Shown: positions 1 to 43,617 of the stretch, one piece after another | Numbering within the stretch: position 1 is the stretch's first letter | Layout: every line of letters starts with the position of its first letter | DNA from: Smithella sp. | Lineage (GTDB): Bacteria > Desulfobacterota > Syntrophia > Syntrophales > Smithellaceae | DNA length: 43,617 bases | Direction: 5' to 3' | NCBI GenBank assembly: GCA_030018675.1 | Contig: JASEHT010000002.1 | Coordinates: 1 to 43,617 of the forward strand | Made by a program: the position numbers and the translations under genes | The notes under the pieces: model-generated | The model's input: the letters and a program-made list of their open reading frames with translations, nothing else | Databases searched by the model: none | What the model was told of the DNA's origin: nothing

Positions 1-387
1 TCTTTTCTTCGCCGGTATGTTATCCAGTACTCTTTGGAAAAAATCTGCCACACATGCCTGAACCTTTTTGTGGGTTTTCTTACCTTCGCTCGTCAACGTA
101 AGCGTTACCGCGCGGGAATCGTGCGCAACCGCTTCCCGTTTTAAAAGCCTTTTGGCGATCAGCGGATTTACCAACCGCGTTGTCGTGCTTTTCTCCACCG
201 CAAGCCATGTGTGCAAATCGGCCATCAGCATTTCTCTGGAACCGGCTACCGCATCCAGAATCATAAACTGATGAAAAGTGACTCCTTCACAGAAAGCCTC
301 ATCCCGACAGCAACACCTCATCACCTGCGATAACCCTCTCAGCAAGCCAACGAACTCTGCTGTGTTTTCGTGATTCTTCTTTGACAT
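1..387 (-). CDS. MarR-family winged-helix transcriptional regulator (C-terminal end runs off the window)
   Basis: Absent from the ORF track because it is open at the left edge. Minus-strand translation from ATG 387..385 gives MSKKNHENTAEFVGLLRGLSQVMRCCCRDEAFCEGVTFHQFMILDAVAGSREMLMADLHTWLAVEKSTTTRLVNPLIAKRLLKREAVAHDSRAVTLTLTSEGKK... The segment TFHQFMILD...LADLHTWLAVEKSTTTRLVNPLIAKRLLKR...DSRAVTLTLTSEG is the typical MarR HTH-plus-wing pattern. The N-terminus is unusually Cys-rich (CCCRDEAFC). Confidence 0.75.
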   Translation of the reverse strand, partial: MSKKNHENTAEFVGLLRGLSQVMRCCCRDEAFCEGVTFHQFMILDAVAGSREMLMADLHTWLAVEKSTTTRLVNPLIAKRLLKREAVAHDSRAVTLTLTSEGKKTHKKVQACVADFFQRVLDNIPAKKR

Positions 388-421
388 AGTTGTAACATAC
401 AACTATGTTATCATTTGTCAA
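385..421 (-). promoter_or_regulatory. Candidate MarR operator palindrome overlapping a sigma70-like promoter, possibly giving a leaderless transcript
   Basis: Perfect inverted repeat CATAGTTGTA-aca-TACAACTATG at 385..407 includes the MarR start codon. On the minus strand, TTGACA (421..416), 16 nt, then TATGTT (399..394) ends 6 nt before the ATG. No Shine-Dalgarno is present. Confidence 0.4.
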
Positions 422-556
422 GGGGGATCTTTTATCGAAAGAATGGATTGAAAAATATAATTTATGCTTGATGTTTAGACGTAAGATTTAAAGACCAATC
501 CGCTATCGGCTTCTCCCGTCCCTTGCGCTCCGGATATCATTGAAATGTATGTAATA

Positions 557-1090
557 TTATTGGGAGGTCTCCTGTGCGACAATGGCATCCAGTTGCTCCA
601 TCGCGTCATCCATGGTTCCGGTGTTTAAAATATACGCATCGGCCAGGGCGATGGGAATCGCCGTTCCGTAAGCAACTTCTCTCTGGTCGCGTTCGTCAAA
701 GGATTGGGGAAAATCGTCTTCCCGCCCTCTCGCAACGACCCGTTCAAACCTCAACTGTCTGGGCGTCAATACGGCGACAACGACGCCATCGGCCTTTTCA
801 CGGATCAGTTCAATTTCGGGCCATGATCGCATGCCCTCCAGAAACCCTACCTCTGCTCCGGATTTTAGGATTTCATCAAGGGCAAGTCTGGTAACGCCCA
901 TTCCATCTTCTCCGCGCAACTCATCGGAAATTTCCGCGGAAGTGGTCGGGTCCGCTTCCAGTCCTCTTATTTTAGCTTCGGACCGGACAATGTCGCCTGT
1001 GGAATAATAGACCATATCACGGGTCCCCGCATAAAGACGGGCAATATTCTTACCGGCCGCCGGCATTCCCACGACAATAAATATTTTCAT
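557..1090 (-). CDS. P-loop nucleotide/nucleoside kinase-like protein (dephospho-CoA kinase / adenylate kinase-like AAA family)
   Basis: N-terminal Walker A (VGMPAAGKN) in a 177-aa protein the size of small NMP-kinase folds. A strong SD (GAGGAGG) lies 4 nt upstream of the ATG. Confidence 0.55.
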   Translation of the reverse strand: MKIFIVVGMPAAGKNIARLYAGTRDMVYYSTGDIVRSEAKIRGLEADPTTSAEISDELRGEDGMGVTRLALDEILKSGAEVGFLEGMRSWPEIELIREKADGVVVAVLTPRQLRFERVVARGREDDFPQSFDERDQREVAYGTAIPIALADAYILNTGTMDDAMEQLDAIVAQETSQ

Positions 1091-1293
1091 GCCCCCTCCT
1101 CAAACGACTTTTATTCCCTTATAATTTAAATCGTAAAAATCGTCCAGCAATTTTAAACGTGGTGAACGCAAACGAAGGCCGTGCCGTTTTGGATTTGTGA
1201 TGTTTTCTGAATGGCCAAGGCAAGTCAAAAAAGGAATCGTGAGAGCAGGCCTAAATCTTTTCATCTTATTTGAACCCGGAAAAACCGGAGGCG

Positions 1294-2682
1294 TTATTCA
1301 ATGTCGGTTACAGCCTTTTGCAAATTCCGCACATTGGTTTGAACACTATTTCCAATTCTTTTCAGCAAGACATCCAGCATGGTTGAGGCCCGCTTGATGG
1401 TTGCCTTATCGAATACATCGCTTCTCCACAGCCATTCCACGTCAAGAATCCATTCACCATCGGACAATCGCTCCCAAAAATTGAAAACAATGTCTTCGTG
1501 GGTATTTTTGCCTGTTGCAACATCGAAGCGCTCCAGATCAGCATCGGGCAGGCTGATGTCAATGTCGGCGGCTTTACGGTAGCTGATATATACTTTATAG
1601 GGCGGTTGACGTCGCGCTGTGCATTCCATATTCAGATCTTCGGCAAACATTTCAAACGGCATGTCTTGATGCTGCCTTGCGTTTAAGAAACGTGATCTAA
1701 TTTCTCTGAGCATTTCATTTATTTTTAGATCCGGTTGGATATTCAGAGAAATAATAATGTTGGTAAAAAAACAGCCGATCAATTGCTCCGCGCCCGGAAC
1801 TTGTCTGTTTGCATTGGCGATGCACAGAATGACACGCGAATTGCGGTATAAATGACCCACCAGCAACGTTATGGCTGCCAGAACAATCGTGAACAGAGTA
1901 CTCTTTTCCTGATCGGCAATGATTTTGCATTGGCTGATCGTGTCCGGAGCTATGATTTGCTGCAAAGACTCATACGACGGTGTGACGTCATTGGTGTTAT
2001 GTTGCGGTATCGCGCCTAACGGAGGCTCCCCATGAGTGCACCCGGCGAAAAAATCGCGCCAATATTGATGCCGGCTCGCAATATTTTCGCCGGAAAGCAA
2101 TCGTTCCTGTTTTTTCACGAACTCGCTATACTGAAACGTAAGCGGAGGCAATGCCAATGTCTTGCCCGTTACCATCGCGGCATATAAGGCCGTCAATTCG
2201 GCATTAAAAATACGTCTTGAAACGTAATCGCTGATGATGTGATGAATAACAAACATCAGCATGGATTCATCATTGCTCAATTTTACGGATACAACCCTTA
2301 ACATATTATCGTGACAAAGATTAAAAGGTCTGACAAGCGCCTCCTGCATCATTTGACCGGCCGTACCGGAAATGTCATCGTCGTGATGATTCCGCAAATC
2401 CGTATATTCAATATCAAATTGAGGGTCTTTTTCTATAATCTGAAATGGATATCCGTCTCGAGCAAACTGCAATCGGGATCGAAGCGGTTCGTGCCTCACG
2501 GCCAGCGAATACAAGGCCGTACGGAGCGCCTCCATATCCAGGAGGCCCTTGACCCTGTAACATCTTCCAACGTTGTACATCACATGATCATTATAAAGAT
2601 TCTGCAGAAACCAAATGCGCTGCTGAGGAAACGACAGCGGAATTTCCCGGCCTTCACTTAATCTGTGTTTATGAATGATCAC
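1294..2682 (-). CDS. Stand-alone condensation (C) domain protein (NRPS C / PapA5-type acyltransferase superfamily)
   Basis: 462 aa. The N-terminal LSFPQQRIWFLQ motif is typical of C domains. The catalytic HHxxxD motif HHIISD is at residues 147-152 (nt 2227..2244, verified by reverse-complementing). No adenylation, thiolation or thioesterase domain is present in this ORF or in its neighbours. Confidence 0.8.
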   Translation of the reverse strand: MIIHKHRLSEGREIPLSFPQQRIWFLQNLYNDHVMYNVGRCYRVKGLLDMEALRTALYSLAVRHEPLRSRLQFARDGYPFQIIEKDPQFDIEYTDLRNHHDDDISGTAGQMMQEALVRPFNLCHDNMLRVVSVKLSNDESMLMFVIHHIISDYVSRRIFNAELTALYAAMVTGKTLALPPLTFQYSEFVKKQERLLSGENIASRHQYWRDFFAGCTHGEPPLGAIPQHNTNDVTPSYESLQQIIAPDTISQCKIIADQEKSTLFTIVLAAITLLVGHLYRNSRVILCIANANRQVPGAEQLIGCFFTNIIISLNIQPDLKINEMLREIRSRFLNARQHQDMPFEMFAEDLNMECTARRQPPYKVYISYRKAADIDISLPDADLERFDVATGKNTHEDIVFNFWERLSDGEWILDVEWLWRSDVFDKATIKRASTMLDVLLKRIGNSVQTNVRNLQKAVTDIE

Positions 2683-2699
2683 GATTCTCTCCCTGCACG

Positions 2700-3908
2700 T
2701 TAGAAACTATCGCTTTCGTCTTTCCCGTCATACAGAGACCCGAGGTACCGGGAAAGTCTTGCGTCAGCGTCCTTTCTGGGACCGCAGAAAGCGTTCTCGC
2801 GTAATTTGCAAGCGTCGCAATTTGCAGGCAGAAAGTCTCCCCGCGACAGATCCTCTTTGTAACAGGACAGTTGCGGACATTGAACAGCGCTCGCGCTGAA
2901 ACAGCCGGTCAGAAAAAAAGCGTCGCCCCGGCATCCGCCCGTGCAGACACTGAAATGCGAACAATTTCTGCAATGACCGTGTATCCGTAGGTTCGGATAT
3001 CTAAAAAAATCCCGCTGCGGCAAATCAAAAATTTTATTCAGCGATGTTTCCGCATCGGTAAAAATATTGCCCAGAGGAAAAGGCTGTCCCACACACGGAA
3101 CAATCGTCCCGTCAATCAGACAATGAACGCTGTTTTCCGGCATATGGCACGTTTTACCATAGGCCTGAGGGGTCATGGGATAGGTTGTTCCCTTAAATTC
3201 ATGAACATCTATATGCTGAAGCCGGTCATAAACACAAAAAAGCTCCCCGGGAGAAAGATCTAACGGATTGCCTCTCTGAAAACGGTCGGACGCTTTTGTG
3301 CATTCAATAACATGACCGAAGCCCCGTGTTTTCGCGTAGCGGAAAACCTCAAAGAGCTGCCCGCTTTCCACCACCGGTCGTGTGATGCAGCACTGAACGG
3401 CAACCCTTGACGGTTCAAAAACCGATTCAATGTTGGCAAAAGCCCTATTCACCTGATCCAAGGTTCCCTGTTTCCCGACCAGCATGTCTTGTATTTTATT
3501 ATCAGATTCTCCATCACCGATAACATGTCTTTTAACTACAAGATCCGTGCCGGCAGCCTCTATCTTCCGGCAGAAATCCCTATCCGCCAGGAGCATGCCA
3601 TTGGTCACTAGCAATACCTGGTGGAATTTAAAATCCGCGGCGCATTTCAGAAAATCCAGAATACGGGCATGAATGGTCGGTTCTCCGCCCAGAATATAAA
3701 TTTCCTGAAAGCCGGCCAACGATGCCTGCCGCATCGCTTTTTCAAATAACTCCATGGACATATGGGACGGGGAGGAAGCGGGAATATTCGAGGGGTTGTT
3801 AATATAATAACACGTAATGCAATTTAGATTGCAATGACTGGTTATATCAATTCCAAAACCCAGATTGCTGATTGTAAAATCCGTATCAGTTGTTTCTCTG
3901 AAAGGCAT
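2700..3908 (-). CDS. Radical SAM enzyme with C-terminal SPASM domain
   Basis: CX3CX2C (CNLNCITC, residues 26-33, nt 3810..3833). GGEPT SAM-binding motif is present. The full SPASM pattern is GTIVPC ... CRNCSHFSVCTGGC (CX2CX5CX3C) ... C336. Five further Cys follow in the last 60 residues. Confidence 0.85.
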   Translation of the reverse strand: MPFRETTDTDFTISNLGFGIDITSHCNLNCITCYYINNPSNIPASSPSHMSMELFEKAMRQASLAGFQEIYILGGEPTIHARILDFLKCAADFKFHQVLLVTNGMLLADRDFCRKIEAAGTDLVVKRHVIGDGESDNKIQDMLVGKQGTLDQVNRAFANIESVFEPSRVAVQCCITRPVVESGQLFEVFRYAKTRGFGHVIECTKASDRFQRGNPLDLSPGELFCVYDRLQHIDVHEFKGTTYPMTPQAYGKTCHMPENSVHCLIDGTIVPCVGQPFPLGNIFTDAETSLNKIFDLPQRDFFRYPNLRIHGHCRNCSHFSVCTGGCRGDAFFLTGCFSASAVQCPQLSCYKEDLSRGDFLPANCDACKLRENAFCGPRKDADARLSRYLGSLYDGKDESDSF

Positions 3909-3917
3909 AAAAATAAA

Positions 3918-4046
3918 TCACTTTTTTGATAAGGGGTCGCTTCGCATTGAGAGAAGATAGGAAGGTTCTGTTTTTATGTCAATGACTTTTTCTGTGTTAT
4001 TCTTCCGGTATCCGTGTCCTTCTTTTATTGAAAAACGAATATCCAT
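3918..4046 (-). CDS. Unannotated 42-codon ORF, candidate substrate/precursor peptide or small accessory protein
   Basis: Hand translation gives MDIRFSIKEGHGYRKNNTEKVIDIKTEPSYLLSMRSDPLSKK, then TGA. It fills the 147-nt gap between the HlyD and rSAM genes almost exactly, with 9 nt on each side, on the same strand. It has no Cys and no clear SD, and falls below the ORF-track length cutoff. Confidence 0.25.
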   Translation of the reverse strand: MDIRFSIKEGHGYRKNNTEKVIDIKTEPSYLLSMRSDPLSKK

Positions 4047-4055
4047 TTTTCTGCT

Positions 4056-5252
4056 TCATTTGGTCTGTCTTATTTTCGTGCCTTCGCTGATGGAATCGTC
4101 AGGATAGGCAAGAATCTTTTCATTTTCTTTTAATCCGGACATAATTTCCGCCGCCATTCCGTTTCTCTGGCCGATCTCAACAATGCGCTTACGCGCTTTT
4201 CCCCTCTCCTCGACAAAGACAGCCCAATCCCGGTCCGACCGGAACAAAGCGCTTACGGGAATTTGCAGAACATTATTCCCTTCCCAGACAATAAAGTGCG
4301 CTTCCATGCGGAATCCATCGCCCAGAACGCTCCATTGTTCCGGCGGCGACGTAATATCCGCAATCACCAGAACCCGCTGTTCTTCGACGCCCAGACTCGA
4401 TATCTTTGTGAATCCTGCAGGCTCGACCAGGCGAACTTTCCCCTGAAGAGGCTCATCCCTGCCCCAGCGTTTGAAGAGGATGTCCGTCCCGGGTTTAATT
4501 TTAACGGCGTCCGACGAGAGGACTTCCACCCGCACCTCAAGGTCGCGCAAATTGCCGATATCCATCAGCGGTTCGCCGATGTTCACCGCCCCTTCGCTTT
4601 CGCGGTAAACCCTGAATACCGTTCCGCTCAGCGGCGAGGCAACAGCCATCGTGTTGACATCCCTGCTGACAGCGGAGAAATTCTGTAACGTTAGTTTCGC
4701 CCTTTCCAGTTCCGATCCGGCCACGCTTACTTCCGCCTTGACCGAAAGCTGGACCGCCCGCGCTTTCTGCGCTTCGGCGCTGATCTGGTCGAACTGGTCC
4801 CGGGCAATGGACCCTTTTTCATACAGGGCTTTCAATCGCTCCAATCTCTGCTCCAGATAGACGGCATCGGCCCGGGCGACCTTTTCTCTTTCCGAAGCGG
4901 CTTTCAATGCCGCCTCGGCGGAGGCAACAGCGGTTTGTGCCGTCGCCCGGCTTCGCGGATCAAGCGCTTGCGATCTGAGCGGTTCCAATACAGCCACGAC
5001 CTGTTCCTTCGTCACGGAATCTCCCACCTTGACGTGAACGCGTCTCATATATCCGGCCGTGGGCGCGGAAAGGGTAAAACGCTCTTTGAGGCGGGTGCGT
5101 CCTTCCTCTTCAATCGTCACCTGAAGGGGTCCCCGGGTAACCGAAGCGATGTCAACCGCAAGGGTCCGGGGCAGGAAACCGTAGATCATTAAAAAAACGA
5201 CGATCAGCATAACACTGATGATCAGTATTTTTCTGCGCAATATGCCAGTCAT
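4056..5252 (-). CDS. HlyD/MacA-family periplasmic adaptor (membrane fusion protein)
   Basis: N-terminal TM anchor, a lipoyl-like VKVGDSVTKEQVVAVLEP motif, a long Ala/Glu-rich coiled-coil stretch and a beta-barrel C-terminus. It lies adjacent to the ABC permease and ATPase. Confidence 0.8.
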   Translation of the reverse strand: MTGILRRKILIISVMLIVVFLMIYGFLPRTLAVDIASVTRGPLQVTIEEEGRTRLKERFTLSAPTAGYMRRVHVKVGDSVTKEQVVAVLEPLRSQALDPRSRATAQTAVASAEAALKAASEREKVARADAVYLEQRLERLKALYEKGSIARDQFDQISAEAQKARAVQLSVKAEVSVAGSELERAKLTLQNFSAVSRDVNTMAVASPLSGTVFRVYRESEGAVNIGEPLMDIGNLRDLEVRVEVLSSDAVKIKPGTDILFKRWGRDEPLQGKVRLVEPAGFTKISSLGVEEQRVLVIADITSPPEQWSVLGDGFRMEAHFIVWEGNNVLQIPVSALFRSDRDWAVFVEERGKARKRIVEIGQRNGMAAEIMSGLKENEKILAYPDDSISEGTKIRQTK

Positions 5253-5339
5253 GCCATTACTCCTGCCCTGCTTCTTTCTTGTTGTTTATCATATCCTCTC
5301 TTGATTTCAAAGGATAACACGCCCAATGAACATGGCCTC

Positions 5340-7703
5340 TTATTCCTTTGTCTTGAGGACTTCCACCAAATCAAGATGATCCAGTTTGCGCCGGACAATC
5401 AGCCCGGATATTAGCGCCGAAAAGATGACCACCGCCGCCGCCTGGGCATACGTTTTCAATTCGATGACCATCGGCACGCGGAACAAATCGGACGCCAGCG
5501 CGTAAGCGATGTAAGAACAAAGCCAGTAGCCGATAATAAATCCCAGCGGTATAGCCGCCAGCGTAATCAGCGCCAGTTCTCCCAGAAGAATGTAGGCTAT
5601 TTCGCCCCGTGTATATCCCAACACCCGAAGCGACGACAACTCGCGGCTTCGTTCGGCCAGCGATATTCTCGCGCTGTTATAGACCACACCGAACGCGATG
5701 GAACAGGCCATCAGCAGCGCGATAAACGTAAAATACAGCATACCTTTGGCCATCACCTCGTAAATATTATCAATTTCGTTCTGCCGCATCACGACGTCGG
5801 CAACACGCGGCATTTCCACAAACGACCGGAAGAGTTTGTCTCTGTGGAGGGCATCGGTCACCAGGTAGGCGCCGGAGATGGCGTCGCCCTCCCGCATCAG
5901 GCGGTTGAGTGCGTTCAAATTCATGTATCCCATCACGCCCAGATATTGTTTCGCCAGGGCAACCACCGGAACCTGGCGGACGGCTTTGACGCCTTCGAGC
6001 GTTTCGACCGTCAGCATGTCCCCGGCTTTCACGTCGAGAAGCGTTCCCAGATAATCCGTAAGCAGAATGCCCGATTCCGGCAGCGGGATACTCTTCAGGT
6101 TCGTGTCCAGCAGAAGATGCAGCCGTCCCTCCGGCTCAATGCCGTTGATGACGGTTTTGTAACTGCGATGTCCGAATTTGAGTTTTACCGGAACGGACCG
6201 GAACGGTTCGCCGTCATGGATGCCGGGTGTCCGTTTCAGTTCGTATACCGCCTTATAGGAGGTCGGCTCGACAAACGATATTTTCATGTCCTCTTTCTGG
6301 GAAAAGACATATTGAACCTTCACCATAAAATCGATGGAGTCGCTGAAAAAACCGCTGGAAACCATTGTGGCGCAGGCCACGGCGATGCCGACAATGGAAA
6401 GCAGCGTCCGGACGGGTTTCCGCTCCACGTTGCGGGCGATAATCCGCGTCGGTTGTGTGAGCCAGCGGCCGAGGCCCGTTTTTTCGATAAGCGTGACCCG
6501 GTACTTCGCCGGCGCTTCCGGCCTCATCGCTTCGGCCGGCGGTTGTTTGGCGGCCATCCAGAGAGAGTGAACGGTTCCGGCAAGCGCGGACGCCGCGCTG
6601 ACGAAAACGGCAATCACAAGAACGTCCGGATGCAATGTGTAAATGAAGACAGGAAATCGATAAAACTCCATGTAAATACCGCCCATCATTTTCCCAAGCC
6701 AGATGCCGGCGGCAATGCCCGCCAAAATACCGGCGGTAATAATCAGGATAACCATCTTCGCGTAATGAAACGCCACGGCAACATCATCGTAGCCGAACGC
6801 CTTGAGAATGGCGATTTGTTCGCGCTGGGTATTGATGATCCGGCTCATGACAACATTGAGCAGAAAAGCGGCGACGCAGATGAAGATCACGGGATAGATT
6901 CTCGAACTCGTACGGAGTTGTTTCATTTCCTCGCTCAAAAGCCGGTGCGACATCTGATCCTTGCGCCCATACGCTCCGTAGCCGCCGTAACTTCCCAGCA
7001 CATTATCCAGATCCCGGATCACATCGCTTTCCTGGACGCCCGGATAAAGACTTAAAACAACATCATTGAACGCGCCGTCCATGTCGAAAGCCTTGCTGAT
7101 GGCCTTGCGGCTCATCCACAAAATCCCGAATCGTTTGAAGTCGGGTGTCATCGCGCCGATTTTCATCACCAGCACGAATTCGGGAGAAAGCGCGATGCCG
7201 GTAATTGTCAGATTTTTCCATTTTCCGTTAATCACCGCCGCCAGGTGATCGCCGAGCTTGAGTCCGTGCGCCTGAGCGAAGGTTTCATTGATGACCACCT
7301 CATGGTCTTTGAAAGGATCGGGAAGACGGCCTTGTCTGATGTAGAGACGGTTCAGCAGAGGAAAGCCGTCATCGGGAAGGGAAACAATCTTGCCGGTGAC
7401 TGACTCGTTAAATCCCTTAATGTCGAGCTTGGCATGAGCGGAAACGCGCGTTTCCAGTTGATTGACCCCGGGGATGTTTTGCAGTCTGTCCTTGAGGCTT
7501 TCCGGCGCCCGCTTCAGATTCACAAAAACTTCGGCGAAATTGTATTCGCGGTAAAATTGGCTGCGGGTGAAATCCAGCGAATGCATGGTGCTGATAAACA
7601 GGATAAACGTCGCCACGCCGCTCATCACCACCATCGAGATTGCAAGAACCTGGCCTTTCATCCGCCAAAGTTCCCGCCAGAGTTTTCGATCCAGCGCCTT
7701 CAC
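5340..7703 (-). CDS. ABC transporter permease with duplicated FtsX/MacB-type domains
   Basis: 787 aa. It has two blocks, each a TM helix, a large periplasmic segment and three TM helices (FtsX-like architecture). It starts 4 nt downstream of the ATPase stop. Confidence 0.8.
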   Translation of the reverse strand: MKALDRKLWRELWRMKGQVLAISMVVMSGVATFILFISTMHSLDFTRSQFYREYNFAEVFVNLKRAPESLKDRLQNIPGVNQLETRVSAHAKLDIKGFNESVTGKIVSLPDDGFPLLNRLYIRQGRLPDPFKDHEVVINETFAQAHGLKLGDHLAAVINGKWKNLTITGIALSPEFVLVMKIGAMTPDFKRFGILWMSRKAISKAFDMDGAFNDVVLSLYPGVQESDVIRDLDNVLGSYGGYGAYGRKDQMSHRLLSEEMKQLRTSSRIYPVIFICVAAFLLNVVMSRIINTQREQIAILKAFGYDDVAVAFHYAKMVILIITAGILAGIAAGIWLGKMMGGIYMEFYRFPVFIYTLHPDVLVIAVFVSAASALAGTVHSLWMAAKQPPAEAMRPEAPAKYRVTLIEKTGLGRWLTQPTRIIARNVERKPVRTLLSIVGIAVACATMVSSGFFSDSIDFMVKVQYVFSQKEDMKISFVEPTSYKAVYELKRTPGIHDGEPFRSVPVKLKFGHRSYKTVINGIEPEGRLHLLLDTNLKSIPLPESGILLTDYLGTLLDVKAGDMLTVETLEGVKAVRQVPVVALAKQYLGVMGYMNLNALNRLMREGDAISGAYLVTDALHRDKLFRSFVEMPRVADVVMRQNEIDNIYEVMAKGMLYFTFIALLMACSIAFGVVYNSARISLAERSRELSSLRVLGYTRGEIAYILLGELALITLAAIPLGFIIGYWLCSYIAYALASDLFRVPMVIELKTYAQAAAVVIFSALISGLIVRRKLDHLDLVEVLKTKE

Positions 7704-7707
7704 GTCG

Positions 7708-8430
7708 TCACCACACCAGTTCGCTCGCGGATTTCTTGGATGGATTCACTATGATGTCCGCTATCTTCCCGTCGCTGAGATGAATCACGCGGTCGGCCAT
7801 GCCGGCGATATCCGCGTTATGCGTGATGATGGCCGTGGCCGTGCCCAGTTCGCGGTTGATGCGCTCGAGCGCCTGCAGCACCAGAATGCCTGTTTTGGAA
7901 TCGAGCGCGCCGGTCGGTTCGTCGCACAACAGCACCGCGGGGTTTTTGGAAATGGCGCGGGCGATGGCCACGCGCTGCTGCTCGCCCCCGGAGAGCTGAG
8001 CGGGGAAATGATTCATTCTTTCGGTCAGACCGACGAGTTCCAGAGCCTCTTCCGGTTTCATCGGATTTTCGGCAATTTCCGTCACCACCGAAACATTTTC
8101 TTTTGCCGTGAGGCTGGAGATCAGATTGTAAAACTGAAAAACAAATCCGACATGAAAGCGGCGGTACGCCGTCAATTCTTTTTCGGTGGCATTGGTCAGC
8201 TCTTTGCCCCGGTAAAAAACACTACCGCCGGTCGCCGTATCCAGTCCGCCCATGATATTGAGCAATGTGGATTTACCACTGCCCGACGGTCCGAGCAGAA
8301 CCACCTGTTCGCCCGTGTCGAGCTCCATATTCACACCGCGCAGAGCGTGAACCTCCACGTCGCCCATTTTGTAAATTTTGGTCAGGTCGCGCACCTGGAA
8401 AATGTTTTCTTTTAAGTCATTCATGATCAC
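7708..8430 (-). CDS. ABC transporter ATP-binding protein (MacB/LolD-like)
   Basis: Walker [10 protein letters not shown], signature [14 protein letters not shown], Walker [13 protein letters not shown]-loop ITHN. Confidence 0.9.
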
Positions 8431-8467
8431 GCTTGTCGTGCCGGAAATGCATGGCCGGAAAAAGCAT

Positions 8468-9268
8468 TTAATAACTGTAGCTGATGGCGGCGCCCGCGGA
8501 CCATCGCTCGGAATATTTCCCCTCGATATTCAGACGGAATCCCTTCCCCAGCGGCATATCCAGTCCCGCGAATCCGCCGATGATGGACCGGTTGTGCAGA
8601 AGAGCATGTCCCGCGGAATAGTCGATGCCGGGAATATCGGCGTCCAGCGCCATTTTAGATTCCGAATAATACGCGTAGGGACCGCCGTATAACCGGGCGT
8701 CATAAGGAAGCGTGATTTGAAATCCCAGCCCGCATTGTACGTCCCAGAGATTTTTCACTTTCAACCTGGCGCTGAAAGGAACGCCGCCGGCTTCCCCCGA
8801 AACGTCGTCCCTGAAATCACTGAAATGATATGTGCCCTGAATAAAAAAGCCCGCGCCGAATATCCCGGTCGCCCGATAAAAAGCCTTGGCGCCCAGCGTG
8901 CCGAAAAATTTCCAGTGTTCCCGGAAATCCTTTTTATCGGTAACGGTGGCGGAATCCGCGGAAGCAAAAGCGTCGGCCATTTTGAAATCGGATATTCCAA
9001 TGCGCGCGTACGTTTCCCAAATGTTCTTCGCACCGTAGGCCACATGGGAATAAACGGAGTTTTTTCTGACACTGTGTCTTGCGCCGTTTTCATAAACATC
9101 TTCATCGTACACATAACCGATGGCTGTATTCAATCCCCCCGCCTCCTGCGAAACGGTCTGGGGAGCGCCGAATAATCCCGCCGCGTTCGCCGACGAACCC
9201 ATCGCCAGCAAGGCGAGCGTTACAAAAATCATTACAGAAGAATATCCGCCGGACGGTTTTGTTTTCAT
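8468..9268 (-). CDS. Small outer-membrane beta-barrel protein
   Basis: Signal peptide ending ANA-AG. Alternating aromatic/Gly-rich amphipathic strands. C-terminal ...AAISYSY has an aromatic terminus typical of BAM substrates. Its ATG directly abuts the mlaA stop (TAAATG). Confidence 0.5.
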
Positions 9269-10207
9269 TTAATGGTCCTTTCCCGCCGCCGGTTCGTCAG
9301 GCAGGGCTGTCTCCGATGGCTGAAACGATGAGGCTATTTTTGCCTGCCGGGATTTTACCCTGTTATAACGGTACTGGACGTAGGCGTCGCGAAAAGCAAG
9401 GTAGGGATCAATGGCCGCTCCCTTCAACGCCTCATAATCGCCCAGTCTCAGCGAGGTGGCGTTGATTTCCTCGTATGCCCTCACGCCCACGCCCGCGTAC
9501 CAGGGGGAAATGTAGGAAACGGGATACAGGAAATAATCGCCGGCAATGGTCACCGAATCGCGGGGGCTGGAGGGACCAAACACCGGCCAGACAATATAAA
9601 AACCGTGACCGATGCCCCAGACACCCAGCGTCTGCCCCAGATCCGTCTCCTGCTTCTGCAAATTCAGTTTTTCCTGCGAGGAGGGATCGAGAAATCCTCC
9701 GACGCCCCAGACGGTGTTGATGGTAAAACGTCCGGCTTCCGCAGCCGCGCCGCTGAAATCCGCCTGCAACAGACAACTCAAAAAACGCGCAGGGAACGCC
9801 AGGTTAAAGAAGAAATTTTTCACGCCCAGACGCGCCGGTTCAGGAACGACCGCTTTATACCCCTGCGCCGCCGGCTTGAGCGCCCAGAAATAAAGCTTGT
9901 CGTTGAACTGATGCATAACCCGATTGAACGGCTCCAGCGGATCGGCAATCGTCAATTTATGTTCGGGGATTTGCGTGTCCGGAAGGTCGTAATCATCTTC
10001 CTCGAAATCGCCGTAGGCGTCATCCATCGCGCTGTCAATCTGGGCGCCGGACGGCACCGGATCCGGGTCGGAGGTGACAACCGTTATAACCGGCGTTGAC
10101 GCATCCGCCGCGGACAAATGAACAGGCGTGTTTGTCTCGTTTGCGTATCCCGCCGCCGAAAAGATTAAAAAGAAAATAAAGGTCAAATAAGATTTCATTG
10201 ATCCCAA
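9269..10207 (-). CDS. mlaA: MlaA/VacJ-family lipoprotein
   Basis: DPLEPFNRVMHQFNDKLY...GVKNFFFNLAFPARFLSCLLQ...GRFTINTVWGVGGFLD matches the conserved MlaA core. It is the last gene of the mla string. Confidence 0.8.
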   Translation of the reverse strand: MGSMKSYLTFIFFLIFSAAGYANETNTPVHLSAADASTPVITVVTSDPDPVPSGAQIDSAMDDAYGDFEEDDYDLPDTQIPEHKLTIADPLEPFNRVMHQFNDKLYFWALKPAAQGYKAVVPEPARLGVKNFFFNLAFPARFLSCLLQADFSGAAAEAGRFTINTVWGVGGFLDPSSQEKLNLQKQETDLGQTLGVWGIGHGFYIVWPVFGPSSPRDSVTIAGDYFLYPVSYISPWYAGVGVRAYEEINATSLRLGDYEALKGAAIDPYLAFRDAYVQYRYNRVKSRQAKIASSFQPSETALPDEPAAGKDH

Positions 10208-10252
10208 CCATGCTTTCAGGCGAACCGGCAGAAAATGAAGACGGGCGTTATT

Positions 10253-10852
10253 TTAATGCTTGCTGACCATGTCGCGCAGTGTTGCCAGCAGTTGTTCCGG
10301 CGTATTCTTCGAAAGGATATCGTTGAACTGTGTGCGGTAATTCTGCACCAGACTGACGTTTTCCACGATTACGTCATAGACTTTCCATTTGCCGTCCTTG
10401 AGTATCACCCGGTAGAAAATGGGGATTTCCTTGGATGACGTTATGATCTTGCTCTGGATTTCCGCCTGCGTTGCGGTCAGCATGGTCTCTCTATAGAATT
10501 CAACCTTTTCGTTTGTGTAGTCGAGAATCTTATCCGCGTAATTCTTTTCGAGAACCTGCTTGAAAAGCTCCACGAATTCCACCCGCTGGGCGGGAGTCAG
10601 GTTGTTCCAGTTGCGCGTCAGGGTTCTTCTGGAAAATTCAATCTGATCGAACATGTCATCGAAAATCACCCGCAGCTTGTTTTTCTTAATCTCCTTGGCG
10701 GAAGCGGCTTTCAACTTCGGATCGCGCAGTACATCGAGCACCTTATCCACGTTTTTCTGAACCGTGTCCATCGGCGCACCCGCGTAACCCGGACTATTCA
10801 ACACAAAAAGCATGATCATGAAAATGCAGATTCCCGCAATTAGTTTTTTCAT
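10253..10852 (-). CDS. mlaC: MlaC/Ttg2D-family periplasmic phospholipid-binding protein
   Basis: 199 aa with a signal peptide. The pattern ...FDxxxxSRRTLxxxWNxLTPAQRxEFVxLFK... is characteristic of the toluene-tolerance Ttg2D/MlaC family. It sits between mlaD and mlaA. Confidence 0.75.
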   Translation of the reverse strand: MKKLIAGICIFMIMLFVLNSPGYAGAPMDTVQKNVDKVLDVLRDPKLKAASAKEIKKNKLRVIFDDMFDQIEFSRRTLTRNWNNLTPAQRVEFVELFKQVLEKNYADKILDYTNEKVEFYRETMLTATQAEIQSKIITSSKEIPIFYRVILKDGKWKVYDVIVENVSLVQNYRTQFNDILSKNTPEQLLATLRDMVSKH

Positions 10853-10883
10853 CTGGTTTTACCTCCTGGATTTTGTTGCCGCT

Positions 10884-11339
10884 CTATTGCGGCTTAACCT
10901 CGCCGAACGCGTATTTGCCGATAACGTCCACGATATCAATAGACGCCTGCGTTTCAATGATAACACCTTCAGGCTCAAGCACCGTTCCGGATCCGCCCGG
11001 ATCTATACTGACATACTTGTCGCCCATCAGCCCCTCGGTTTTTATGGAAGCAATGGCATCATCATATATATGAATTCCCTTTTTGATTCGAAGCTCAACC
11101 ATCGCTCTCTGATTTTCCTGATCCATGGTTATTTTATTCACCCGTCCGACCTCAATACCGAGAATTTGAACCGGGTTGCCATGGCGCAGACCGCTTACGG
11201 AAAGAAAATTGGCCGTCAGGGGATAGGCATTGTCGCCGAATAAATACACATTGCCCAGTTTCACGGTCATGTATCCGATACAGACCAATCCCAAAAAGAC
11301 AAAAATTCCTACGATGGTTTCAATCTTATATTTTTTCAT
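10884..11339 (-). CDS. mlaD: MlaD (single MCE-domain protein)
   Basis: N-terminal TM anchor followed by an MCE domain (GLRHGNPVQILGIEVGRV). 151 aa. It starts 4 nt after the ATPase gene. Confidence 0.85.
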   Translation of the reverse strand: MKKYKIETIVGIFVFLGLVCIGYMTVKLGNVYLFGDNAYPLTANFLSVSGLRHGNPVQILGIEVGRVNKITMDQENQRAMVELRIKKGIHIYDDAIASIKTEGLMGDKYVSIDPGGSGTVLEPEGVIIETQASIDIVDVIGKYAFGEVKPQ

Positions 11340-11343
11340 TCAT

Positions 11344-12591
11344 CTACTCCTTGACGGCACATTGCATCCGTCCGATTTCTTTTTGTTGACCTCTGGCCGA
11401 ATTAATCACGGCGTCTATTTCCTCAATCGGCTGGCCTTCGGCGACCCCTGCTAGAATAGCAAAATCCACGCATTTTTCCAACCGGGTCTTCTTTTGCGCC
11501 TCCTCCCAGATATCCCGGATTCCCTTCTCCTGAAAATCGGCGATAAATTGCTTTAAAATGCTTTCTGCCTCTTGGAGATCGGAATAAGGCAGCACGGTCA
11601 CAATTTCATCGTGATTGCGACGCGTGGAAAATCCGCCGATGGAACCGAAGTGTTTGTCCACGTAAAGTCCCATGGAATGAATGATTACCTGCGCCGCGTC
11701 ATATCCGAGCATGGATTTTATCGCGTCCAGACCGGATAATGTAAAGACGGCCACACAATAACTTTCATCCGATTTTCTTCGTTGAAACTGTGTGCGATTC
11801 AGCATTTTAAACTGTCGTTGGGAATAAAGCCCCGTCAGTTCGCGTTGCAGACTTTCCAGGCTGCGGATCACTTCATCGGTGAACGGGTGTTCAAAATCAC
11901 CCAGTTCTTCCGGTGTGCCCTGAAAAACCACTTCTTTATCGTACAGGGCAAGAATGCTGTTGGAAATAAAATAAACGTCGGGTATCTCATGGCTGACCAT
12001 GATGGCCGTAAAGTTAAATTTTCTCTGATACTGCGCGATCATGCTCAGGATGGCGTTTTTTCTGACGGGGTCCTGTCCCGTGGTCGGCTCGTCAAACAGC
12101 ACCACCTTGGGATCGGTCACCAGAGCCCGCGCCAGAGCCGCGCGCTTCTGCATGCCTCCGGAAAGTTCCGAAGGAAATTTATGAGCGGCTTCCGTCAATT
12201 CGGTCTGTTCGATTCTGGCCATGACCCGTTTGTGGATTTCGGATTTATGCAATTTTGTTTTTTCCAGGAGCGGCAGCGCGATGTTGTCATAAACCGTCAT
12301 GGAGCCGAACAAAGCGTTGCTTTGAAACATGTAGCTCATCTGGGACATTAATTCGTTCATTTCCGCTTTTTTCATCTCGTTCACCGGCTGGCCGCGAAAA
12401 AGAATGGTCCCTTCATCGGGCTTGAGCAATCCGATAATATGCTTGAGCAGGACGCTTTTTCCCGAGCCGCTCAGGCCGATAATCGTGGTGACCTGTCCTT
12501 CGTAAATCTGCAGATTCACCTTATCCAGAACCGTTTGCGTTCCGAATCGTTTGGTCACATTTTTAAATTCAATCAGAGGCGTCGTCATCAT
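11344..12591 (-). CDS. mlaF: MlaF-type ABC ATPase fused to a C-terminal degenerate GGDEF-like domain
   Basis: Residues 1-245 have Walker A GLSGSGKS, signature LSGGMQKRAALARA and Walker B VLFDEPTTGQD. Residues ~250-408 align to the GGDEF fold (ELTGLYSQRQF ... VAVFTLSGLDAIKSMLGY ... RRNHDEIVTVLP ...). NHDEI replaces GGDEF (nt 11602..11616). Confidence 0.8.
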   Translation of the reverse strand: MMTTPLIEFKNVTKRFGTQTVLDKVNLQIYEGQVTTIIGLSGSGKSVLLKHIIGLLKPDEGTILFRGQPVNEMKKAEMNELMSQMSYMFQSNALFGSMTVYDNIALPLLEKTKLHKSEIHKRVMARIEQTELTEAAHKFPSELSGGMQKRAALARALVTDPKVVLFDEPTTGQDPVRKNAILSMIAQYQRKFNFTAIMVSHEIPDVYFISNSILALYDKEVVFQGTPEELGDFEHPFTDEVIRSLESLQRELTGLYSQRQFKMLNRTQFQRRKSDESYCVAVFTLSGLDAIKSMLGYDAAQVIIHSMGLYVDKHFGSIGGFSTRRNHDEIVTVLPYSDLQEAESILKQFIADFQEKGIRDIWEEAQKKTRLEKCVDFAILAGVAEGQPIEEIDAVINSARGQQKEIGRMQCAVKE

Positions 12592-12596
12592 TCATC

Positions 12597-13448
12597 CTAG
12601 ATAAGCAGCAGTGAAGTCACCACGTAATCCGAAACAAGAATCAGCACGCAGGAAATCACGACGGCCGAGGTGGTGGCCAGTCCGACTGCCTTAGCCCCCT
12701 TGCTGTCCTTGCGCCTATGTACATAATATCCCTGATAACAGCACACGGTCGCCACGATGACCGCGAACACGATGGACTTGGCGAAACCATCGGTAATGTC
12801 CTTTATATCCACGTAGGACTGAATGCTGTGCAGATACGTTCCGGCATTCAGCCCCATCAAAATGACGCCGGTAATATAGCCTCCGATAATGCCGATAATA
12901 TCAAACGCGGCGGTTAAAAGAGGGAAACTGATGATTGACGCCGTAATTCGCGGGCTGATGATATAACTGAACGGGTCAATGCGCATGGTTTTCAAGGCGT
13001 CCACCTGCTCGGTGATGCGCTGAATGCCTATTTCGGCTGTAATGGCCGAACCCGCCCGGGCCGTAATCATGATGGCGGTCAAAACCGGTCCCAGTTCCCG
13101 GATCAGCGACAGGGAGACCAGCGTTCCCAGCGCGCCCTGAGCGCCGAATTGCACCAGAGCGTGATAAGATTGCAGACCCAGAACCATGCCGGTGAAAAGG
13201 CTCACCAGCAAGATGATTGTTGTTGACCGGGCTCCGATATAATAAATCTGCTGCACAACTTTGGGAAGCTGCTTGGGATGCAATGATCTCAACAGGGCAA
13301 CAAAAAGGAAAATCGTGGCTGCGCCTAAAACGTGGATCCATTCAATCACTTTTGTGCCAAGGTGAGCGAAAAGCCTTTCCATCAACGCGGCCAAAGAGGA
13401 TTCTTGTTTGCCCCGGGTATGATTCCAATTATTTTCAGCAAAAGCCAT
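12597..13448 (-). CDS. mlaE: MlaE permease
   Basis: 283-aa polytopic membrane protein. RELGPVLTAIMITARAGSAITAEIG is the conserved MlaE/Ttg2B motif. It is the first gene of the mla string. Confidence 0.85.
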   Translation of the reverse strand: MAFAENNWNHTRGKQESSLAALMERLFAHLGTKVIEWIHVLGAATIFLFVALLRSLHPKQLPKVVQQIYYIGARSTTIILLVSLFTGMVLGLQSYHALVQFGAQGALGTLVSLSLIRELGPVLTAIMITARAGSAITAEIGIQRITEQVDALKTMRIDPFSYIISPRITASIISFPLLTAAFDIIGIIGGYITGVILMGLNAGTYLHSIQSYVDIKDITDGFAKSIVFAVIVATVCCYQGYYVHRRKDSKGAKAVGLATTSAVVISCVLILVSDYVVTSLLLI

Positions 13449-13520
13449 GAATAAAGTTACCCCTTGTTTCAGATTAGGCGAATGACATTTTTTACATATT
13501 TATTGATTTTCGTCAACCGT

Positions 13521-14405
13521 TTACTGAAAGACTTCCGTCATAAATTCTTTTATGATTTTAGTAACTTCTTTAGGTTTTTCCATGGGGATCAGGTGGCCGG
13601 CTCCGTCAACAGACTGATATCTTCCGTCTTTTAATAACGATACCGCTTTTTTCAAATCAATAAATTCCCTATTGGTGCTTTTTTCACCTTCCAAAATGAG
13701 AACCGGACAGGTCAATTCCTTTAACAACGGCCAGGGGTTGGTGCTTTTTCCGCCCATAAACAGCGCGGCTTCACTTCTCGGAGCGCAGGTCAGTTTCAGG
13801 TCGCCCTGCGCCTGTTTTTCCATGCCGTATTTAACGTAGAATTGAAGCATCTGTTCGTCCCATCCGGAAAAGAGCGATTTGGATTTCAGATATTCCAGGG
13901 CAGACTGTTCATCTTTCCAGCTGTTTTTTCTTTTGATCGACTGCGCCGCGAGGGGATGATCCTTGAGCTTGATATCCATTTCGTAAAACGCTTCCGGCAG
14001 GAAAATCGGCTCCATCAGAATCATGCCGCGGGGCTGAAGGCCAAAAAGCGCCGTGGCAATGGTGAGCACCGTGGCGCCCATGGAATGCCCGACCGCCAGA
14101 TGATCGGTGATATTCCGGGAACTGCAGAAACTGATGATGTCGCGGGCAATCACATCCCAGGACAGCCCGCCGCTTTCCGGATCGCAATCCCGGTAATTGC
14201 AGATATACGGCGCCCACGCCTGCTGATGAGGCGTCAGATTTTCGATGATGGGATGCCACAGCCAGGGCAGAAAACCGGTGGCATGGGCAAAAAGAATCGG
14301 TGGCGCTTCTCCTTCATAATAAAGATACGGCAATTCCGCGCCGCCGACATCGTGAATTTTTAATGACGGGATTTCTTTTTCTTTCATATCTTTTTCATTT
14401 TTCAT
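13521..14405 (-). CDS. Alpha/beta-fold hydrolase
   Basis: HG oxyanion region (ILFAHATG), nucleophile elbow GHSMGA and a C-terminal GAGHLIP His motif. Confidence 0.8.
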   Translation of the reverse strand: MKNEKDMKEKEIPSLKIHDVGGAELPYLYYEGEAPPILFAHATGFLPWLWHPIIENLTPHQQAWAPYICNYRDCDPESGGLSWDVIARDIISFCSSRNITDHLAVGHSMGATVLTIATALFGLQPRGMILMEPIFLPEAFYEMDIKLKDHPLAAQSIKRKNSWKDEQSALEYLKSKSLFSGWDEQMLQFYVKYGMEKQAQGDLKLTCAPRSEAALFMGGKSTNPWPLLKELTCPVLILEGEKSTNREFIDLKKAVSLLKDGRYQSVDGAGHLIPMEKPKEVTKIIKEFMTEVFQ

Positions 14406-14491
14406 GCATCGGACGAAGCAAGCAGACCTTTATTCAGCAGCCGGTCGCCGGTCTTTACGCCCTACGCCCCAAGACAGGGACAGAGTCTTTT

Positions 14492-15046
14492 TTAAAAAAC
14501 AAACACCGCCACGGCTATGACCGTGGTGAAATTATTATTTTTGCAAATCGTTGATTGTGTAACGTTAAGGGTTCGAACGATCTTCCCGCTGATTTTAAAA
14601 ATTTCCTTTTTCTCATCCCAGCTTTCATCAACGTTGAAGTCAATGCCCAACGTCGAAGCCAGCATCGCCGCGGCGAGGTCTTCCGCGTAATCGCCCGACT
14701 GTTTTTCGTTCTGTCCGAACGCATGGTGCTCGCTGATGTAACCGTAGGATGACTTGTCCGCGGGAATAGCACAACCGACAGAGGCGGCCAGAAGTCTTTT
14801 CGGTTCGTTGGTGCAGCAGCGGCTTAAAACACAATAGGTGATAGCGCCCGGTGTCAATTCTTTCAAGCCCTGGGTTTTGGAAATCACCTTGCAGCCCGGG
14901 GGGAATATACTCGAAACCTGCACGAGATTGCATTTTTCTATTCCCGCATCACGCAAGGCACGCTCAAAGGAATGCAGTTCATCCTTGTGCGTGCCCACCC
15001 CTTTGGTAAAAAAAATCTTTTTAGGCACAAAGCTATTCATTTTCAT
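14492..15046 (-). CDS. pdaD: Pyruvoyl-dependent arginine decarboxylase
   Basis: [13 protein letters not shown]...[26 protein letters not shown] carries the Ser-Ser self-cleavage site typical of PdaD. Size is ~180 aa. Confidence 0.8.
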
Positions 15047-15255
15047 CTCCTTACTCGCTCCTTCAATGAAGCACTGGTGTATTTTTTAAAATCAGCCTTC
15101 CCAAGCGCCGAATTTATTTTTTAAGCTTATACCAGTGTTCGACGCCTTATGCCACTAAATTATTTAACAATTTATGATTTTTTTTGTTTCTTTCACCTTG
15201 CCGAAAATTTAAAAAAAGACTATACAAACTCATCGCTCACGAAGAGGATCTCCGG

Positions 15256-16665
15256 ATGAAGCCCCGATTACTTTACTGCATTTTAACCATCATCATTTTA
15301 CTTGGCTGCCAAACGCTGCCTGAAGCCATCCAGGACGAAAGGGACTTGACTCAGGATCACACGGCCTATGTCGAGGAGGCAACGGCCGAAGCAATGTTTC
15401 TTCTGTCGCCCGATGCGCAGGCAAAAATGGATGCCGATTACAACACGATCTATTTTTCCGTCTGGCATAATTCGGAACCCGCTCACGCTTCGTTGGAAAG
15501 AGTGTCGTCTATTTTCAAAAGATTCAGTTTCAATCTCGGCTATGGAGAGAACAAACGCAAACATTCCCCGGTCTGGCTGAAAAAACTTCAAAAAAATGCT
15601 TCCCTGGAAAACTATCCCAACACGATGCAGTTTGCGATCACCGCCCGCCACACCAATCTGCGCATGATGCCTACGAACGGCCCTCATTTTTACAAGCCCC
15701 GTGGAGACATTTCCGGCTGGCCTTTTGACAACATGCAAATATCCTCCGTCCCCGCGAACATTCCTTTAATGGTTTTTCATTTAAGCGAGGATAAGTCATG
15801 GGCGCTGGTGGAAACCAGTTTTGCTTTCGGCTGGATGCCTGTTGAAGATTTCGCGCGCGTCGATGAAAATTTCATGAAAGCGTGGGAATCCGGCCGTTAT
15901 GCGGTTGTGATTAAGGATAAAACATCCATTTATGACGCCGAAGGCAACTTCAGCCTGCGAACATCCATCGGACAGGTATTTCCCTTGGTTAATGCCCTGC
16001 CGGACAAAATGGAAATCCTCATCGCCGCGGCGGACGAAAACAGCAACGCAATCATCAAACGCGGTTTTGTTTCCCCGGATGTGGTCGCGCCCAAACCCCT
16101 GCCGTTTACTTATGAAAACGCCGTGATCATCGCCAACGAGATGATTGATGAACCATACGGTTGGGGCGGGCTGTACGGCAATCGCGACTGCTCGGCCATG
16201 ACGAGGGATTTTTTCGCGCCTTTCGGCATCTGGCTGCCCCGGCATTCGGAAGACCAGGTTAAAAAAGTCGGCTCGTACATCGACCTCAAAGACCTGAAAC
16301 CAGATGAAAAAGAAAAGGTCATCCGGGAAAAAGGCGTGCCTTATCTGAGCCTGCTCTGGCGCAAAGGCCATGTGATGCTTTATATCGGAGAACAGAACGA
16401 CCGGGCGCTCATCTTCCATAACGCCTGGGGCATAAGGACCAAAGATTTCAGAGGCCGGGAAGGCCGGAAAATCATCGGCAAGGCGGTTATTACGACATTA
16501 TGCCCGGGAGCGGAACTGCTATGTCTTGATCCGGAAGGTCTGTTGATTAAAAATATTGCCGCGCTGACCATCCTCGCGCCGCAAGAAAAAACGCAGCCTG
16601 GCCAGGAAGAAGATGTTCTCTCTTCAAAGAACATTGAAGCAAGCGATAATAGCAAATCCCTATAA
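15256..16665 (+). CDS. NlpC/P60 (C40) cell-wall peptidase lipoprotein with SH3-like N-terminal region
   Basis: Catalytic Cys motif YGWGGLYGNRDCSAMTRDFF and downstream His (GHVMLYIG). The start is moved from the TTG at 15184 to ATG 15256, which is preceded by GAAGAGGA. This gives a lipoprotein signal MKPRLLYCILTIIILLGC. Confidence 0.8.
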   Translation: MKPRLLYCILTIIILLGCQTLPEAIQDERDLTQDHTAYVEEATAEAMFLLSPDAQAKMDADYNTIYFSVWHNSEPAHASLERVSSIFKRFSFNLGYGENKRKHSPVWLKKLQKNASLENYPNTMQFAITARHTNLRMMPTNGPHFYKPRGDISGWPFDNMQISSVPANIPLMVFHLSEDKSWALVETSFAFGWMPVEDFARVDENFMKAWESGRYAVVIKDKTSIYDAEGNFSLRTSIGQVFPLVNALPDKMEILIAAADENSNAIIKRGFVSPDVVAPKPLPFTYENAVIIANEMIDEPYGWGGLYGNRDCSAMTRDFFAPFGIWLPRHSEDQVKKVGSYIDLKDLKPDEKEKVIREKGVPYLSLLWRKGHVMLYIGEQNDRALIFHNAWGIRTKDFRGREGRKIIGKAVITTLCPGAELLCLDPEGLLIKNIAALTILAPQEKTQPGQEEDVLSSKNIEASDNSKSL

Positions 16666-16881
16666 GCTTCGCTTAAGGGAAAACTTCCTTAAGGCTCACG
16701 ATGCCTAACTGCCAAGGCGGAGGGATAGTTTCCAATCCCGATATATCGGAACTGGATAATTCGACCAGCAAACTTCAGTACGTCTATAGTGCCCTTTAGG
16801 GTATTCACTTCTGAAGTTTGGGTCTCATTACAACCAGCAGATATTGCTGCATTGCCTTTGCAATATCTGGGTTTCACTATT

Positions 16882-17655
16882 ATGAAATATAAAATCACTC
16901 TCGAATACGACGGCACCAACTATCGCGGCTGGCAGTCGCAAAAAAACGCCCACAGCGTTCAGGATACCTTGATCAAGGCGGCGGAAAATTTTCTGGGCGC
17001 GCCGGTGAACGTCCAGGGCGCGGGCCGAACCGACGCCGGTGTTCATGCCCTGGGACAGGTCGCCCATCTGGAAACGTCCAAAAAAGTTCATCCGGACTCC
17101 CTGCGTATGGGTATCAACGACAACCTGCCCGCCAGCGTCAATATCCTGAAGGTGGAAAACGCCCAGCCGCTGTTTCATGCCCGCCATCACGCCGTCAGCC
17201 GCAGCTATTTGTATCTTATTTCCAGAAGGCGCACGGCTTTCGGCAAACGCTATGTCTGGTGGGTGAAAGACAACCTCGACTGCGCCAAAATGAAACAGGC
17301 GCTCGACATGTGTCAGGGCTTTCACGACTTCGCCTCCTTTGCCGACAAAAGAATGGACAAGGATGCTTCGACAAAAGTCAACATCGAAGGCATCTGGCTC
17401 AAGGAATTTGACGACATCATCGCCGTGCGCATTGTCGGCTCGCATTTCCTTTGGAAAATGGTGCGCCGCATCGTCGGCGTAACCGTCGAGGTAGGACGCG
17501 GTAATTTCACCAAACGCGACATCGAAAAAATGCTCAACACTTATTCGGAACTTCCGGCGCGCTTCACCGCCCCGCCTTCCGGTCTTTTTTTGGAAAAGGT
17601 TTTATACGAAGGCGACAAACTGCCGCCCATCACACCGCCGGTTTCTCTGTTTTAA
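16882..17655 (+). CDS. truA: tRNA pseudouridine(38-40) synthase
   Basis: MKYKITLEYDGTNYRGWQSQ...GAGRTDAGVHALGQVAH carries the catalytic Asp motif. The start is set at ATG 16882 rather than the upstream in-frame start of the track ORF. Confidence 0.9.
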   Translation: MKYKITLEYDGTNYRGWQSQKNAHSVQDTLIKAAENFLGAPVNVQGAGRTDAGVHALGQVAHLETSKKVHPDSLRMGINDNLPASVNILKVENAQPLFHARHHAVSRSYLYLISRRRTAFGKRYVWWVKDNLDCAKMKQALDMCQGFHDFASFADKRMDKDASTKVNIEGIWLKEFDDIIAVRIVGSHFLWKMVRRIVGVTVEVGRGNFTKRDIEKMLNTYSELPARFTAPPSGLFLEKVLYEGDKLPPITPPVSLF

Positions 17656-17857
17656 CAAAGAGCGAAGTCTCCTTCTTCCGCTCATGAGTTGAATGCAAAT
17701 CCAATGCAATAATCAGATATGAAAGAATACATGCTTTCCGGCGCCAATTTCTTCTCTAAAAGAAAGGTTTGAAACTCCGGAGGAATGTCATTTTTCTTGC
17801 TGTCGGACAAATTTCCTATAATATACCAACTTGGCTTAAGTAGGATAAACACGATTA

Positions 17858-17979
17858 AATACCAAGTAGCAAACGTTGATTTTATTGGATTTTTAAGCAC
17901 TTTTTCCTTTGTATTCTTCACAAAAAATAGTAATATCCGCTCCGAAAGCGGAAAAAACCAAGTAAGTATATTAATTGTT
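17858..17979 (+). repeat. 122-nt intergenic repeat, copy A, ending at the G-TT junction of the first cassette
   Basis: By hand alignment it is ~85 percent identical, with one 1-nt indel, to 40881..41003. The repeat runs AATACCAAGTAGCAAA...CTTTGTATTCTTC...TCCGAAAGCGGAAAAAAC.AAGTAAGTATATTAATTGTT. It contains the internal direct repeat ACCAAGTAG / ACCAAGTAAG and a conserved TCCG-loop-CGGA hairpin. Confidence 0.7.
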
Positions 17980-17993
17980 AGAGCAAAAAATAT

Positions 17994-18398
17994 ATGATCG
18001 AAACAATAAGTCACATCACAATAATTGTCAGAGATGTTGAAAAGATGGGGAATTTTCTGCGAACAATCTTTGATGCTGAAGAGGTTTATGACAGTTCAAA
18101 GGAGAACTTTTCATTATCATATGAGAAGTTTTTTATTGTCGGTGGCATTTGGATGGCAGTTATGGAGGGCGAACCTCTGCCAGAGCGTTCTTATAACCAT
18201 GTAGCGTTCAAGGTATCTGACTCAGACTTTGATGAATACGTATTAAGAATAAAACAATTCGGTGTAAATATAAAACCAAGTCGTGATCGGGTTAGTGGAG
18301 AGGCTCGGTCAATCTATTTCTATGATTATGACAACCATCTTTTTGAGCTTCACACAGGCACACTTAATGAGAGGTTGTTGCATTATTCCAAGGTATAA
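17994..18398 (+). CDS. fosX: FosX-like fosfomycin-resistance epoxide hydrolase (VOC/glyoxalase superfamily)
   Basis: 134 aa. It resembles Listeria FosX, as I recall that sequence, along its full length (SHITIIVRD..., FSLSYEKFF, YNHVAFKV, RSIYFYDYDNHLFELHTGTLNERL). Metal ligands His7, His69 and Glu118 and the FosX-specific general base Glu44 are all present. Confidence 0.75.
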   Translation: MIETISHITIIVRDVEKMGNFLRTIFDAEEVYDSSKENFSLSYEKFFIVGGIWMAVMEGEPLPERSYNHVAFKVSDSDFDEYVLRIKQFGVNIKPSRDRVSGEARSIYFYDYDNHLFELHTGTLNERLLHYSKV

Positions 18399-18404
18399 AA
18401 ACAG

Positions 18405-18460
18405 CTCTAACAAGGGCAATCCAGCCGATCGCTACGCTCCGGCTGATTTTTTCGTTATAG
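18405..18460 (+). repeat. attC-like recombination site 1
   Basis: CTCTAAC-aaggg-cAATCCAGCCG...CGGCTGATT-ttttc-GTTATAG. The arms pair with one unpaired C, the spacers are 5 nt each, and the outer boxes are RYYYAAC-like and GTT-type. Confidence 0.6.
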
Positions 18461-18475
18461 CACCAAGGAATTTAC

Positions 18476-18943
18476 ATGATGCACAAAGACTTGTTTTGGA
18501 TCTTGATACCGGCCGGCGTAATTTCAATCTGTTGCGCCGCCTTCGGTTTCGTTGGCCTTTTTTCACCAGCTCTCTTGGGCTGGAATTCTTCTATTCCTCT
18601 AGCAGTCAAGATAGGCTTGGTAGTTTTCACGCTGATGCCATTGTTATGGATTCTGGTGTTCCGGCTGCATCTAAAGTCATGCTGGGTTTATCGGTCAACG
18701 CGTCCAACGGAAATGAATGTGAGGATTGAAGTTGACGAAGGCAGCGATCACAATAGTTACTTTGCAATTCTAAGGTATGGGGAAATGGAACCAGGAGATG
18801 AACGGATTCCAGTGTACCCACCAAATTGGAACGCCAGGGCTATCGGCACGGACACGTTAGCGCGAGTGTTTTTCGATCCCAAATCAAAAAAGCCGTTGGT
18901 CATAGAAATTAATGGCAAGCGCCTTTGGAGTATGGCGCTATAA
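18476..18943 (+). CDS. Hypothetical membrane protein (cassette 2)
   Basis: 155 aa. AAGGAA SD lies 7 nt upstream. It has two N-terminal hydrophobic helices and a soluble C-terminal half. No recognisable family. Confidence 0.55.
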   Translation: MMHKDLFWILIPAGVISICCAAFGFVGLFSPALLGWNSSIPLAVKIGLVVFTLMPLLWILVFRLHLKSCWVYRSTRPTEMNVRIEVDEGSDHNSYFAILRYGEMEPGDERIPVYPPNWNARAIGTDTLARVFFDPKSKKPLVIEINGKRLWSMAL

Positions 18944-19008
18944 CAAATTACTGAACCGGACGGCACCGCGCCGTTGGCGCGCTGCCGCCGGTTAGTGTTA
19001 CGTTATAG
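18938..19008 (+). repeat. attC-like recombination site 2
   Basis: CTATAAC-aaatt-ACTGAACCGGACGGCAcCGCGCC-gtt-GGCGCGcTGCCGCCGGTTAGT-gttac-GTTATAG. The outer boxes are perfectly complementary. The long stem has unpaired G and A, the extrahelical-base hallmark of attC. The inverse core overlaps the stop codon of cassette 2. Confidence 0.7.
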
Positions 19009-19024
19009 GGAGTAAGGTTAAAGA

Positions 19025-19591
19025 TTGGAGAAAATATTCTATTATAGTAACCGAAATGCGGTTATTAAATCGATTGCAGGGGCTTTTGCTGCTGTAATTT
19101 ATGGCATCTTTTTTCGCTTTTTCGGCATTTGGGTTATCCCGCATCATTATATAATTGTCGCATACTTCTGTTATGCAGTTTCTTTTTGTCTTGTATTTGT
19201 TTCAATTTGGTTTGCTTTAAGACCTAATAAAAAATATATTGTATTGACCGAATCTAAGATTAAAATAATGAGTAGGGAAAATAGCATTGAAATTCCTCGC
19301 TCACAAATATCTTCTGCACAATTATGCGAATCCCCCATTAAATATAGATTTTTCACGGGAGTGGGTGTAGTTTTATTGCCAGATGTATGTGACACAGAAG
19401 TATGTGTCGTATTAAAACTATCACTTATAGAAACATCAGAAAAGATAATTGATAATAAATCAAGAATGGAGAAACGGCTTTTTCAATCGCGACTTGTTTA
19501 TATAAGTGATGATAAAAAACAAATATACATTAGAAAAGTTCCAGTTGGGGGCTTTGAGCCTCTAGTGAGGGCGTTAAATGAGAAAGTTTAA
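19025..19591 (+). CDS. Hypothetical membrane protein, possibly with a bacterial PH-like C-terminal domain (cassette 3)
   Basis: 188 aa from a TTG start with AAGG upstream. Two TM helices are followed by KKYIVLTESKIKIMSR..IEIPRSQISS, which resembles bPH-type domains. Very AT-rich. Confidence 0.45.
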   Translation: MEKIFYYSNRNAVIKSIAGAFAAVIYGIFFRFFGIWVIPHHYIIVAYFCYAVSFCLVFVSIWFALRPNKKYIVLTESKIKIMSRENSIEIPRSQISSAQLCESPIKYRFFTGVGVVLLPDVCDTEVCVVLKLSLIETSEKIIDNKSRMEKRLFQSRLVYISDDKKQIYIRKVPVGGFEPLVRALNEKV

Positions 19592-19593
19592 GC

Positions 19594-19658
19594 CTATAAC
19601 CCGTCAATACAGCCGATCGCAAGGCTACGCCTTGCTCCGGCTGATTTTTTCGTTCCCG
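19594..19658 (+). repeat. attC-like recombination site 3
   Basis: CTATAAC-ccgtc-AATACAGCCG-atc-GCAAGGC-tac-GCCTTGC-tc-CGGCTGATT-ttttc-GTTCCCG. It has the same arm family as site 1, with one unpaired A and an inner perfect 7-bp stem. Confidence 0.65.
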
Positions 19659-19684
19659 AAGCGCTCCGGGCGTTCGGCAGGGAG

Positions 19685-20002
19685 ATGATGCTAATGAATG
19701 AAAGAGTGCTTATACTGATTGTTCTCATTGCAACGGTGATCCCCTGTCTAATTTCGTACTGTCTCATCCGTTTTGTTCCTCGATTGCGATACTTGCCTTC
19801 GGTACTGCTTGGCATCGCCGGCCTCTATTTTTTCCTCTCCGGTGCCAGCACCAAACCAACAGGTGGCGGCATATCCGGTTTCGGTGACTTGCCCATTTAT
19901 GCGGAGCTGGTTGTCGGAGGACTTTTCATTCTTGCTTCTGGAGTCGCATTTTTACTGTCCTTTCTGATGTTCAAGTGGTGGATATCACGACAGGGCAGAT
20001 GA
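19685..20002 (+). CDS. Small hypothetical membrane protein (cassette 4)
   Basis: ~102-105 aa with three predicted hydrophobic helices. GGAG abuts the first ATG, so the ATG at 19694 (9 nt after GGAG) is the more likely start. Confidence 0.5.
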   Translation: MMLMNERVLILIVLIATVIPCLISYCLIRFVPRLRYLPSVLLGIAGLYFFLSGASTKPTGGGISGFGDLPIYAELVVGGLFILASGVAFLLSFLMFKWWISRQGR

Positions 20003-20137
20003 TCCATCAGCAAATCGCACACACGCACTACGGACGACATGGGGACGCCCCTAAAATACTAAGTTTCTCTTCCATCGAATTCCGGGGACACAACACTTAA
20101 TTAAGGAAACGGTTCTGTTGAATTGAGAAAAAACTGG

Positions 20138-20162
20138 ATTCCGGCCAGAAGCATGCCGGAAT
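20138..20162. terminator. Bidirectional hairpin terminator candidate
   Basis: ATTCCGGC-cagaagcat-GCCGGAAT. On the minus strand it is followed by CCAGTTTTTTCTC. On the plus strand a T7 run starts 6 nt after the stem. It lies between convergent cassette 4 and the CDF transporter gene. Confidence 0.45.
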
Positions 20163-20287
20163 GACAAATTTTTTTAAAAAGATTGCCCACCGGCATGCCT
20201 AGAAATACGCTGGGGTAAACCAGCCGGACAGTCCCTCAAGGGAGCAAAGAGAGAAAAGGGATGACGGAAGGAAGGGAAATAAGATGC

Positions 20288-20308
20288 GGCGCGTTCGGGG
20301 AACGCGCC
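20288..20308 (-). terminator. GC-rich hairpin downstream of the CDF transporter gene
   Basis: Perfect 9-bp stem GGCGCGTTC-ggg-GAACGCGCC, 74 nt past the stop at 20382. The minus-strand tail GCATCTTATTTCC is only moderately U-rich. Confidence 0.35.
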
Positions 20309-20381
20309 CGGTAACATAAAATGGAAATCGATAAAGTTCTGGTGAATTTTGAAATTGCGCCGGCTAATGAACATGGGATGG

Positions 20382-21446
20382 TTAAGCGGGATCGGGCTGG
20401 CGCTTCGGTCTCTTCTCCGGGGGCAGTAAACAGCCGTCCAGGCAAATATTGGAACAGTCGCCGTCACACGGTTCAACGTGAATGGTGATGATGCAGTCTG
20501 TAAATCTTTTTCTGATATTCTGTTTTAATTCGCGGGTGACGTTGTGCGAAGCCAGCACCGTCATCTGCTGATCCACTTTAATGTGAAATTCCATAAGGCG
20601 GGAGCTGCCGGCCTTTCGTGTCCGCAGATGATGAAACCCGTGAATGGTCGGATGCCGCATGATGACGTCGCGGATATAATTTTCCTCCTCCGGCGGCAAT
20701 TGGGCGTCCATCAATCCGTGGATGGCTTTGATGGTCAGGACGTAAGCAGCGCGCAGGATGAGGCCGGCAACAAAAATCGCGGCAAGCGGATCAATCCAGT
20801 TGATATGCAGCGCCGGAAAAAACCGATGTCCCATCCAGATAATGCCCAGCGCGAACATAACCCCGATGGATGTGTAAACGTCCGTTCGTAAATGCCAGGC
20901 GTCGGCTTCCAGCGCGATGGAATCGGCTTCCTTTCCCACCTGGAAAAGCCTGCGGGAAACGAAATAATTCATCACCGCGGAAACAAACATGACGGCCACG
21001 CCCAGGCCCGCGTGCGTTATCTCGTGCGGTTCCATCAGTTTTTTCAGCGCTTCAAAGATGATCCAGAATGCCGCGGCAAAGATCAGCAGGGCTTCCACAA
21101 AGCCGGAAATGTTTTCAATCTTGCCGTGCCCGAAAGGATGATCTGTATCGGCGGGGCGTCCCGATGTCCGGACGGAAAAAAAAGCGATCATGGCGGCAAT
21201 CAGGTCCATGCCGGAATGGATGGCTTCCGATATGATCGAAACCGAACCAATGATGACGCCGACAATGACCTTGAAGACCACCAGAAACGAGTTGGAGGCA
21301 ACAGACAGCATGGCCACTCTTTCTTTGCGCTGCTGCAAATTTGTCACGGCATTTTCCCCGGATGTTTTCTTTTCATTAACGTATTTTTCCTCTCTTAAAT
21401 TACATTGATTCACTTTGCAAGCAGGTAATTTTATGGTACGGGACAT
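20382..21446 (-). CDS. Cation diffusion facilitator (CDF) family metal efflux transporter
   Basis: SIISEAIHSGMDLIAA and HPFGHGKIE motifs, six TM helices and a C-terminal cytoplasmic domain. It also has an unusual CX3CX3CX3C tail. Confidence 0.85.
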   Translation of the reverse strand: MSRTIKLPACKVNQCNLREEKYVNEKKTSGENAVTNLQQRKERVAMLSVASNSFLVVFKVIVGVIIGSVSIISEAIHSGMDLIAAMIAFFSVRTSGRPADTDHPFGHGKIENISGFVEALLIFAAAFWIIFEALKKLMEPHEITHAGLGVAVMFVSAVMNYFVSRRLFQVGKEADSIALEADAWHLRTDVYTSIGVMFALGIIWMGHRFFPALHINWIDPLAAIFVAGLILRAAYVLTIKAIHGLMDAQLPPEEENYIRDVIMRHPTIHGFHHLRTRKAGSSRLMEFHIKVDQQMTVLASHNVTRELKQNIRKRFTDCIITIHVEPCDGDCSNICLDGCLLPPEKRPKRQPDPA

Positions 21447-21469
21447 GCCTGAAAATTTATGGATAAAGC

Positions 21470-22561
21470 ATGAAAGAACTAAGGAAAAAGCTTGATCGTT
21501 CCTGTGTTAACGCAACGGCCGGGGATTGGCGGGACTGGCGCTGGCAGTTCAAAAACCGTGTCACCAAAATTGACGCGCTGGATGGTCTCGCCGGGAACCG
21601 CAACAAAGACGAAATCAAGGCCGTGGCGTCGGTGTATCCCATGGCGATTACGCCTTACTATTTGTCGCTCATTCAAGAGCATAATGAAAAAGACCCGGTT
21701 TTCGCGCAATGCGTTCCGACCTCTCTCGAAACGGACTTTTCCACCGGAATCGCGGAAGATCCTCTCGACGAAGATACCCATATGCCGGTGCCCAAGCTGG
21801 TGCACCGCTATCCCGACCGCTGCCTGGCGATGGTGACCGAAACCTGCGCCGTTTTCTGCCGACATTGCAACCGCAAGCGTTTCTGGTCACGACCCAATCA
21901 TATTAATTTAAAAGCCCGTTTTCAGAAAATGATCCGCTACATCGCCGCCTCACCGCAAATCCGCGAGGTCATCATTTCGGGCGGCGACCCGCTGACGCTT
22001 GATGACGCGGTGCTGGAAAATCTTCTGGCCGGCCTGCGGGACATTCCGCATGTCGAGGTACTACGCATTGGCAGTCGCGTCCCCGTCGTTTTACCCATGC
22101 GCGTCACCAAAGATCTCTGCCGGATGCTCAAGCGGTTCCGCCCGCTGTGGCTGAACACGCAATTCAATCATCCCCGTGAAATCACGCCGGAGGCTGCGCG
22201 CGCCTGCCAAATGCTCCTGGACGCGGGCATTCCGGTTTCCAACCAGTCGGTTTTACTAAAAGGCATCAATGACTCGCCGGACATCATGAAGGATTTGCTG
22301 CGCGGCCTGCAGAAAATATCCGTCCGCCCTTATTATCTTTTCCACTGCGACCCGGCCAGGGGCTGCGCGCATTTCCGCACCGATCCGAAATCCGGCGTTG
22401 CCATGATGGAAAAGATATGGCGGCAATGTTCGGGACTTTGCCTGCCGCAATACGTCCTGGATGTGCCCGGCAGCTCGGGCAAGATACCGCTGAATATCAT
22501 GTCTCCGGCCCTGCAAAAAGACCTGAAAAAACATCAACATTATTTTGACAAGTTCCAATAA
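21470..22561 (+). CDS. epmB: KamA-family radical SAM lysine 2,3-aminomutase (EF-P beta-lysylation, EpmB-like)
   Basis: CAVFCRHCNRKR (CX3CX2C), GGDPL, and a PYYLFHCD motif typical of lysine aminomutases. It lies adjacent to efp and epmA. Confidence 0.8.
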   Translation: MKELRKKLDRSCVNATAGDWRDWRWQFKNRVTKIDALDGLAGNRNKDEIKAVASVYPMAITPYYLSLIQEHNEKDPVFAQCVPTSLETDFSTGIAEDPLDEDTHMPVPKLVHRYPDRCLAMVTETCAVFCRHCNRKRFWSRPNHINLKARFQKMIRYIAASPQIREVIISGGDPLTLDDAVLENLLAGLRDIPHVEVLRIGSRVPVVLPMRVTKDLCRMLKRFRPLWLNTQFNHPREITPEAARACQMLLDAGIPVSNQSVLLKGINDSPDIMKDLLRGLQKISVRPYYLFHCDPARGCAHFRTDPKSGVAMMEKIWRQCSGLCLPQYVLDVPGSSGKIPLNIMSPALQKDLKKHQHYFDKFQ

Positions 22562-22761
22562 ATAGAATAGAGAATCGCCAGAGTCACGGGAATGAACCCC
22601 AAAGAAAGCTTTGGAAACAATTCCGCAACAAGCTTGGGTCTCATTACCCTCCGCTGCGCGGGATTGTTCGACTTACAAATTTCAATTCACTTTGTTTTTG
22701 AAATTTGAGTCTCACAACAAAATAGGCAATTTTGTTATATTAAGTAAGGAGAAAATCTTTT

Positions 22762-23325
22762 ATGTATACCGCAAGTGATCTAAAAAAAGGGTTACGGCTG
22801 AAAATCGACGGCGACCCCTATGTCATAACGGAGTTTAATTTTGTCAAGCCGGGCAAGGGTCAGGCCCTGTACCGCACCAAACTCAAAAACATGATCAATG
22901 GGAATCAGTTTGAACGAACATTCCGTTCCGTCGACAACTTTGAACAAGCGGATTTGCGGGAAAAAACAATGCAGTATCTATACAAAGAAGGTGATAAATA
23001 CTGTTTCATGGATAACGAAAACTACGAACAGGTTTATCTGACGGAAGAGCAGGTCGATGAAGCCGTGAACTTCATGACTGATAATATTGAAGTGGAAATT
23101 CTGCTTTTCGAAGACAAGCCCATCGGCATCAGCCTGCCTAATTTTGTCGAGTTGGTCGTCACGGAAGCCGAGCCATGGGCCAAAGGCGATACCGCGGCAG
23201 GCAACACAAAACCGGTCAAGGTGCAGACAGGCTATACTATCCTGGTACCGACCTTTGTTACCGAAGGTGAAAAAATCAGGATTGACACGCGCACAGGAGA
23301 GTACCTGACCAGAGTCAAAGGTTAA
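22762..23325 (+). CDS. efp: Translation elongation factor P
   Basis: MYTASDLKKGLRLKIDGDPYVITEFNFVKPGKGQA... carries the modifiable Lys in the KPGKGQA loop. 187 aa. SD is AAGGAG. Confidence 0.95.
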   Translation: MYTASDLKKGLRLKIDGDPYVITEFNFVKPGKGQALYRTKLKNMINGNQFERTFRSVDNFEQADLREKTMQYLYKEGDKYCFMDNENYEQVYLTEEQVDEAVNFMTDNIEVEILLFEDKPIGISLPNFVELVVTEAEPWAKGDTAAGNTKPVKVQTGYTILVPTFVTEGEKIRIDTRTGEYLTRVKG

Positions 23326-23352
23326 TTAAGCTTTTCAAAAGACAGGGGCAAT

Positions 23353-23415
23353 TTGATACGTAATGTATTTTGCGTGTCCCCCGCCGGCGGCGGATTAAGG
23401 GGGTGGACGTATCAA
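23353..23415 (+). other. Nested stem-loop element in the efp-epmA spacer
   Basis: An outer 9-bp stem TTGATACGT (23353..23361) / ACGTATCAA (23407..23415) encloses an inner CCCCC...GGGGG stem around GCCGGCGGCGG. It starts 27 nt after the efp stop. Confidence 0.3.
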
Positions 23416-23575
23416 GGTAGGATTTGTTCATCCAAGTTACAGATTAAAAATCATTTTCCACCTCCATCACAACGTGACACCTCCGCCAGCGGAGGACAAA
23501 GAACAGCATATTTTTAAATTACTAAAACTCAATAACATATAATTCTCTGCTTCAATTTTTATAGGTTCTCTGATT

Positions 23576-24511
23576 TTGAGTGAATTCCATTCCGATAATA
23601 ACTTTTCACTGACGCGCAAATCACACGCTTTACAAACGCGCGCCCGGCTGATTCAATGTATCCGTGATTTCTTTATTCACCTGGATTTTCTGGAAGTGGA
23701 AACCCCCGTACGCATTCCCTCACCCGCACCGGAAGAACATATCGAAGCTATCCGCTCGGAAGACTGGTTTTTGCAGACCTCGCCCGAACTGGCCATGAAG
23801 CGCATGCTCGCCGCCGGTTATCCGCGCATCTTTCAAATTTCCAAATGTTTCCGCGCCGGTGAGCGAGGCCATCTGCATCTTCCGGAATACACCATGCTGG
23901 AGTGGTATGTCGCCGGATTCGATTACCGGGAGCTGATGAATCAGTGCGAAGGCATGATCTGGTCTGTCGCCCGGGCAATGAACCTTGAAGCATTCGTCCG
24001 GCAGGGCAGAAAAATACAGGCAGATCCGCCGTGGGAAAGAGTGACGGTCGCGCAGGCGTTTTCGCAGCACGCGCCAATGAGTGTTGAAGAAGCGCTGGCA
24101 CAGGACAAATTTGACGAAATGCTGGTTGAACATATTGAGCCGAAACTGGGTTTCAACCGGCCGGCTTTTCTCTACGATTATCCGGCGGGACTGGCGTCGC
24201 TGGCCAGACTAAAAGAGGATAATCCATCGGTCGGCGAACGATTCGAACTTTACATCGGCGGCCTGGAAATCGCCAACGGCTTTTCGGAGCTGACCGACGC
24301 GAACGAACAAAGAAGGCGTTTCGAAGAGGCGCTGAAAAAGCGCGCCGCGAAAAATCGGGCGCGCTATGATATGCCGGAAAAATTTCTGCGGTCGCTCGAT
24401 GATCTGCCGCCCTGCGCCGGGATCGCGCTGGGCATTGACCGGCTGGCGATGCTTTGCGTCGGCGCGGATAAGATTGACGATGTCGTCGCCTTCGCGCCGG
24501 ATGACCTTTAG
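23576..24511 (+). CDS. epmA: EF-P lysine aminoacylase (GenX/PoxA; truncated class II LysRS paralogue)
   Basis: Class II aaRS motifs are present (FLEVETP, FRAGERGHLHLPEYTMLEWY, GIALGIDRL) with no anticodon-binding domain. 311 aa from a TTG start. Confidence 0.85.
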   Translation: MSEFHSDNNFSLTRKSHALQTRARLIQCIRDFFIHLDFLEVETPVRIPSPAPEEHIEAIRSEDWFLQTSPELAMKRMLAAGYPRIFQISKCFRAGERGHLHLPEYTMLEWYVAGFDYRELMNQCEGMIWSVARAMNLEAFVRQGRKIQADPPWERVTVAQAFSQHAPMSVEEALAQDKFDEMLVEHIEPKLGFNRPAFLYDYPAGLASLARLKEDNPSVGERFELYIGGLEIANGFSELTDANEQRRRFEEALKKRAAKNRARYDMPEKFLRSLDDLPPCAGIALGIDRLAMLCVGADKIDDVVAFAPDDL

Positions 24512-25635
24512 GGCGTATCCGTATAGATGGTCAGTGCATGATAATTTGTTTCCGGTGTCTGCGTGCAAACCATGAACTTGTTGTCATCCGATGCCTGACC
24601 GTGAAACGCCATTTGATCGCTGACAATGGTTCCGGATGAGGAAATAGTGCCTACCGCGGAATCCGGGACCAATCCAAAGAATACAACCAGAAACTCGCTG
24701 GACGCCCAATTGCTGAACGTGATTGTTCCGGTTTCATCAACGGTGGCCGTGTGATGAAGCCAGAAAGGCGCGTAAGAAGCATTGCCAACAACAAGGCTGT
24801 GGCCTTTCCAGACCCCTGAGGGCAAAGGACCTTCATCAAACACGTGTCCGGTAACCTGGATAATCGTCAATTGATGGTTGCCGCCGGCATCCGTAAAAGT
24901 TCCCGTAATTGTTTTTTTGTCCGCAGACAGGAAACCCTTATAATTAGACAATCCCGTCAGCGTGACGATTCCGTCTCCGCCGACCGATATTGTTCCCCAG
25001 TCAGAAACGGGGAACACAGCTCCGTTCGGATCTGTTTCGCTGTTGATGGTTACCGCTCCGCCGGCATCGATCGATCCTTCTCCGTAAATCCACTTCTTTT
25101 GCGTGCCAACGACCAGTCCATGATAAACAAAGGTCTTTCCCCGTAAATCTTCATTATCATACAAAACAGACGGTTCGATTCTCTGAACGACACGCAGTGC
25201 TTTGCTTGCATCCGCTGCCGTGCCGGTGCCGGCAATCAGGTTAAAATCCGATGTCATGGACATGTGCACGCCGGAGCTGGCGCTGACGCCGCTCTCTGTG
25301 ATCGTGCCGTCCGATGCCACGGTCCAGCGCAAATCGAAAGGATCGGAACAACTGGTTATCCCGGCGCTGTCGTCATAGGATTCACAGGACACGGAACCGT
25401 CTGGATCAACCGTGTAAATCGTCCTTGTCCATTTCGGTTCATTGGCCAGTTCATAAAAACTCCACTTCCCCGCCAGATCTTCCTGCTGGTAAACCGCAGG
25501 AGTTCCGTTATCCGCGGATGTCTTATCTTCTCCGCCTCCGGCGCACCCGGACATTATCAAAAAAGACGTCATCAGAAATAGGACGGCTATCCTGACCCAA
25601 ACATTGCGTTGCTGCGCAATAAAATATCTTTTCAT
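24508..25635 (-). CDS. Hypothetical lipoprotein built from three divergent ~100-aa tandem repeats
   Basis: Lipobox LIMSGC after MKRYF... (start set at the second in-frame Met). The repeats begin DLAGKWSF, DLRGKTFV and LPSGVWKG. Each ends in a ...DxxxI.GT...L.I.Q/Y-like strand. Confidence 0.5.
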   Translation of the reverse strand: MKRYFIAQQRNVWVRIAVLFLMTSFLIMSGCAGGGEDKTSADNGTPAVYQQEDLAGKWSFYELANEPKWTRTIYTVDPDGSVSCESYDDSAGITSCSDPFDLRWTVASDGTITESGVSASSGVHMSMTSDFNLIAGTGTAADASKALRVVQRIEPSVLYDNEDLRGKTFVYHGLVVGTQKKWIYGEGSIDAGGAVTINSETDPNGAVFPVSDWGTISVGGDGIVTLTGLSNYKGFLSADKKTITGTFTDAGGNHQLTIIQVTGHVFDEGPLPSGVWKGHSLVVGNASYAPFWLHHTATVDETGTITFSNWASSEFLVVFFGLVPDSAVGTISSSGTIVSDQMAFHGQASDDNKFMVCTQTPETNYHALTIYTDTP

Positions 25636-25768
25636 CGTCACCACCAAAAAACTCCTTGTTGAAAAATTATCATGAGACCTCGAACAATCCTGTTTTCATT
25701 TGGTATCATACTTCAAGCGTCAACAAAAGCAATAAAGGCTTTCATTAAAATCATGTTCACTAAAATCA

Positions 25769-25797
25769 TTGACAAGGGCGTTTTTTTACTTTAGTTT
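25769..25797 (+). promoter_or_regulatory. Candidate sigma70 promoter for the tol-pal operon
   Basis: TTGACA (25769..25774), 17 nt, TAGTTT (25792..25797), ~36 nt upstream of the tolQ GTG start. Confidence 0.3.
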
Positions 25798-25833
25798 ACG
25801 CTACAAATTCAATTCATGACTGGAGAGTAAAAA

Positions 25834-26565
25834 GTGACTGAAATTGGTTCGTTAGGTCTAAGCGGCAGTTTTAGCGGCAGCATTCTGGGTATGGTTCTCA
25901 GCGCCGGATTGGTCGTGAAGTTCGTTTTGCTGATTCTGTTTATTTTTTCGGTTGTTTCGTGGGCGATCATTTTTCTTAAATACCGCTCTTATCGCAGGAT
26001 TAAAAAGGAAAATGAAGCTTTCTATGAAGATTACCTGCGCAGTTCCAAGCTTTCCGATATTTTACCGTCGGCAAAAAAATATTCATTTTCAACCACCGCG
26101 GAAATTTTTCGCGTGGGCTACGCGGAATTGACTAAAACAAACAAGCTCGCCGCTGACTTGTCCCAAGACAACCCGGGCAGCGATGAAATAACGCTGTCTT
26201 CTCTGGACAACCTGGATCGTTCCATGAATAAAGCCTGCAACACGGAAATGACCAAGCTTGACAAAGCGCTTGATTTTCTGGCCACCACCGGTTCAGCGAG
26301 TCCCTTTATCGGTCTGTTCGGAACCGTCTGGGGCATCATGGAAACATTTAAAGGAATTGGCGCCCGCGGGTCGGCTACGCTGGCCGTGGTCGCGCCAGGC
26401 ATTTCCGAGGCTCTGATTGCCACGGCCGCGGGACTTGCCGCAGCCATACCGGCGGTTATTTTTTATAATTATTTTTTGAATCAATCCAAGAACATGGTTC
26501 ATGAAATGGAAAATTTCGCGGCTGAATTTTTGAATATTGTCGAACGTTATCTGATTCGCAAATAA
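25834..26565 (+). CDS. tolQ: TolQ (MotA/TolQ/ExbB proton-channel family)
   Basis: GTG start after GGAGAG. Three TM helices. GSASPFIGLFGTVWGIM and APGISEALIATAAGL motifs. First gene of the tolQRAB-pal string. Confidence 0.9.
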   Translation: MTEIGSLGLSGSFSGSILGMVLSAGLVVKFVLLILFIFSVVSWAIIFLKYRSYRRIKKENEAFYEDYLRSSKLSDILPSAKKYSFSTTAEIFRVGYAELTKTNKLAADLSQDNPGSDEITLSSLDNLDRSMNKACNTEMTKLDKALDFLATTGSASPFIGLFGTVWGIMETFKGIGARGSATLAVVAPGISEALIATAAGLAAAIPAVIFYNYFLNQSKNMVHEMENFAAEFLNIVERYLIRK

Positions 26566-26581
26566 ACCGGGGTCTGAAGAC

Positions 26582-27010
26582 ATGATGCGCTCTCAACGTA
26601 GAAGAAACTTTCACACCAAAAAAGCCATGGCGGAAATAAACGTCACGCCTTTTGTCGATGTCATGCTGGTGCTCCTGATCATCTTTATGGTGACAGCCCC
26701 CATGCTCTCCATGGGCATTGATGTCAATCTGCCGCGGGTTCAAGCCAAAAGCGTGGATGTCGCCGAGGAAAAACTTGTCCTGACCATCAGTGAATCGAAA
26801 GACATCTACCTGAATAAAAACAAGTTGGCGCTGGGGGAATTGAATGCCAAACTGGAAGCGATTTTCTCCAGCCGTATTGATCGCGAAATCTTTCTTCGCG
26901 CCGACAGAAACGTTCCCTACGGATTTGTCGTCGAAGTGATGTCGGAAGTTCGCAAGGCCGGTGTGGATAAACTGGGCATGATTACGGAACCGCCTGAGGA
27001 AACCAAATGA
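26582..27010 (+). CDS. tolR: TolR (ExbD/TolR family)
   Basis: EINVTPFVDVMLVLLIIFM carries the conserved Asp in the TM helix. 142 aa. Confidence 0.9.
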   Translation: MMRSQRRRNFHTKKAMAEINVTPFVDVMLVLLIIFMVTAPMLSMGIDVNLPRVQAKSVDVAEEKLVLTISESKDIYLNKNKLALGELNAKLEAIFSSRIDREIFLRADRNVPYGFVVEVMSEVRKAGVDKLGMITEPPEETK

Positions 27011-27732
27011 CTTTCCGGACGACCGGCAACCGCTACCGCGGCTCTGACGGCAACTTCCACAGCATGATTTTCCTGTCTCTGATTCTGCATGTGATCGTTA
27101 TCGCTGTTCTCCTGGTGTCCATTCCGACGACGTCAAAACGTCTGACGTTCGGCGCGGCGTATTCCGTACAATTGGTCGGTGCCGAAGCCGTTATGACATC
27201 CGGCGCTTCCTCGCTGATGAGCGATGTGCTCCGAACCAGGGATTCATCGACCGATGCCATTATCCTGAAGCGCAAGATTGAAAGTATTTATTCCACGCCG
27301 GCAAAAACCCGGGAGGCCAGCAAAGTAGACGTGGAAAAGGCTCTCGGCGCGATCCGGAAAAAAGAATCGGGCAAAACAAAAACGGATGATTCAACTGCTG
27401 CCGTTTCCGGCGCCGCGAAAATCTCGGAATCGGACATGACCGCGCAGACCAACGACTATATCGGAACGGTATGGATGAAGGTCAAGGAAAACTGGGGCAT
27501 GCCGCCATCACTGCTTCCGGAAACAAATATAACAACCATTATCGATGTCCGGATTTCCCGTAGCGGCGCGCTGGAATACGTCGGTTTTGAAAAACGCAGC
27601 GGCAATCCTTATTTCGATGAATCCGCCCTGAAGGCGGTGAAAAAATCCAGTCCCTTTCCGCCTCTTCCGTTCTGGGTCCGGGACAACAGGATAGAAATCG
27701 GAATACGCTTTCATTCCAATGAACTCCGCTGA
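27007..27732 (+). CDS. tolA: TolA-like protein with TonB-type C-terminal domain
   Basis: 4-nt overlap with tolR. N-terminal TM anchor, low-complexity linker, and a C-terminal YIGTVWMKVKENW...NPYFDESALKAVKKSSPFPPLP TonB_C-like fold. Confidence 0.7.
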   Translation: MTFRTTGNRYRGSDGNFHSMIFLSLILHVIVIAVLLVSIPTTSKRLTFGAAYSVQLVGAEAVMTSGASSLMSDVLRTRDSSTDAIILKRKIESIYSTPAKTREASKVDVEKALGAIRKKESGKTKTDDSTAAVSGAAKISESDMTAQTNDYIGTVWMKVKENWGMPPSLLPETNITTIIDVRISRSGALEYVGFEKRSGNPYFDESALKAVKKSSPFPPLPFWVRDNRIEIGIRFHSNELR

Positions 27733-27799
27733 TTTTCCGGTTTTCCTTGAAAGAATGGAAAAAAATTTATATGTAAGAGACGAGGTCTGAATCCGCGTA

Positions 27800-29116
27800 A
27801 TGAAAAAACTTTTTTTTATTTTATGTCTCGCTCTCTTTGTTTCCGCCGTGCCGTTTTCGCAACACAGCGCCACCGCGAAAGTCTATGTGGATATTGATTC
27901 GCCGGCTTTCAAGCTGATTCCCGTCGCCGTCAGTGATTTCAACCACCAGTCCGCCGGCACCATGAAGAAGACGGACGCGGGAACCCATATCCCGGAAGGG
28001 ATTAAAAACGACCTTTCCCTGACGGGAATATTCAATGTCTTGAACAAAAAGAGCTTTCTGGATTATTCCACGGCCGTAACCGCCGACAAAATTCATTTCC
28101 CCGACTGGCGGGTCATCGGCGCCGATTATCTGCTGCGGGGGAGCATTCTGCAAAACGATAAAGAAATGGTCGCCGTCGGCTATCTTTTCGATGTTGTCCG
28201 CGGCGAACTTATTTTCAGCAGAACATACCGCGCCGCGCCGGATAATTTCAAAGCGGTCTCCCGTGAACTGGCGTCCGACATTATGATGGCGCTGATTAAT
28301 GAAAAGGGCGACTTCCACACCAAAATCGCGTTTGTCTCCCATAACAGGTTGCAATCCGATATTGCTTCGATCGACTATGACGGGTCTGATTTACGAAGCC
28401 TCACAAATCATCGGTCTATTTTGCTCGCCCCGCGCTGGTCTCCGGATGGAACACTTCTGGCCTTTACATCATTCAAGCGCGGACGTCCGGAAGTGTATCT
28501 TCGAAATTTAAGAACAGGCACGGACAAGAGAGTGGCTTCCTTCGATGGATTGAATCTGTGCGGAGGCTTTTCCCGGGACGGCAAAAAATTATTGCTGACG
28601 CTGAGCAAGGACGGCAATGAAGAAATATATTCTCTGGAGGTGGACACGTTAGCACTGCGGAGGCTGACCAACAATTATGCCATTGACGTTTCGCCGTCCT
28701 GGTCGCCGGATGGCAAGAAAATCGTGTTTGTTTCCAACCGTTCCGGATCTCCCCAGATTTACACCATGAACGCCGATGGCAGCAACGTAAGAAGAATTAC
28801 CTATGAAGGAAGCTATAATACCTCTCCTTCATGGTCTCCCCGTGGCGACCGCATTGTTTATGAAGGATTGATCAACAGAGTTTACCAGATATTTTCGATT
28901 GATGAAGACGGCAATAATGCCGTGCAGCTCACGTCCGATCACGCGAATAACGAATCGCCCTCGTGGTCCCCGTCCGGTCGTCAAATCGTCTACGTTTCCC
29001 GCAGGCACTCAAAAAACTTCATCATTATCATGAACTCCAACGGCTCGAATCCAAGAACGCTTTACGAACAGAGCCATAAACTTTCCATGCCGGTTTGGTC
29101 TCCGAGGCTCAAGTAA
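27800..29116 (+). CDS. tolB: TolB periplasmic beta-propeller protein
   Basis: Signal peptide, a TolB N-domain, and repeated SPxWSPDG propeller blades (SPSWSPDGKK, SPSWSPRGDR, SPSWSPSGRQ). Confidence 0.9.
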   Translation: MKKLFFILCLALFVSAVPFSQHSATAKVYVDIDSPAFKLIPVAVSDFNHQSAGTMKKTDAGTHIPEGIKNDLSLTGIFNVLNKKSFLDYSTAVTADKIHFPDWRVIGADYLLRGSILQNDKEMVAVGYLFDVVRGELIFSRTYRAAPDNFKAVSRELASDIMMALINEKGDFHTKIAFVSHNRLQSDIASIDYDGSDLRSLTNHRSILLAPRWSPDGTLLAFTSFKRGRPEVYLRNLRTGTDKRVASFDGLNLCGGFSRDGKKLLLTLSKDGNEEIYSLEVDTLALRRLTNNYAIDVSPSWSPDGKKIVFVSNRSGSPQIYTMNADGSNVRRITYEGSYNTSPSWSPRGDRIVYEGLINRVYQIFSIDEDGNNAVQLTSDHANNESPSWSPSGRQIVYVSRRHSKNFIIIMNSNGSNPRTLYEQSHKLSMPVWSPRLK

Positions 29117-29321
29117 AGGCTTATGAAGTCAGGACGCGTTTGCGAGATGTTGATGGATGAGGGGATAAGCTATTAATAATAATCAGCATTATATTTATTT
29201 TATTTCAAAAATACGGTTTTGCTTAAAAATGAATTTATTTTCTGATATACTTTGCTCAATTTTGAGTTGGGAAAGTTACACAAAATCTAAATCATAATTT
29301 CGGAAGGAAAGGATTACGACT

Positions 29322-29900
29322 ATGAAAAAAAATGTATTTCTGACGATGGTTATTGCGTTATTAATATTAAGTTTCCTGCTGGTCACCGGATGCGCCAAGA
29401 AAAAATCAATGGTCACCAGTGATGTCACCCCCGCGACAGATACAGTAGCGGAACAAACCGTTGACACAACGAAACGTGACGGCGCCATATCTTCCGACGA
29501 TAGTACGGCTCGGCAGGCGGCAGACCGTGAGCAATGGGTTGATCTGGAACGGAAGGCTGCGGTCCAGTCACCGGTCAGACATATCAATTTCGATTACGAC
29601 AGCTCTACCATTAACGCAGAAGCGCGGGAGATTCTGAAGGCGAACGCCGAATACTTCAAGAACAACAGGGTGTCCTCCATCATCGTCGAAGGACACTGCG
29701 ATGAAAGAGGAACCGCCGAATACAACATGGCTCTGGGAGAAAGGCGTGCACAGGAAACGAAAAGGTATCTTGTGAATTTAGGCGTGAAGGAAGCGATCAT
29801 CAAAACTGTCAGTTTCGGCGAGGAACTCCCTTTGGATCCGGCTTCCAATGAAGAAGCCTGGGCTCAAAACAGACGGGCGAATTTTGTAGTGAACCCTTAA
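29322..29900 (+). CDS. pal: Peptidoglycan-associated lipoprotein Pal (OmpA family)
   Basis: Lipobox LVTGC. OmpA-like domain FDYDSSTI...VEGHCDERGTAEYNMALGERRA. Confidence 0.9.
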   Translation: MKKNVFLTMVIALLILSFLLVTGCAKKKSMVTSDVTPATDTVAEQTVDTTKRDGAISSDDSTARQAADREQWVDLERKAAVQSPVRHINFDYDSSTINAEAREILKANAEYFKNNRVSSIIVEGHCDERGTAEYNMALGERRAQETKRYLVNLGVKEAIIKTVSFGEELPLDPASNEEAWAQNRRANFVVNP

Positions 29901-29912
29901 AATATCATTGAG

Positions 29913-30737
29913 GTGAAAACGTTGAAAAAGTATAACTACCTGCTTTTGTTTTTTATCCTATTGTCTCTTGTCGGATGCGCTTCGTCAAGAGACATCCGAA
30001 CGCTGAGAGCGGATTTAAACCAAACGATGGACGACAAATTCTCACAGCTGAATGCCGATCTGAATGACTTGAAGAAAAACGCCGCGGAACTGGATTCGGT
30101 GCGCAAAGGGCAAGCCAACGCATCGGCGGATATGTCCGAACTCCGGGAAAATATCCAGCAATTACGGGGTCAGGTGGAATCGCTGAAAAAGGACTTGACC
30201 GCCTCCAACAAGAAGGATGATCAGCGCTTTGATAATATTCTTCTGAAAATCAATTTTATCGAAAATTTCCTTGAAATCGGTGGAAAATTCAACACCAGCG
30301 ATGCTTCCGATAAAAACGGTAAAACCACCGGGGGCGTCGCTGCGAAAGATGCCGAGAAAAAAACGGAACGAGGGAAAGCTTATTCCGACGCTTATCAGCT
30401 GTTCACGGAGGGCAATTACGACAAGGCGAGAACGGAGTTTCAAAAATTTCTCGCCGCTTACCCGGACAGCGAGTATTCGGATAACGCGCAGTTCTGGATA
30501 GGTGAATGTTATTTCTTCGAACAGAAATTCGAGGCGGCGATTTTAGAATACGAAAAAGTCATTAAAAACTACCCCGGCGGAAACAGAGTCCGCTACGCCT
30601 TATTGAAGCAGGGTCTTTCGTTTCGGAAGTTGGGCGATAAAACCAGCGCCAAATTGCTGTTACAGGAAGTCATTAAAAATTATCCCAACACCAGCCAGGC
30701 GAGTATCGCCCGTGCGAATCTTCAGGGAATCAAATAG
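29913..30737 (+). CDS. cpoB: Tol-Pal system protein CpoB/YbgF (coiled coil + TPR)
   Basis: GTG start and lipobox-like LVGCAS. It has an N-terminal coiled coil and a C-terminal YbgF TPR block (YSDAYQLFTEGNYDKARTEFQKFLAAYPDSEYSDNAQFWIGECYF). Confidence 0.85.
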   Translation: MKTLKKYNYLLLFFILLSLVGCASSRDIRTLRADLNQTMDDKFSQLNADLNDLKKNAAELDSVRKGQANASADMSELRENIQQLRGQVESLKKDLTASNKKDDQRFDNILLKINFIENFLEIGGKFNTSDASDKNGKTTGGVAAKDAEKKTERGKAYSDAYQLFTEGNYDKARTEFQKFLAAYPDSEYSDNAQFWIGECYFFEQKFEAAILEYEKVIKNYPGGNRVRYALLKQGLSFRKLGDKTSAKLLLQEVIKNYPNTSQASIARANLQGIK

Positions 30738-30756
30738 CCGCCACCGGCCATCCGAT

Positions 30757-31569
30757 TTACTCCATGATAATCTCGGTAACATGCTCAGGAACCATCAGAT
30801 CAAAAACAGACACGTCCGGGGGATTCTCAATTTTGACATCCAAATAATTTACCGATAATGACGTTGACTCCGCGCTCATCTTGATGACAATTTTCTCGGG
30901 AAACATCGTTTCTTCATGATTGTAACTATAATCTGCCGTGTATAATGTTTTGTTACTCGCATCCTGACGAGAAAACTTGAGCAGTTTATTGTTTTCACCG
31001 CGCCAGATGGTCTGAGACGCTCCGGACGGCGCGCGCATTTCAATCCGCCGATTAACGCCTTCAAGGTATTCCTGATAAGAAACATTAATTTCCTGCAACG
31101 CAGGATATGTTCCGGTCAACATCATGACTATCTCTTCAACGCCCGCCGACCATGGCATAAACTTCTTCAGGTTGGATATTGATGGTTTGCCAACATATAA
31201 TTCCATTCGGGACGGAATAAACACGCGCATTGTTTCCGGCGACGCCACAAGAAAAAAATCAGGCGGCCCGATGATCGGCAGTATTTCCAGTCGCAAATGC
31301 GACGGCCTTTTCATCACCAGAGCGACCTTGGCCGGATAATAACCATCGGGCGTCATAAAATAAACTTGCGCCAGGGCGCTGACGGTAGCCTCATCATGCC
31401 ATTCGCCGGGAGCAGAATATTCATTTTGTGAAAAGTCAGAAAATACAAAGGACGGCTTATTGAAACCGCAGGACATCAACAACAAGAATAAGAACGCCAT
31501 GCAGGCGAACAAGCAAAGTTTTGTTACGGCTTTTGAAAAAAATATTCGGAAAGAAACGTCCATGCGCAT
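30757..31569 (-). CDS. LolB/DUF4292-like outer-membrane lipoprotein
   Basis: Lipobox LLMSCG. Its ~250-aa beta-rich body resembles the LolA/LolB-fold family. The start overlaps the upstream TPR gene stop by 1 nt (TAATG). Confidence 0.4.
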   Translation of the reverse strand: MRMDVSFRIFFSKAVTKLCLFACMAFLFLLLMSCGFNKPSFVFSDFSQNEYSAPGEWHDEATVSALAQVYFMTPDGYYPAKVALVMKRPSHLRLEILPIIGPPDFFLVASPETMRVFIPSRMELYVGKPSISNLKKFMPWSAGVEEIVMMLTGTYPALQEINVSYQEYLEGVNRRIEMRAPSGASQTIWRGENNKLLKFSRQDASNKTLYTADYSYNHEETMFPEKIVIKMSAESTSLSVNYLDVKIENPPDVSVFDLMVPEHVTEIIME

Positions 31570-33275
31570 TACGGCTTCTGCTTTTTCAGATCGTCGATTT
31601 TCTGTTGAATGGAAGCGTTCTGAGGATCAATCTTCAGGGCGCGTTCATACATTTCCCGGGCTTCCTTGAATTTCTTCTGCTTCGCGTAAACGTCTCCCAT
31701 GTGTTCGATGATTTCAATCTCATCCGGCAGCAGGGCCAATGCTTTTTTCAGATATTTTTCCGCGCTTTTAAAATCGTTTTTTTTGAAATAAACCCATCCG
31801 AGACTGTCCAGAATATAGCCGTTTTCCGGCTTTATTTCGAGGGCTTTCAGGATCAATTTCTCGGCTTCATCGAGATGTATGCCTCTGTCTGCGTAACTAT
31901 ATCCGATAAAATTGAGCGTTTCTGCGTTATCCGGTTCGATTTCCAGAATCTTTTGCATGGTTGCGATGCTTTCCGGGAAGCGATCTGTTTTTTCATAAAG
32001 CACGCCCTGCGCGTAGTGCAACTCCACGTTCTGCGGAGCGATCCGGAGACCCTCGTTCAAAATATTTTCCTGAGCGGATTTGTCTCCTGTTTCCTCGTAC
32101 AGCGCCGACAAAAACAGATAAAAAGTTGTCTCTTGACTTTTTTTCCGGATGGCCCGGTTAATCATATCGATTGCTTCCCGATCCTTGCCCTCGTTTTTCA
32201 AAAGCATGGAAGCGCGGATTTGAGCGTTGGCGTACAATTCCGAACCCACGGCAATGCTGCTGTATTCTTCTATGGCCTTTTGATGCGCACCCTGCTGTTC
32301 ATAAGTCGTGGCCAGCAAATAGCGAACCTTGTCGTCCGTGATATTCTGCTGCAAAACGGAGGAAAATTCCGCCACGGCCAGATCCAGTCTGTTCATATCG
32401 TAATAGAGCAGTCCCAGCGCCACACGTATATCCCGATTGTCGGGATCAATTTTTAGAACTTCCCGGAATTCCTTTTCCGCCTCTTCGTAATTTTTCTTCC
32501 TGATAAGCAGCTCTCCCGTGCGGAACCGCAGATTAATCCGGGCGGGATTAATCGCCAGATAATTGCGATAGACCTCTATCGCCTTGTCGAGTTTCTCCTG
32601 TTTTTCATACAAAGCAGCCAAATCAAACAAGGCCATTTCAAAATAAGGATTTAAAGACATGGCCTTCTTAAACATTTTTTCCGCTTCGCCGAATTTTTTC
32701 ATCTTCTCGAGCACTTTGGCGTAATAATAGACTCCCATCAAATTCTCGGGATCTATTTTCAGCATCTGCTGGAATGTTTCGGAAGCTTTATCATACTTTT
32801 TTTGTTCGGCAAAAATGATCCCGGCGTAAAGATGCGCAATAAGATTTTTCGGGTCCAGTTCAATGACTTTTTTATGCCTCGCGATGGCCTGGTCATACTC
32901 GCGTTTGTTAAGATATAAGCCTCCCAGAATTAAATTCAGATCCACGTTGTCCGGATTTTTTAAAAGCGCTTCTTCGCCCAGAACAATGGCGTTATCAAAA
33001 TCCCCCTGTTCAGCGTAAAGCGACAAAAGTTCGGCGGCCAGATACGGGGAATCCGGATCCACGGCCACTGCCTGCCGCATTTGCGCGGTCGCTTCCTCCT
33101 GGTTTCCCTCCTGGCGTAAAGTCATGCCCATCAGATAATGATAAGCGGCATTAGGTTGCCTGGTTTCGACGACGGGAGAAGGAGAAATGGCAGCTTTCTG
33201 CATAGTAGCGCAACCGGCCATATTCAGACACATCAAAATCGATAGCAGTATTAAGCAGGGCTTTATTTTTTGCAT
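31569..33275 (-). CDS. Tetratricopeptide-repeat lipoprotein
   Basis: Lipobox NMAGC. The 568 aa are made almost entirely of ~34-aa TPR units (A..Y.kAl.ldP...). Confidence 0.8.
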   Translation of the reverse strand: MQKIKPCLILLSILMCLNMAGCATMQKAAISPSPVVETRQPNAAYHYLMGMTLRQEGNQEEATAQMRQAVAVDPDSPYLAAELLSLYAEQGDFDNAIVLGEEALLKNPDNVDLNLILGGLYLNKREYDQAIARHKKVIELDPKNLIAHLYAGIIFAEQKKYDKASETFQQMLKIDPENLMGVYYYAKVLEKMKKFGEAEKMFKKAMSLNPYFEMALFDLAALYEKQEKLDKAIEVYRNYLAINPARINLRFRTGELLIRKKNYEEAEKEFREVLKIDPDNRDIRVALGLLYYDMNRLDLAVAEFSSVLQQNITDDKVRYLLATTYEQQGAHQKAIEEYSSIAVGSELYANAQIRASMLLKNEGKDREAIDMINRAIRKKSQETTFYLFLSALYEETGDKSAQENILNEGLRIAPQNVELHYAQGVLYEKTDRFPESIATMQKILEIEPDNAETLNFIGYSYADRGIHLDEAEKLILKALEIKPENGYILDSLGWVYFKKNDFKSAEKYLKKALALLPDEIEIIEHMGDVYAKQKKFKEAREMYERALKIDPQNASIQQKIDDLKKQKP

Positions 33276-33318
33276 GTCCGATCACTCTCTTGTCTGATGA
33301 CACCGTTTACGTTTTCGC

Positions 33319-34200
33319 TCATGATCGATTCTCGGAACGGTGCCGTTTAATAATCTCGGATACCGGGACAATCGACACACCGTTTTCTTTAAACACTTTT
33401 GTGGCGTCTTTCAGCGCGCGAATCGTTTCCGGATACGGATGACCGATCATGATCTTCGGGGAACGATCATCGCTTTTGGCAACCTTTACTAAAATACCAT
33501 AGATCTCTTTATAATCGCGCTGATGATCGATAAATATCTGCCGCTCGGCTATTTTCAATCCTGTGCTTTTAGCAGCGGAAACCGTTTTGCTGTCCGGTGA
33601 TGTTCGCGAGTCCACAAAAAAAAGCTTGTTTTTTTTCAGCTCCCTGAAAATTAAAGCGAGTTTGTGTTCATCCAGCATAAATTTAGAACCCATATGATTA
33701 TTCACGCCGGAAATATGAGGCACAGACGCGATATTCTTTTTCAGTTGCAAGATGATTTCCTCGTCATTCATATCCGTGAACAGCGCGCCTTCTCCCGGCT
33801 TTTCACGCGGATAAGACACCGGTTCCATAGGCAGATGCAGCAGCGTTTCCCGTCGCGCTTTATGGAACATTTCCGCCGCCTCGCGGCTGTGGGCCAGCAT
33901 GGGCAGAATGGCAAACGTCAAATCGGCGTCAATTTTCAATAATTCCCTGGCGGCATTCAAATCATATCCGATATCGTCAATAATAATTGCCACTGTCCGT
34001 GATGGAACAGTTTTGCCGGGCGTCGTTTTTAACCGTTCTTTCGGTTTAGCCTTTTTCTTGATGATTTGTTTGGCCGCTTTTTTAGTATCTTGTATGTCAG
34101 GCGTTTCTTCCTTAAATTGCAGCACGTAAATAATACCGGCCACTGAAACGATGATGAGGAATATCAGCGCGGCCGTAAAAACTTTTTTAATGTTTTTCAT
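33319..34200 (-). CDS. Divergent polysaccharide deacetylase family protein (YibQ-like)
   Basis: N-terminal TM anchor. VAIIIDDIGYDLNAARELLKIDADLTFAILP...HLPMEP...NNHMGS matches the YibQ family core. It lies downstream of ctpA, as in many proteobacteria. Confidence 0.75.
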   Translation of the reverse strand: MKNIKKVFTAALIFLIIVSVAGIIYVLQFKEETPDIQDTKKAAKQIIKKKAKPKERLKTTPGKTVPSRTVAIIIDDIGYDLNAARELLKIDADLTFAILPMLAHSREAAEMFHKARRETLLHLPMEPVSYPREKPGEGALFTDMNDEEIILQLKKNIASVPHISGVNNHMGSKFMLDEHKLALIFRELKKNKLFFVDSRTSPDSKTVSAAKSTGLKIAERQIFIDHQRDYKEIYGILVKVAKSDDRSPKIMIGHPYPETIRALKDATKVFKENGVSIVPVSEIIKRHRSENRS

Positions 34201-34215
34201 ATCCGGTTAAAGCTT

Positions 34216-35544
34216 TCAGTTCATCCTTAAGAAATTATCTTTCATGATCGTCCAGCTTTTCAGAATATCCACAGCCGTTTTGAGCTGGTTGTCCTTGGCC
34301 AGATCGGACATCACTTGCGTTTCCTGATGGAGCTTTTCATCCAGTTTTGTCCCATCCTCCGTGGCCGGCTGTATATGTCCCCGCAGATCCTTCTCGCGCA
34401 GCCTGTCTTCTTTATCCTGAAGGCTGTCCGTGTCTTCCTGTGCCCTTACAAAAGGAACAACGATATCCGGCTTGATGCCCTCCGCCTGAATGGATTTTCC
34501 GTTCGGCGTATAATAACGAGCGGTTGTCAGTTTCAACGCCGACCCGCCTTCCAGAGGAATGACGGTCTGCACCGACGCCTTGCCGAACGTTTGCGTTCCG
34601 ACAATTAAAGCCCGGCCGTTATCCTGCAGCGCTCCGGCAACAATTTCCGCGGCGCTCGCGGTTCCTTCATTCACCAGCACCACCACCGGACAGGTGATCT
34701 CATCATTCGTATTGCTGGCTGTTGATGTGGTTTCCATGCTTTTCGTCCTTCCGCGCGTGGAAACAATCACGCCGGATTTCAGGAAGATATCCGACACTTC
34801 AATCGCCTGAGTCAATAATCCTCCGGGATCGTTTCTCAAATCCAGCACCAGCCCTTTCAGCGGCTTCTTTTTATTGTCGAGTTCTTTCAGCGCTTTGCGC
34901 AGATCATCGGACGTCCGCTCCTGAAAGGCCGCAATGCGGGCATATCCGATGTTGTCTTCCAGCATTTTAAATCTCACGCTTTTGACCTGAATAATGGCGC
35001 GCGTCAGGGTAACGTCCTTGGGAGCGACCATATTCTCCCTAATGATGGTCAGCGTGACTTTCGTATCTTTCGGTCCGCGCAGTTTTTTCACTGCTTCCAT
35101 AATCGTTATGTCTTTCGTTGATTTGCCGTCGATTTTCAGAATCTGATCGCCGGATTTCAGGCCGGCAATGAACGCCGGTGTATCTTCAATGGGAGAAACG
35201 ATCGTCAGCACATCCTTGATAATCATAATCTCAATACCGATGCCGCCGAACTGCCCCTGTGTTTCCACTTCCAGTTCCTTATATAAATCAGGCGTCATAA
35301 ACGCGCTGTGCGGATCGAGAGACCGGATCATGCCGTTAATCGCGCCCTGCATCAATTTTTCCGTATCCACGTCATCGACATAATTCTTGCGCACCATATC
35401 CAGAACTTCGCTGAATGTTTTTATATCCTTATAGATTGTCGCATCCTTCGCGGAAACATTGCTGTCGTTATTCAGACTAAAAAGGATGAACGTCCCCAAA
35501 CAAATAACGGCCAGCAAATAGATTTTCATGGATGTCTTTTTCAT
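34216..35544 (-). CDS. ctpA: S41-family carboxy-terminal processing protease with PDZ domain
   Basis: FGGIGIEI, PDZ segment AGLKSGDQILKIDG, GLVLDLRNDPGGLL, catalytic TASAAEI and a downstream Lys region. Confidence 0.85.
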   Translation of the reverse strand: MKKTSMKIYLLAVICLGTFILFSLNNDSNVSAKDATIYKDIKTFSEVLDMVRKNYVDDVDTEKLMQGAINGMIRSLDPHSAFMTPDLYKELEVETQGQFGGIGIEIMIIKDVLTIVSPIEDTPAFIAGLKSGDQILKIDGKSTKDITIMEAVKKLRGPKDTKVTLTIIRENMVAPKDVTLTRAIIQVKSVRFKMLEDNIGYARIAAFQERTSDDLRKALKELDNKKKPLKGLVLDLRNDPGGLLTQAIEVSDIFLKSGVIVSTRGRTKSMETTSTASNTNDEITCPVVVLVNEGTASAAEIVAGALQDNGRALIVGTQTFGKASVQTVIPLEGGSALKLTTARYYTPNGKSIQAEGIKPDIVVPFVRAQEDTDSLQDKEDRLREKDLRGHIQPATEDGTKLDEKLHQETQVMSDLAKDNQLKTAVDILKSWTIMKDNFLRMN

Positions 35545-35671
35545 TATATTCCTCGCAATATTGGATATATAGTTAATATACTTATACCACTTTCCCTGAT
35601 ATTTTCCATTTTTTTCGGAGTTGATTAGAAAAATTTTAAATGCTTGTCAGACCGCCGGTGAAACCATCATT

Positions 35672-37141
35672 TCATTCAATCATCCAACGGGTGGCGTTGG
35701 CGGAATCTTTGAGAACAATATGCAACCGGGCCAGTTGGTTCCGGATGTCATCGGCTTTGGCCCAGTTCTTTTCCAGACGGGCGACCTGTCTTTGCCGGAC
35801 AAGATCTTCGATCTCCGCTATATCCAATCCTCGTTTACGCAGCTCGGTTTCTTTGTCGGCGGCAAAAAACCGGTCCGCATCGCTTTGAAAAATGCCCAGC
35901 ACATCGCCGAAATATTCAAATAATCTCGCGGCTTCTTTCAATATTTCAGCTTTACCGGACGCGGATATGTTTTTTTCTTCCATGACGAAATTATTCGTCA
36001 GTCGCACCATTTCGAACACATGTCCAAGAGCCTGCGCGGTGTTGAAATCATCATCCATCGCCGCGTTGAATTTATCCACCAGCTTTTCAAACTGTTCCGT
36101 GTAGTGTTGCCCGTTCTGCGCGTTCGCGCCCGGGCCGGAGGACGTTTTGCTATGCGTTTCCCGCAAAATCTGCAACGCCGTGTAGCACCGGATCAACGAT
36201 GTCCGGGCCTCGGCCAGCGAATCCTCCGAATAGTCAACCGGACTGCGGTAATGACTTTGCAACATAAACAGACGCAAGACTTCCGGGTGATAATTTTTCA
36301 GAATTTCCTTGACCGGAAATATATTGCCCAACGATTTGGACATTTTTTCCGAATTGATTTTCACAAAACCATTATGCATCCAGTAATGGGCGAGCGGTTT
36401 TCCGGTGGCGGCCAGCGACTGCGCTATTTCATTTTCGTGATGCGGGAAAATCAAATCCTCCCCGCCGCCGTGAATATCAAACGTTTCCCCCAGATAACGC
36501 CGGCTCATGGCAGAACATTCAATGTGCCAGCCGGGACGTCCTTTTCCCCAGGGGCTTTCCCAGAAGGGTTCACCTTCCTTGCTGTTTTTCCAGAGCGCGA
36601 AATCCAGCGGATTCTTTTTTTTGTCATTCACGTCAACGCGCGAGCCAGCCATCATTTCTTCCAGATTGCGTCCGGACAGACCACCGTATGGTTTGAAGTC
36701 GCTGATCGAAAAATAAACGTCTCCGTCAACGCAATATGCGTAGCCCTGCTCTTCAAGACTGCGGACCAAAGCGATCATATCGTTCATGTGTTCGGTCGCT
36801 TTCGGGGTTACCGTAGGGGTCTGAACGGCGAGAGCTTCCATATCTTCATCGTGCGCATTGATGTAACGCTCGGAGATTTCGGCAATGCCGACGCCTTCTT
36901 TGTTGGCGCGGTCGATAATCTTGTCGTCAATGTCGGTAAAGTTTTTGACAAACGTCACCTCATATCCCTTTGCCCGCAAATAGCGGACGACCACATCAAA
37001 CACGATTGCCGCGCGGGCATGACCGATATGGCAGACATCATAAGCGGTGATGCCGCAGACGTAAATGCCGACAGCGCCTTCCTTGATCGGCTGAAAGATT
37101 TCTTTTTTTCTGGTCTTCGTATTGAATATTTTTTGAGTCAT
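35672..37141 (-). CDS. cysS: Cysteine--tRNA ligase
   Basis: HIGH motif (CHIGHARA), KMSKS motif, Zn-binding Cys residues and WHIECS. 489 aa. Confidence 0.95.
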   Translation of the reverse strand: MTQKIFNTKTRKKEIFQPIKEGAVGIYVCGITAYDVCHIGHARAAIVFDVVVRYLRAKGYEVTFVKNFTDIDDKIIDRANKEGVGIAEISERYINAHDEDMEALAVQTPTVTPKATEHMNDMIALVRSLEEQGYAYCVDGDVYFSISDFKPYGGLSGRNLEEMMAGSRVDVNDKKKNPLDFALWKNSKEGEPFWESPWGKGRPGWHIECSAMSRRYLGETFDIHGGGEDLIFPHHENEIAQSLAATGKPLAHYWMHNGFVKINSEKMSKSLGNIFPVKEILKNYHPEVLRLFMLQSHYRSPVDYSEDSLAEARTSLIRCYTALQILRETHSKTSSGPGANAQNGQHYTEQFEKLVDKFNAAMDDDFNTAQALGHVFEMVRLTNNFVMEEKNISASGKAEILKEAARLFEYFGDVLGIFQSDADRFFAADKETELRKRGLDIAEIEDLVRQRQVARLEKNWAKADDIRNQLARLHIVLKDSANATRWMIE

Positions 37142-37160
37142 TGTATAAAACTCTCTGAAC

Positions 37161-38198
37161 TCAGGGATACAGCGGCGCTATCTTCAACCCGGCATCTTCC
37201 CGAAAACCGCACATGATGTTCATGTTTTGCACGGCCTGCCCGGCGGCGCCCTTAACTAGATTATCGATGGCCGCCATGATAATCACTCGTTTTGTCCGCG
37301 GATCAACCGCCAGTCCGATGTCGCAATAATTCGATCCGGTCACGGATGAAATATTGGGATAAACGCCTTCCGGACAAATCCGGATAAATTTTTCATTCGC
37401 ATAAAATGCGCTGTACAACGCGTGCAAGTCCGCCAGGGAGATGTCTTTTTTCAATTTCGCGTAAATCGTGCTGAGAATCCCCCGCTTCACCGGCAGCAGA
37501 TGCGGTGTGAAGGAAACGGCGAATTTCTTGCCGGCCAGGACATTCAGTTCCTGTTCGATTTCAGGAAGATGCCGGTGTTTCCCCACCTTATACGCCTTAA
37601 AGCCGCCGTCAACTTCGCAAAAAAGCGAACCGGTCAGAGGTTCCCGTCCCGCGCCGCTGACACCGGAAGCGGAATCCGCAATAATCGTGGACACGTCCAC
37701 CATCTTTTTCTTCAGCGCGGGAGCAAGCCCCAGGATAATGCTGGTCGGATAGCATCCGGGATTGGCGATAAAATCCGCTTTCCTGATTTTGGGCCGATAC
37801 AGTTCCGGAAGGCCGTAAACGGCATTTTTGATAAACTTGGCGCTGGCATGTTTGCCGTACCAGGTTTCATAGGTCTTGATATCCCGCAGCCGGTAATCGG
37901 CGCTCAAATCAATGACCTTCTTTCCTGCCTTGATAAATTCCGGAACAATATTCATGGAAACGCCATGCGGCAAAGCCAGAAAAACCACATCGCTTTCCTG
38001 GCTGATCTGAGCCGGAGCAGCGTCTTGATATTGCAAGGTGTTCAAACCCTGCAGCGACGGGAAAACATCCGCGACCTTTTGTCCGGTGAACCGCCGCGAC
38101 GTGACCGCAACCAACTTCACACCGGGATGTCCCGATAATATTCTGGTCAGTTCCTGACCCGTGTATCCGCTGGCACCGAATATTGCTGCTTTCATCAT
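37161..38198 (-). CDS. argC: N-acetyl-gamma-glutamyl-phosphate reductase
   Basis: MMKAAIFGASGYTGQEL Rossmann N-terminus and catalytic NPGCYPT motif. The start is trimmed to ATG 38198, which has GGGAGA 8 nt upstream. The longer track ORF would overlap rpsI. Confidence 0.9.
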   Translation of the reverse strand: MMKAAIFGASGYTGQELTRILSGHPGVKLVAVTSRRFTGQKVADVFPSLQGLNTLQYQDAAPAQISQESDVVFLALPHGVSMNIVPEFIKAGKKVIDLSADYRLRDIKTYETWYGKHASAKFIKNAVYGLPELYRPKIRKADFIANPGCYPTSIILGLAPALKKKMVDVSTIIADSASGVSGAGREPLTGSLFCEVDGGFKAYKVGKHRHLPEIEQELNVLAGKKFAVSFTPHLLPVKRGILSTIYAKLKKDISLADLHALYSAFYANEKFIRICPEGVYPNISSVTGSNYCDIGLAVDPRTKRVIIMAAIDNLVKGAAGQAVQNMNIMCGFREDAGLKIAPLYP

Positions 38199-38247
38199 AA
38201 AAAATCTCCCAAAAAAAAGGGAGGCCGGAAGCCCCCCTTTTGGAAAA

Positions 38248-38640
38248 TTATCGTTTGGAGAATTGGAATCTTTTCCGCGCTCCGGGTTGCCCGTATTTCT
38301 TTCGTTCTTTAACCCGGGCATCTCTGGTTAAAAAACCCGCCTTTTTCAGGACGGAGCGCATCTCCGCATCATACTCCAGAAGCGCTTTCGATATTCCATG
38401 CTTCACCGCGCCTGCCTGACCGGCCGCGCCGCCGCCTCTCACATTGACATATAAATCAAACTGATCTTTTTTGCCCGTTATTTCCAGGGGCTGCTTGATG
38501 ATCATTTTCAGGCTCGGACGGGTAAAATACTCGTCGAAGCTTCTTTTATTGACAACAATATTACCACTGCCTGCCTTCATATACACGCGGGCAATAGCGC
38601 TTTTTCTTTTGCCAGTTGCGTAATACCTTTGTTCCGTCAT
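38248..38640 (-). CDS. rpsI: 30S ribosomal protein S9
   Basis: [14 protein letters not shown]...[19 protein letters not shown]...[17 protein letters not shown]. Confidence 0.97.
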
Positions 38641-38664
38641 GGTTTCTCCACTAAATTCAATAAA

Positions 38665-39093
38665 TTAAATTGACAATGTTTCCGGACACTGGGCTTCATG
38701 GATATGAGCGCTTCCGGAATACACTTTCAGTTTTTTCAGCATTTTGCGTCCGAGATTGGTTTTGGGCAGCATGCCCTGCACGGCGATGCGGATTACTTCC
38801 TCCGGCTTTTCCGCCAGCATCTTGCCGGCTGTCGTTTCCTTGATTCCGCCGGGATAACCGGAATAGGAATAATATTTTTTATCGGTCAGCTTTTTCGCGG
38901 TCAGAACGACCTTTTCGGCATTCACGACAATAATAAAATCGCCCGTATCAACGTGCGGCGTGTACGTCGGTTTGTGTTTGCCTCTCAAACGACTGGCGAT
39001 TTCACTGGCGAATCTGCCCAGCACTTTTCCCGAAGCGTCGGCAACATACCATTTTTGATCCGCCGTTTCGGCTTTGGCCATATATGTCTTCAT
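38665..39093 (-). CDS. rplM: 50S ribosomal protein L13
   Basis: [47 protein letters not shown]. Confidence 0.97.
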
Positions 39094-39186
39094 AATAAAA
39101 CCACCATCTTAATGAAAAATTTAAAGGCGAACCTTATGCAATCTTCCTTTGATTGTCAAGAAAAATATTTGCCTGTTTTTTCTTAT

Positions 39187-40770
39187 TTATTCGGCGTTAT
39201 TCGGCACCGGACGGATTTCCAGAATCCGATCCACGTTAAAAATGCGGTTTTGCTTCCGCGTAAGGCAATAAGCGTACAAACCCAGATACGGATGACCGTT
39301 ATATTCCATTTCCTCCACGCGAAGCGGGCGAATCATCCGCTCTGATTTTTCATCTTTCGCTTTTAGATAAACAATTTCAACGACTTGCCTTTCTTGAAAC
39401 GCCGCCTCCAGCATCTCAATCTTCTGCTCGCGGGTGCAGGTCAGTTCGGCTTTGGCGTACTGCAGGCCCGTCAGAAACTTCATCACCTGCCAATCCATCA
39501 AAACATGGCTTTTTTTCAACGGATTTTTCAGCACAATGCCTTCCATGGTCGTGCAGCGGGAAAGCGCCACATACATCTGCCCGTGGGCGAAAGTCCCGCG
39601 CCCCACATCAATAATCACCTTTTCAAACGTTTTCCCCTGGCTTTTATGAATCGTCACCGCAAAGGCCAGCCGCACCGGATACTGGTGGAAAGACCCGACC
39701 TCTTCCGAATGCAGTTCCTCATTCTTGAGAAAATATTTATAAATTTTCCACGTATGGGGAGCGATTTCCACCGTGTCGCCATTGTCCAGGATGGCAACGA
39801 TGACATCCTCGTCATCCTCGTTTTTGGCGAATTTTTTTATTTTGCCGATAGTTCCGTTCACCCACTGGCCGTACGAATCGTTATTCAGCAGCATGATCTG
39901 CGCGCCCTTTTTCAGTTTCAGATCAAGGGCCGTCGGCATGGATTCCGCCCCGAAATCGCCTTCAACCAATCCCTGCGCCTTCCAGATTTTGCCGGGCAGT
40001 TGCGCCAGCCGCTGTTCATTGATGCTATCGGCAAGGCTATTGGTGCTCGTCAGCGATATATAAAAATCTTTCCCCGAAACCTCATAAGACGGATCGCAGC
40101 GCCGGTTAAAAAGCGCGATATCTTCCTCTGTGATGGAATTGTTGCGCACCACGTTGAGCAGGCGGATAAACTCGTCATCCTTCTGGCGGTAAACCTTTTC
40201 CAGTTCGACAAATTCCATATAGAGTTCTTCCATCACTTTAGCGCTGAAAAAATACGGGCTCCTGTAATGTGCGCGGAAAAGCTCGCGCTCCGCGCTGCTC
40301 ACCACCGGCGGCAGTTGATACAAATCGCCGATGAAAATCATCTGCACGCCGCCGAAAGGCCGCTTGGAATCGGGACCGTTCAAACGCAGAAATTTATCCA
40401 CGCAGTCCAGCAGATCGGCGCGCACCATCGAAACTTCATCAATGACGATGGTCTTTAATTTTTTATAAATAGATGTCTTTTCTTTGCCGGTCGCCTTTTT
40501 TTTCTTGATGGCAGCCAGAGTAACATTCGGTTTAAAATGAAAAAAGGAGTGAATCGTCTGCCCGCCGATATTCACGGCGGCCACGCCCGTCGGCGCCAGC
40601 AATACGGCGTTTTTCTTCGTATGGCTGTAAAAATAGTTCAGCAGAGTTGACTTGCCGGTGCCGGCACGACCCGTGATGAAGATATTTTTATCCGTCTCCT
40701 CCATCAAATTCAGCGCGTACTGAAACTCGGGATTAAATTCAATTTTAAAAGGTTGTTGTGCGTTGGTCAT
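39187..40770 (-). CDS. PIF1/RecD-family SF1B helicase with C-terminal WYL-like domain
   Basis: Walker A GRAGTGKST, motif II IVIDEVSM, DLYQLPPV, and TIHKSQGKTF...MYVALSRC. The last ~70 aa (VVEIVYLKAKDEKSERMIRPLRVEEMEYNGHPYLGLYAYCLTRKQNRIFNVDRILEI) fit the WYL-domain pattern. Confidence 0.8.
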   Translation of the reverse strand: MTNAQQPFKIEFNPEFQYALNLMEETDKNIFITGRAGTGKSTLLNYFYSHTKKNAVLLAPTGVAAVNIGGQTIHSFFHFKPNVTLAAIKKKKATGKEKTSIYKKLKTIVIDEVSMVRADLLDCVDKFLRLNGPDSKRPFGGVQMIFIGDLYQLPPVVSSAERELFRAHYRSPYFFSAKVMEELYMEFVELEKVYRQKDDEFIRLLNVVRNNSITEEDIALFNRRCDPSYEVSGKDFYISLTSTNSLADSINEQRLAQLPGKIWKAQGLVEGDFGAESMPTALDLKLKKGAQIMLLNNDSYGQWVNGTIGKIKKFAKNEDDEDVIVAILDNGDTVEIAPHTWKIYKYFLKNEELHSEEVGSFHQYPVRLAFAVTIHKSQGKTFEKVIIDVGRGTFAHGQMYVALSRCTTMEGIVLKNPLKKSHVLMDWQVMKFLTGLQYAKAELTCTREQKIEMLEAAFQERQVVEIVYLKAKDEKSERMIRPLRVEEMEYNGHPYLGLYAYCLTRKQNRIFNVDRILEIRPVPNNAE

Positions 40771-40880
40771 TTAAGAATTGCCCGGACTTACGTAAAAATT
40801 TTTGAAATTCGGTTAAGCGGAAAAACCTGAATATCAAATATCTTTGGTTTTATTTTTTTAGCGCAATGTTATTACCACAA

Positions 40881-41003
40881 AATACCAAGTAGCAAAAGTT
40901 CATTTTGTTGGGTTTTAAAGGATTTATTTCTTTGTATTCTTCTCAAAGAAGAGTAATATTTCCTCCGAAAAGCGGAAAAAACTAAGTAAGTATATTAATT
41001 GTT
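40881..41003 (+). repeat. 122-nt intergenic repeat, copy B, ending at GTT 15 nt before the rsgA start
   Basis: See copy A (17858..17979). The junction here reads AATTGTTCGGC. A partial extra match to the element's 3' part (AAGCGGAAAAACC) lies ~60 nt upstream. Confidence 0.7.
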
Positions 41004-41018
41004 CGGCGATATGATTTT

Positions 41019-42077
41019 ATGAAATTGAGCGATCTGGGTTTCGACCCATGGTTTGAGAAACAGATAAGTGATTTGCATCAGGAGGGTCGCGGCATTGCCC
41101 GCCTATCGGCGGTTGACCGCGGCTCATACCTTATCAGAAACGAAAACGGAGAAGTTCCGGCTGAACTCGCCGGTAAGTTTTCCTACCAGATTGAAAGCCC
41201 GGTTGAGCTGCCCTGTGTCGGAGATTGGGTGACGGTGCAATATTATAATGATAACGCGGCGGCAATCATTCATGGCGTGTTTCCACGAAAAACTTTCCTG
41301 CGCCGCAAGACCGCCGGTGAAAACGTCGACTTCCAGATGATTGCCGCCAACATTGATGGTGCTTTCATTGTACAGTCATGCCATTTTGACTTCAACCCGC
41401 GCCGTATGGATCGGTACCTGGTCATGGCAGCCGACGGAAAAGTTGAGCCGATTGTCATCCTGACGAAGACAGACTTGATCAGCCCGGATGAGCTGGACCT
41501 GAAGCTGGCGATCACAAAATCTACCGCTCTTACCGCCAGAGTCGTTGCGCTGAGCAATGTTAGCGGCGCCGGGTTCGATGCGTTTAAAGAGATGCTCGTA
41601 CCGGGAAAGACCTACTGTCTGCTTGGTTCATCGGGCGTCGGGAAGACGACACTCATCAACCGCTTGATCGGTCAGGACGCTTTTGACACAAAGGCTGTAA
41701 GTGGAACGGGCGAAGGCACCCATACGACGACGCGCAGGCAGCTCATCGTACTGGGTCAAGGCGCCATGTTGATTGATACCCCCGGAATGCGAGAGCTGGG
41801 CCTTCTTGGTACAGGCGACGGGTTCAACCAGGGCTTTGAAGAGATTGCCCTCCTTTCCGAAAGCTGTCGCTATGCGAATTGCAGCCATGAACACGAATCC
41901 GGCTGTGCCGTCCGGGCAGCAGTAAAAGACGGTGAATTGAATGAAGATCGTTATGCCAGCTACATCAAACTCAAGAAGGAATCCGAATACAACGAGATGT
42001 CGTACCTGGACAAACGCAAGAAGGACAAAGCATTCGGACGCTTCATGAAATCGTTCAAAAAGCAAATGAAGGACTGA
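41019..42077 (+). CDS. rsgA: Ribosome small-subunit-dependent GTPase A (circularly permuted GTPase)
   Basis: N-terminal OB fold. Permuted G motifs are TKTDL (G4) and then GSSGVGKTTLIN (G1), DTPG (G3). C-terminal zinc knuckle CRYANCSHEHESGC. Confidence 0.85.
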   Translation: MKLSDLGFDPWFEKQISDLHQEGRGIARLSAVDRGSYLIRNENGEVPAELAGKFSYQIESPVELPCVGDWVTVQYYNDNAAAIIHGVFPRKTFLRRKTAGENVDFQMIAANIDGAFIVQSCHFDFNPRRMDRYLVMAADGKVEPIVILTKTDLISPDELDLKLAITKSTALTARVVALSNVSGAGFDAFKEMLVPGKTYCLLGSSGVGKTTLINRLIGQDAFDTKAVSGTGEGTHTTTRRQLIVLGQGAMLIDTPGMRELGLLGTGDGFNQGFEEIALLSESCRYANCSHEHESGCAVRAAVKDGELNEDRYASYIKLKKESEYNEMSYLDKRKKDKAFGRFMKSFKKQMKD

Positions 42078-42085
42078 AAACGATT

Positions 42086-42138
42086 ACCGCACAAGGTCAA
42101 TACAGCCGCTCGCTTTCCTGGTGATGCCGTCGTTAAAC
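42086..42138 (+). repeat. Decayed attC-like site downstream of rsgA
   Basis: It shares GTCAATACAGCCG (42096..42108) exactly with attC-like site 3 (19603..19615), plus the TCC.G.TGAT...TCGTT right half. It ends in a consensus core GTTAAAC (42132..42138). Arm complementarity is largely lost. Confidence 0.4.
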
Positions 42139-42602
42139 AGGACAAATGAAAATATCATTCATCTGGTTTTTGCATACGCGGGAGAATGTCTTTCTTCCTA
42201 CAATCCTCCTTAACCTGATAACCGTAAAAAAAAATAGAAGCGTCCGATTGGAAAAGCTTGCTCATACCCCGAACAGAGCAGCTAAGTATCTGTATGCGTG
42301 CAGAAAAAGGCAAGTGTCAGATATTTTTACAAGCTCATAAAATCAACAATACGAATAATTACATCTGGTTAAGTAAAATATGATGGCCTTGTACCATTTT
42401 ACACCATCCATTAACGGTCGGATATCTTTACAATATGGCTTTTGACAGATATTTGTGAGTAGTTCCCACTATCGTAATATAATAATAATTTCAGCTTGTT
42501 ATGGCAAGCATGGAGTATTGGCTTATTATTTGCAGTTATAAAATGTGTAATGTGTAGGTAAGTTAGCATTAATGTCAGACCACCCCAAAAAAGGAGGGTG
42601 CC

Positions 42603-43487
42603 ATGAGAAAAAAATCTAAGAAAATGTGGTACACTTTAGGCACAGGAATAGCTTCTGAAATGAAGTGCAGATTTTTGATTCTATTCGTAGCAGCGACATT
42701 CGCCACGCTTCTTTTCGCTCCCTTGGCATCGGCCATTTCAATACTGGGTTCAGCAGAAGACTTCGCGGTTCTGGGTGCCTCGACGGTGACCAATACCGGC
42801 TCGACCACCATTACCGGAGATCTGGGTGTCTACCCCGGCACTTCGATCACTGGCGTAGGAAGTGTCACGCTCACCGGAGCCGTACATCAGACCGACGCAG
42901 TCGCGCAGCAAGCTCAGATTGATGTCACGACTGCTTACAACGCTCTGGCAGCCATGCCGTTCACTAGTAACTTAACAGGCCAGGATTTGGGTGGACTCAC
43001 ACTCACACCGGGCGTCTATCGTTTTGACTCGTCGGCTCAGTTGACGGGAACACTCACGCTCGACGCGCAAGGCACCAACAGTGCGTTCTGGGTTTTCCAG
43101 ATAGGGAGCACACTCACGACCGCAAGCGCCTCGTCGGTTCAGGTGATCAATTTTGGTTCCAATGGCGGCTTCGATGACGGCTTGTTCTGGCAGGTCGGTA
43201 GCTCAGCAACGCTCGGTACCAGCACTGCTTTTGAAGGGAATATCCTCGCACTCGCAAGCATCACCCTGAACACAACCGCAACAATTGAAAATGGTAGAGC
43301 CTTGGCGCAGACCGGTGCGGTGACGATGGATACCAATACCATCAGCAATGTCTGCCCCATCGACGGCCCAGGTAACGGCGGACCCGGCTACACTGGCGGC
43401 CTTGAGTATGACCGTGCCGGAACCGGCAACAATTCTCCTCCTTGGACTTGGCCTAGTTGGCGTTGCAGGAATCAGGCGAAAGATTAA
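42603..43487 (+). CDS. DUF3494 ice-binding-like family secreted protein; the 3' end appears frameshifted away from its PEP-CTERM anchor
   Basis: Strong SD AAGGAGG and a signal peptide ending [40 protein letters not shown]...[22 protein letters not shown]...[28 protein letters not shown]...[15 protein letters not shown] is the type-1 ice-binding / DUF3494 beta-solenoid signature. Confidence 0.8.
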
Positions 43488-43494
43488 AAACTAA
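43414..43494 (+). other. PEP-CTERM sorting signal encoded in the +1 frame relative to the DUF3494 ORF
   Basis: Reading from 43414 gives [26 protein letters not shown] then TAA (43492..43494). This is a textbook PEP motif, hydrophobic helix and basic tail. The annotated frame instead reads [24 protein letters not shown]. Confidence 0.8.
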
Positions 43495-43617
43495 CGAAAC
43501 ACTTTATCCGTTTTAACACATAAAGAGGCAGGGTTGTAATCGGCTCTGCCTTTATGTTGAGCCTTTTGGCCGCTAATCTGAACTCGTCAGTGGAGGTGGT
43601 CATGTTTATTATAAGAG

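Follow-up and report, generated by a model that had tools for sequence, protein, structure and literature searches.

A conserved two-gene cassette, encoding a radical SAM (rSAM)/SPASM enzyme and a free-standing NRPS-type condensation (C) enzyme, appears to have been inserted, in a Smithella-like member of the Syntrophales, into a core operon that encodes an ABC/FtsX/HlyD exporter and is linked to mla. The window, i.e. the whole stretch of DNA that we analysed computationally, comprises positions 1–43,617 of contig JASEHT010000002.1 (Smithella sp., GCA_030018675.1), and every relative with which it was compared comes from MAGs or metagenomes. The rSAM and C genes form a conserved pair, and neither of them belongs to a curated family. 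Our best guess is that the cassette tailors a small molecule or an envelope component and is not a RiPP system. The explanation as a whole, an inserted conserved pair acting as a small-molecule tailoring module beside a pump that is not dedicated to it, is one that we hold with modest confidence.

A sequence-only reading of this DNA had described eight genes, separated by short gaps, as one system. All of the ORFs that it listed are present on the minus strand at the positions it gave (Table 1), and Pfam upholds its domain calls (Radical_SAM, SPASM, Condensation, ABC_tran, two FtsX with MacB_PCD, and HlyD_3). The gaps, in contrast, are not short throughout: 147 nt separate the HlyD and rSAM genes (with a predicted promoter inside), 203 nt the C and kinase genes, and ~170 nt the kinase and MarR genes (with a promoter and a palindrome inside). 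The region consists of three units, a core exporter operon, an accessory rSAM/C cassette and a separate MarR unit, and the exporter, the P-loop kinase and the MarR regulator are not parts of the rSAM/C system. Nor do these genes co-occur as one operon with the pair would: exporter and kinase are found without the pair, and the pair is found without both in ~13 lineages. The seeming eight-gene cluster should be read with caution, being a chimera in which a cassette inserted into a core envelope operon lies next to a regulator unit of its own. Up to ~31.6 kb, the other ORFs that were annotated are housekeeping genes; the sequence beyond was covered by tblastn and phmmer scans only.

Table 1. Features of the cassette and its surroundings (window coordinates)
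Feature	Position	Strand	Evidence
MarR-family regulator, cut by the window edge	1–383	-	Translation; homology to MarR_2 (PF12802) of L007
P-loop (AAA_17-like) kinase-like protein (context)	557–1090	-	Neighbourhood; Pfam AAA_17 below cut-off
Decayed 48-nt copy of the HlyD 3′ coding end	1233–1280	-	Direct repeat D1, 77% identity
Free-standing NRPS-type condensation-domain enzyme, 462 aa	1294–2682	-	PF00668, family alignment, PDB sequence matches, synteny, dN/dS
rSAM/SPASM enzyme, 402 aa	2700–3908	-	Pfam, NCBIfam, alignment, AF2 model and Foldseek, dN/dS
42-codon ORF	3918–4046	-	Spans cassette promoter and 5′UTR
Putative sigma-70-like promoter TTGACA-17 nt-TATCTT before the rSAM gene	3954–3982	-	Promoter scan, 10/12 matches
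Core exporter (context, outside the cassette)	4056–8430	-	Pfam, NCBIfam, operon without cassette elsewhere, GC3
HlyD/MFP adaptor	4056–5252	-	Pfam HlyD_3
Double-FtsX/MacB_PCD permease, 787 aa	5340–7703	-	Pfam FtsX (two) with MacB_PCD
ABC ATPase	7708–8430	-	Pfam ABC_tran; nearest NCBIfam models DevA, LolD, YbbA

The rSAM protein matches PF04055 (38.1 bits, cut-off 29.5) and carries the cluster motif CX3CX2C (C26/C30/C33) and the SAM-binding motif GGEP (G74-G75-E76-P77), both invariant in an alignment of 23 homologues, which identifies it as a predicted member of the radical SAM superfamily. It also belongs to the SPASM subgroup: PF13186 is matched with 29.3 bits (cut-off 21.5), the 7-Cys pattern C254-X12-G-X4-C272 ... 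C313-X2-C316-X5-C322-X3-C326 ... C336 is present (the Gly being G267), and the AF2 model (pLDDT 88) shows a SPASM-type fold. Both the intact CX3CX2C and the full 7-Cys SPASM motif that had been reported earlier were thus located. The SPASM domain is followed by a conserved cysteine, C344, and by the C-terminal motif C364-X2-C367-X7-C375; the protein starts with a near-invariant MPFRE (N-terminus/Cys statistics), and the rSAM core begins at residue 17 (Pfam, alignment and AF2 model). The enzyme falls in no characterised family: all 58 NCBIfam matches are far below cut-off, most of them covering the rSAM core only, so that no curated rSAM equivalog applies, and the best of them, TIGR04317, reaches 58.1 bits against a cut-off of 380. 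Identities as anSME, PqqE, MftC, AlbA, AhbD/NirJ, Tes, W-cofactor maturase or MoaA were rejected on the same sub-threshold scores.

Foldseek places the rSAM model closest to the anaerobic sulfatase maturase anSME (4k37; E 2.5e-12, TM 0.58). Enzymes of the anSME/AtsB type share with it a partial TIM-barrel core, CX3CX2C, GGEP, a 7-Cys SPASM domain for two auxiliary clusters and the lack of an N-terminal leader-recognition domain. They differ from it in sequence (18–20% identity; TIGR03942, 47.6 bits against a cut-off of 349), and our enzyme, which has no sulfatase beside it, shows an additional conserved CxxC-x7-C at its C-terminus, the near-invariant MPFRE N-terminus and a C-domain partner. 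CteB, SuiB, PqqE and AlbA, also among the top structural matches, have the same fold class and an auxiliary-cluster domain; unlike such RiPP maturases, the rSAM enzyme comes with neither an RRE/PqqD domain nor a conserved precursor ORF, and it scores 33–58 bits against NCBIfam cut-offs of 380–850. Membership in an anti-phage defence system was likewise rejected: PADLOC matched the rSAM protein to pVip models only, over core residues 21–116 (43 bits), a match to the generic rSAM core, and gave no match to its defence models for the C protein, the kinase-like protein, the ligase or the ~285-aa protein described below.

The C protein is covered by PF00668 from residue 12 to 454 of 462 (220.5 bits, cut-off 30.6) and has the active-site motif HHIISD at residues 147–152. 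The catalytic HHxxxD was rightly recognised from the letters, and in the family alignment H148 and D152 are invariant and H147 is kept in at least 90% of sequences. The full-length domain match and the motif make the protein a predicted member of the NRPS condensation superfamily. Tyr or His stands in place of the Gly that follows the catalytic Asp, and C252, C287 and C304 are invariant in the family. The closest PDB sequence matches are in-line NRPS C domains (Txo2, 143 bits, 1e-40; TycC, 1e-31), whereas VibH (1l5a) is matched with E=3.3e-4 and 23 bits, and the PapA5 model NF006787 with 29.6 bits against a cut-off of 396. Enzymes of the VibH, PapA5 and SgcC5 types make amides or esters of soluble or lipid acceptors; like the C protein, each is a single C domain that has the catalytic HHxxxD and to which no A, T or TE domain is fused. 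By sequence the C protein does not belong with VibH and PapA5, the free-standing state alone being in common: it is far nearer to in-line elongation C domains, has Tyr/His after the catalytic Asp, has no carrier in most loci and always lies behind an rSAM gene.

In-line elongation C domains normally act on carrier-bound substrates. One observation speaks against a carrier-free proposal: the C enzyme is nearest to such domains, yet most loci, and the window, encode no carrier. Across the 43.6-kb window tblastn revealed neither an AMP-binding nor a PaaK-like gene, and three ACP/PCP queries gave no phmmer match at E ≤ 10, so that a canonical NRPS assembly line with adenylation and carrier (PCP) domains is not encoded there. 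Among the relatives, separate AMP-binding and PP-binding genes occur only in L009, and an ACP-like protein in L001. The earlier statement that no adenylation, carrier or thioesterase domain lies nearby thus stands for the whole window; as to adenylation it fails for the family, ~7 lineages of which have a PaaK-like ligase.

We next consider the pair across lineages. All 28 loci (~16 non-redundant lineages) with at least 353 nt of sequence upstream of a C-family gene have an rSAM gene directly upstream, and the C family is sharply bounded, scores dropping from 340 to 181 bits. The proposed pairing of the two genes is therefore strictly syntenic in other genomes, and neither of the two objections named beforehand, an rSAM enzyme of a characterised family and orthologues apart from the C gene, holds against it. 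The C gene begins 17 nt past the rSAM stop in the window; the gap is short in all loci, and no terminator is predicted in it. Purifying selection acts on the two genes alike (dN/dS 0.21 for each against L007, at dS of 0.47–0.66), with the same values as HlyD and MlaA. The pair was found only in uncultured anaerobes, namely Smithella-like syntrophs and one Verrucomicrobia MAG. The rSAM enzyme also has distant relatives in Patescibacteria and in DPANN-type archaeal bins, where DUF169 or a flavin reductase is the partner in place of a C enzyme. Recurrent neighbours of the pair are a PaaK-like ligase and an uncharacterised protein of ~285 aa. The window lineage lacks both, and the pathway may therefore differ or be incomplete there.

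The cassette (1294–3908) sits between the HlyD and P-loop kinase genes. Elsewhere the kinase follows HlyD without a cassette (L064–66, with a 10-nt gap, and L071–72, with 89 nt in L071), while in L063 and L007 it comes after the C gene. GC3 is 0.49/0.50 for the cassette genes vs 0.62–0.68 for the exporter genes. Starting 13 nt beyond the C stop is a relic whose translation, SGFK*DEKI*ACSHDS, aligns with SGLKENEKILAYPDDS of the HlyD 3′ end (4092–4139); its local alignment score is 41 vs 17 ± 2.1 (maximum 23) for shuffles. This relic bounds the cassette downstream and marks the insertion. The P-loop kinase (Pfam AAA_17, 24 bits against a cut-off of 27) closes the core exporter operon and is now parted from HlyD by the insertion; the other members of this operon are MlaA, a 266-aa protein, the ABC ATPase, the double-FtsX permease and HlyD. 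In its separate ATPase, FtsX-type permease with MacB_PCD and MFP adaptor the pump resembles MacB/DevBCA/LolCDE-type (type VII) exporters. Unlike MacB, it has a fused double-FtsX permease and no NBD-TMD fusion, and all scores are under equivalog cut-offs; unlike a dedicated exporter of the cassette, it belongs to the core genome and occurs without the cassette. The MarR-like ORF begins near 383 and extends past the window edge; a separate promoter belongs to it, as does a palindrome with a 13-bp stem at 382–410. In L007 the MarR gene heads a MarR-CdhD-ferredoxin unit, in L064 and L071 no MarR gene lies next to the kinase, and beside the pair it occurs only in the window/L006–8 lineage.

The PaaK-like adenylate-forming ligase is encoded directly upstream of the pair in L001, L005, L010, L016/56, L055 and L063, and nearby in L050. 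In six lineages its gene lies at most ~110 nt, mostly at most ~30 nt, upstream of the rSAM gene. These ligases have an SGSTG motif and match the PaaK, DVU1553 and FlxY models weakly. The L063 gene order is HlyD-PaaK-like-rSAM-C-kinase, at the same site as the window cassette; the window itself, scanned throughout by tblastn, has no such ligase, and its cassette is not the three-gene ligase-rSAM-C version. In L001 the trio lies amid DarG (143 bits, cut-off 70), DarH (404 bits, cut-off 300), an LpxL-like acyltransferase, the ACP-like protein and two ketosynthase (KS) genes, with an MMPL-methyltransferase and an ABC-2 exporter around it. This setting, and the weak FlxY/PaaK matches of the ligases, recall Dar/Flx and aryl-polyene-type clusters with the PaaK-like starter ligase FlxY. 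Against this likeness, no curated flexirubin or Dar model matches the window rSAM or C protein, and Dar genes are absent from most pair loci and from the window. In L009 and L067 glycosyltransferases, sulfotransferases, an APS kinase and an ABC_membrane exporter lie beside the pair. Besides Dar-type and glycosyltransferase/sulfotransferase/ABC flippase clusters, ATP-grasp ligase clusters are another context of the pair in relatives.

From these domain families and gene neighbours the following chemistry can be proposed. A carboxylic acid would be activated, in most relatives by the PaaK-like ligase encoded directly upstream; since the ligase is missing in the window, an acyl-CoA or acyl-ACP would have to serve as donor there, or else an acid that the product of a distant gene activates. 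The HHxxxD site of the C enzyme would attach the acyl group to the amine or hydroxyl of an acceptor. The rSAM/SPASM enzyme would abstract hydrogen from the substrate or the product, its auxiliary clusters handling electrons, with oxidation, a cross-link or a rearrangement as the outcome. By analogy with the contexts in relatives, the product may decorate an envelope-associated lipid, pigment or glycan, and the neighbouring pump would not be dedicated to the cassette.

Two other readings had been offered earlier, a modified envelope lipid or glycolipid made by the rSAM and C enzymes and exported by the adjacent pump beside the mla operon, and an acylated or cross-linked peptide. The lipid or glycan part of the former remains compatible with our data, since the other contexts of the pair concern the envelope, lipids or glycans, but coupling to the pump is in our view unlikely. 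It is true that in three lineages the cassette comes immediately after HlyD, in one of two versions (two-gene in the window and L006/7, three-gene in L063), that no terminator-like site is predicted between HlyD and the rSAM gene, and that the ATPase is nearest to the DevA and LolD models. The pump operon, however, is core and unchanged (HlyD, then kinase) in lineages without the cassette; >120 HlyD clusters at ≥68% identity in Smithella/Syntrophaceae stand against ~25 clusters of the pair; ~13 of the ~16 lineages hold the pair away from the HlyD pump, often with a different ABC transporter; and the cassette has its own conserved promoter-like site besides its different GC3. In the orthologous spacer of L006/L007 the –35 element is identical and the –10 element is one base off (TATCTT vs TATTTT), while the surroundings diverge. 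The same spacer bears on the peptide, for which the 42-codon ORF or another small peptide would be the precursor, cross-linked by the rSAM/SPASM enzyme, acylated by the C enzyme and exported by the pump. Peptides or proteins are the substrates of most characterised SPASM enzymes, the nearest structures include CteB, SuiB, ChlB and SkfB (Foldseek), and in L069 a separate unit of PqqD, rSAM and small ORF lies near the pair. Yet what is conserved of the 42-codon ORF is its overlap with promoter and UTR; its upstream half has a frame-breaking indel in L006/L007 and encodes an unrelated peptide there, and two relatives that share 83% identity in the rSAM protein disagree at 7 of the 21 residues of the shared half. 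No homologous small ORF occurs in 12 other lineages, and no small-ORF family is common to 14 loci, save antisense shadows of the rSAM 5′ end. The ORF, earlier counted among the eight genes, is most likely non-coding and would represent the promoter and 5′UTR of the cassette. Moreover, a ligase gene, not a precursor, lies close upstream of the rSAM gene in six lineages; no PqqD match was obtained for a fused or adjoining domain, the conserved neighbours being the C domain, the PaaK-like ligase and the ~285-aa protein; the rSAM core leaves only 16 residues before it; all RiPP-maturase NCBIfam models are far below cut-off; and the partner proteins vary between clades. With neither a conserved precursor gene nor an RRE (PqqD-like) domain, an rSAM-matured RiPP is disfavoured and strikes us as the least credible of the explanations weighed.

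Two further explanations concern the pair itself. The rSAM enzyme could install a post-translational modification on the C-domain protein, as anSME does on sulfatase. The best structural match being anSME (TM 0.58), which likewise has no RRE, the strict adjacency of the genes and the invariant C252, C287 and C304 would fit this; but C304 lies within the ordinary C5 core motif of C domains, TIGR03942 is missed by a wide interval (47.6 vs 349 bits), and the rSAM family pairs in other clades with DUF169, flavin reductase or racemase, with no common target motif. We regard such maturation as very improbable. Hardly better placed is decay, in which the two-gene version of the window lineage would have ceased to yield a product after ligase loss. 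The window/L006–7 lineage is the only adequately flanked one without both the PaaK-like ligase and the ~285-aa protein, and the rSAM ORF is split in L016/L056. However, both window ORFs are intact with all catalytic residues present, the promoter is conserved, and the selection estimates given above are the same as those of HlyD and MlaA.

If the small-molecule tailoring explanation is true, radical chemistry and NRPS-type bond formation are combined in a short route of two or three genes (ligase, radical SAM enzyme, condensation enzyme) that needs neither assembly line nor ribosomal precursor. The family libraries and literature searched describe no such combination. The cassette is short enough for heterologous expression, which makes the question of its function directly testable. 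A bolder conjecture, to which we assign a low probability, is that the MPFRE rSAM family performs an undescribed radical reaction on a common small metabolite, perhaps derived from an aromatic amino acid or chorismate, in Syntrophales, Patescibacteria and DPANN alike; Syntrophales would have coupled to it a carrier-independent NRPS-type C enzyme and, usually, a PaaK-like ligase, yielding a new class of envelope-associated amides or esters made without a ribosomal peptide or assembly line. That the rSAM family is kept in tiny Patescibacteria and DPANN genomes with other partners suggests a basic, yet unrecognised substrate.

All eight ORFs that the sequence-only reading had joined into one system were found on the minus strand, and each of its domain calls is backed by Pfam (see table below). 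The gaps between them are short as described, except those between HlyD and the radical SAM (rSAM) gene (147 nt), between the condensation-domain (C) gene and the kinase gene (203 nt), and between kinase and MarR (~170 nt). In the rSAM protein, CX3CX2C falls at C26/C30/C33 and is accompanied by GGEP and the canonical 7-Cys motif of SPASM domains. C344, past the SPASM region, is conserved as well, and the C-terminus holds C364-X2-C367-X7-C375, an additional motif that predicts one more metal site; a tail of this kind, CxxC-x(6-8)-C, is present in 99 of 100 full-length homologues. The catalytic motif of the C protein is intact (HHIISD; full-length PF00668 match, 220 bits), with H148 and D152 invariant in the family alignment. 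The claimed absence of adenylation and carrier genes nearby also held: neither tblastn with AMP-binding and PaaK-like queries nor phmmer with three ACP/PCP sequences gave such an ORF anywhere in the 43.6-kb window. Other ORFs annotated to about 31.6 kb are housekeeping; those beyond were covered by these two scans.

Positions of features in the window and, where an L-number is given, in relative loci fetched from MAGs or metagenomes
Feature	Position	Strand	Basis or score
ABC ATPase	7708-8430	-	Pfam
Double-FtsX permease with MacB_PCD domain	5340-7703	-	Pfam
HlyD-type adaptor	4056-5252	-	Pfam
42-codon ORF	3918-4046	-	
Sigma-70-like promoter (putative)	3954-3982	-	
rSAM/SPASM protein	2700-3908	-	Pfam
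Condensation-domain protein	1294-2682	-	Pfam
P-loop protein (kinase)	557-1090	-	
MarR-like ORF	start near 383, continues past window edge	-	homology to L007 MarR_2 gene
Palindrome	382-410		
266-aa protein	8468-9268	-	
MlaF-like ATPase	11344-12591	-	
EF-P modification module	21470-24511	+	
KamA-family rSAM, EpmB-like	within 21470-24511	+	315 bits, cut-off 199
EF-P	22762-23325	+	
EpmA/GenX	within 21470-24511	+	339 bits, cut-off 287
Tol-Pal cluster	25834-30737	+	
~285-aa protein	L009 15092-15982; L015 4764-5630; L050 8322-9182; L067 3596-4468; L069 10518-11363		
PaaK-like ligase	L063 4990-6339		
Dialkylresorcinol/flexirubin-type cluster	L001 3747-20947		
Split rSAM frame	L016 2134-3333; L056 8800-9996		
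Barnase/barstar pair	L071 7981-8720		
Small ORF-PqqD-rSAM unit	L069 4217-6351	-	
Patescibacteria rSAM, then DUF169	L012 8001-9895 (example)		
TrpRS, TrpR-like and chorismate-mutase-like neighbours	L013 8890-10008; L027 5818-8096; L029; L030; L012 7534-7809; L025; L026		

Assignment of the rSAM protein to a known family was rejected, as NCBIfam, Pfam, PDB sequence searches and Foldseek gave generic SPASM matches only. No NCBIfam model gives it more than 58 bits, against cut-offs of 180-850; membership of a characterised family, which the sequence-only reading had named as grounds for refutation, was not found. Its AF2 model (pLDDT 88) aligns with anSME, CteB, BlsE, SuiB and ChlB at TM 0.5-0.6 and no more than 20% identity. 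When 1.84 billion representatives were searched with a profile, some 6 clusters exceeded 350 bits and some 10 fell at 200-300 bits, with the general SPASM continuum below them; ten clusters that were looked up are metagenome singletons. For the C protein the nearest matches are in-line elongation C domains (Txo2, 1e-40; TycC, 1e-31), not VibH (3e-4) or PapA5. A defence-system reading was discarded, the PADLOC match being that of viperin to the rSAM core only.

Homologues of the two genes were found on the same contigs, and 28 loci were fetched, representing about 16 non-redundant lineages: most of them Syntrophales/Smithella-like or 'Deltaproteobacteria' MAGs, with a single Verrucomicrobia MAG. 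In these loci, wherever 353 nt or more is available 5' of a C-family gene, an rSAM gene lies directly upstream on the same strand, which bears out the pairing of the two genes in the sequence-only reading. The C family is sharply bounded, with 27 clusters at 340 bits or more, the next matches being ordinary NRPS modules at 181 bits or less. A single vertical origin of the cassettes in the window and in L063, a locus with a three-gene version, found no support: identity matrices are star-like, and the L063 cassette is no closer to the window than are those of L001 or L050. In the Verrucomicrobia MAG (L016/L056) two ORFs, of 193 and 200 aa, stand in place of a single rSAM frame, owing to either a frameshift or an assembly error.

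The pair is an insertion into a core operon. HlyD has more than 120 clusters at 68% identity or above in Smithella/Syntrophaceae, versus about 25 for the pair. Three Smithella contigs whose HlyD is 79% identical (L064-66) carry MlaE-F-D-C-A, a 265-aa protein, ABC, FtsX, HlyD and the P-loop kinase, with 10 nt between HlyD and kinase and no cassette; L071-72, from a lineage further away (74% identical), show this gene order too. At this position the window and L006/L007, two loci of the same lineage, have HlyD, rSAM, C, kinase, while L063 has HlyD, PaaK-like ligase, rSAM, C, kinase. The cassette has a GC3 of 0.49-0.50, the exporter genes one of 0.62-0.68. HlyD codons recur as a decayed copy of 48 nt that lies 13 nt past the C stop, reading SGFK*DEKI*ACSHDS against SGLKENEKILAYPDDS (local alignment score 41 vs 17 +/- 2 for shuffles). 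MarR adjoins the cassette only in the window/L006-8 lineage, where it is the first gene of a MarR-CdhD-ferredoxin unit that has a promoter and a palindrome of its own. From the empty sites, GC3, the HlyD relic and the restriction of MarR to one lineage, it follows that exporter, kinase and MarR are neighbours of the cassette and not parts of it; the proposal of a single eight-gene system is thus abandoned, since exporter and kinase also occur without the cassette. We hold this architecture and the insertion with high confidence. Neither an Rfam match nor a tRNA was found in the window in a search for riboswitch and tRNA signals at the insertion, and no integrase-like ORF was seen.

Two opposed promoter-like sites immediately 5' of the MarR start are overlapped by a palindrome whose stem is 13 bp long, probably the MarR operator. 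In one empty-site lineage (L071) a barnase/barstar pair lies 3' of the P-loop kinase gene, so the region downstream of the core operon is variable.

The pair has recurrent partners in relatives. A PaaK-like adenylate-forming ligase lies directly 5' of rSAM in L001, L005, L010, L016/56, L055 and L063; in L050 it is close by. The ligase carries SGSTG and weakly matches the DVU1553-family, PaaK, FlxY and BagE models as well as PaaK structures. A ~285-aa protein with the invariant motif DYGxFDYVxHxG...DxNKT and no Pfam, NCBIfam, PADLOC or PDB match sits beside the pair in six lineages (L009, L015, L050, L058, L067, L069). The sequence GFDYGRFDYV...NKT had suggested an ATP-grasp ligase, a reading dropped for want of support: neither Pfam (up to E 5) nor PDB gave a hit, and hhalign put the probability of a match to two ATP-grasp neighbours under 1%. 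Among lineages with good flanks, that of the window alone lacks both partners. On L001, a Syntrophales-type metagenome contig, the ligase-rSAM-C trio lies inside a dialkylresorcinol/flexirubin-type cluster with DarG and DarH above NCBIfam cut-offs, an LpxL-like acyltransferase, an ACP-like protein, two ketosynthase (KS) genes, an MMPL-methyltransferase fusion, an ABC-2 exporter and a B12-rSAM. L009 and L067 contain glycosyltransferases, sulfotransferases, APS kinase and an ABC_membrane exporter; L050 and L069 contain GT2 and ATP-grasp ligases. L069 also has, on the opposite strand and ~1.4 kb from GT2-rSAM-C, a separate unit of a small ORF (59 aa), PqqD and rSAM, adjoined by an ATPgrasp_TupA gene, that looks like a RiPP system.

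Outside Syntrophales the rSAM family extends, at 35-49% identity, to Patescibacteria and to archaeal bins labelled Aenigmarchaeota and Methanosarcinales, where no C domain is adjacent; an MPFR start is found in 86 of 100 full-length family members. Their neighbours are DUF169 (9 loci), flavin reductase (L019, L020, L028, L030), Asp/Glu racemase (2 loci), a class-Ib aaRS, probably TrpRS (4 loci), and, at 3 loci each, a TrpR-like protein, a chorismate-mutase-like/methyltransferase (UbiE-type) fusion and BtpA. In Patescibacteria the rSAM gene (about 40% identity) is followed by DUF169 in 9 loci (L012/L021-L026, L031-L033), a conserved pair of genes, as yet uncharacterised, in genomes of very small size. 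The Trp/chorismate-type adjacencies, the PaaK-like ligases and a trp operon that starts 2.2 kb beyond MarR in L006/7 may hint, as a lead only, at an aromatic substrate for the family.

As to function, a carboxylic acid would be activated, in relatives by the PaaK-like ligase; in the window the donor would have to come in trans or be an existing acyl-CoA or acyl-ACP. The C enzyme would join it to an amine or hydroxyl acceptor, giving an amide or ester, and the rSAM/SPASM enzyme would carry out radical C-H functionalisation of substrate or product. The product would probably decorate an envelope-associated lipid, pigment or glycan. We put this chemistry forward tentatively, at somewhat under an even chance; the overall reading, an inserted cassette with tailoring chemistry, we consider slightly favoured.

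Export of an envelope product by the adjacent pump is unlikely, if worth keeping in mind. Two cassette versions occupy the same site behind HlyD and no terminator is predicted after HlyD, so the cassette may be reached by transcripts of the pump operon or be coupled to the pump in some way; the pump itself is also found in cassette-free operons. That the cassette is a decaying remnant seems improbable: window versus L007 gives dN/dS of 0.21 for both rSAM and C, the same as for HlyD and MlaA. Maturation of the C protein by its constant upstream partner is a shade less probable still, as the distant rSAM neighbours are unrelated to one another, which argues against a neighbour-maturase role and for a small-molecule substrate.

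A RiPP system, for which the 42-codon ORF had been the candidate peptide, is very improbable. When the HlyD-rSAM spacer was aligned with the orthologous spacer of L006/L007 (rSAM 83% identical), the conserved block read as a sigma-70-like promoter (TTGACA, 17 nt, TATCTT/TATTTT) and a short 5'UTR. The upstream half of the ORF has a frame-breaking indel and encodes an unrelated peptide, and 7 of 21 residues differ in the shared half. At 14 loci every ORF of 18-110 aa lying up to 1.5 kb from the pair was surveyed, and no common peptide family emerged, the only widely shared matches being antisense shadows of the conserved rSAM 5' end. On the alignment and this survey a 42-aa precursor was rejected, and judged by sequence comparison the ORF is most likely not a gene. 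No N-terminal RRE was found in the rSAM AF2 model with Foldseek.

The rSAM and C proteins both belong to known superfamilies; the conserved pair, the ligase-containing variant of three genes and the rSAM subfamily are uncharacterised, and no curated model covers them. Literature on the domain combination, DUF169 and Smithella BGCs yielded no description. The cassette is a good, compact target for expression work.

Elsewhere in the window, the 266-aa protein has no Pfam or NCBIfam match and keeps its place between the MlaA and ABC ATPase genes at all Smithella-like loci examined (L006/7, L064, L071); an N-terminus like a signal peptide and an aromatic residue at the C-terminus suggest that it is an outer-membrane protein. 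The MlaF-like ATPase, at 415 aa, extends ~170 residues past the ABC domain (the MlaF model has 270 positions) and has the same length in L007 and L064. Besides the EF-P modification module, the plus strand carries a Tol-Pal cluster with MotA/ExbB (TolQ-like), ExbD (TolR-like), a TonB_C/TolA-like protein, TolB, an OmpA-family Pal-like protein and a TPR/YfiO-like CpoB-type protein.

Follow-up and report, generated by a model that had tools for sequence, protein, structure and literature searches.

The truA locus of Smithella sp.: a three-cassette array that is very probably a decayed chromosomal integron

In a contig of Smithella sp., an AT-rich block with four short genes separates truA from a convergent gene for a CDF transporter, and the first three of these genes are each followed by a palindrome. 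This raises the question if the block is an integron cassette array and, if so, what became of its integrase. We analysed the window, i.e. the whole stretch of 43,617 nt (43.6 kb) that contains the locus, along with comparison loci designated by L numbers. The layout given in a preliminary description was confirmed: the plus-strand ORFs are located at 17994-18398, 18476-18943, 19025-19591 and 19685-20002, the GC content in parts of the block is 0.33-0.39 versus about 0.5 elsewhere, and the flanking genes match PF01416 (truA) and PF01545 plus PF16916 (CDF transporter). The gap between truA and the first cassette is only about 320 nt. In six close relatives, whose truA is 80-88% identical, truA and the CDF gene are 0-90 nt apart, so that, judged from this comparison, the 2.7-kb block is an insertion. 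The empty-site relatives contain neither the attI-like element described below nor the segment 19655-20381. Insertions between truA and the CDF gene at other loci (L121/L123 and L125/L126) were considered as kin of the block and found to be unrelated, with no attI core and no attC of the family introduced below as family A.

Each of the first three plus-strand ORFs is directly followed by an attC site, on the plus strand in all cases: site 1 at 18405-18460 (56 nt, CTCTAAC...GTTATAG), site 2 at 18938-19008 (71 nt, CTATAAC...GTTATAG) and site 3 at 19594-19658 (65 nt, CTATAAC...GTTCCCG). They lie within 1.25 kb, and coordinates and lengths agree with those reported initially for three attC-like sites at the cassette ends. 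Sites 1 and 3 belong to the same sequence family (family A) and have the 21-mer GCTCCGGCTGATTTTTTCGTT in common; the terminal stem, extended in site 3, is variable in length within the attC family. Site 2 is of a different sequence family with canonical geometry. All three sites have the two outer boxes that pair when folded, R'' with AAC at its end and R' with GTT at its start; of the family members taken from other genomes, 61 of 61 keep both AAC and GTT unchanged.

The preliminary description had made its reading depend on the scores of an attC covariance model. For this purpose we used a family-specific model of our own, R1, instead of that of IntegronFinder; it was built from 61 attCs, all of other genomes. 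The top three R1 matches in the window are the three sites, on the correct strand and in full length, and there is no other comparable match. Scores were 80.3 bits for site 1 (E 6.5e-16), 51.7 bits for site 3 (E 2.4e-9) and 17.4 bits for site 2 (E 0.17, aligned in full length with all pairs standard), in keeping with that reading. The E value of site 2 lies below the default cut-off of IntegronFinder (E<1; PMC4889954), yet R1 is a different model. A search of the window against Rfam, with gathering as well as permissive thresholds, gave no match because Rfam holds no attC family.

Folding of the bottom strands had been suggested as a means to find extrahelical bases, and bulged bases on the 3' arm were indeed detected. 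Site 2 is the best structural match in the window (-26.7 kcal/mol, z -6.9, versus at best -16.1 kcal/mol in 10 shuffled windows), with a 7-bp R box, unpaired spacers of 5+5 nt, and two bases, T and C, that bulge out of the bottom strand's 3' arm. The spacers of sites 1 and 3 measure 5+6 nt, and their 3-bp L box is followed by a bulged G or T; in site 1 the bulged G resides on the 3' arm of its bottom strand, the strand predicted to fold and recombine. Site 3 folds at -14.9 kcal/mol (z -3.6), its value in the structural scan (-14.0 kcal/mol) being borderline relative to the shuffles, and site 1 (-7.2 kcal/mol) is not separable from the 10 shuffled windows by folding energy alone. The sequence of site 1 agrees with the consensus derived from about 130 copies of the family.

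The variable outer boxes carry the signature of a crossover between G and TT (written G/TT here). As first noticed in the preliminary description, the 7-mer at the 5' junction of each cassette (GTTAGAG at 17977, GTTATAG at 18454 and GTTATAG at 19002) reads exactly as the reverse complement of that same cassette's left box, which holds for all three cassettes of the window. Most telling is cassette 1, whose own box is CTCTAAC; the right box GTTATAG at the same site belongs to cassette 2. Across arrays, full (4/4) complementarity within the own cassette was seen in 48 of 84 cassettes. The corresponding values were 2.7% when pairs were drawn at random and 6 of 129 when they were formed within a site.

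Cassette 1 (17977-18456, plus strand) comprises the first ORF and attC site 1. The encoded protein scores 206.2 bits with the FosX/FosE/FosI equivalog model NF000222 (cut-off 170) and aligns end to end with the FosX structures 1R9C (E 3.4e-53) and 2P7K (E 2e-51) of the PDB. Residues H7, E44, H69 and E118, which we take to be the metal ligands and general base of FosX, are conserved in both alignments. By the matches to NF000222 and to the two structures the gene is that of a FosX-family fosfomycin hydrolase, with a predicted function in resistance. Cassette 2 (18454-19004, plus strand; second ORF and attC site 2) codes for a predicted membrane protein of 155 aa with no match in Pfam or NCBIfam, and cassette 3 (19002-19654, plus strand; third ORF and attC site 3) for a predicted membrane protein of 188 aa. 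The initial view of the cargo as membrane proteins of no assigned function stands for cassettes 2 and 3; in cassette 1 the gene is no unknown one but fosX.

Close homologues of the cassettes define their ends. Cassette 1 is 95% identical to L138 669-1147 and L139 1113-1591, and cassette 2 is 92% identical to L142 1469-2021, with flanks that diverge at both G/TT junctions in each case; the L138 and L139 copies of cassette 1 are preceded by an attC, not by an attI. Cassette 3 is 90% identical (86% for the protein) to L055 at about 940-1595, and the homology extends from the GTT of the preceding attC to its own GTT. At the level of sequence comparison, the boundaries and the mobility of all three cassettes are demonstrated.

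The rest of the block (19655-20381, plus strand) is a segment without cassette evidence, abutted by the right box GTTCCCG of site 3. It contains ORF4 (19685-20002), which encodes a small membrane protein and has its likely start at 19694, and 380 nt of non-coding DNA. No attC was found after ORF4 by the structural scan or by R1; a 14-nt likeness at 20213-20226 and a GGGGAAC box at 20296, tried as parts of a fourth attC, were supported by neither approach. A candidate match for a truncated partner gene after ORF4 was not significant. Homologues of ORF4 in L136 and L137 are part of a unit of two genes, near which no convincing attC was seen, and the stretch 20100-20180 resembles intergenic DNA of L127. 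The integron model does not account for ORF4 or for the 700 nt at the 3' end of the block. Of the array content initially described, three cassettes are demonstrated, and a fourth with ORF4 is not, as this gene is without an attC and its homologues are not cassette-borne.

More than 119 genome loci contain family A, to which sites 1 and 3 belong; its consensus is xxxxAAC-AAGGK-CAATM-CAGCCGATCGCTACGCTCCGGCTG-ATT-TTTTC-GTTxxxx. Its arrays comprise 195 sites in 100 loci, with a spacing of about 0.3-1.3 kb. The hosts are related genomes, mostly Syntrophales/Smithella/Syntrophus MAGs, and the family was also seen in MAGs labelled Nitrospirota, Planctomycetota, Bacteroidales, Spirochaetes and others; this spread is consistent with clustering by environment, or alternatively with binning errors. 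Family A sites adjoin TIGR02249-positive IntI genes at L004, L031, L066, L072 and L094, the integrases scoring 401-466 bits versus a cut-off of 265. A further full-length IntI1 homologue is present at L039, in addition to the loci scored with TIGR02249. This association with IntI genes suggests that family A sites are recombined by an integron integrase. Covariation in the family A alignment provided no information because the outer box is inherently a chimera and the inner helix had been fixed by the search pattern.

Cassette 1 is preceded by an attI-like platform element (about 17784-17979, plus strand), whose conservation among the loci compared extends up to ...GTATATTAATTG/TT, the crossover with cassette 1. 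The end of the element can also be written GTATATTAATTGTT, the candidate recombination site being ...TTAATTGTT, and an imperfect inverted repeat (17819-17837 and 17955-17973) lies inside. The element is kept in L001, L025, L050, L062, L071, L115, L032, L083 and L097 (two copies), and is present as well in L011, L009, L065, L128 and in a second copy in the window. At about 14 loci, the similarity stops at GTT and different cassettes follow, with GTATATTAATTG/TT being invariant. In sequence it is similar to the attI region next to intI in the intact integron of L066 (GTATATTCATTGAT, at a distance of about 170 nt from the integrase frame); what adjoins this full-length intI is only a variant of the element, with two core mismatches. 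This comparative anatomy points to a role as attI. A promoter search found no sigma-70-type promoter in the element, and the candidate TTGTAT-N16-TAATAT failed the search criteria.

Next to the element, on the minus strand at 17697-17792 and inside an ORF of the same strand (17682-18014), we identified a probable relic of an integrase frame, about 32 codons of its 5' end. In tblastn it aligned with aa 6-37 of the L066 IntI frame at 44% identity (E 0.06 in the open search), and a directed BLASTP gave 14 of 32 identical residues (PEFQ.(F/Y)LLEK.LAP; E 1e-6). With respect to the attI-like element, it is placed and oriented just as in L066. The relic matches the N-terminal extension, of roughly 100 aa, of the L066-type IntI frame, a region for which we found no Pfam family and, in L066, no standard start codon. 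Other intI fragments beside the element, in L065 and L036, would represent other stages of decay. At L128, alignment alone revealed the relic together with a variant element, and there is no attC, which indicates that the platform is old and its history not simple. With IntI1 and the L066 IntI as queries, tblastn detected no integrase in the 43.6-kb window apart from this 32-aa relic. The initial statement that no integrase is in reach is correct to this extent, yet a 5' relic of the integrase-side frame is present together with an attI-like element. The arrangement of a complete integron, an intact intI beside attI and array, was not found at the truA locus.

A second integrase-less attI, followed by one decayed cassette, is located at 40878-42134 of the window. 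The two attI-like elements are 23 kb apart and about 87% identical over 125 nt, and the cassette of the second platform has a decayed attC. A PIF1-WYL helicase is linked to the platform both here, at the helicase-rsgA locus of the window, and in L066; in other genomes platforms follow lon, typA, ilvBC or the PIF1-WYL helicase. We compared the helicase-linked platforms with regard to a single ancestral loss of intI, and they differ in spacers and attI subtypes.

How could such an array have come to lie beside truA? The preliminary description itself had named the possibility that the palindromes are genome-wide REP-like repeats, and one may extend this to terminator hairpins unrelated to integrons. 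Sites 1 and 3 do belong to a very abundant and highly conserved repeat family, and folding energies are modest. Against this, copies in the window occur only at the gene ends described, plus one decayed copy after a cassette-like gene, the family forms oriented arrays beside IntI genes elsewhere, the variable outer boxes follow the own-cassette crossover rule, and blocks of homology stop exactly at G/TT. The palindromes are thus tied to gene boundaries and integrases, and we regard the REP-like reading as ruled out for practical purposes. A multi-cassette circle might instead have been inserted into a non-specific GTT (attG-type) in the spacer between truA and the CDF gene, with no platform ever present. 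Such an event would explain why the left junction is a bare GTT without an attC half-site before it, and cassette insertion at secondary genomic sites is documented (bioRxiv 10.1101/2022.09.11.507474); origins of CALINs (attC site clusters that have no integron-integrase) are discussed in PMC4889954. However, the left flank is not native spacer but a conserved element of about 200 nt that heads arrays in many genomes; the integrase-frame relic accompanies it, and the empty-site relatives, with their gap of 0-90 nt, are devoid of it. Contradicted by the conserved element and the empty sites, insertion at a secondary site appears very improbable.

The more serious rival is an active satellite platform that never needed an adjacent integrase, the truA locus being one of several attI-plus-array sites that are served in trans by one IntI, and the array still being edited. 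Two integrase-less attI-like elements in one window would fit this reading, as would the occurrence of the element after many different housekeeping genes elsewhere, always with cassettes next to it, the differences in cassettes between the helicase-linked platforms found in L009, in L083 and in the window, and the intact appearance of the attCs in the truA array. On the other hand, intI fragments beside several copies of the element (the window relic, L065, L036 and L100) argue for loss of a once-adjacent integrase rather than for design, the attC at the second platform of the window is decayed, and the L128 platform is without any attC. We therefore consider a satellite platform possible, with a chance well short of even. 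A broader version, a "distributed integron" in which Syntrophales-type genomes have several integrase-less attI-plus-array modules kept loaded in trans by a single integrase, seems less likely still; if true, orphan attI platforms would be a working design and not wreckage.

In our view, the block that separates truA from the CDF gene is with high probability a degenerate chromosomal integron of the CALIN type that has lost its integrase. The proposal made at the outset, a chromosomal array whose integrase is elsewhere or lost, is borne out by the link between attC and IntI genes, the arrays, the crossover rule and the mobility of the cassettes, and the relic beside the attI-like element makes "lost" the better fit to the locus than "elsewhere". 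An ancestral IntI gene would have been located divergently upstream of an attI ending ...GTATATTAATTG/TT. IntI would have joined the folded bottom strand of circular cassettes to this attI by crossover between G and TT, and in this way three cassettes, with fosX and two genes for small membrane proteins, would have been stacked, each ending in an attC. A later deletion of the integrase gene may have left the 5' end of the frame, approximately 32 codons, beside truA, the outcome being a CALIN that retains its attI. The cassettes would be immobile on their own; since the attCs look intact, IntI provided in trans could excise or reshuffle them. Transcription of their genes presumably comes from the platform side. 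We infer this order of events, as well as current expression and mobilisation in trans, from the present layout.

Cury et al. 2016 (PMC4889954) define a CALIN by two or more attC sites that lie within 4 kb and by the lack of an intI close to them. The truA locus conforms on both counts and resembles CALINs in its small size, its chromosomal position and in having mostly cassette genes without a known function. Integrase loss is one proposed route to CALINs (PMC4889954). Unlike the usual CALIN, the truA locus keeps the head of its array, namely the attI-like element along with what is left of the 5' end of the integrase frame. Recognisable intI pseudogenes were reported near only 15 of 279 CALINs in a search with the C-terminal IntI domain (PMC4889954), which would miss a relic from the N-terminal side such as that of the truA locus. 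The array further invites comparison with sedentary chromosomal integrons whose attC families are specific to a taxon or an environment (e.g. the Vibrio VCRs, and the attC model for "Deltaproteobacteria" by Ghaly et al. 2021, PMC8352920): family A is likewise homogeneous and common to related genomes, and the platform is tied to a conserved neighbour (the PIF1-WYL helicase). It differs from them in the loss of the integrase, the number of cassettes (only three) and the presence of two attC families. As to attI, this site is to our knowledge unknown for most integron classes and for this reason not normally annotated.

The truA locus is an ordinary case of a well-known element and leaves the current understanding of integrons unchanged. 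It is nonetheless a clean example of how an integron may decay into a CALIN, with the attI and a stub of the integrase frame still visible, and empty-site relatives and sister loci appear to display other stages of this decay. For uncultured anaerobes of the Syntrophales type, comparison alone defines a candidate attI (...GTATATTAATTG/TT) along with a very homogeneous attC family. FosX-family genes were already known as integron cassettes from environmental DNA, and cassette 1 carries a gene of the same family as the FosX/FosE/FosI cassettes fosE2, fosI2, fosI3 and fosP (Kieffer et al., bioRxiv 10.1101/2024.11.04.621841). Here, the gene, with its predicted resistance function, is located not in a class 1 integron but in a chromosomal array that lacks an integrase, and its host is an uncultured anaerobe. 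A FosX-family cassette with an intact attC is thus part of the environmental pool, from which any compatible integrase could pick it up.

Between truA and the convergent CDF transporter gene, three plus-strand ORFs are each followed by an attC site: site 1 at 18405-18460 (56 nt, CTCTAAC...GTTATAG) behind ORF1 (17994-18398), site 2 at 18938-19008 (71 nt, CTATAAC...GTTATAG) behind ORF2 (18476-18943) and site 3 at 19594-19658 (65 nt, CTATAAC...GTTCCCG) behind ORF3 (19025-19591). Positions, lengths, boxes and junctions are all present in the sequence as proposed in the preliminary description. The 7-mers at the 5' junctions (GTTAGAG at 17977, GTTATAG at 18454 and at 19002) are in all three cassettes the exact reverse complement of the left box of the cassette's own 3' site. 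Cassette 1 is the most telling case: its left box CTCTAAC pairs with GTTAGAG at 17977, while the right box GTTATAG of site 1 belongs to cassette 2 and does not match cassette 1's left box. The bottom strand of site 2 folds with -26.7 kcal/mol (z -6.9) into a structure with a 7-bp outer box and unpaired 5-nt spacers, in which two bases bulge out of the 3' arm. This is the top match in a constrained fold scan of the whole window, ten shuffled windows reaching -16.1 at best. Energy alone does not set the others apart, site 3 being borderline and site 1 unremarkable. A search of the window against Rfam, which has no attC family, gave no match.

Sites 1 and 3 share a 21-mer, and the pattern derived from them (CAGCCG-N10-40-CGGCTGATTTTTTCGTT) matches at least 119 stretches in the species-representative genome collection. 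The matches listed come mainly from Syntrophaceae, Smithella or Syntrophus and from further 'delta' MAGs; some MAGs carry the labels Nitrospirota, Planctomycetota, Bacteroidales or Spirochaetes. The consensus of this family A is xxxxAAC-AAGGK-CAATM-CAGCCGATCGCTACGCTCCGGCTG-ATT-TTTTC-GTTxxxx, with variable outer boxes and a terminal stem of varying length. A covariance model (R1) was trained on 61 family-A sites, none from the window, and run on the window with filters off. It ranks the three proposed sites on top: site 1 with 80.3 bits (E 6.5e-16), site 3 with 51.7 bits (E 2.4e-9) and site 2, which belongs to a different sequence family, with 17.4 bits (E 0.17), aligned at full length with all modelled pairs standard. 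The next hit, at 14.2 bits, is an A/T-rich artefact. In the first 100 loci compared (L-numbers below denote such loci from other genomes and metagenomes), this family-specific model finds 195 sites, often in arrays of 5-7 with a spacing of 0.3-1.3 kb. A homogeneous attC family in anaerobe MAGs of several phyla, in which binning contamination is possible, fits the reported clustering of attCs by taxon and environment (PMC8352920).

The complementarity within single cassettes extends beyond the window. For 84 cassettes, each located between consecutive family-A sites, the four variable bases of the 5' junction perfectly complement the cassette's own left box in 48 (57%), compared with 2.7% when junctions and left boxes are paired at random; a perfect match between the two boxes of a single site occurs in just 6/129. 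This is the pattern expected for G/TT crossover of circular cassettes. Homologues elsewhere show each of the three window cassettes to be a self-contained mobile unit. Cassette 1 (17977-18456) has counterparts of 95% identity at L138 669-1147 and L139 1113-1591, where it is preceded by another attC instead of the window's attI-like element and where the sequences diverge past its own GTT. Cassette 2 (about 18453-19005) recurs with 92% identity at L142 1469-2021 between flanks unrelated on both sides, and cassette 3 (19002-19654) with 90% identity at L055 ~940-1595, the homology running from the GTT of a preceding, different attC to its own GTT.

The block is flanked by truA (PF01416) and the CDF gene (PF01545 and PF16916), and its GC content falls to 0.33-0.39 in parts. 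A metagenome scan with truA yielded 14 loci of 80-88% identity. In six of these (L120, L124, L129, L131, L132 and L133) the two genes converge with a gap of 0-90 nt; the gap in the window is 2.7 kb (17656-20381), and by this comparison the block is an insertion. L121/L123 and L128 carry insertions of 3.6-4.0 kb between the two genes, and in L125/L126 the first 6 kb downstream of truA contain no CDF gene. Family-A attCs are absent from all these truA-downstream regions. Also in this spacer, the window (20100-20180) and its relative L127 (~6860-6930) share a short conserved motif, AAGGnnACGGTTCTnTTnAAT...AAAAACTGGATT-hairpin-AATGACA, whose hairpins differ in sequence but both pair (CCGGC/GCCGG vs GCCCAA/TTGGGC).

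Three of the four cargo genes had been regarded as unknown. ORF2 and ORF3 had no family match in profile searches. ORF1 scores 206 bits with the NCBIfam FosX/FosE/FosI equivalog, above the cut-off of 170, and its alignment to the FosX structures 1R9C (E 3e-53) and 2P7K (E 2e-51) covers the full length. In this alignment, the positions that we take to be the FosX metal ligands and general base are conserved. The gene of cassette 1 is thus predicted to be fosX; FosX-family integron cassettes have been described previously (bioRxiv 10.1101/2024.11.04.621841). Four cassette genes had been proposed, of which three are demonstrated. ORF4 (19685-20002; start likely 19694) is part of the inserted block but is not followed by an attC, and its homologues in L136 (a Kiritimatiellae MAG; 3001-3655) and L137 (122-737) belong to a two-gene unit in whose vicinity no convincing attC lies. 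Its homologues comprise 19 proteins of 59-81% identity; outside the window the gene is followed, with an overlap, by one for a small membrane protein, which the window lacks. The L136 pair has a CDF transporter gene and a radical-SAM gene upstream of it, and genes of these types also neighbour ORF4 in the window.

The ~200 nt preceding 17977 recur in L001, L025, L050, L062, L071, L115, L032, L083, L097 (twice), L011, L009, L065 and L128. Similarity always stops at ...GTATATTAATTG/TT, after which each locus has a different cassette, with an ORF start 14-28 nt downstream and then a family-A attC (L128, which has no attC, excepted). The upstream genes vary by locus, N-terminal sequence alone suggesting lon, typA and ilvBC; others are truA and a PIF1-like helicase. 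We read this element as a putative attI of the L066 type, because it aligns with the DNA that separates the integrase frame from the first cassette in L066, an intact integron, where that DNA ends ...GTATATTCATTGAT about 170 nt from the frame, and because distinct versions are present in other integrase clades (...AATAAATTGTT in L094; ...TATTACACTGTT in L004, L031 and L039). In L097, one array contains two copies of the core GTATATTAATTGTT, oriented alike and separated by 1.5 kb (ends 2845 and 1362, minus strand). One of them is, as in L011 and L009, a subtype with GGTATATTAA directly repeated just upstream of the core.

Using an IntI1 sequence solely as a tblastn probe, we found full-length homologues in L004, L031, L039, L066, L072 and L094 and fragments in several more loci; five of these proteins pass TIGR02249, the curated integron-integrase model, with 400.8-465.9 bits (cut-off 265). 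The probe had no match in the window, in line with the proposed lack of an integrase in reach. At 17792-17697 (-), however, the window encodes 32 residues that match the L066 integrase frame at its residues 6-37 with 44% identity (NDIPPEFQTFLLEKKLAP vs DDKLPEFQKYLLEKGLAP), with E 0.06 in an open search and 1e-6 in a directed comparison. Position and orientation of this putative relic relative to attI are as expected. Other integrase fragments lie beside the same element in L065 and L036, and a partial match beside the helicase gene in L100. Immediately behind truA, L128 has this relic as well as a variant form of the element, so the platform at this site predates the split of the window and L128 lineages. 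What the relic matches is an N-terminal extension that precedes the canonical IntI domains (the TIGR02249 match spans residues 109-424); for this extension we found no Pfam family and, in L066, no standard start codon. The L072 frame (792-2003, +) aligns with that of L066 from residue 39, so most of the extension occurs in a second locus; the relic-matched residues lie almost wholly upstream of this shared part. The extra ~100 aa of the TIGR02249-positive L066 frame (304-1614, -) weakly resemble the SAM-like N-terminal domain of the same protein (32% over 66 aa) and may be a duplicated domain. At L072 ~2180-2340, past the integrase, a perfect palindrome GTTCGCCCGCCGCC-TACG-GTGGCGGGCGAAC precedes a long attC-like site (about 130 nt, GGCGAAC...GTTATGC). 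The same GTTCGCCCGC... start comes after several family-A attCs in other loci, suggesting that a very short or ORF-less cassette recurs.

A second integrase-less platform is located at 40878-42134. At its head stands a copy of the attI-like element (about 87% identity over 125 nt, ending GTATATTAATTG/TT at 41003), followed by an RsgA-family GTPase ORF (41019-42077) and a decayed family-A attC (42087-42134) with an intact left and an eroded right half. R1 does not detect this site; its alignment score is 54 vs a null maximum of 38, and its left box CCGCAC is nearly complementary to the 5' junction GTTCGGC. Between it and an ice-binding-like protein gene (42603-43487, PF11999) lie roughly 470 nt of AT-rich DNA (42135-42602, GC about 0.39) with no sizeable ORF. 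The conserved neighbour of this integron type is a PIF1-like helicase that carries a WYL domain (window 39187-40770, -; L066 43-264; also L009, L083, L028, L100 and L037). The order in L066 is helicase, intact intI, attI and cassettes; in the second window platform, L009 and L083 the helicase directly abuts attI without intI, and in L100 the partial integrase match lies between the two.

The evidence from attC sites, cassette mobility and the link to integrases supports the reading as a chromosomal cassette array whose integrase is elsewhere or lost. That the palindromes are a REP-like repeat family is contradicted by family-A sites beside integrases and in arrays, by the crossover rule linking junctions to own boxes and by homologies ending at GTT. 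Insertion of the array at a secondary (attG-type) site is likewise contradicted, its head being a conserved attI-like element with an integrase relic, not an anonymous spacer. An integrase encoded elsewhere may still act in trans on integrase-less platforms.

The array is a CALIN (cluster of attC sites lacking integron-integrase) as defined by Cury et al. 2016 (PMC4889954), whose definition asks for two or more attC sites no further than 4 kb apart without an intI in the neighbourhood. Those authors saw intI pseudogenes close to just 15 of their 279 CALINs and pointed out that for most integrons the attI is unknown. The absence of an integrase from the window is confirmed, a picture now amended by the attI-like element and the integrase-frame relic at the array head. 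The truA-CDF array adds an example, of modest significance, to a known type of element. Here the route by which a CALIN originates would be visible: a once-complete chromosomal integron that has lost its integrase.
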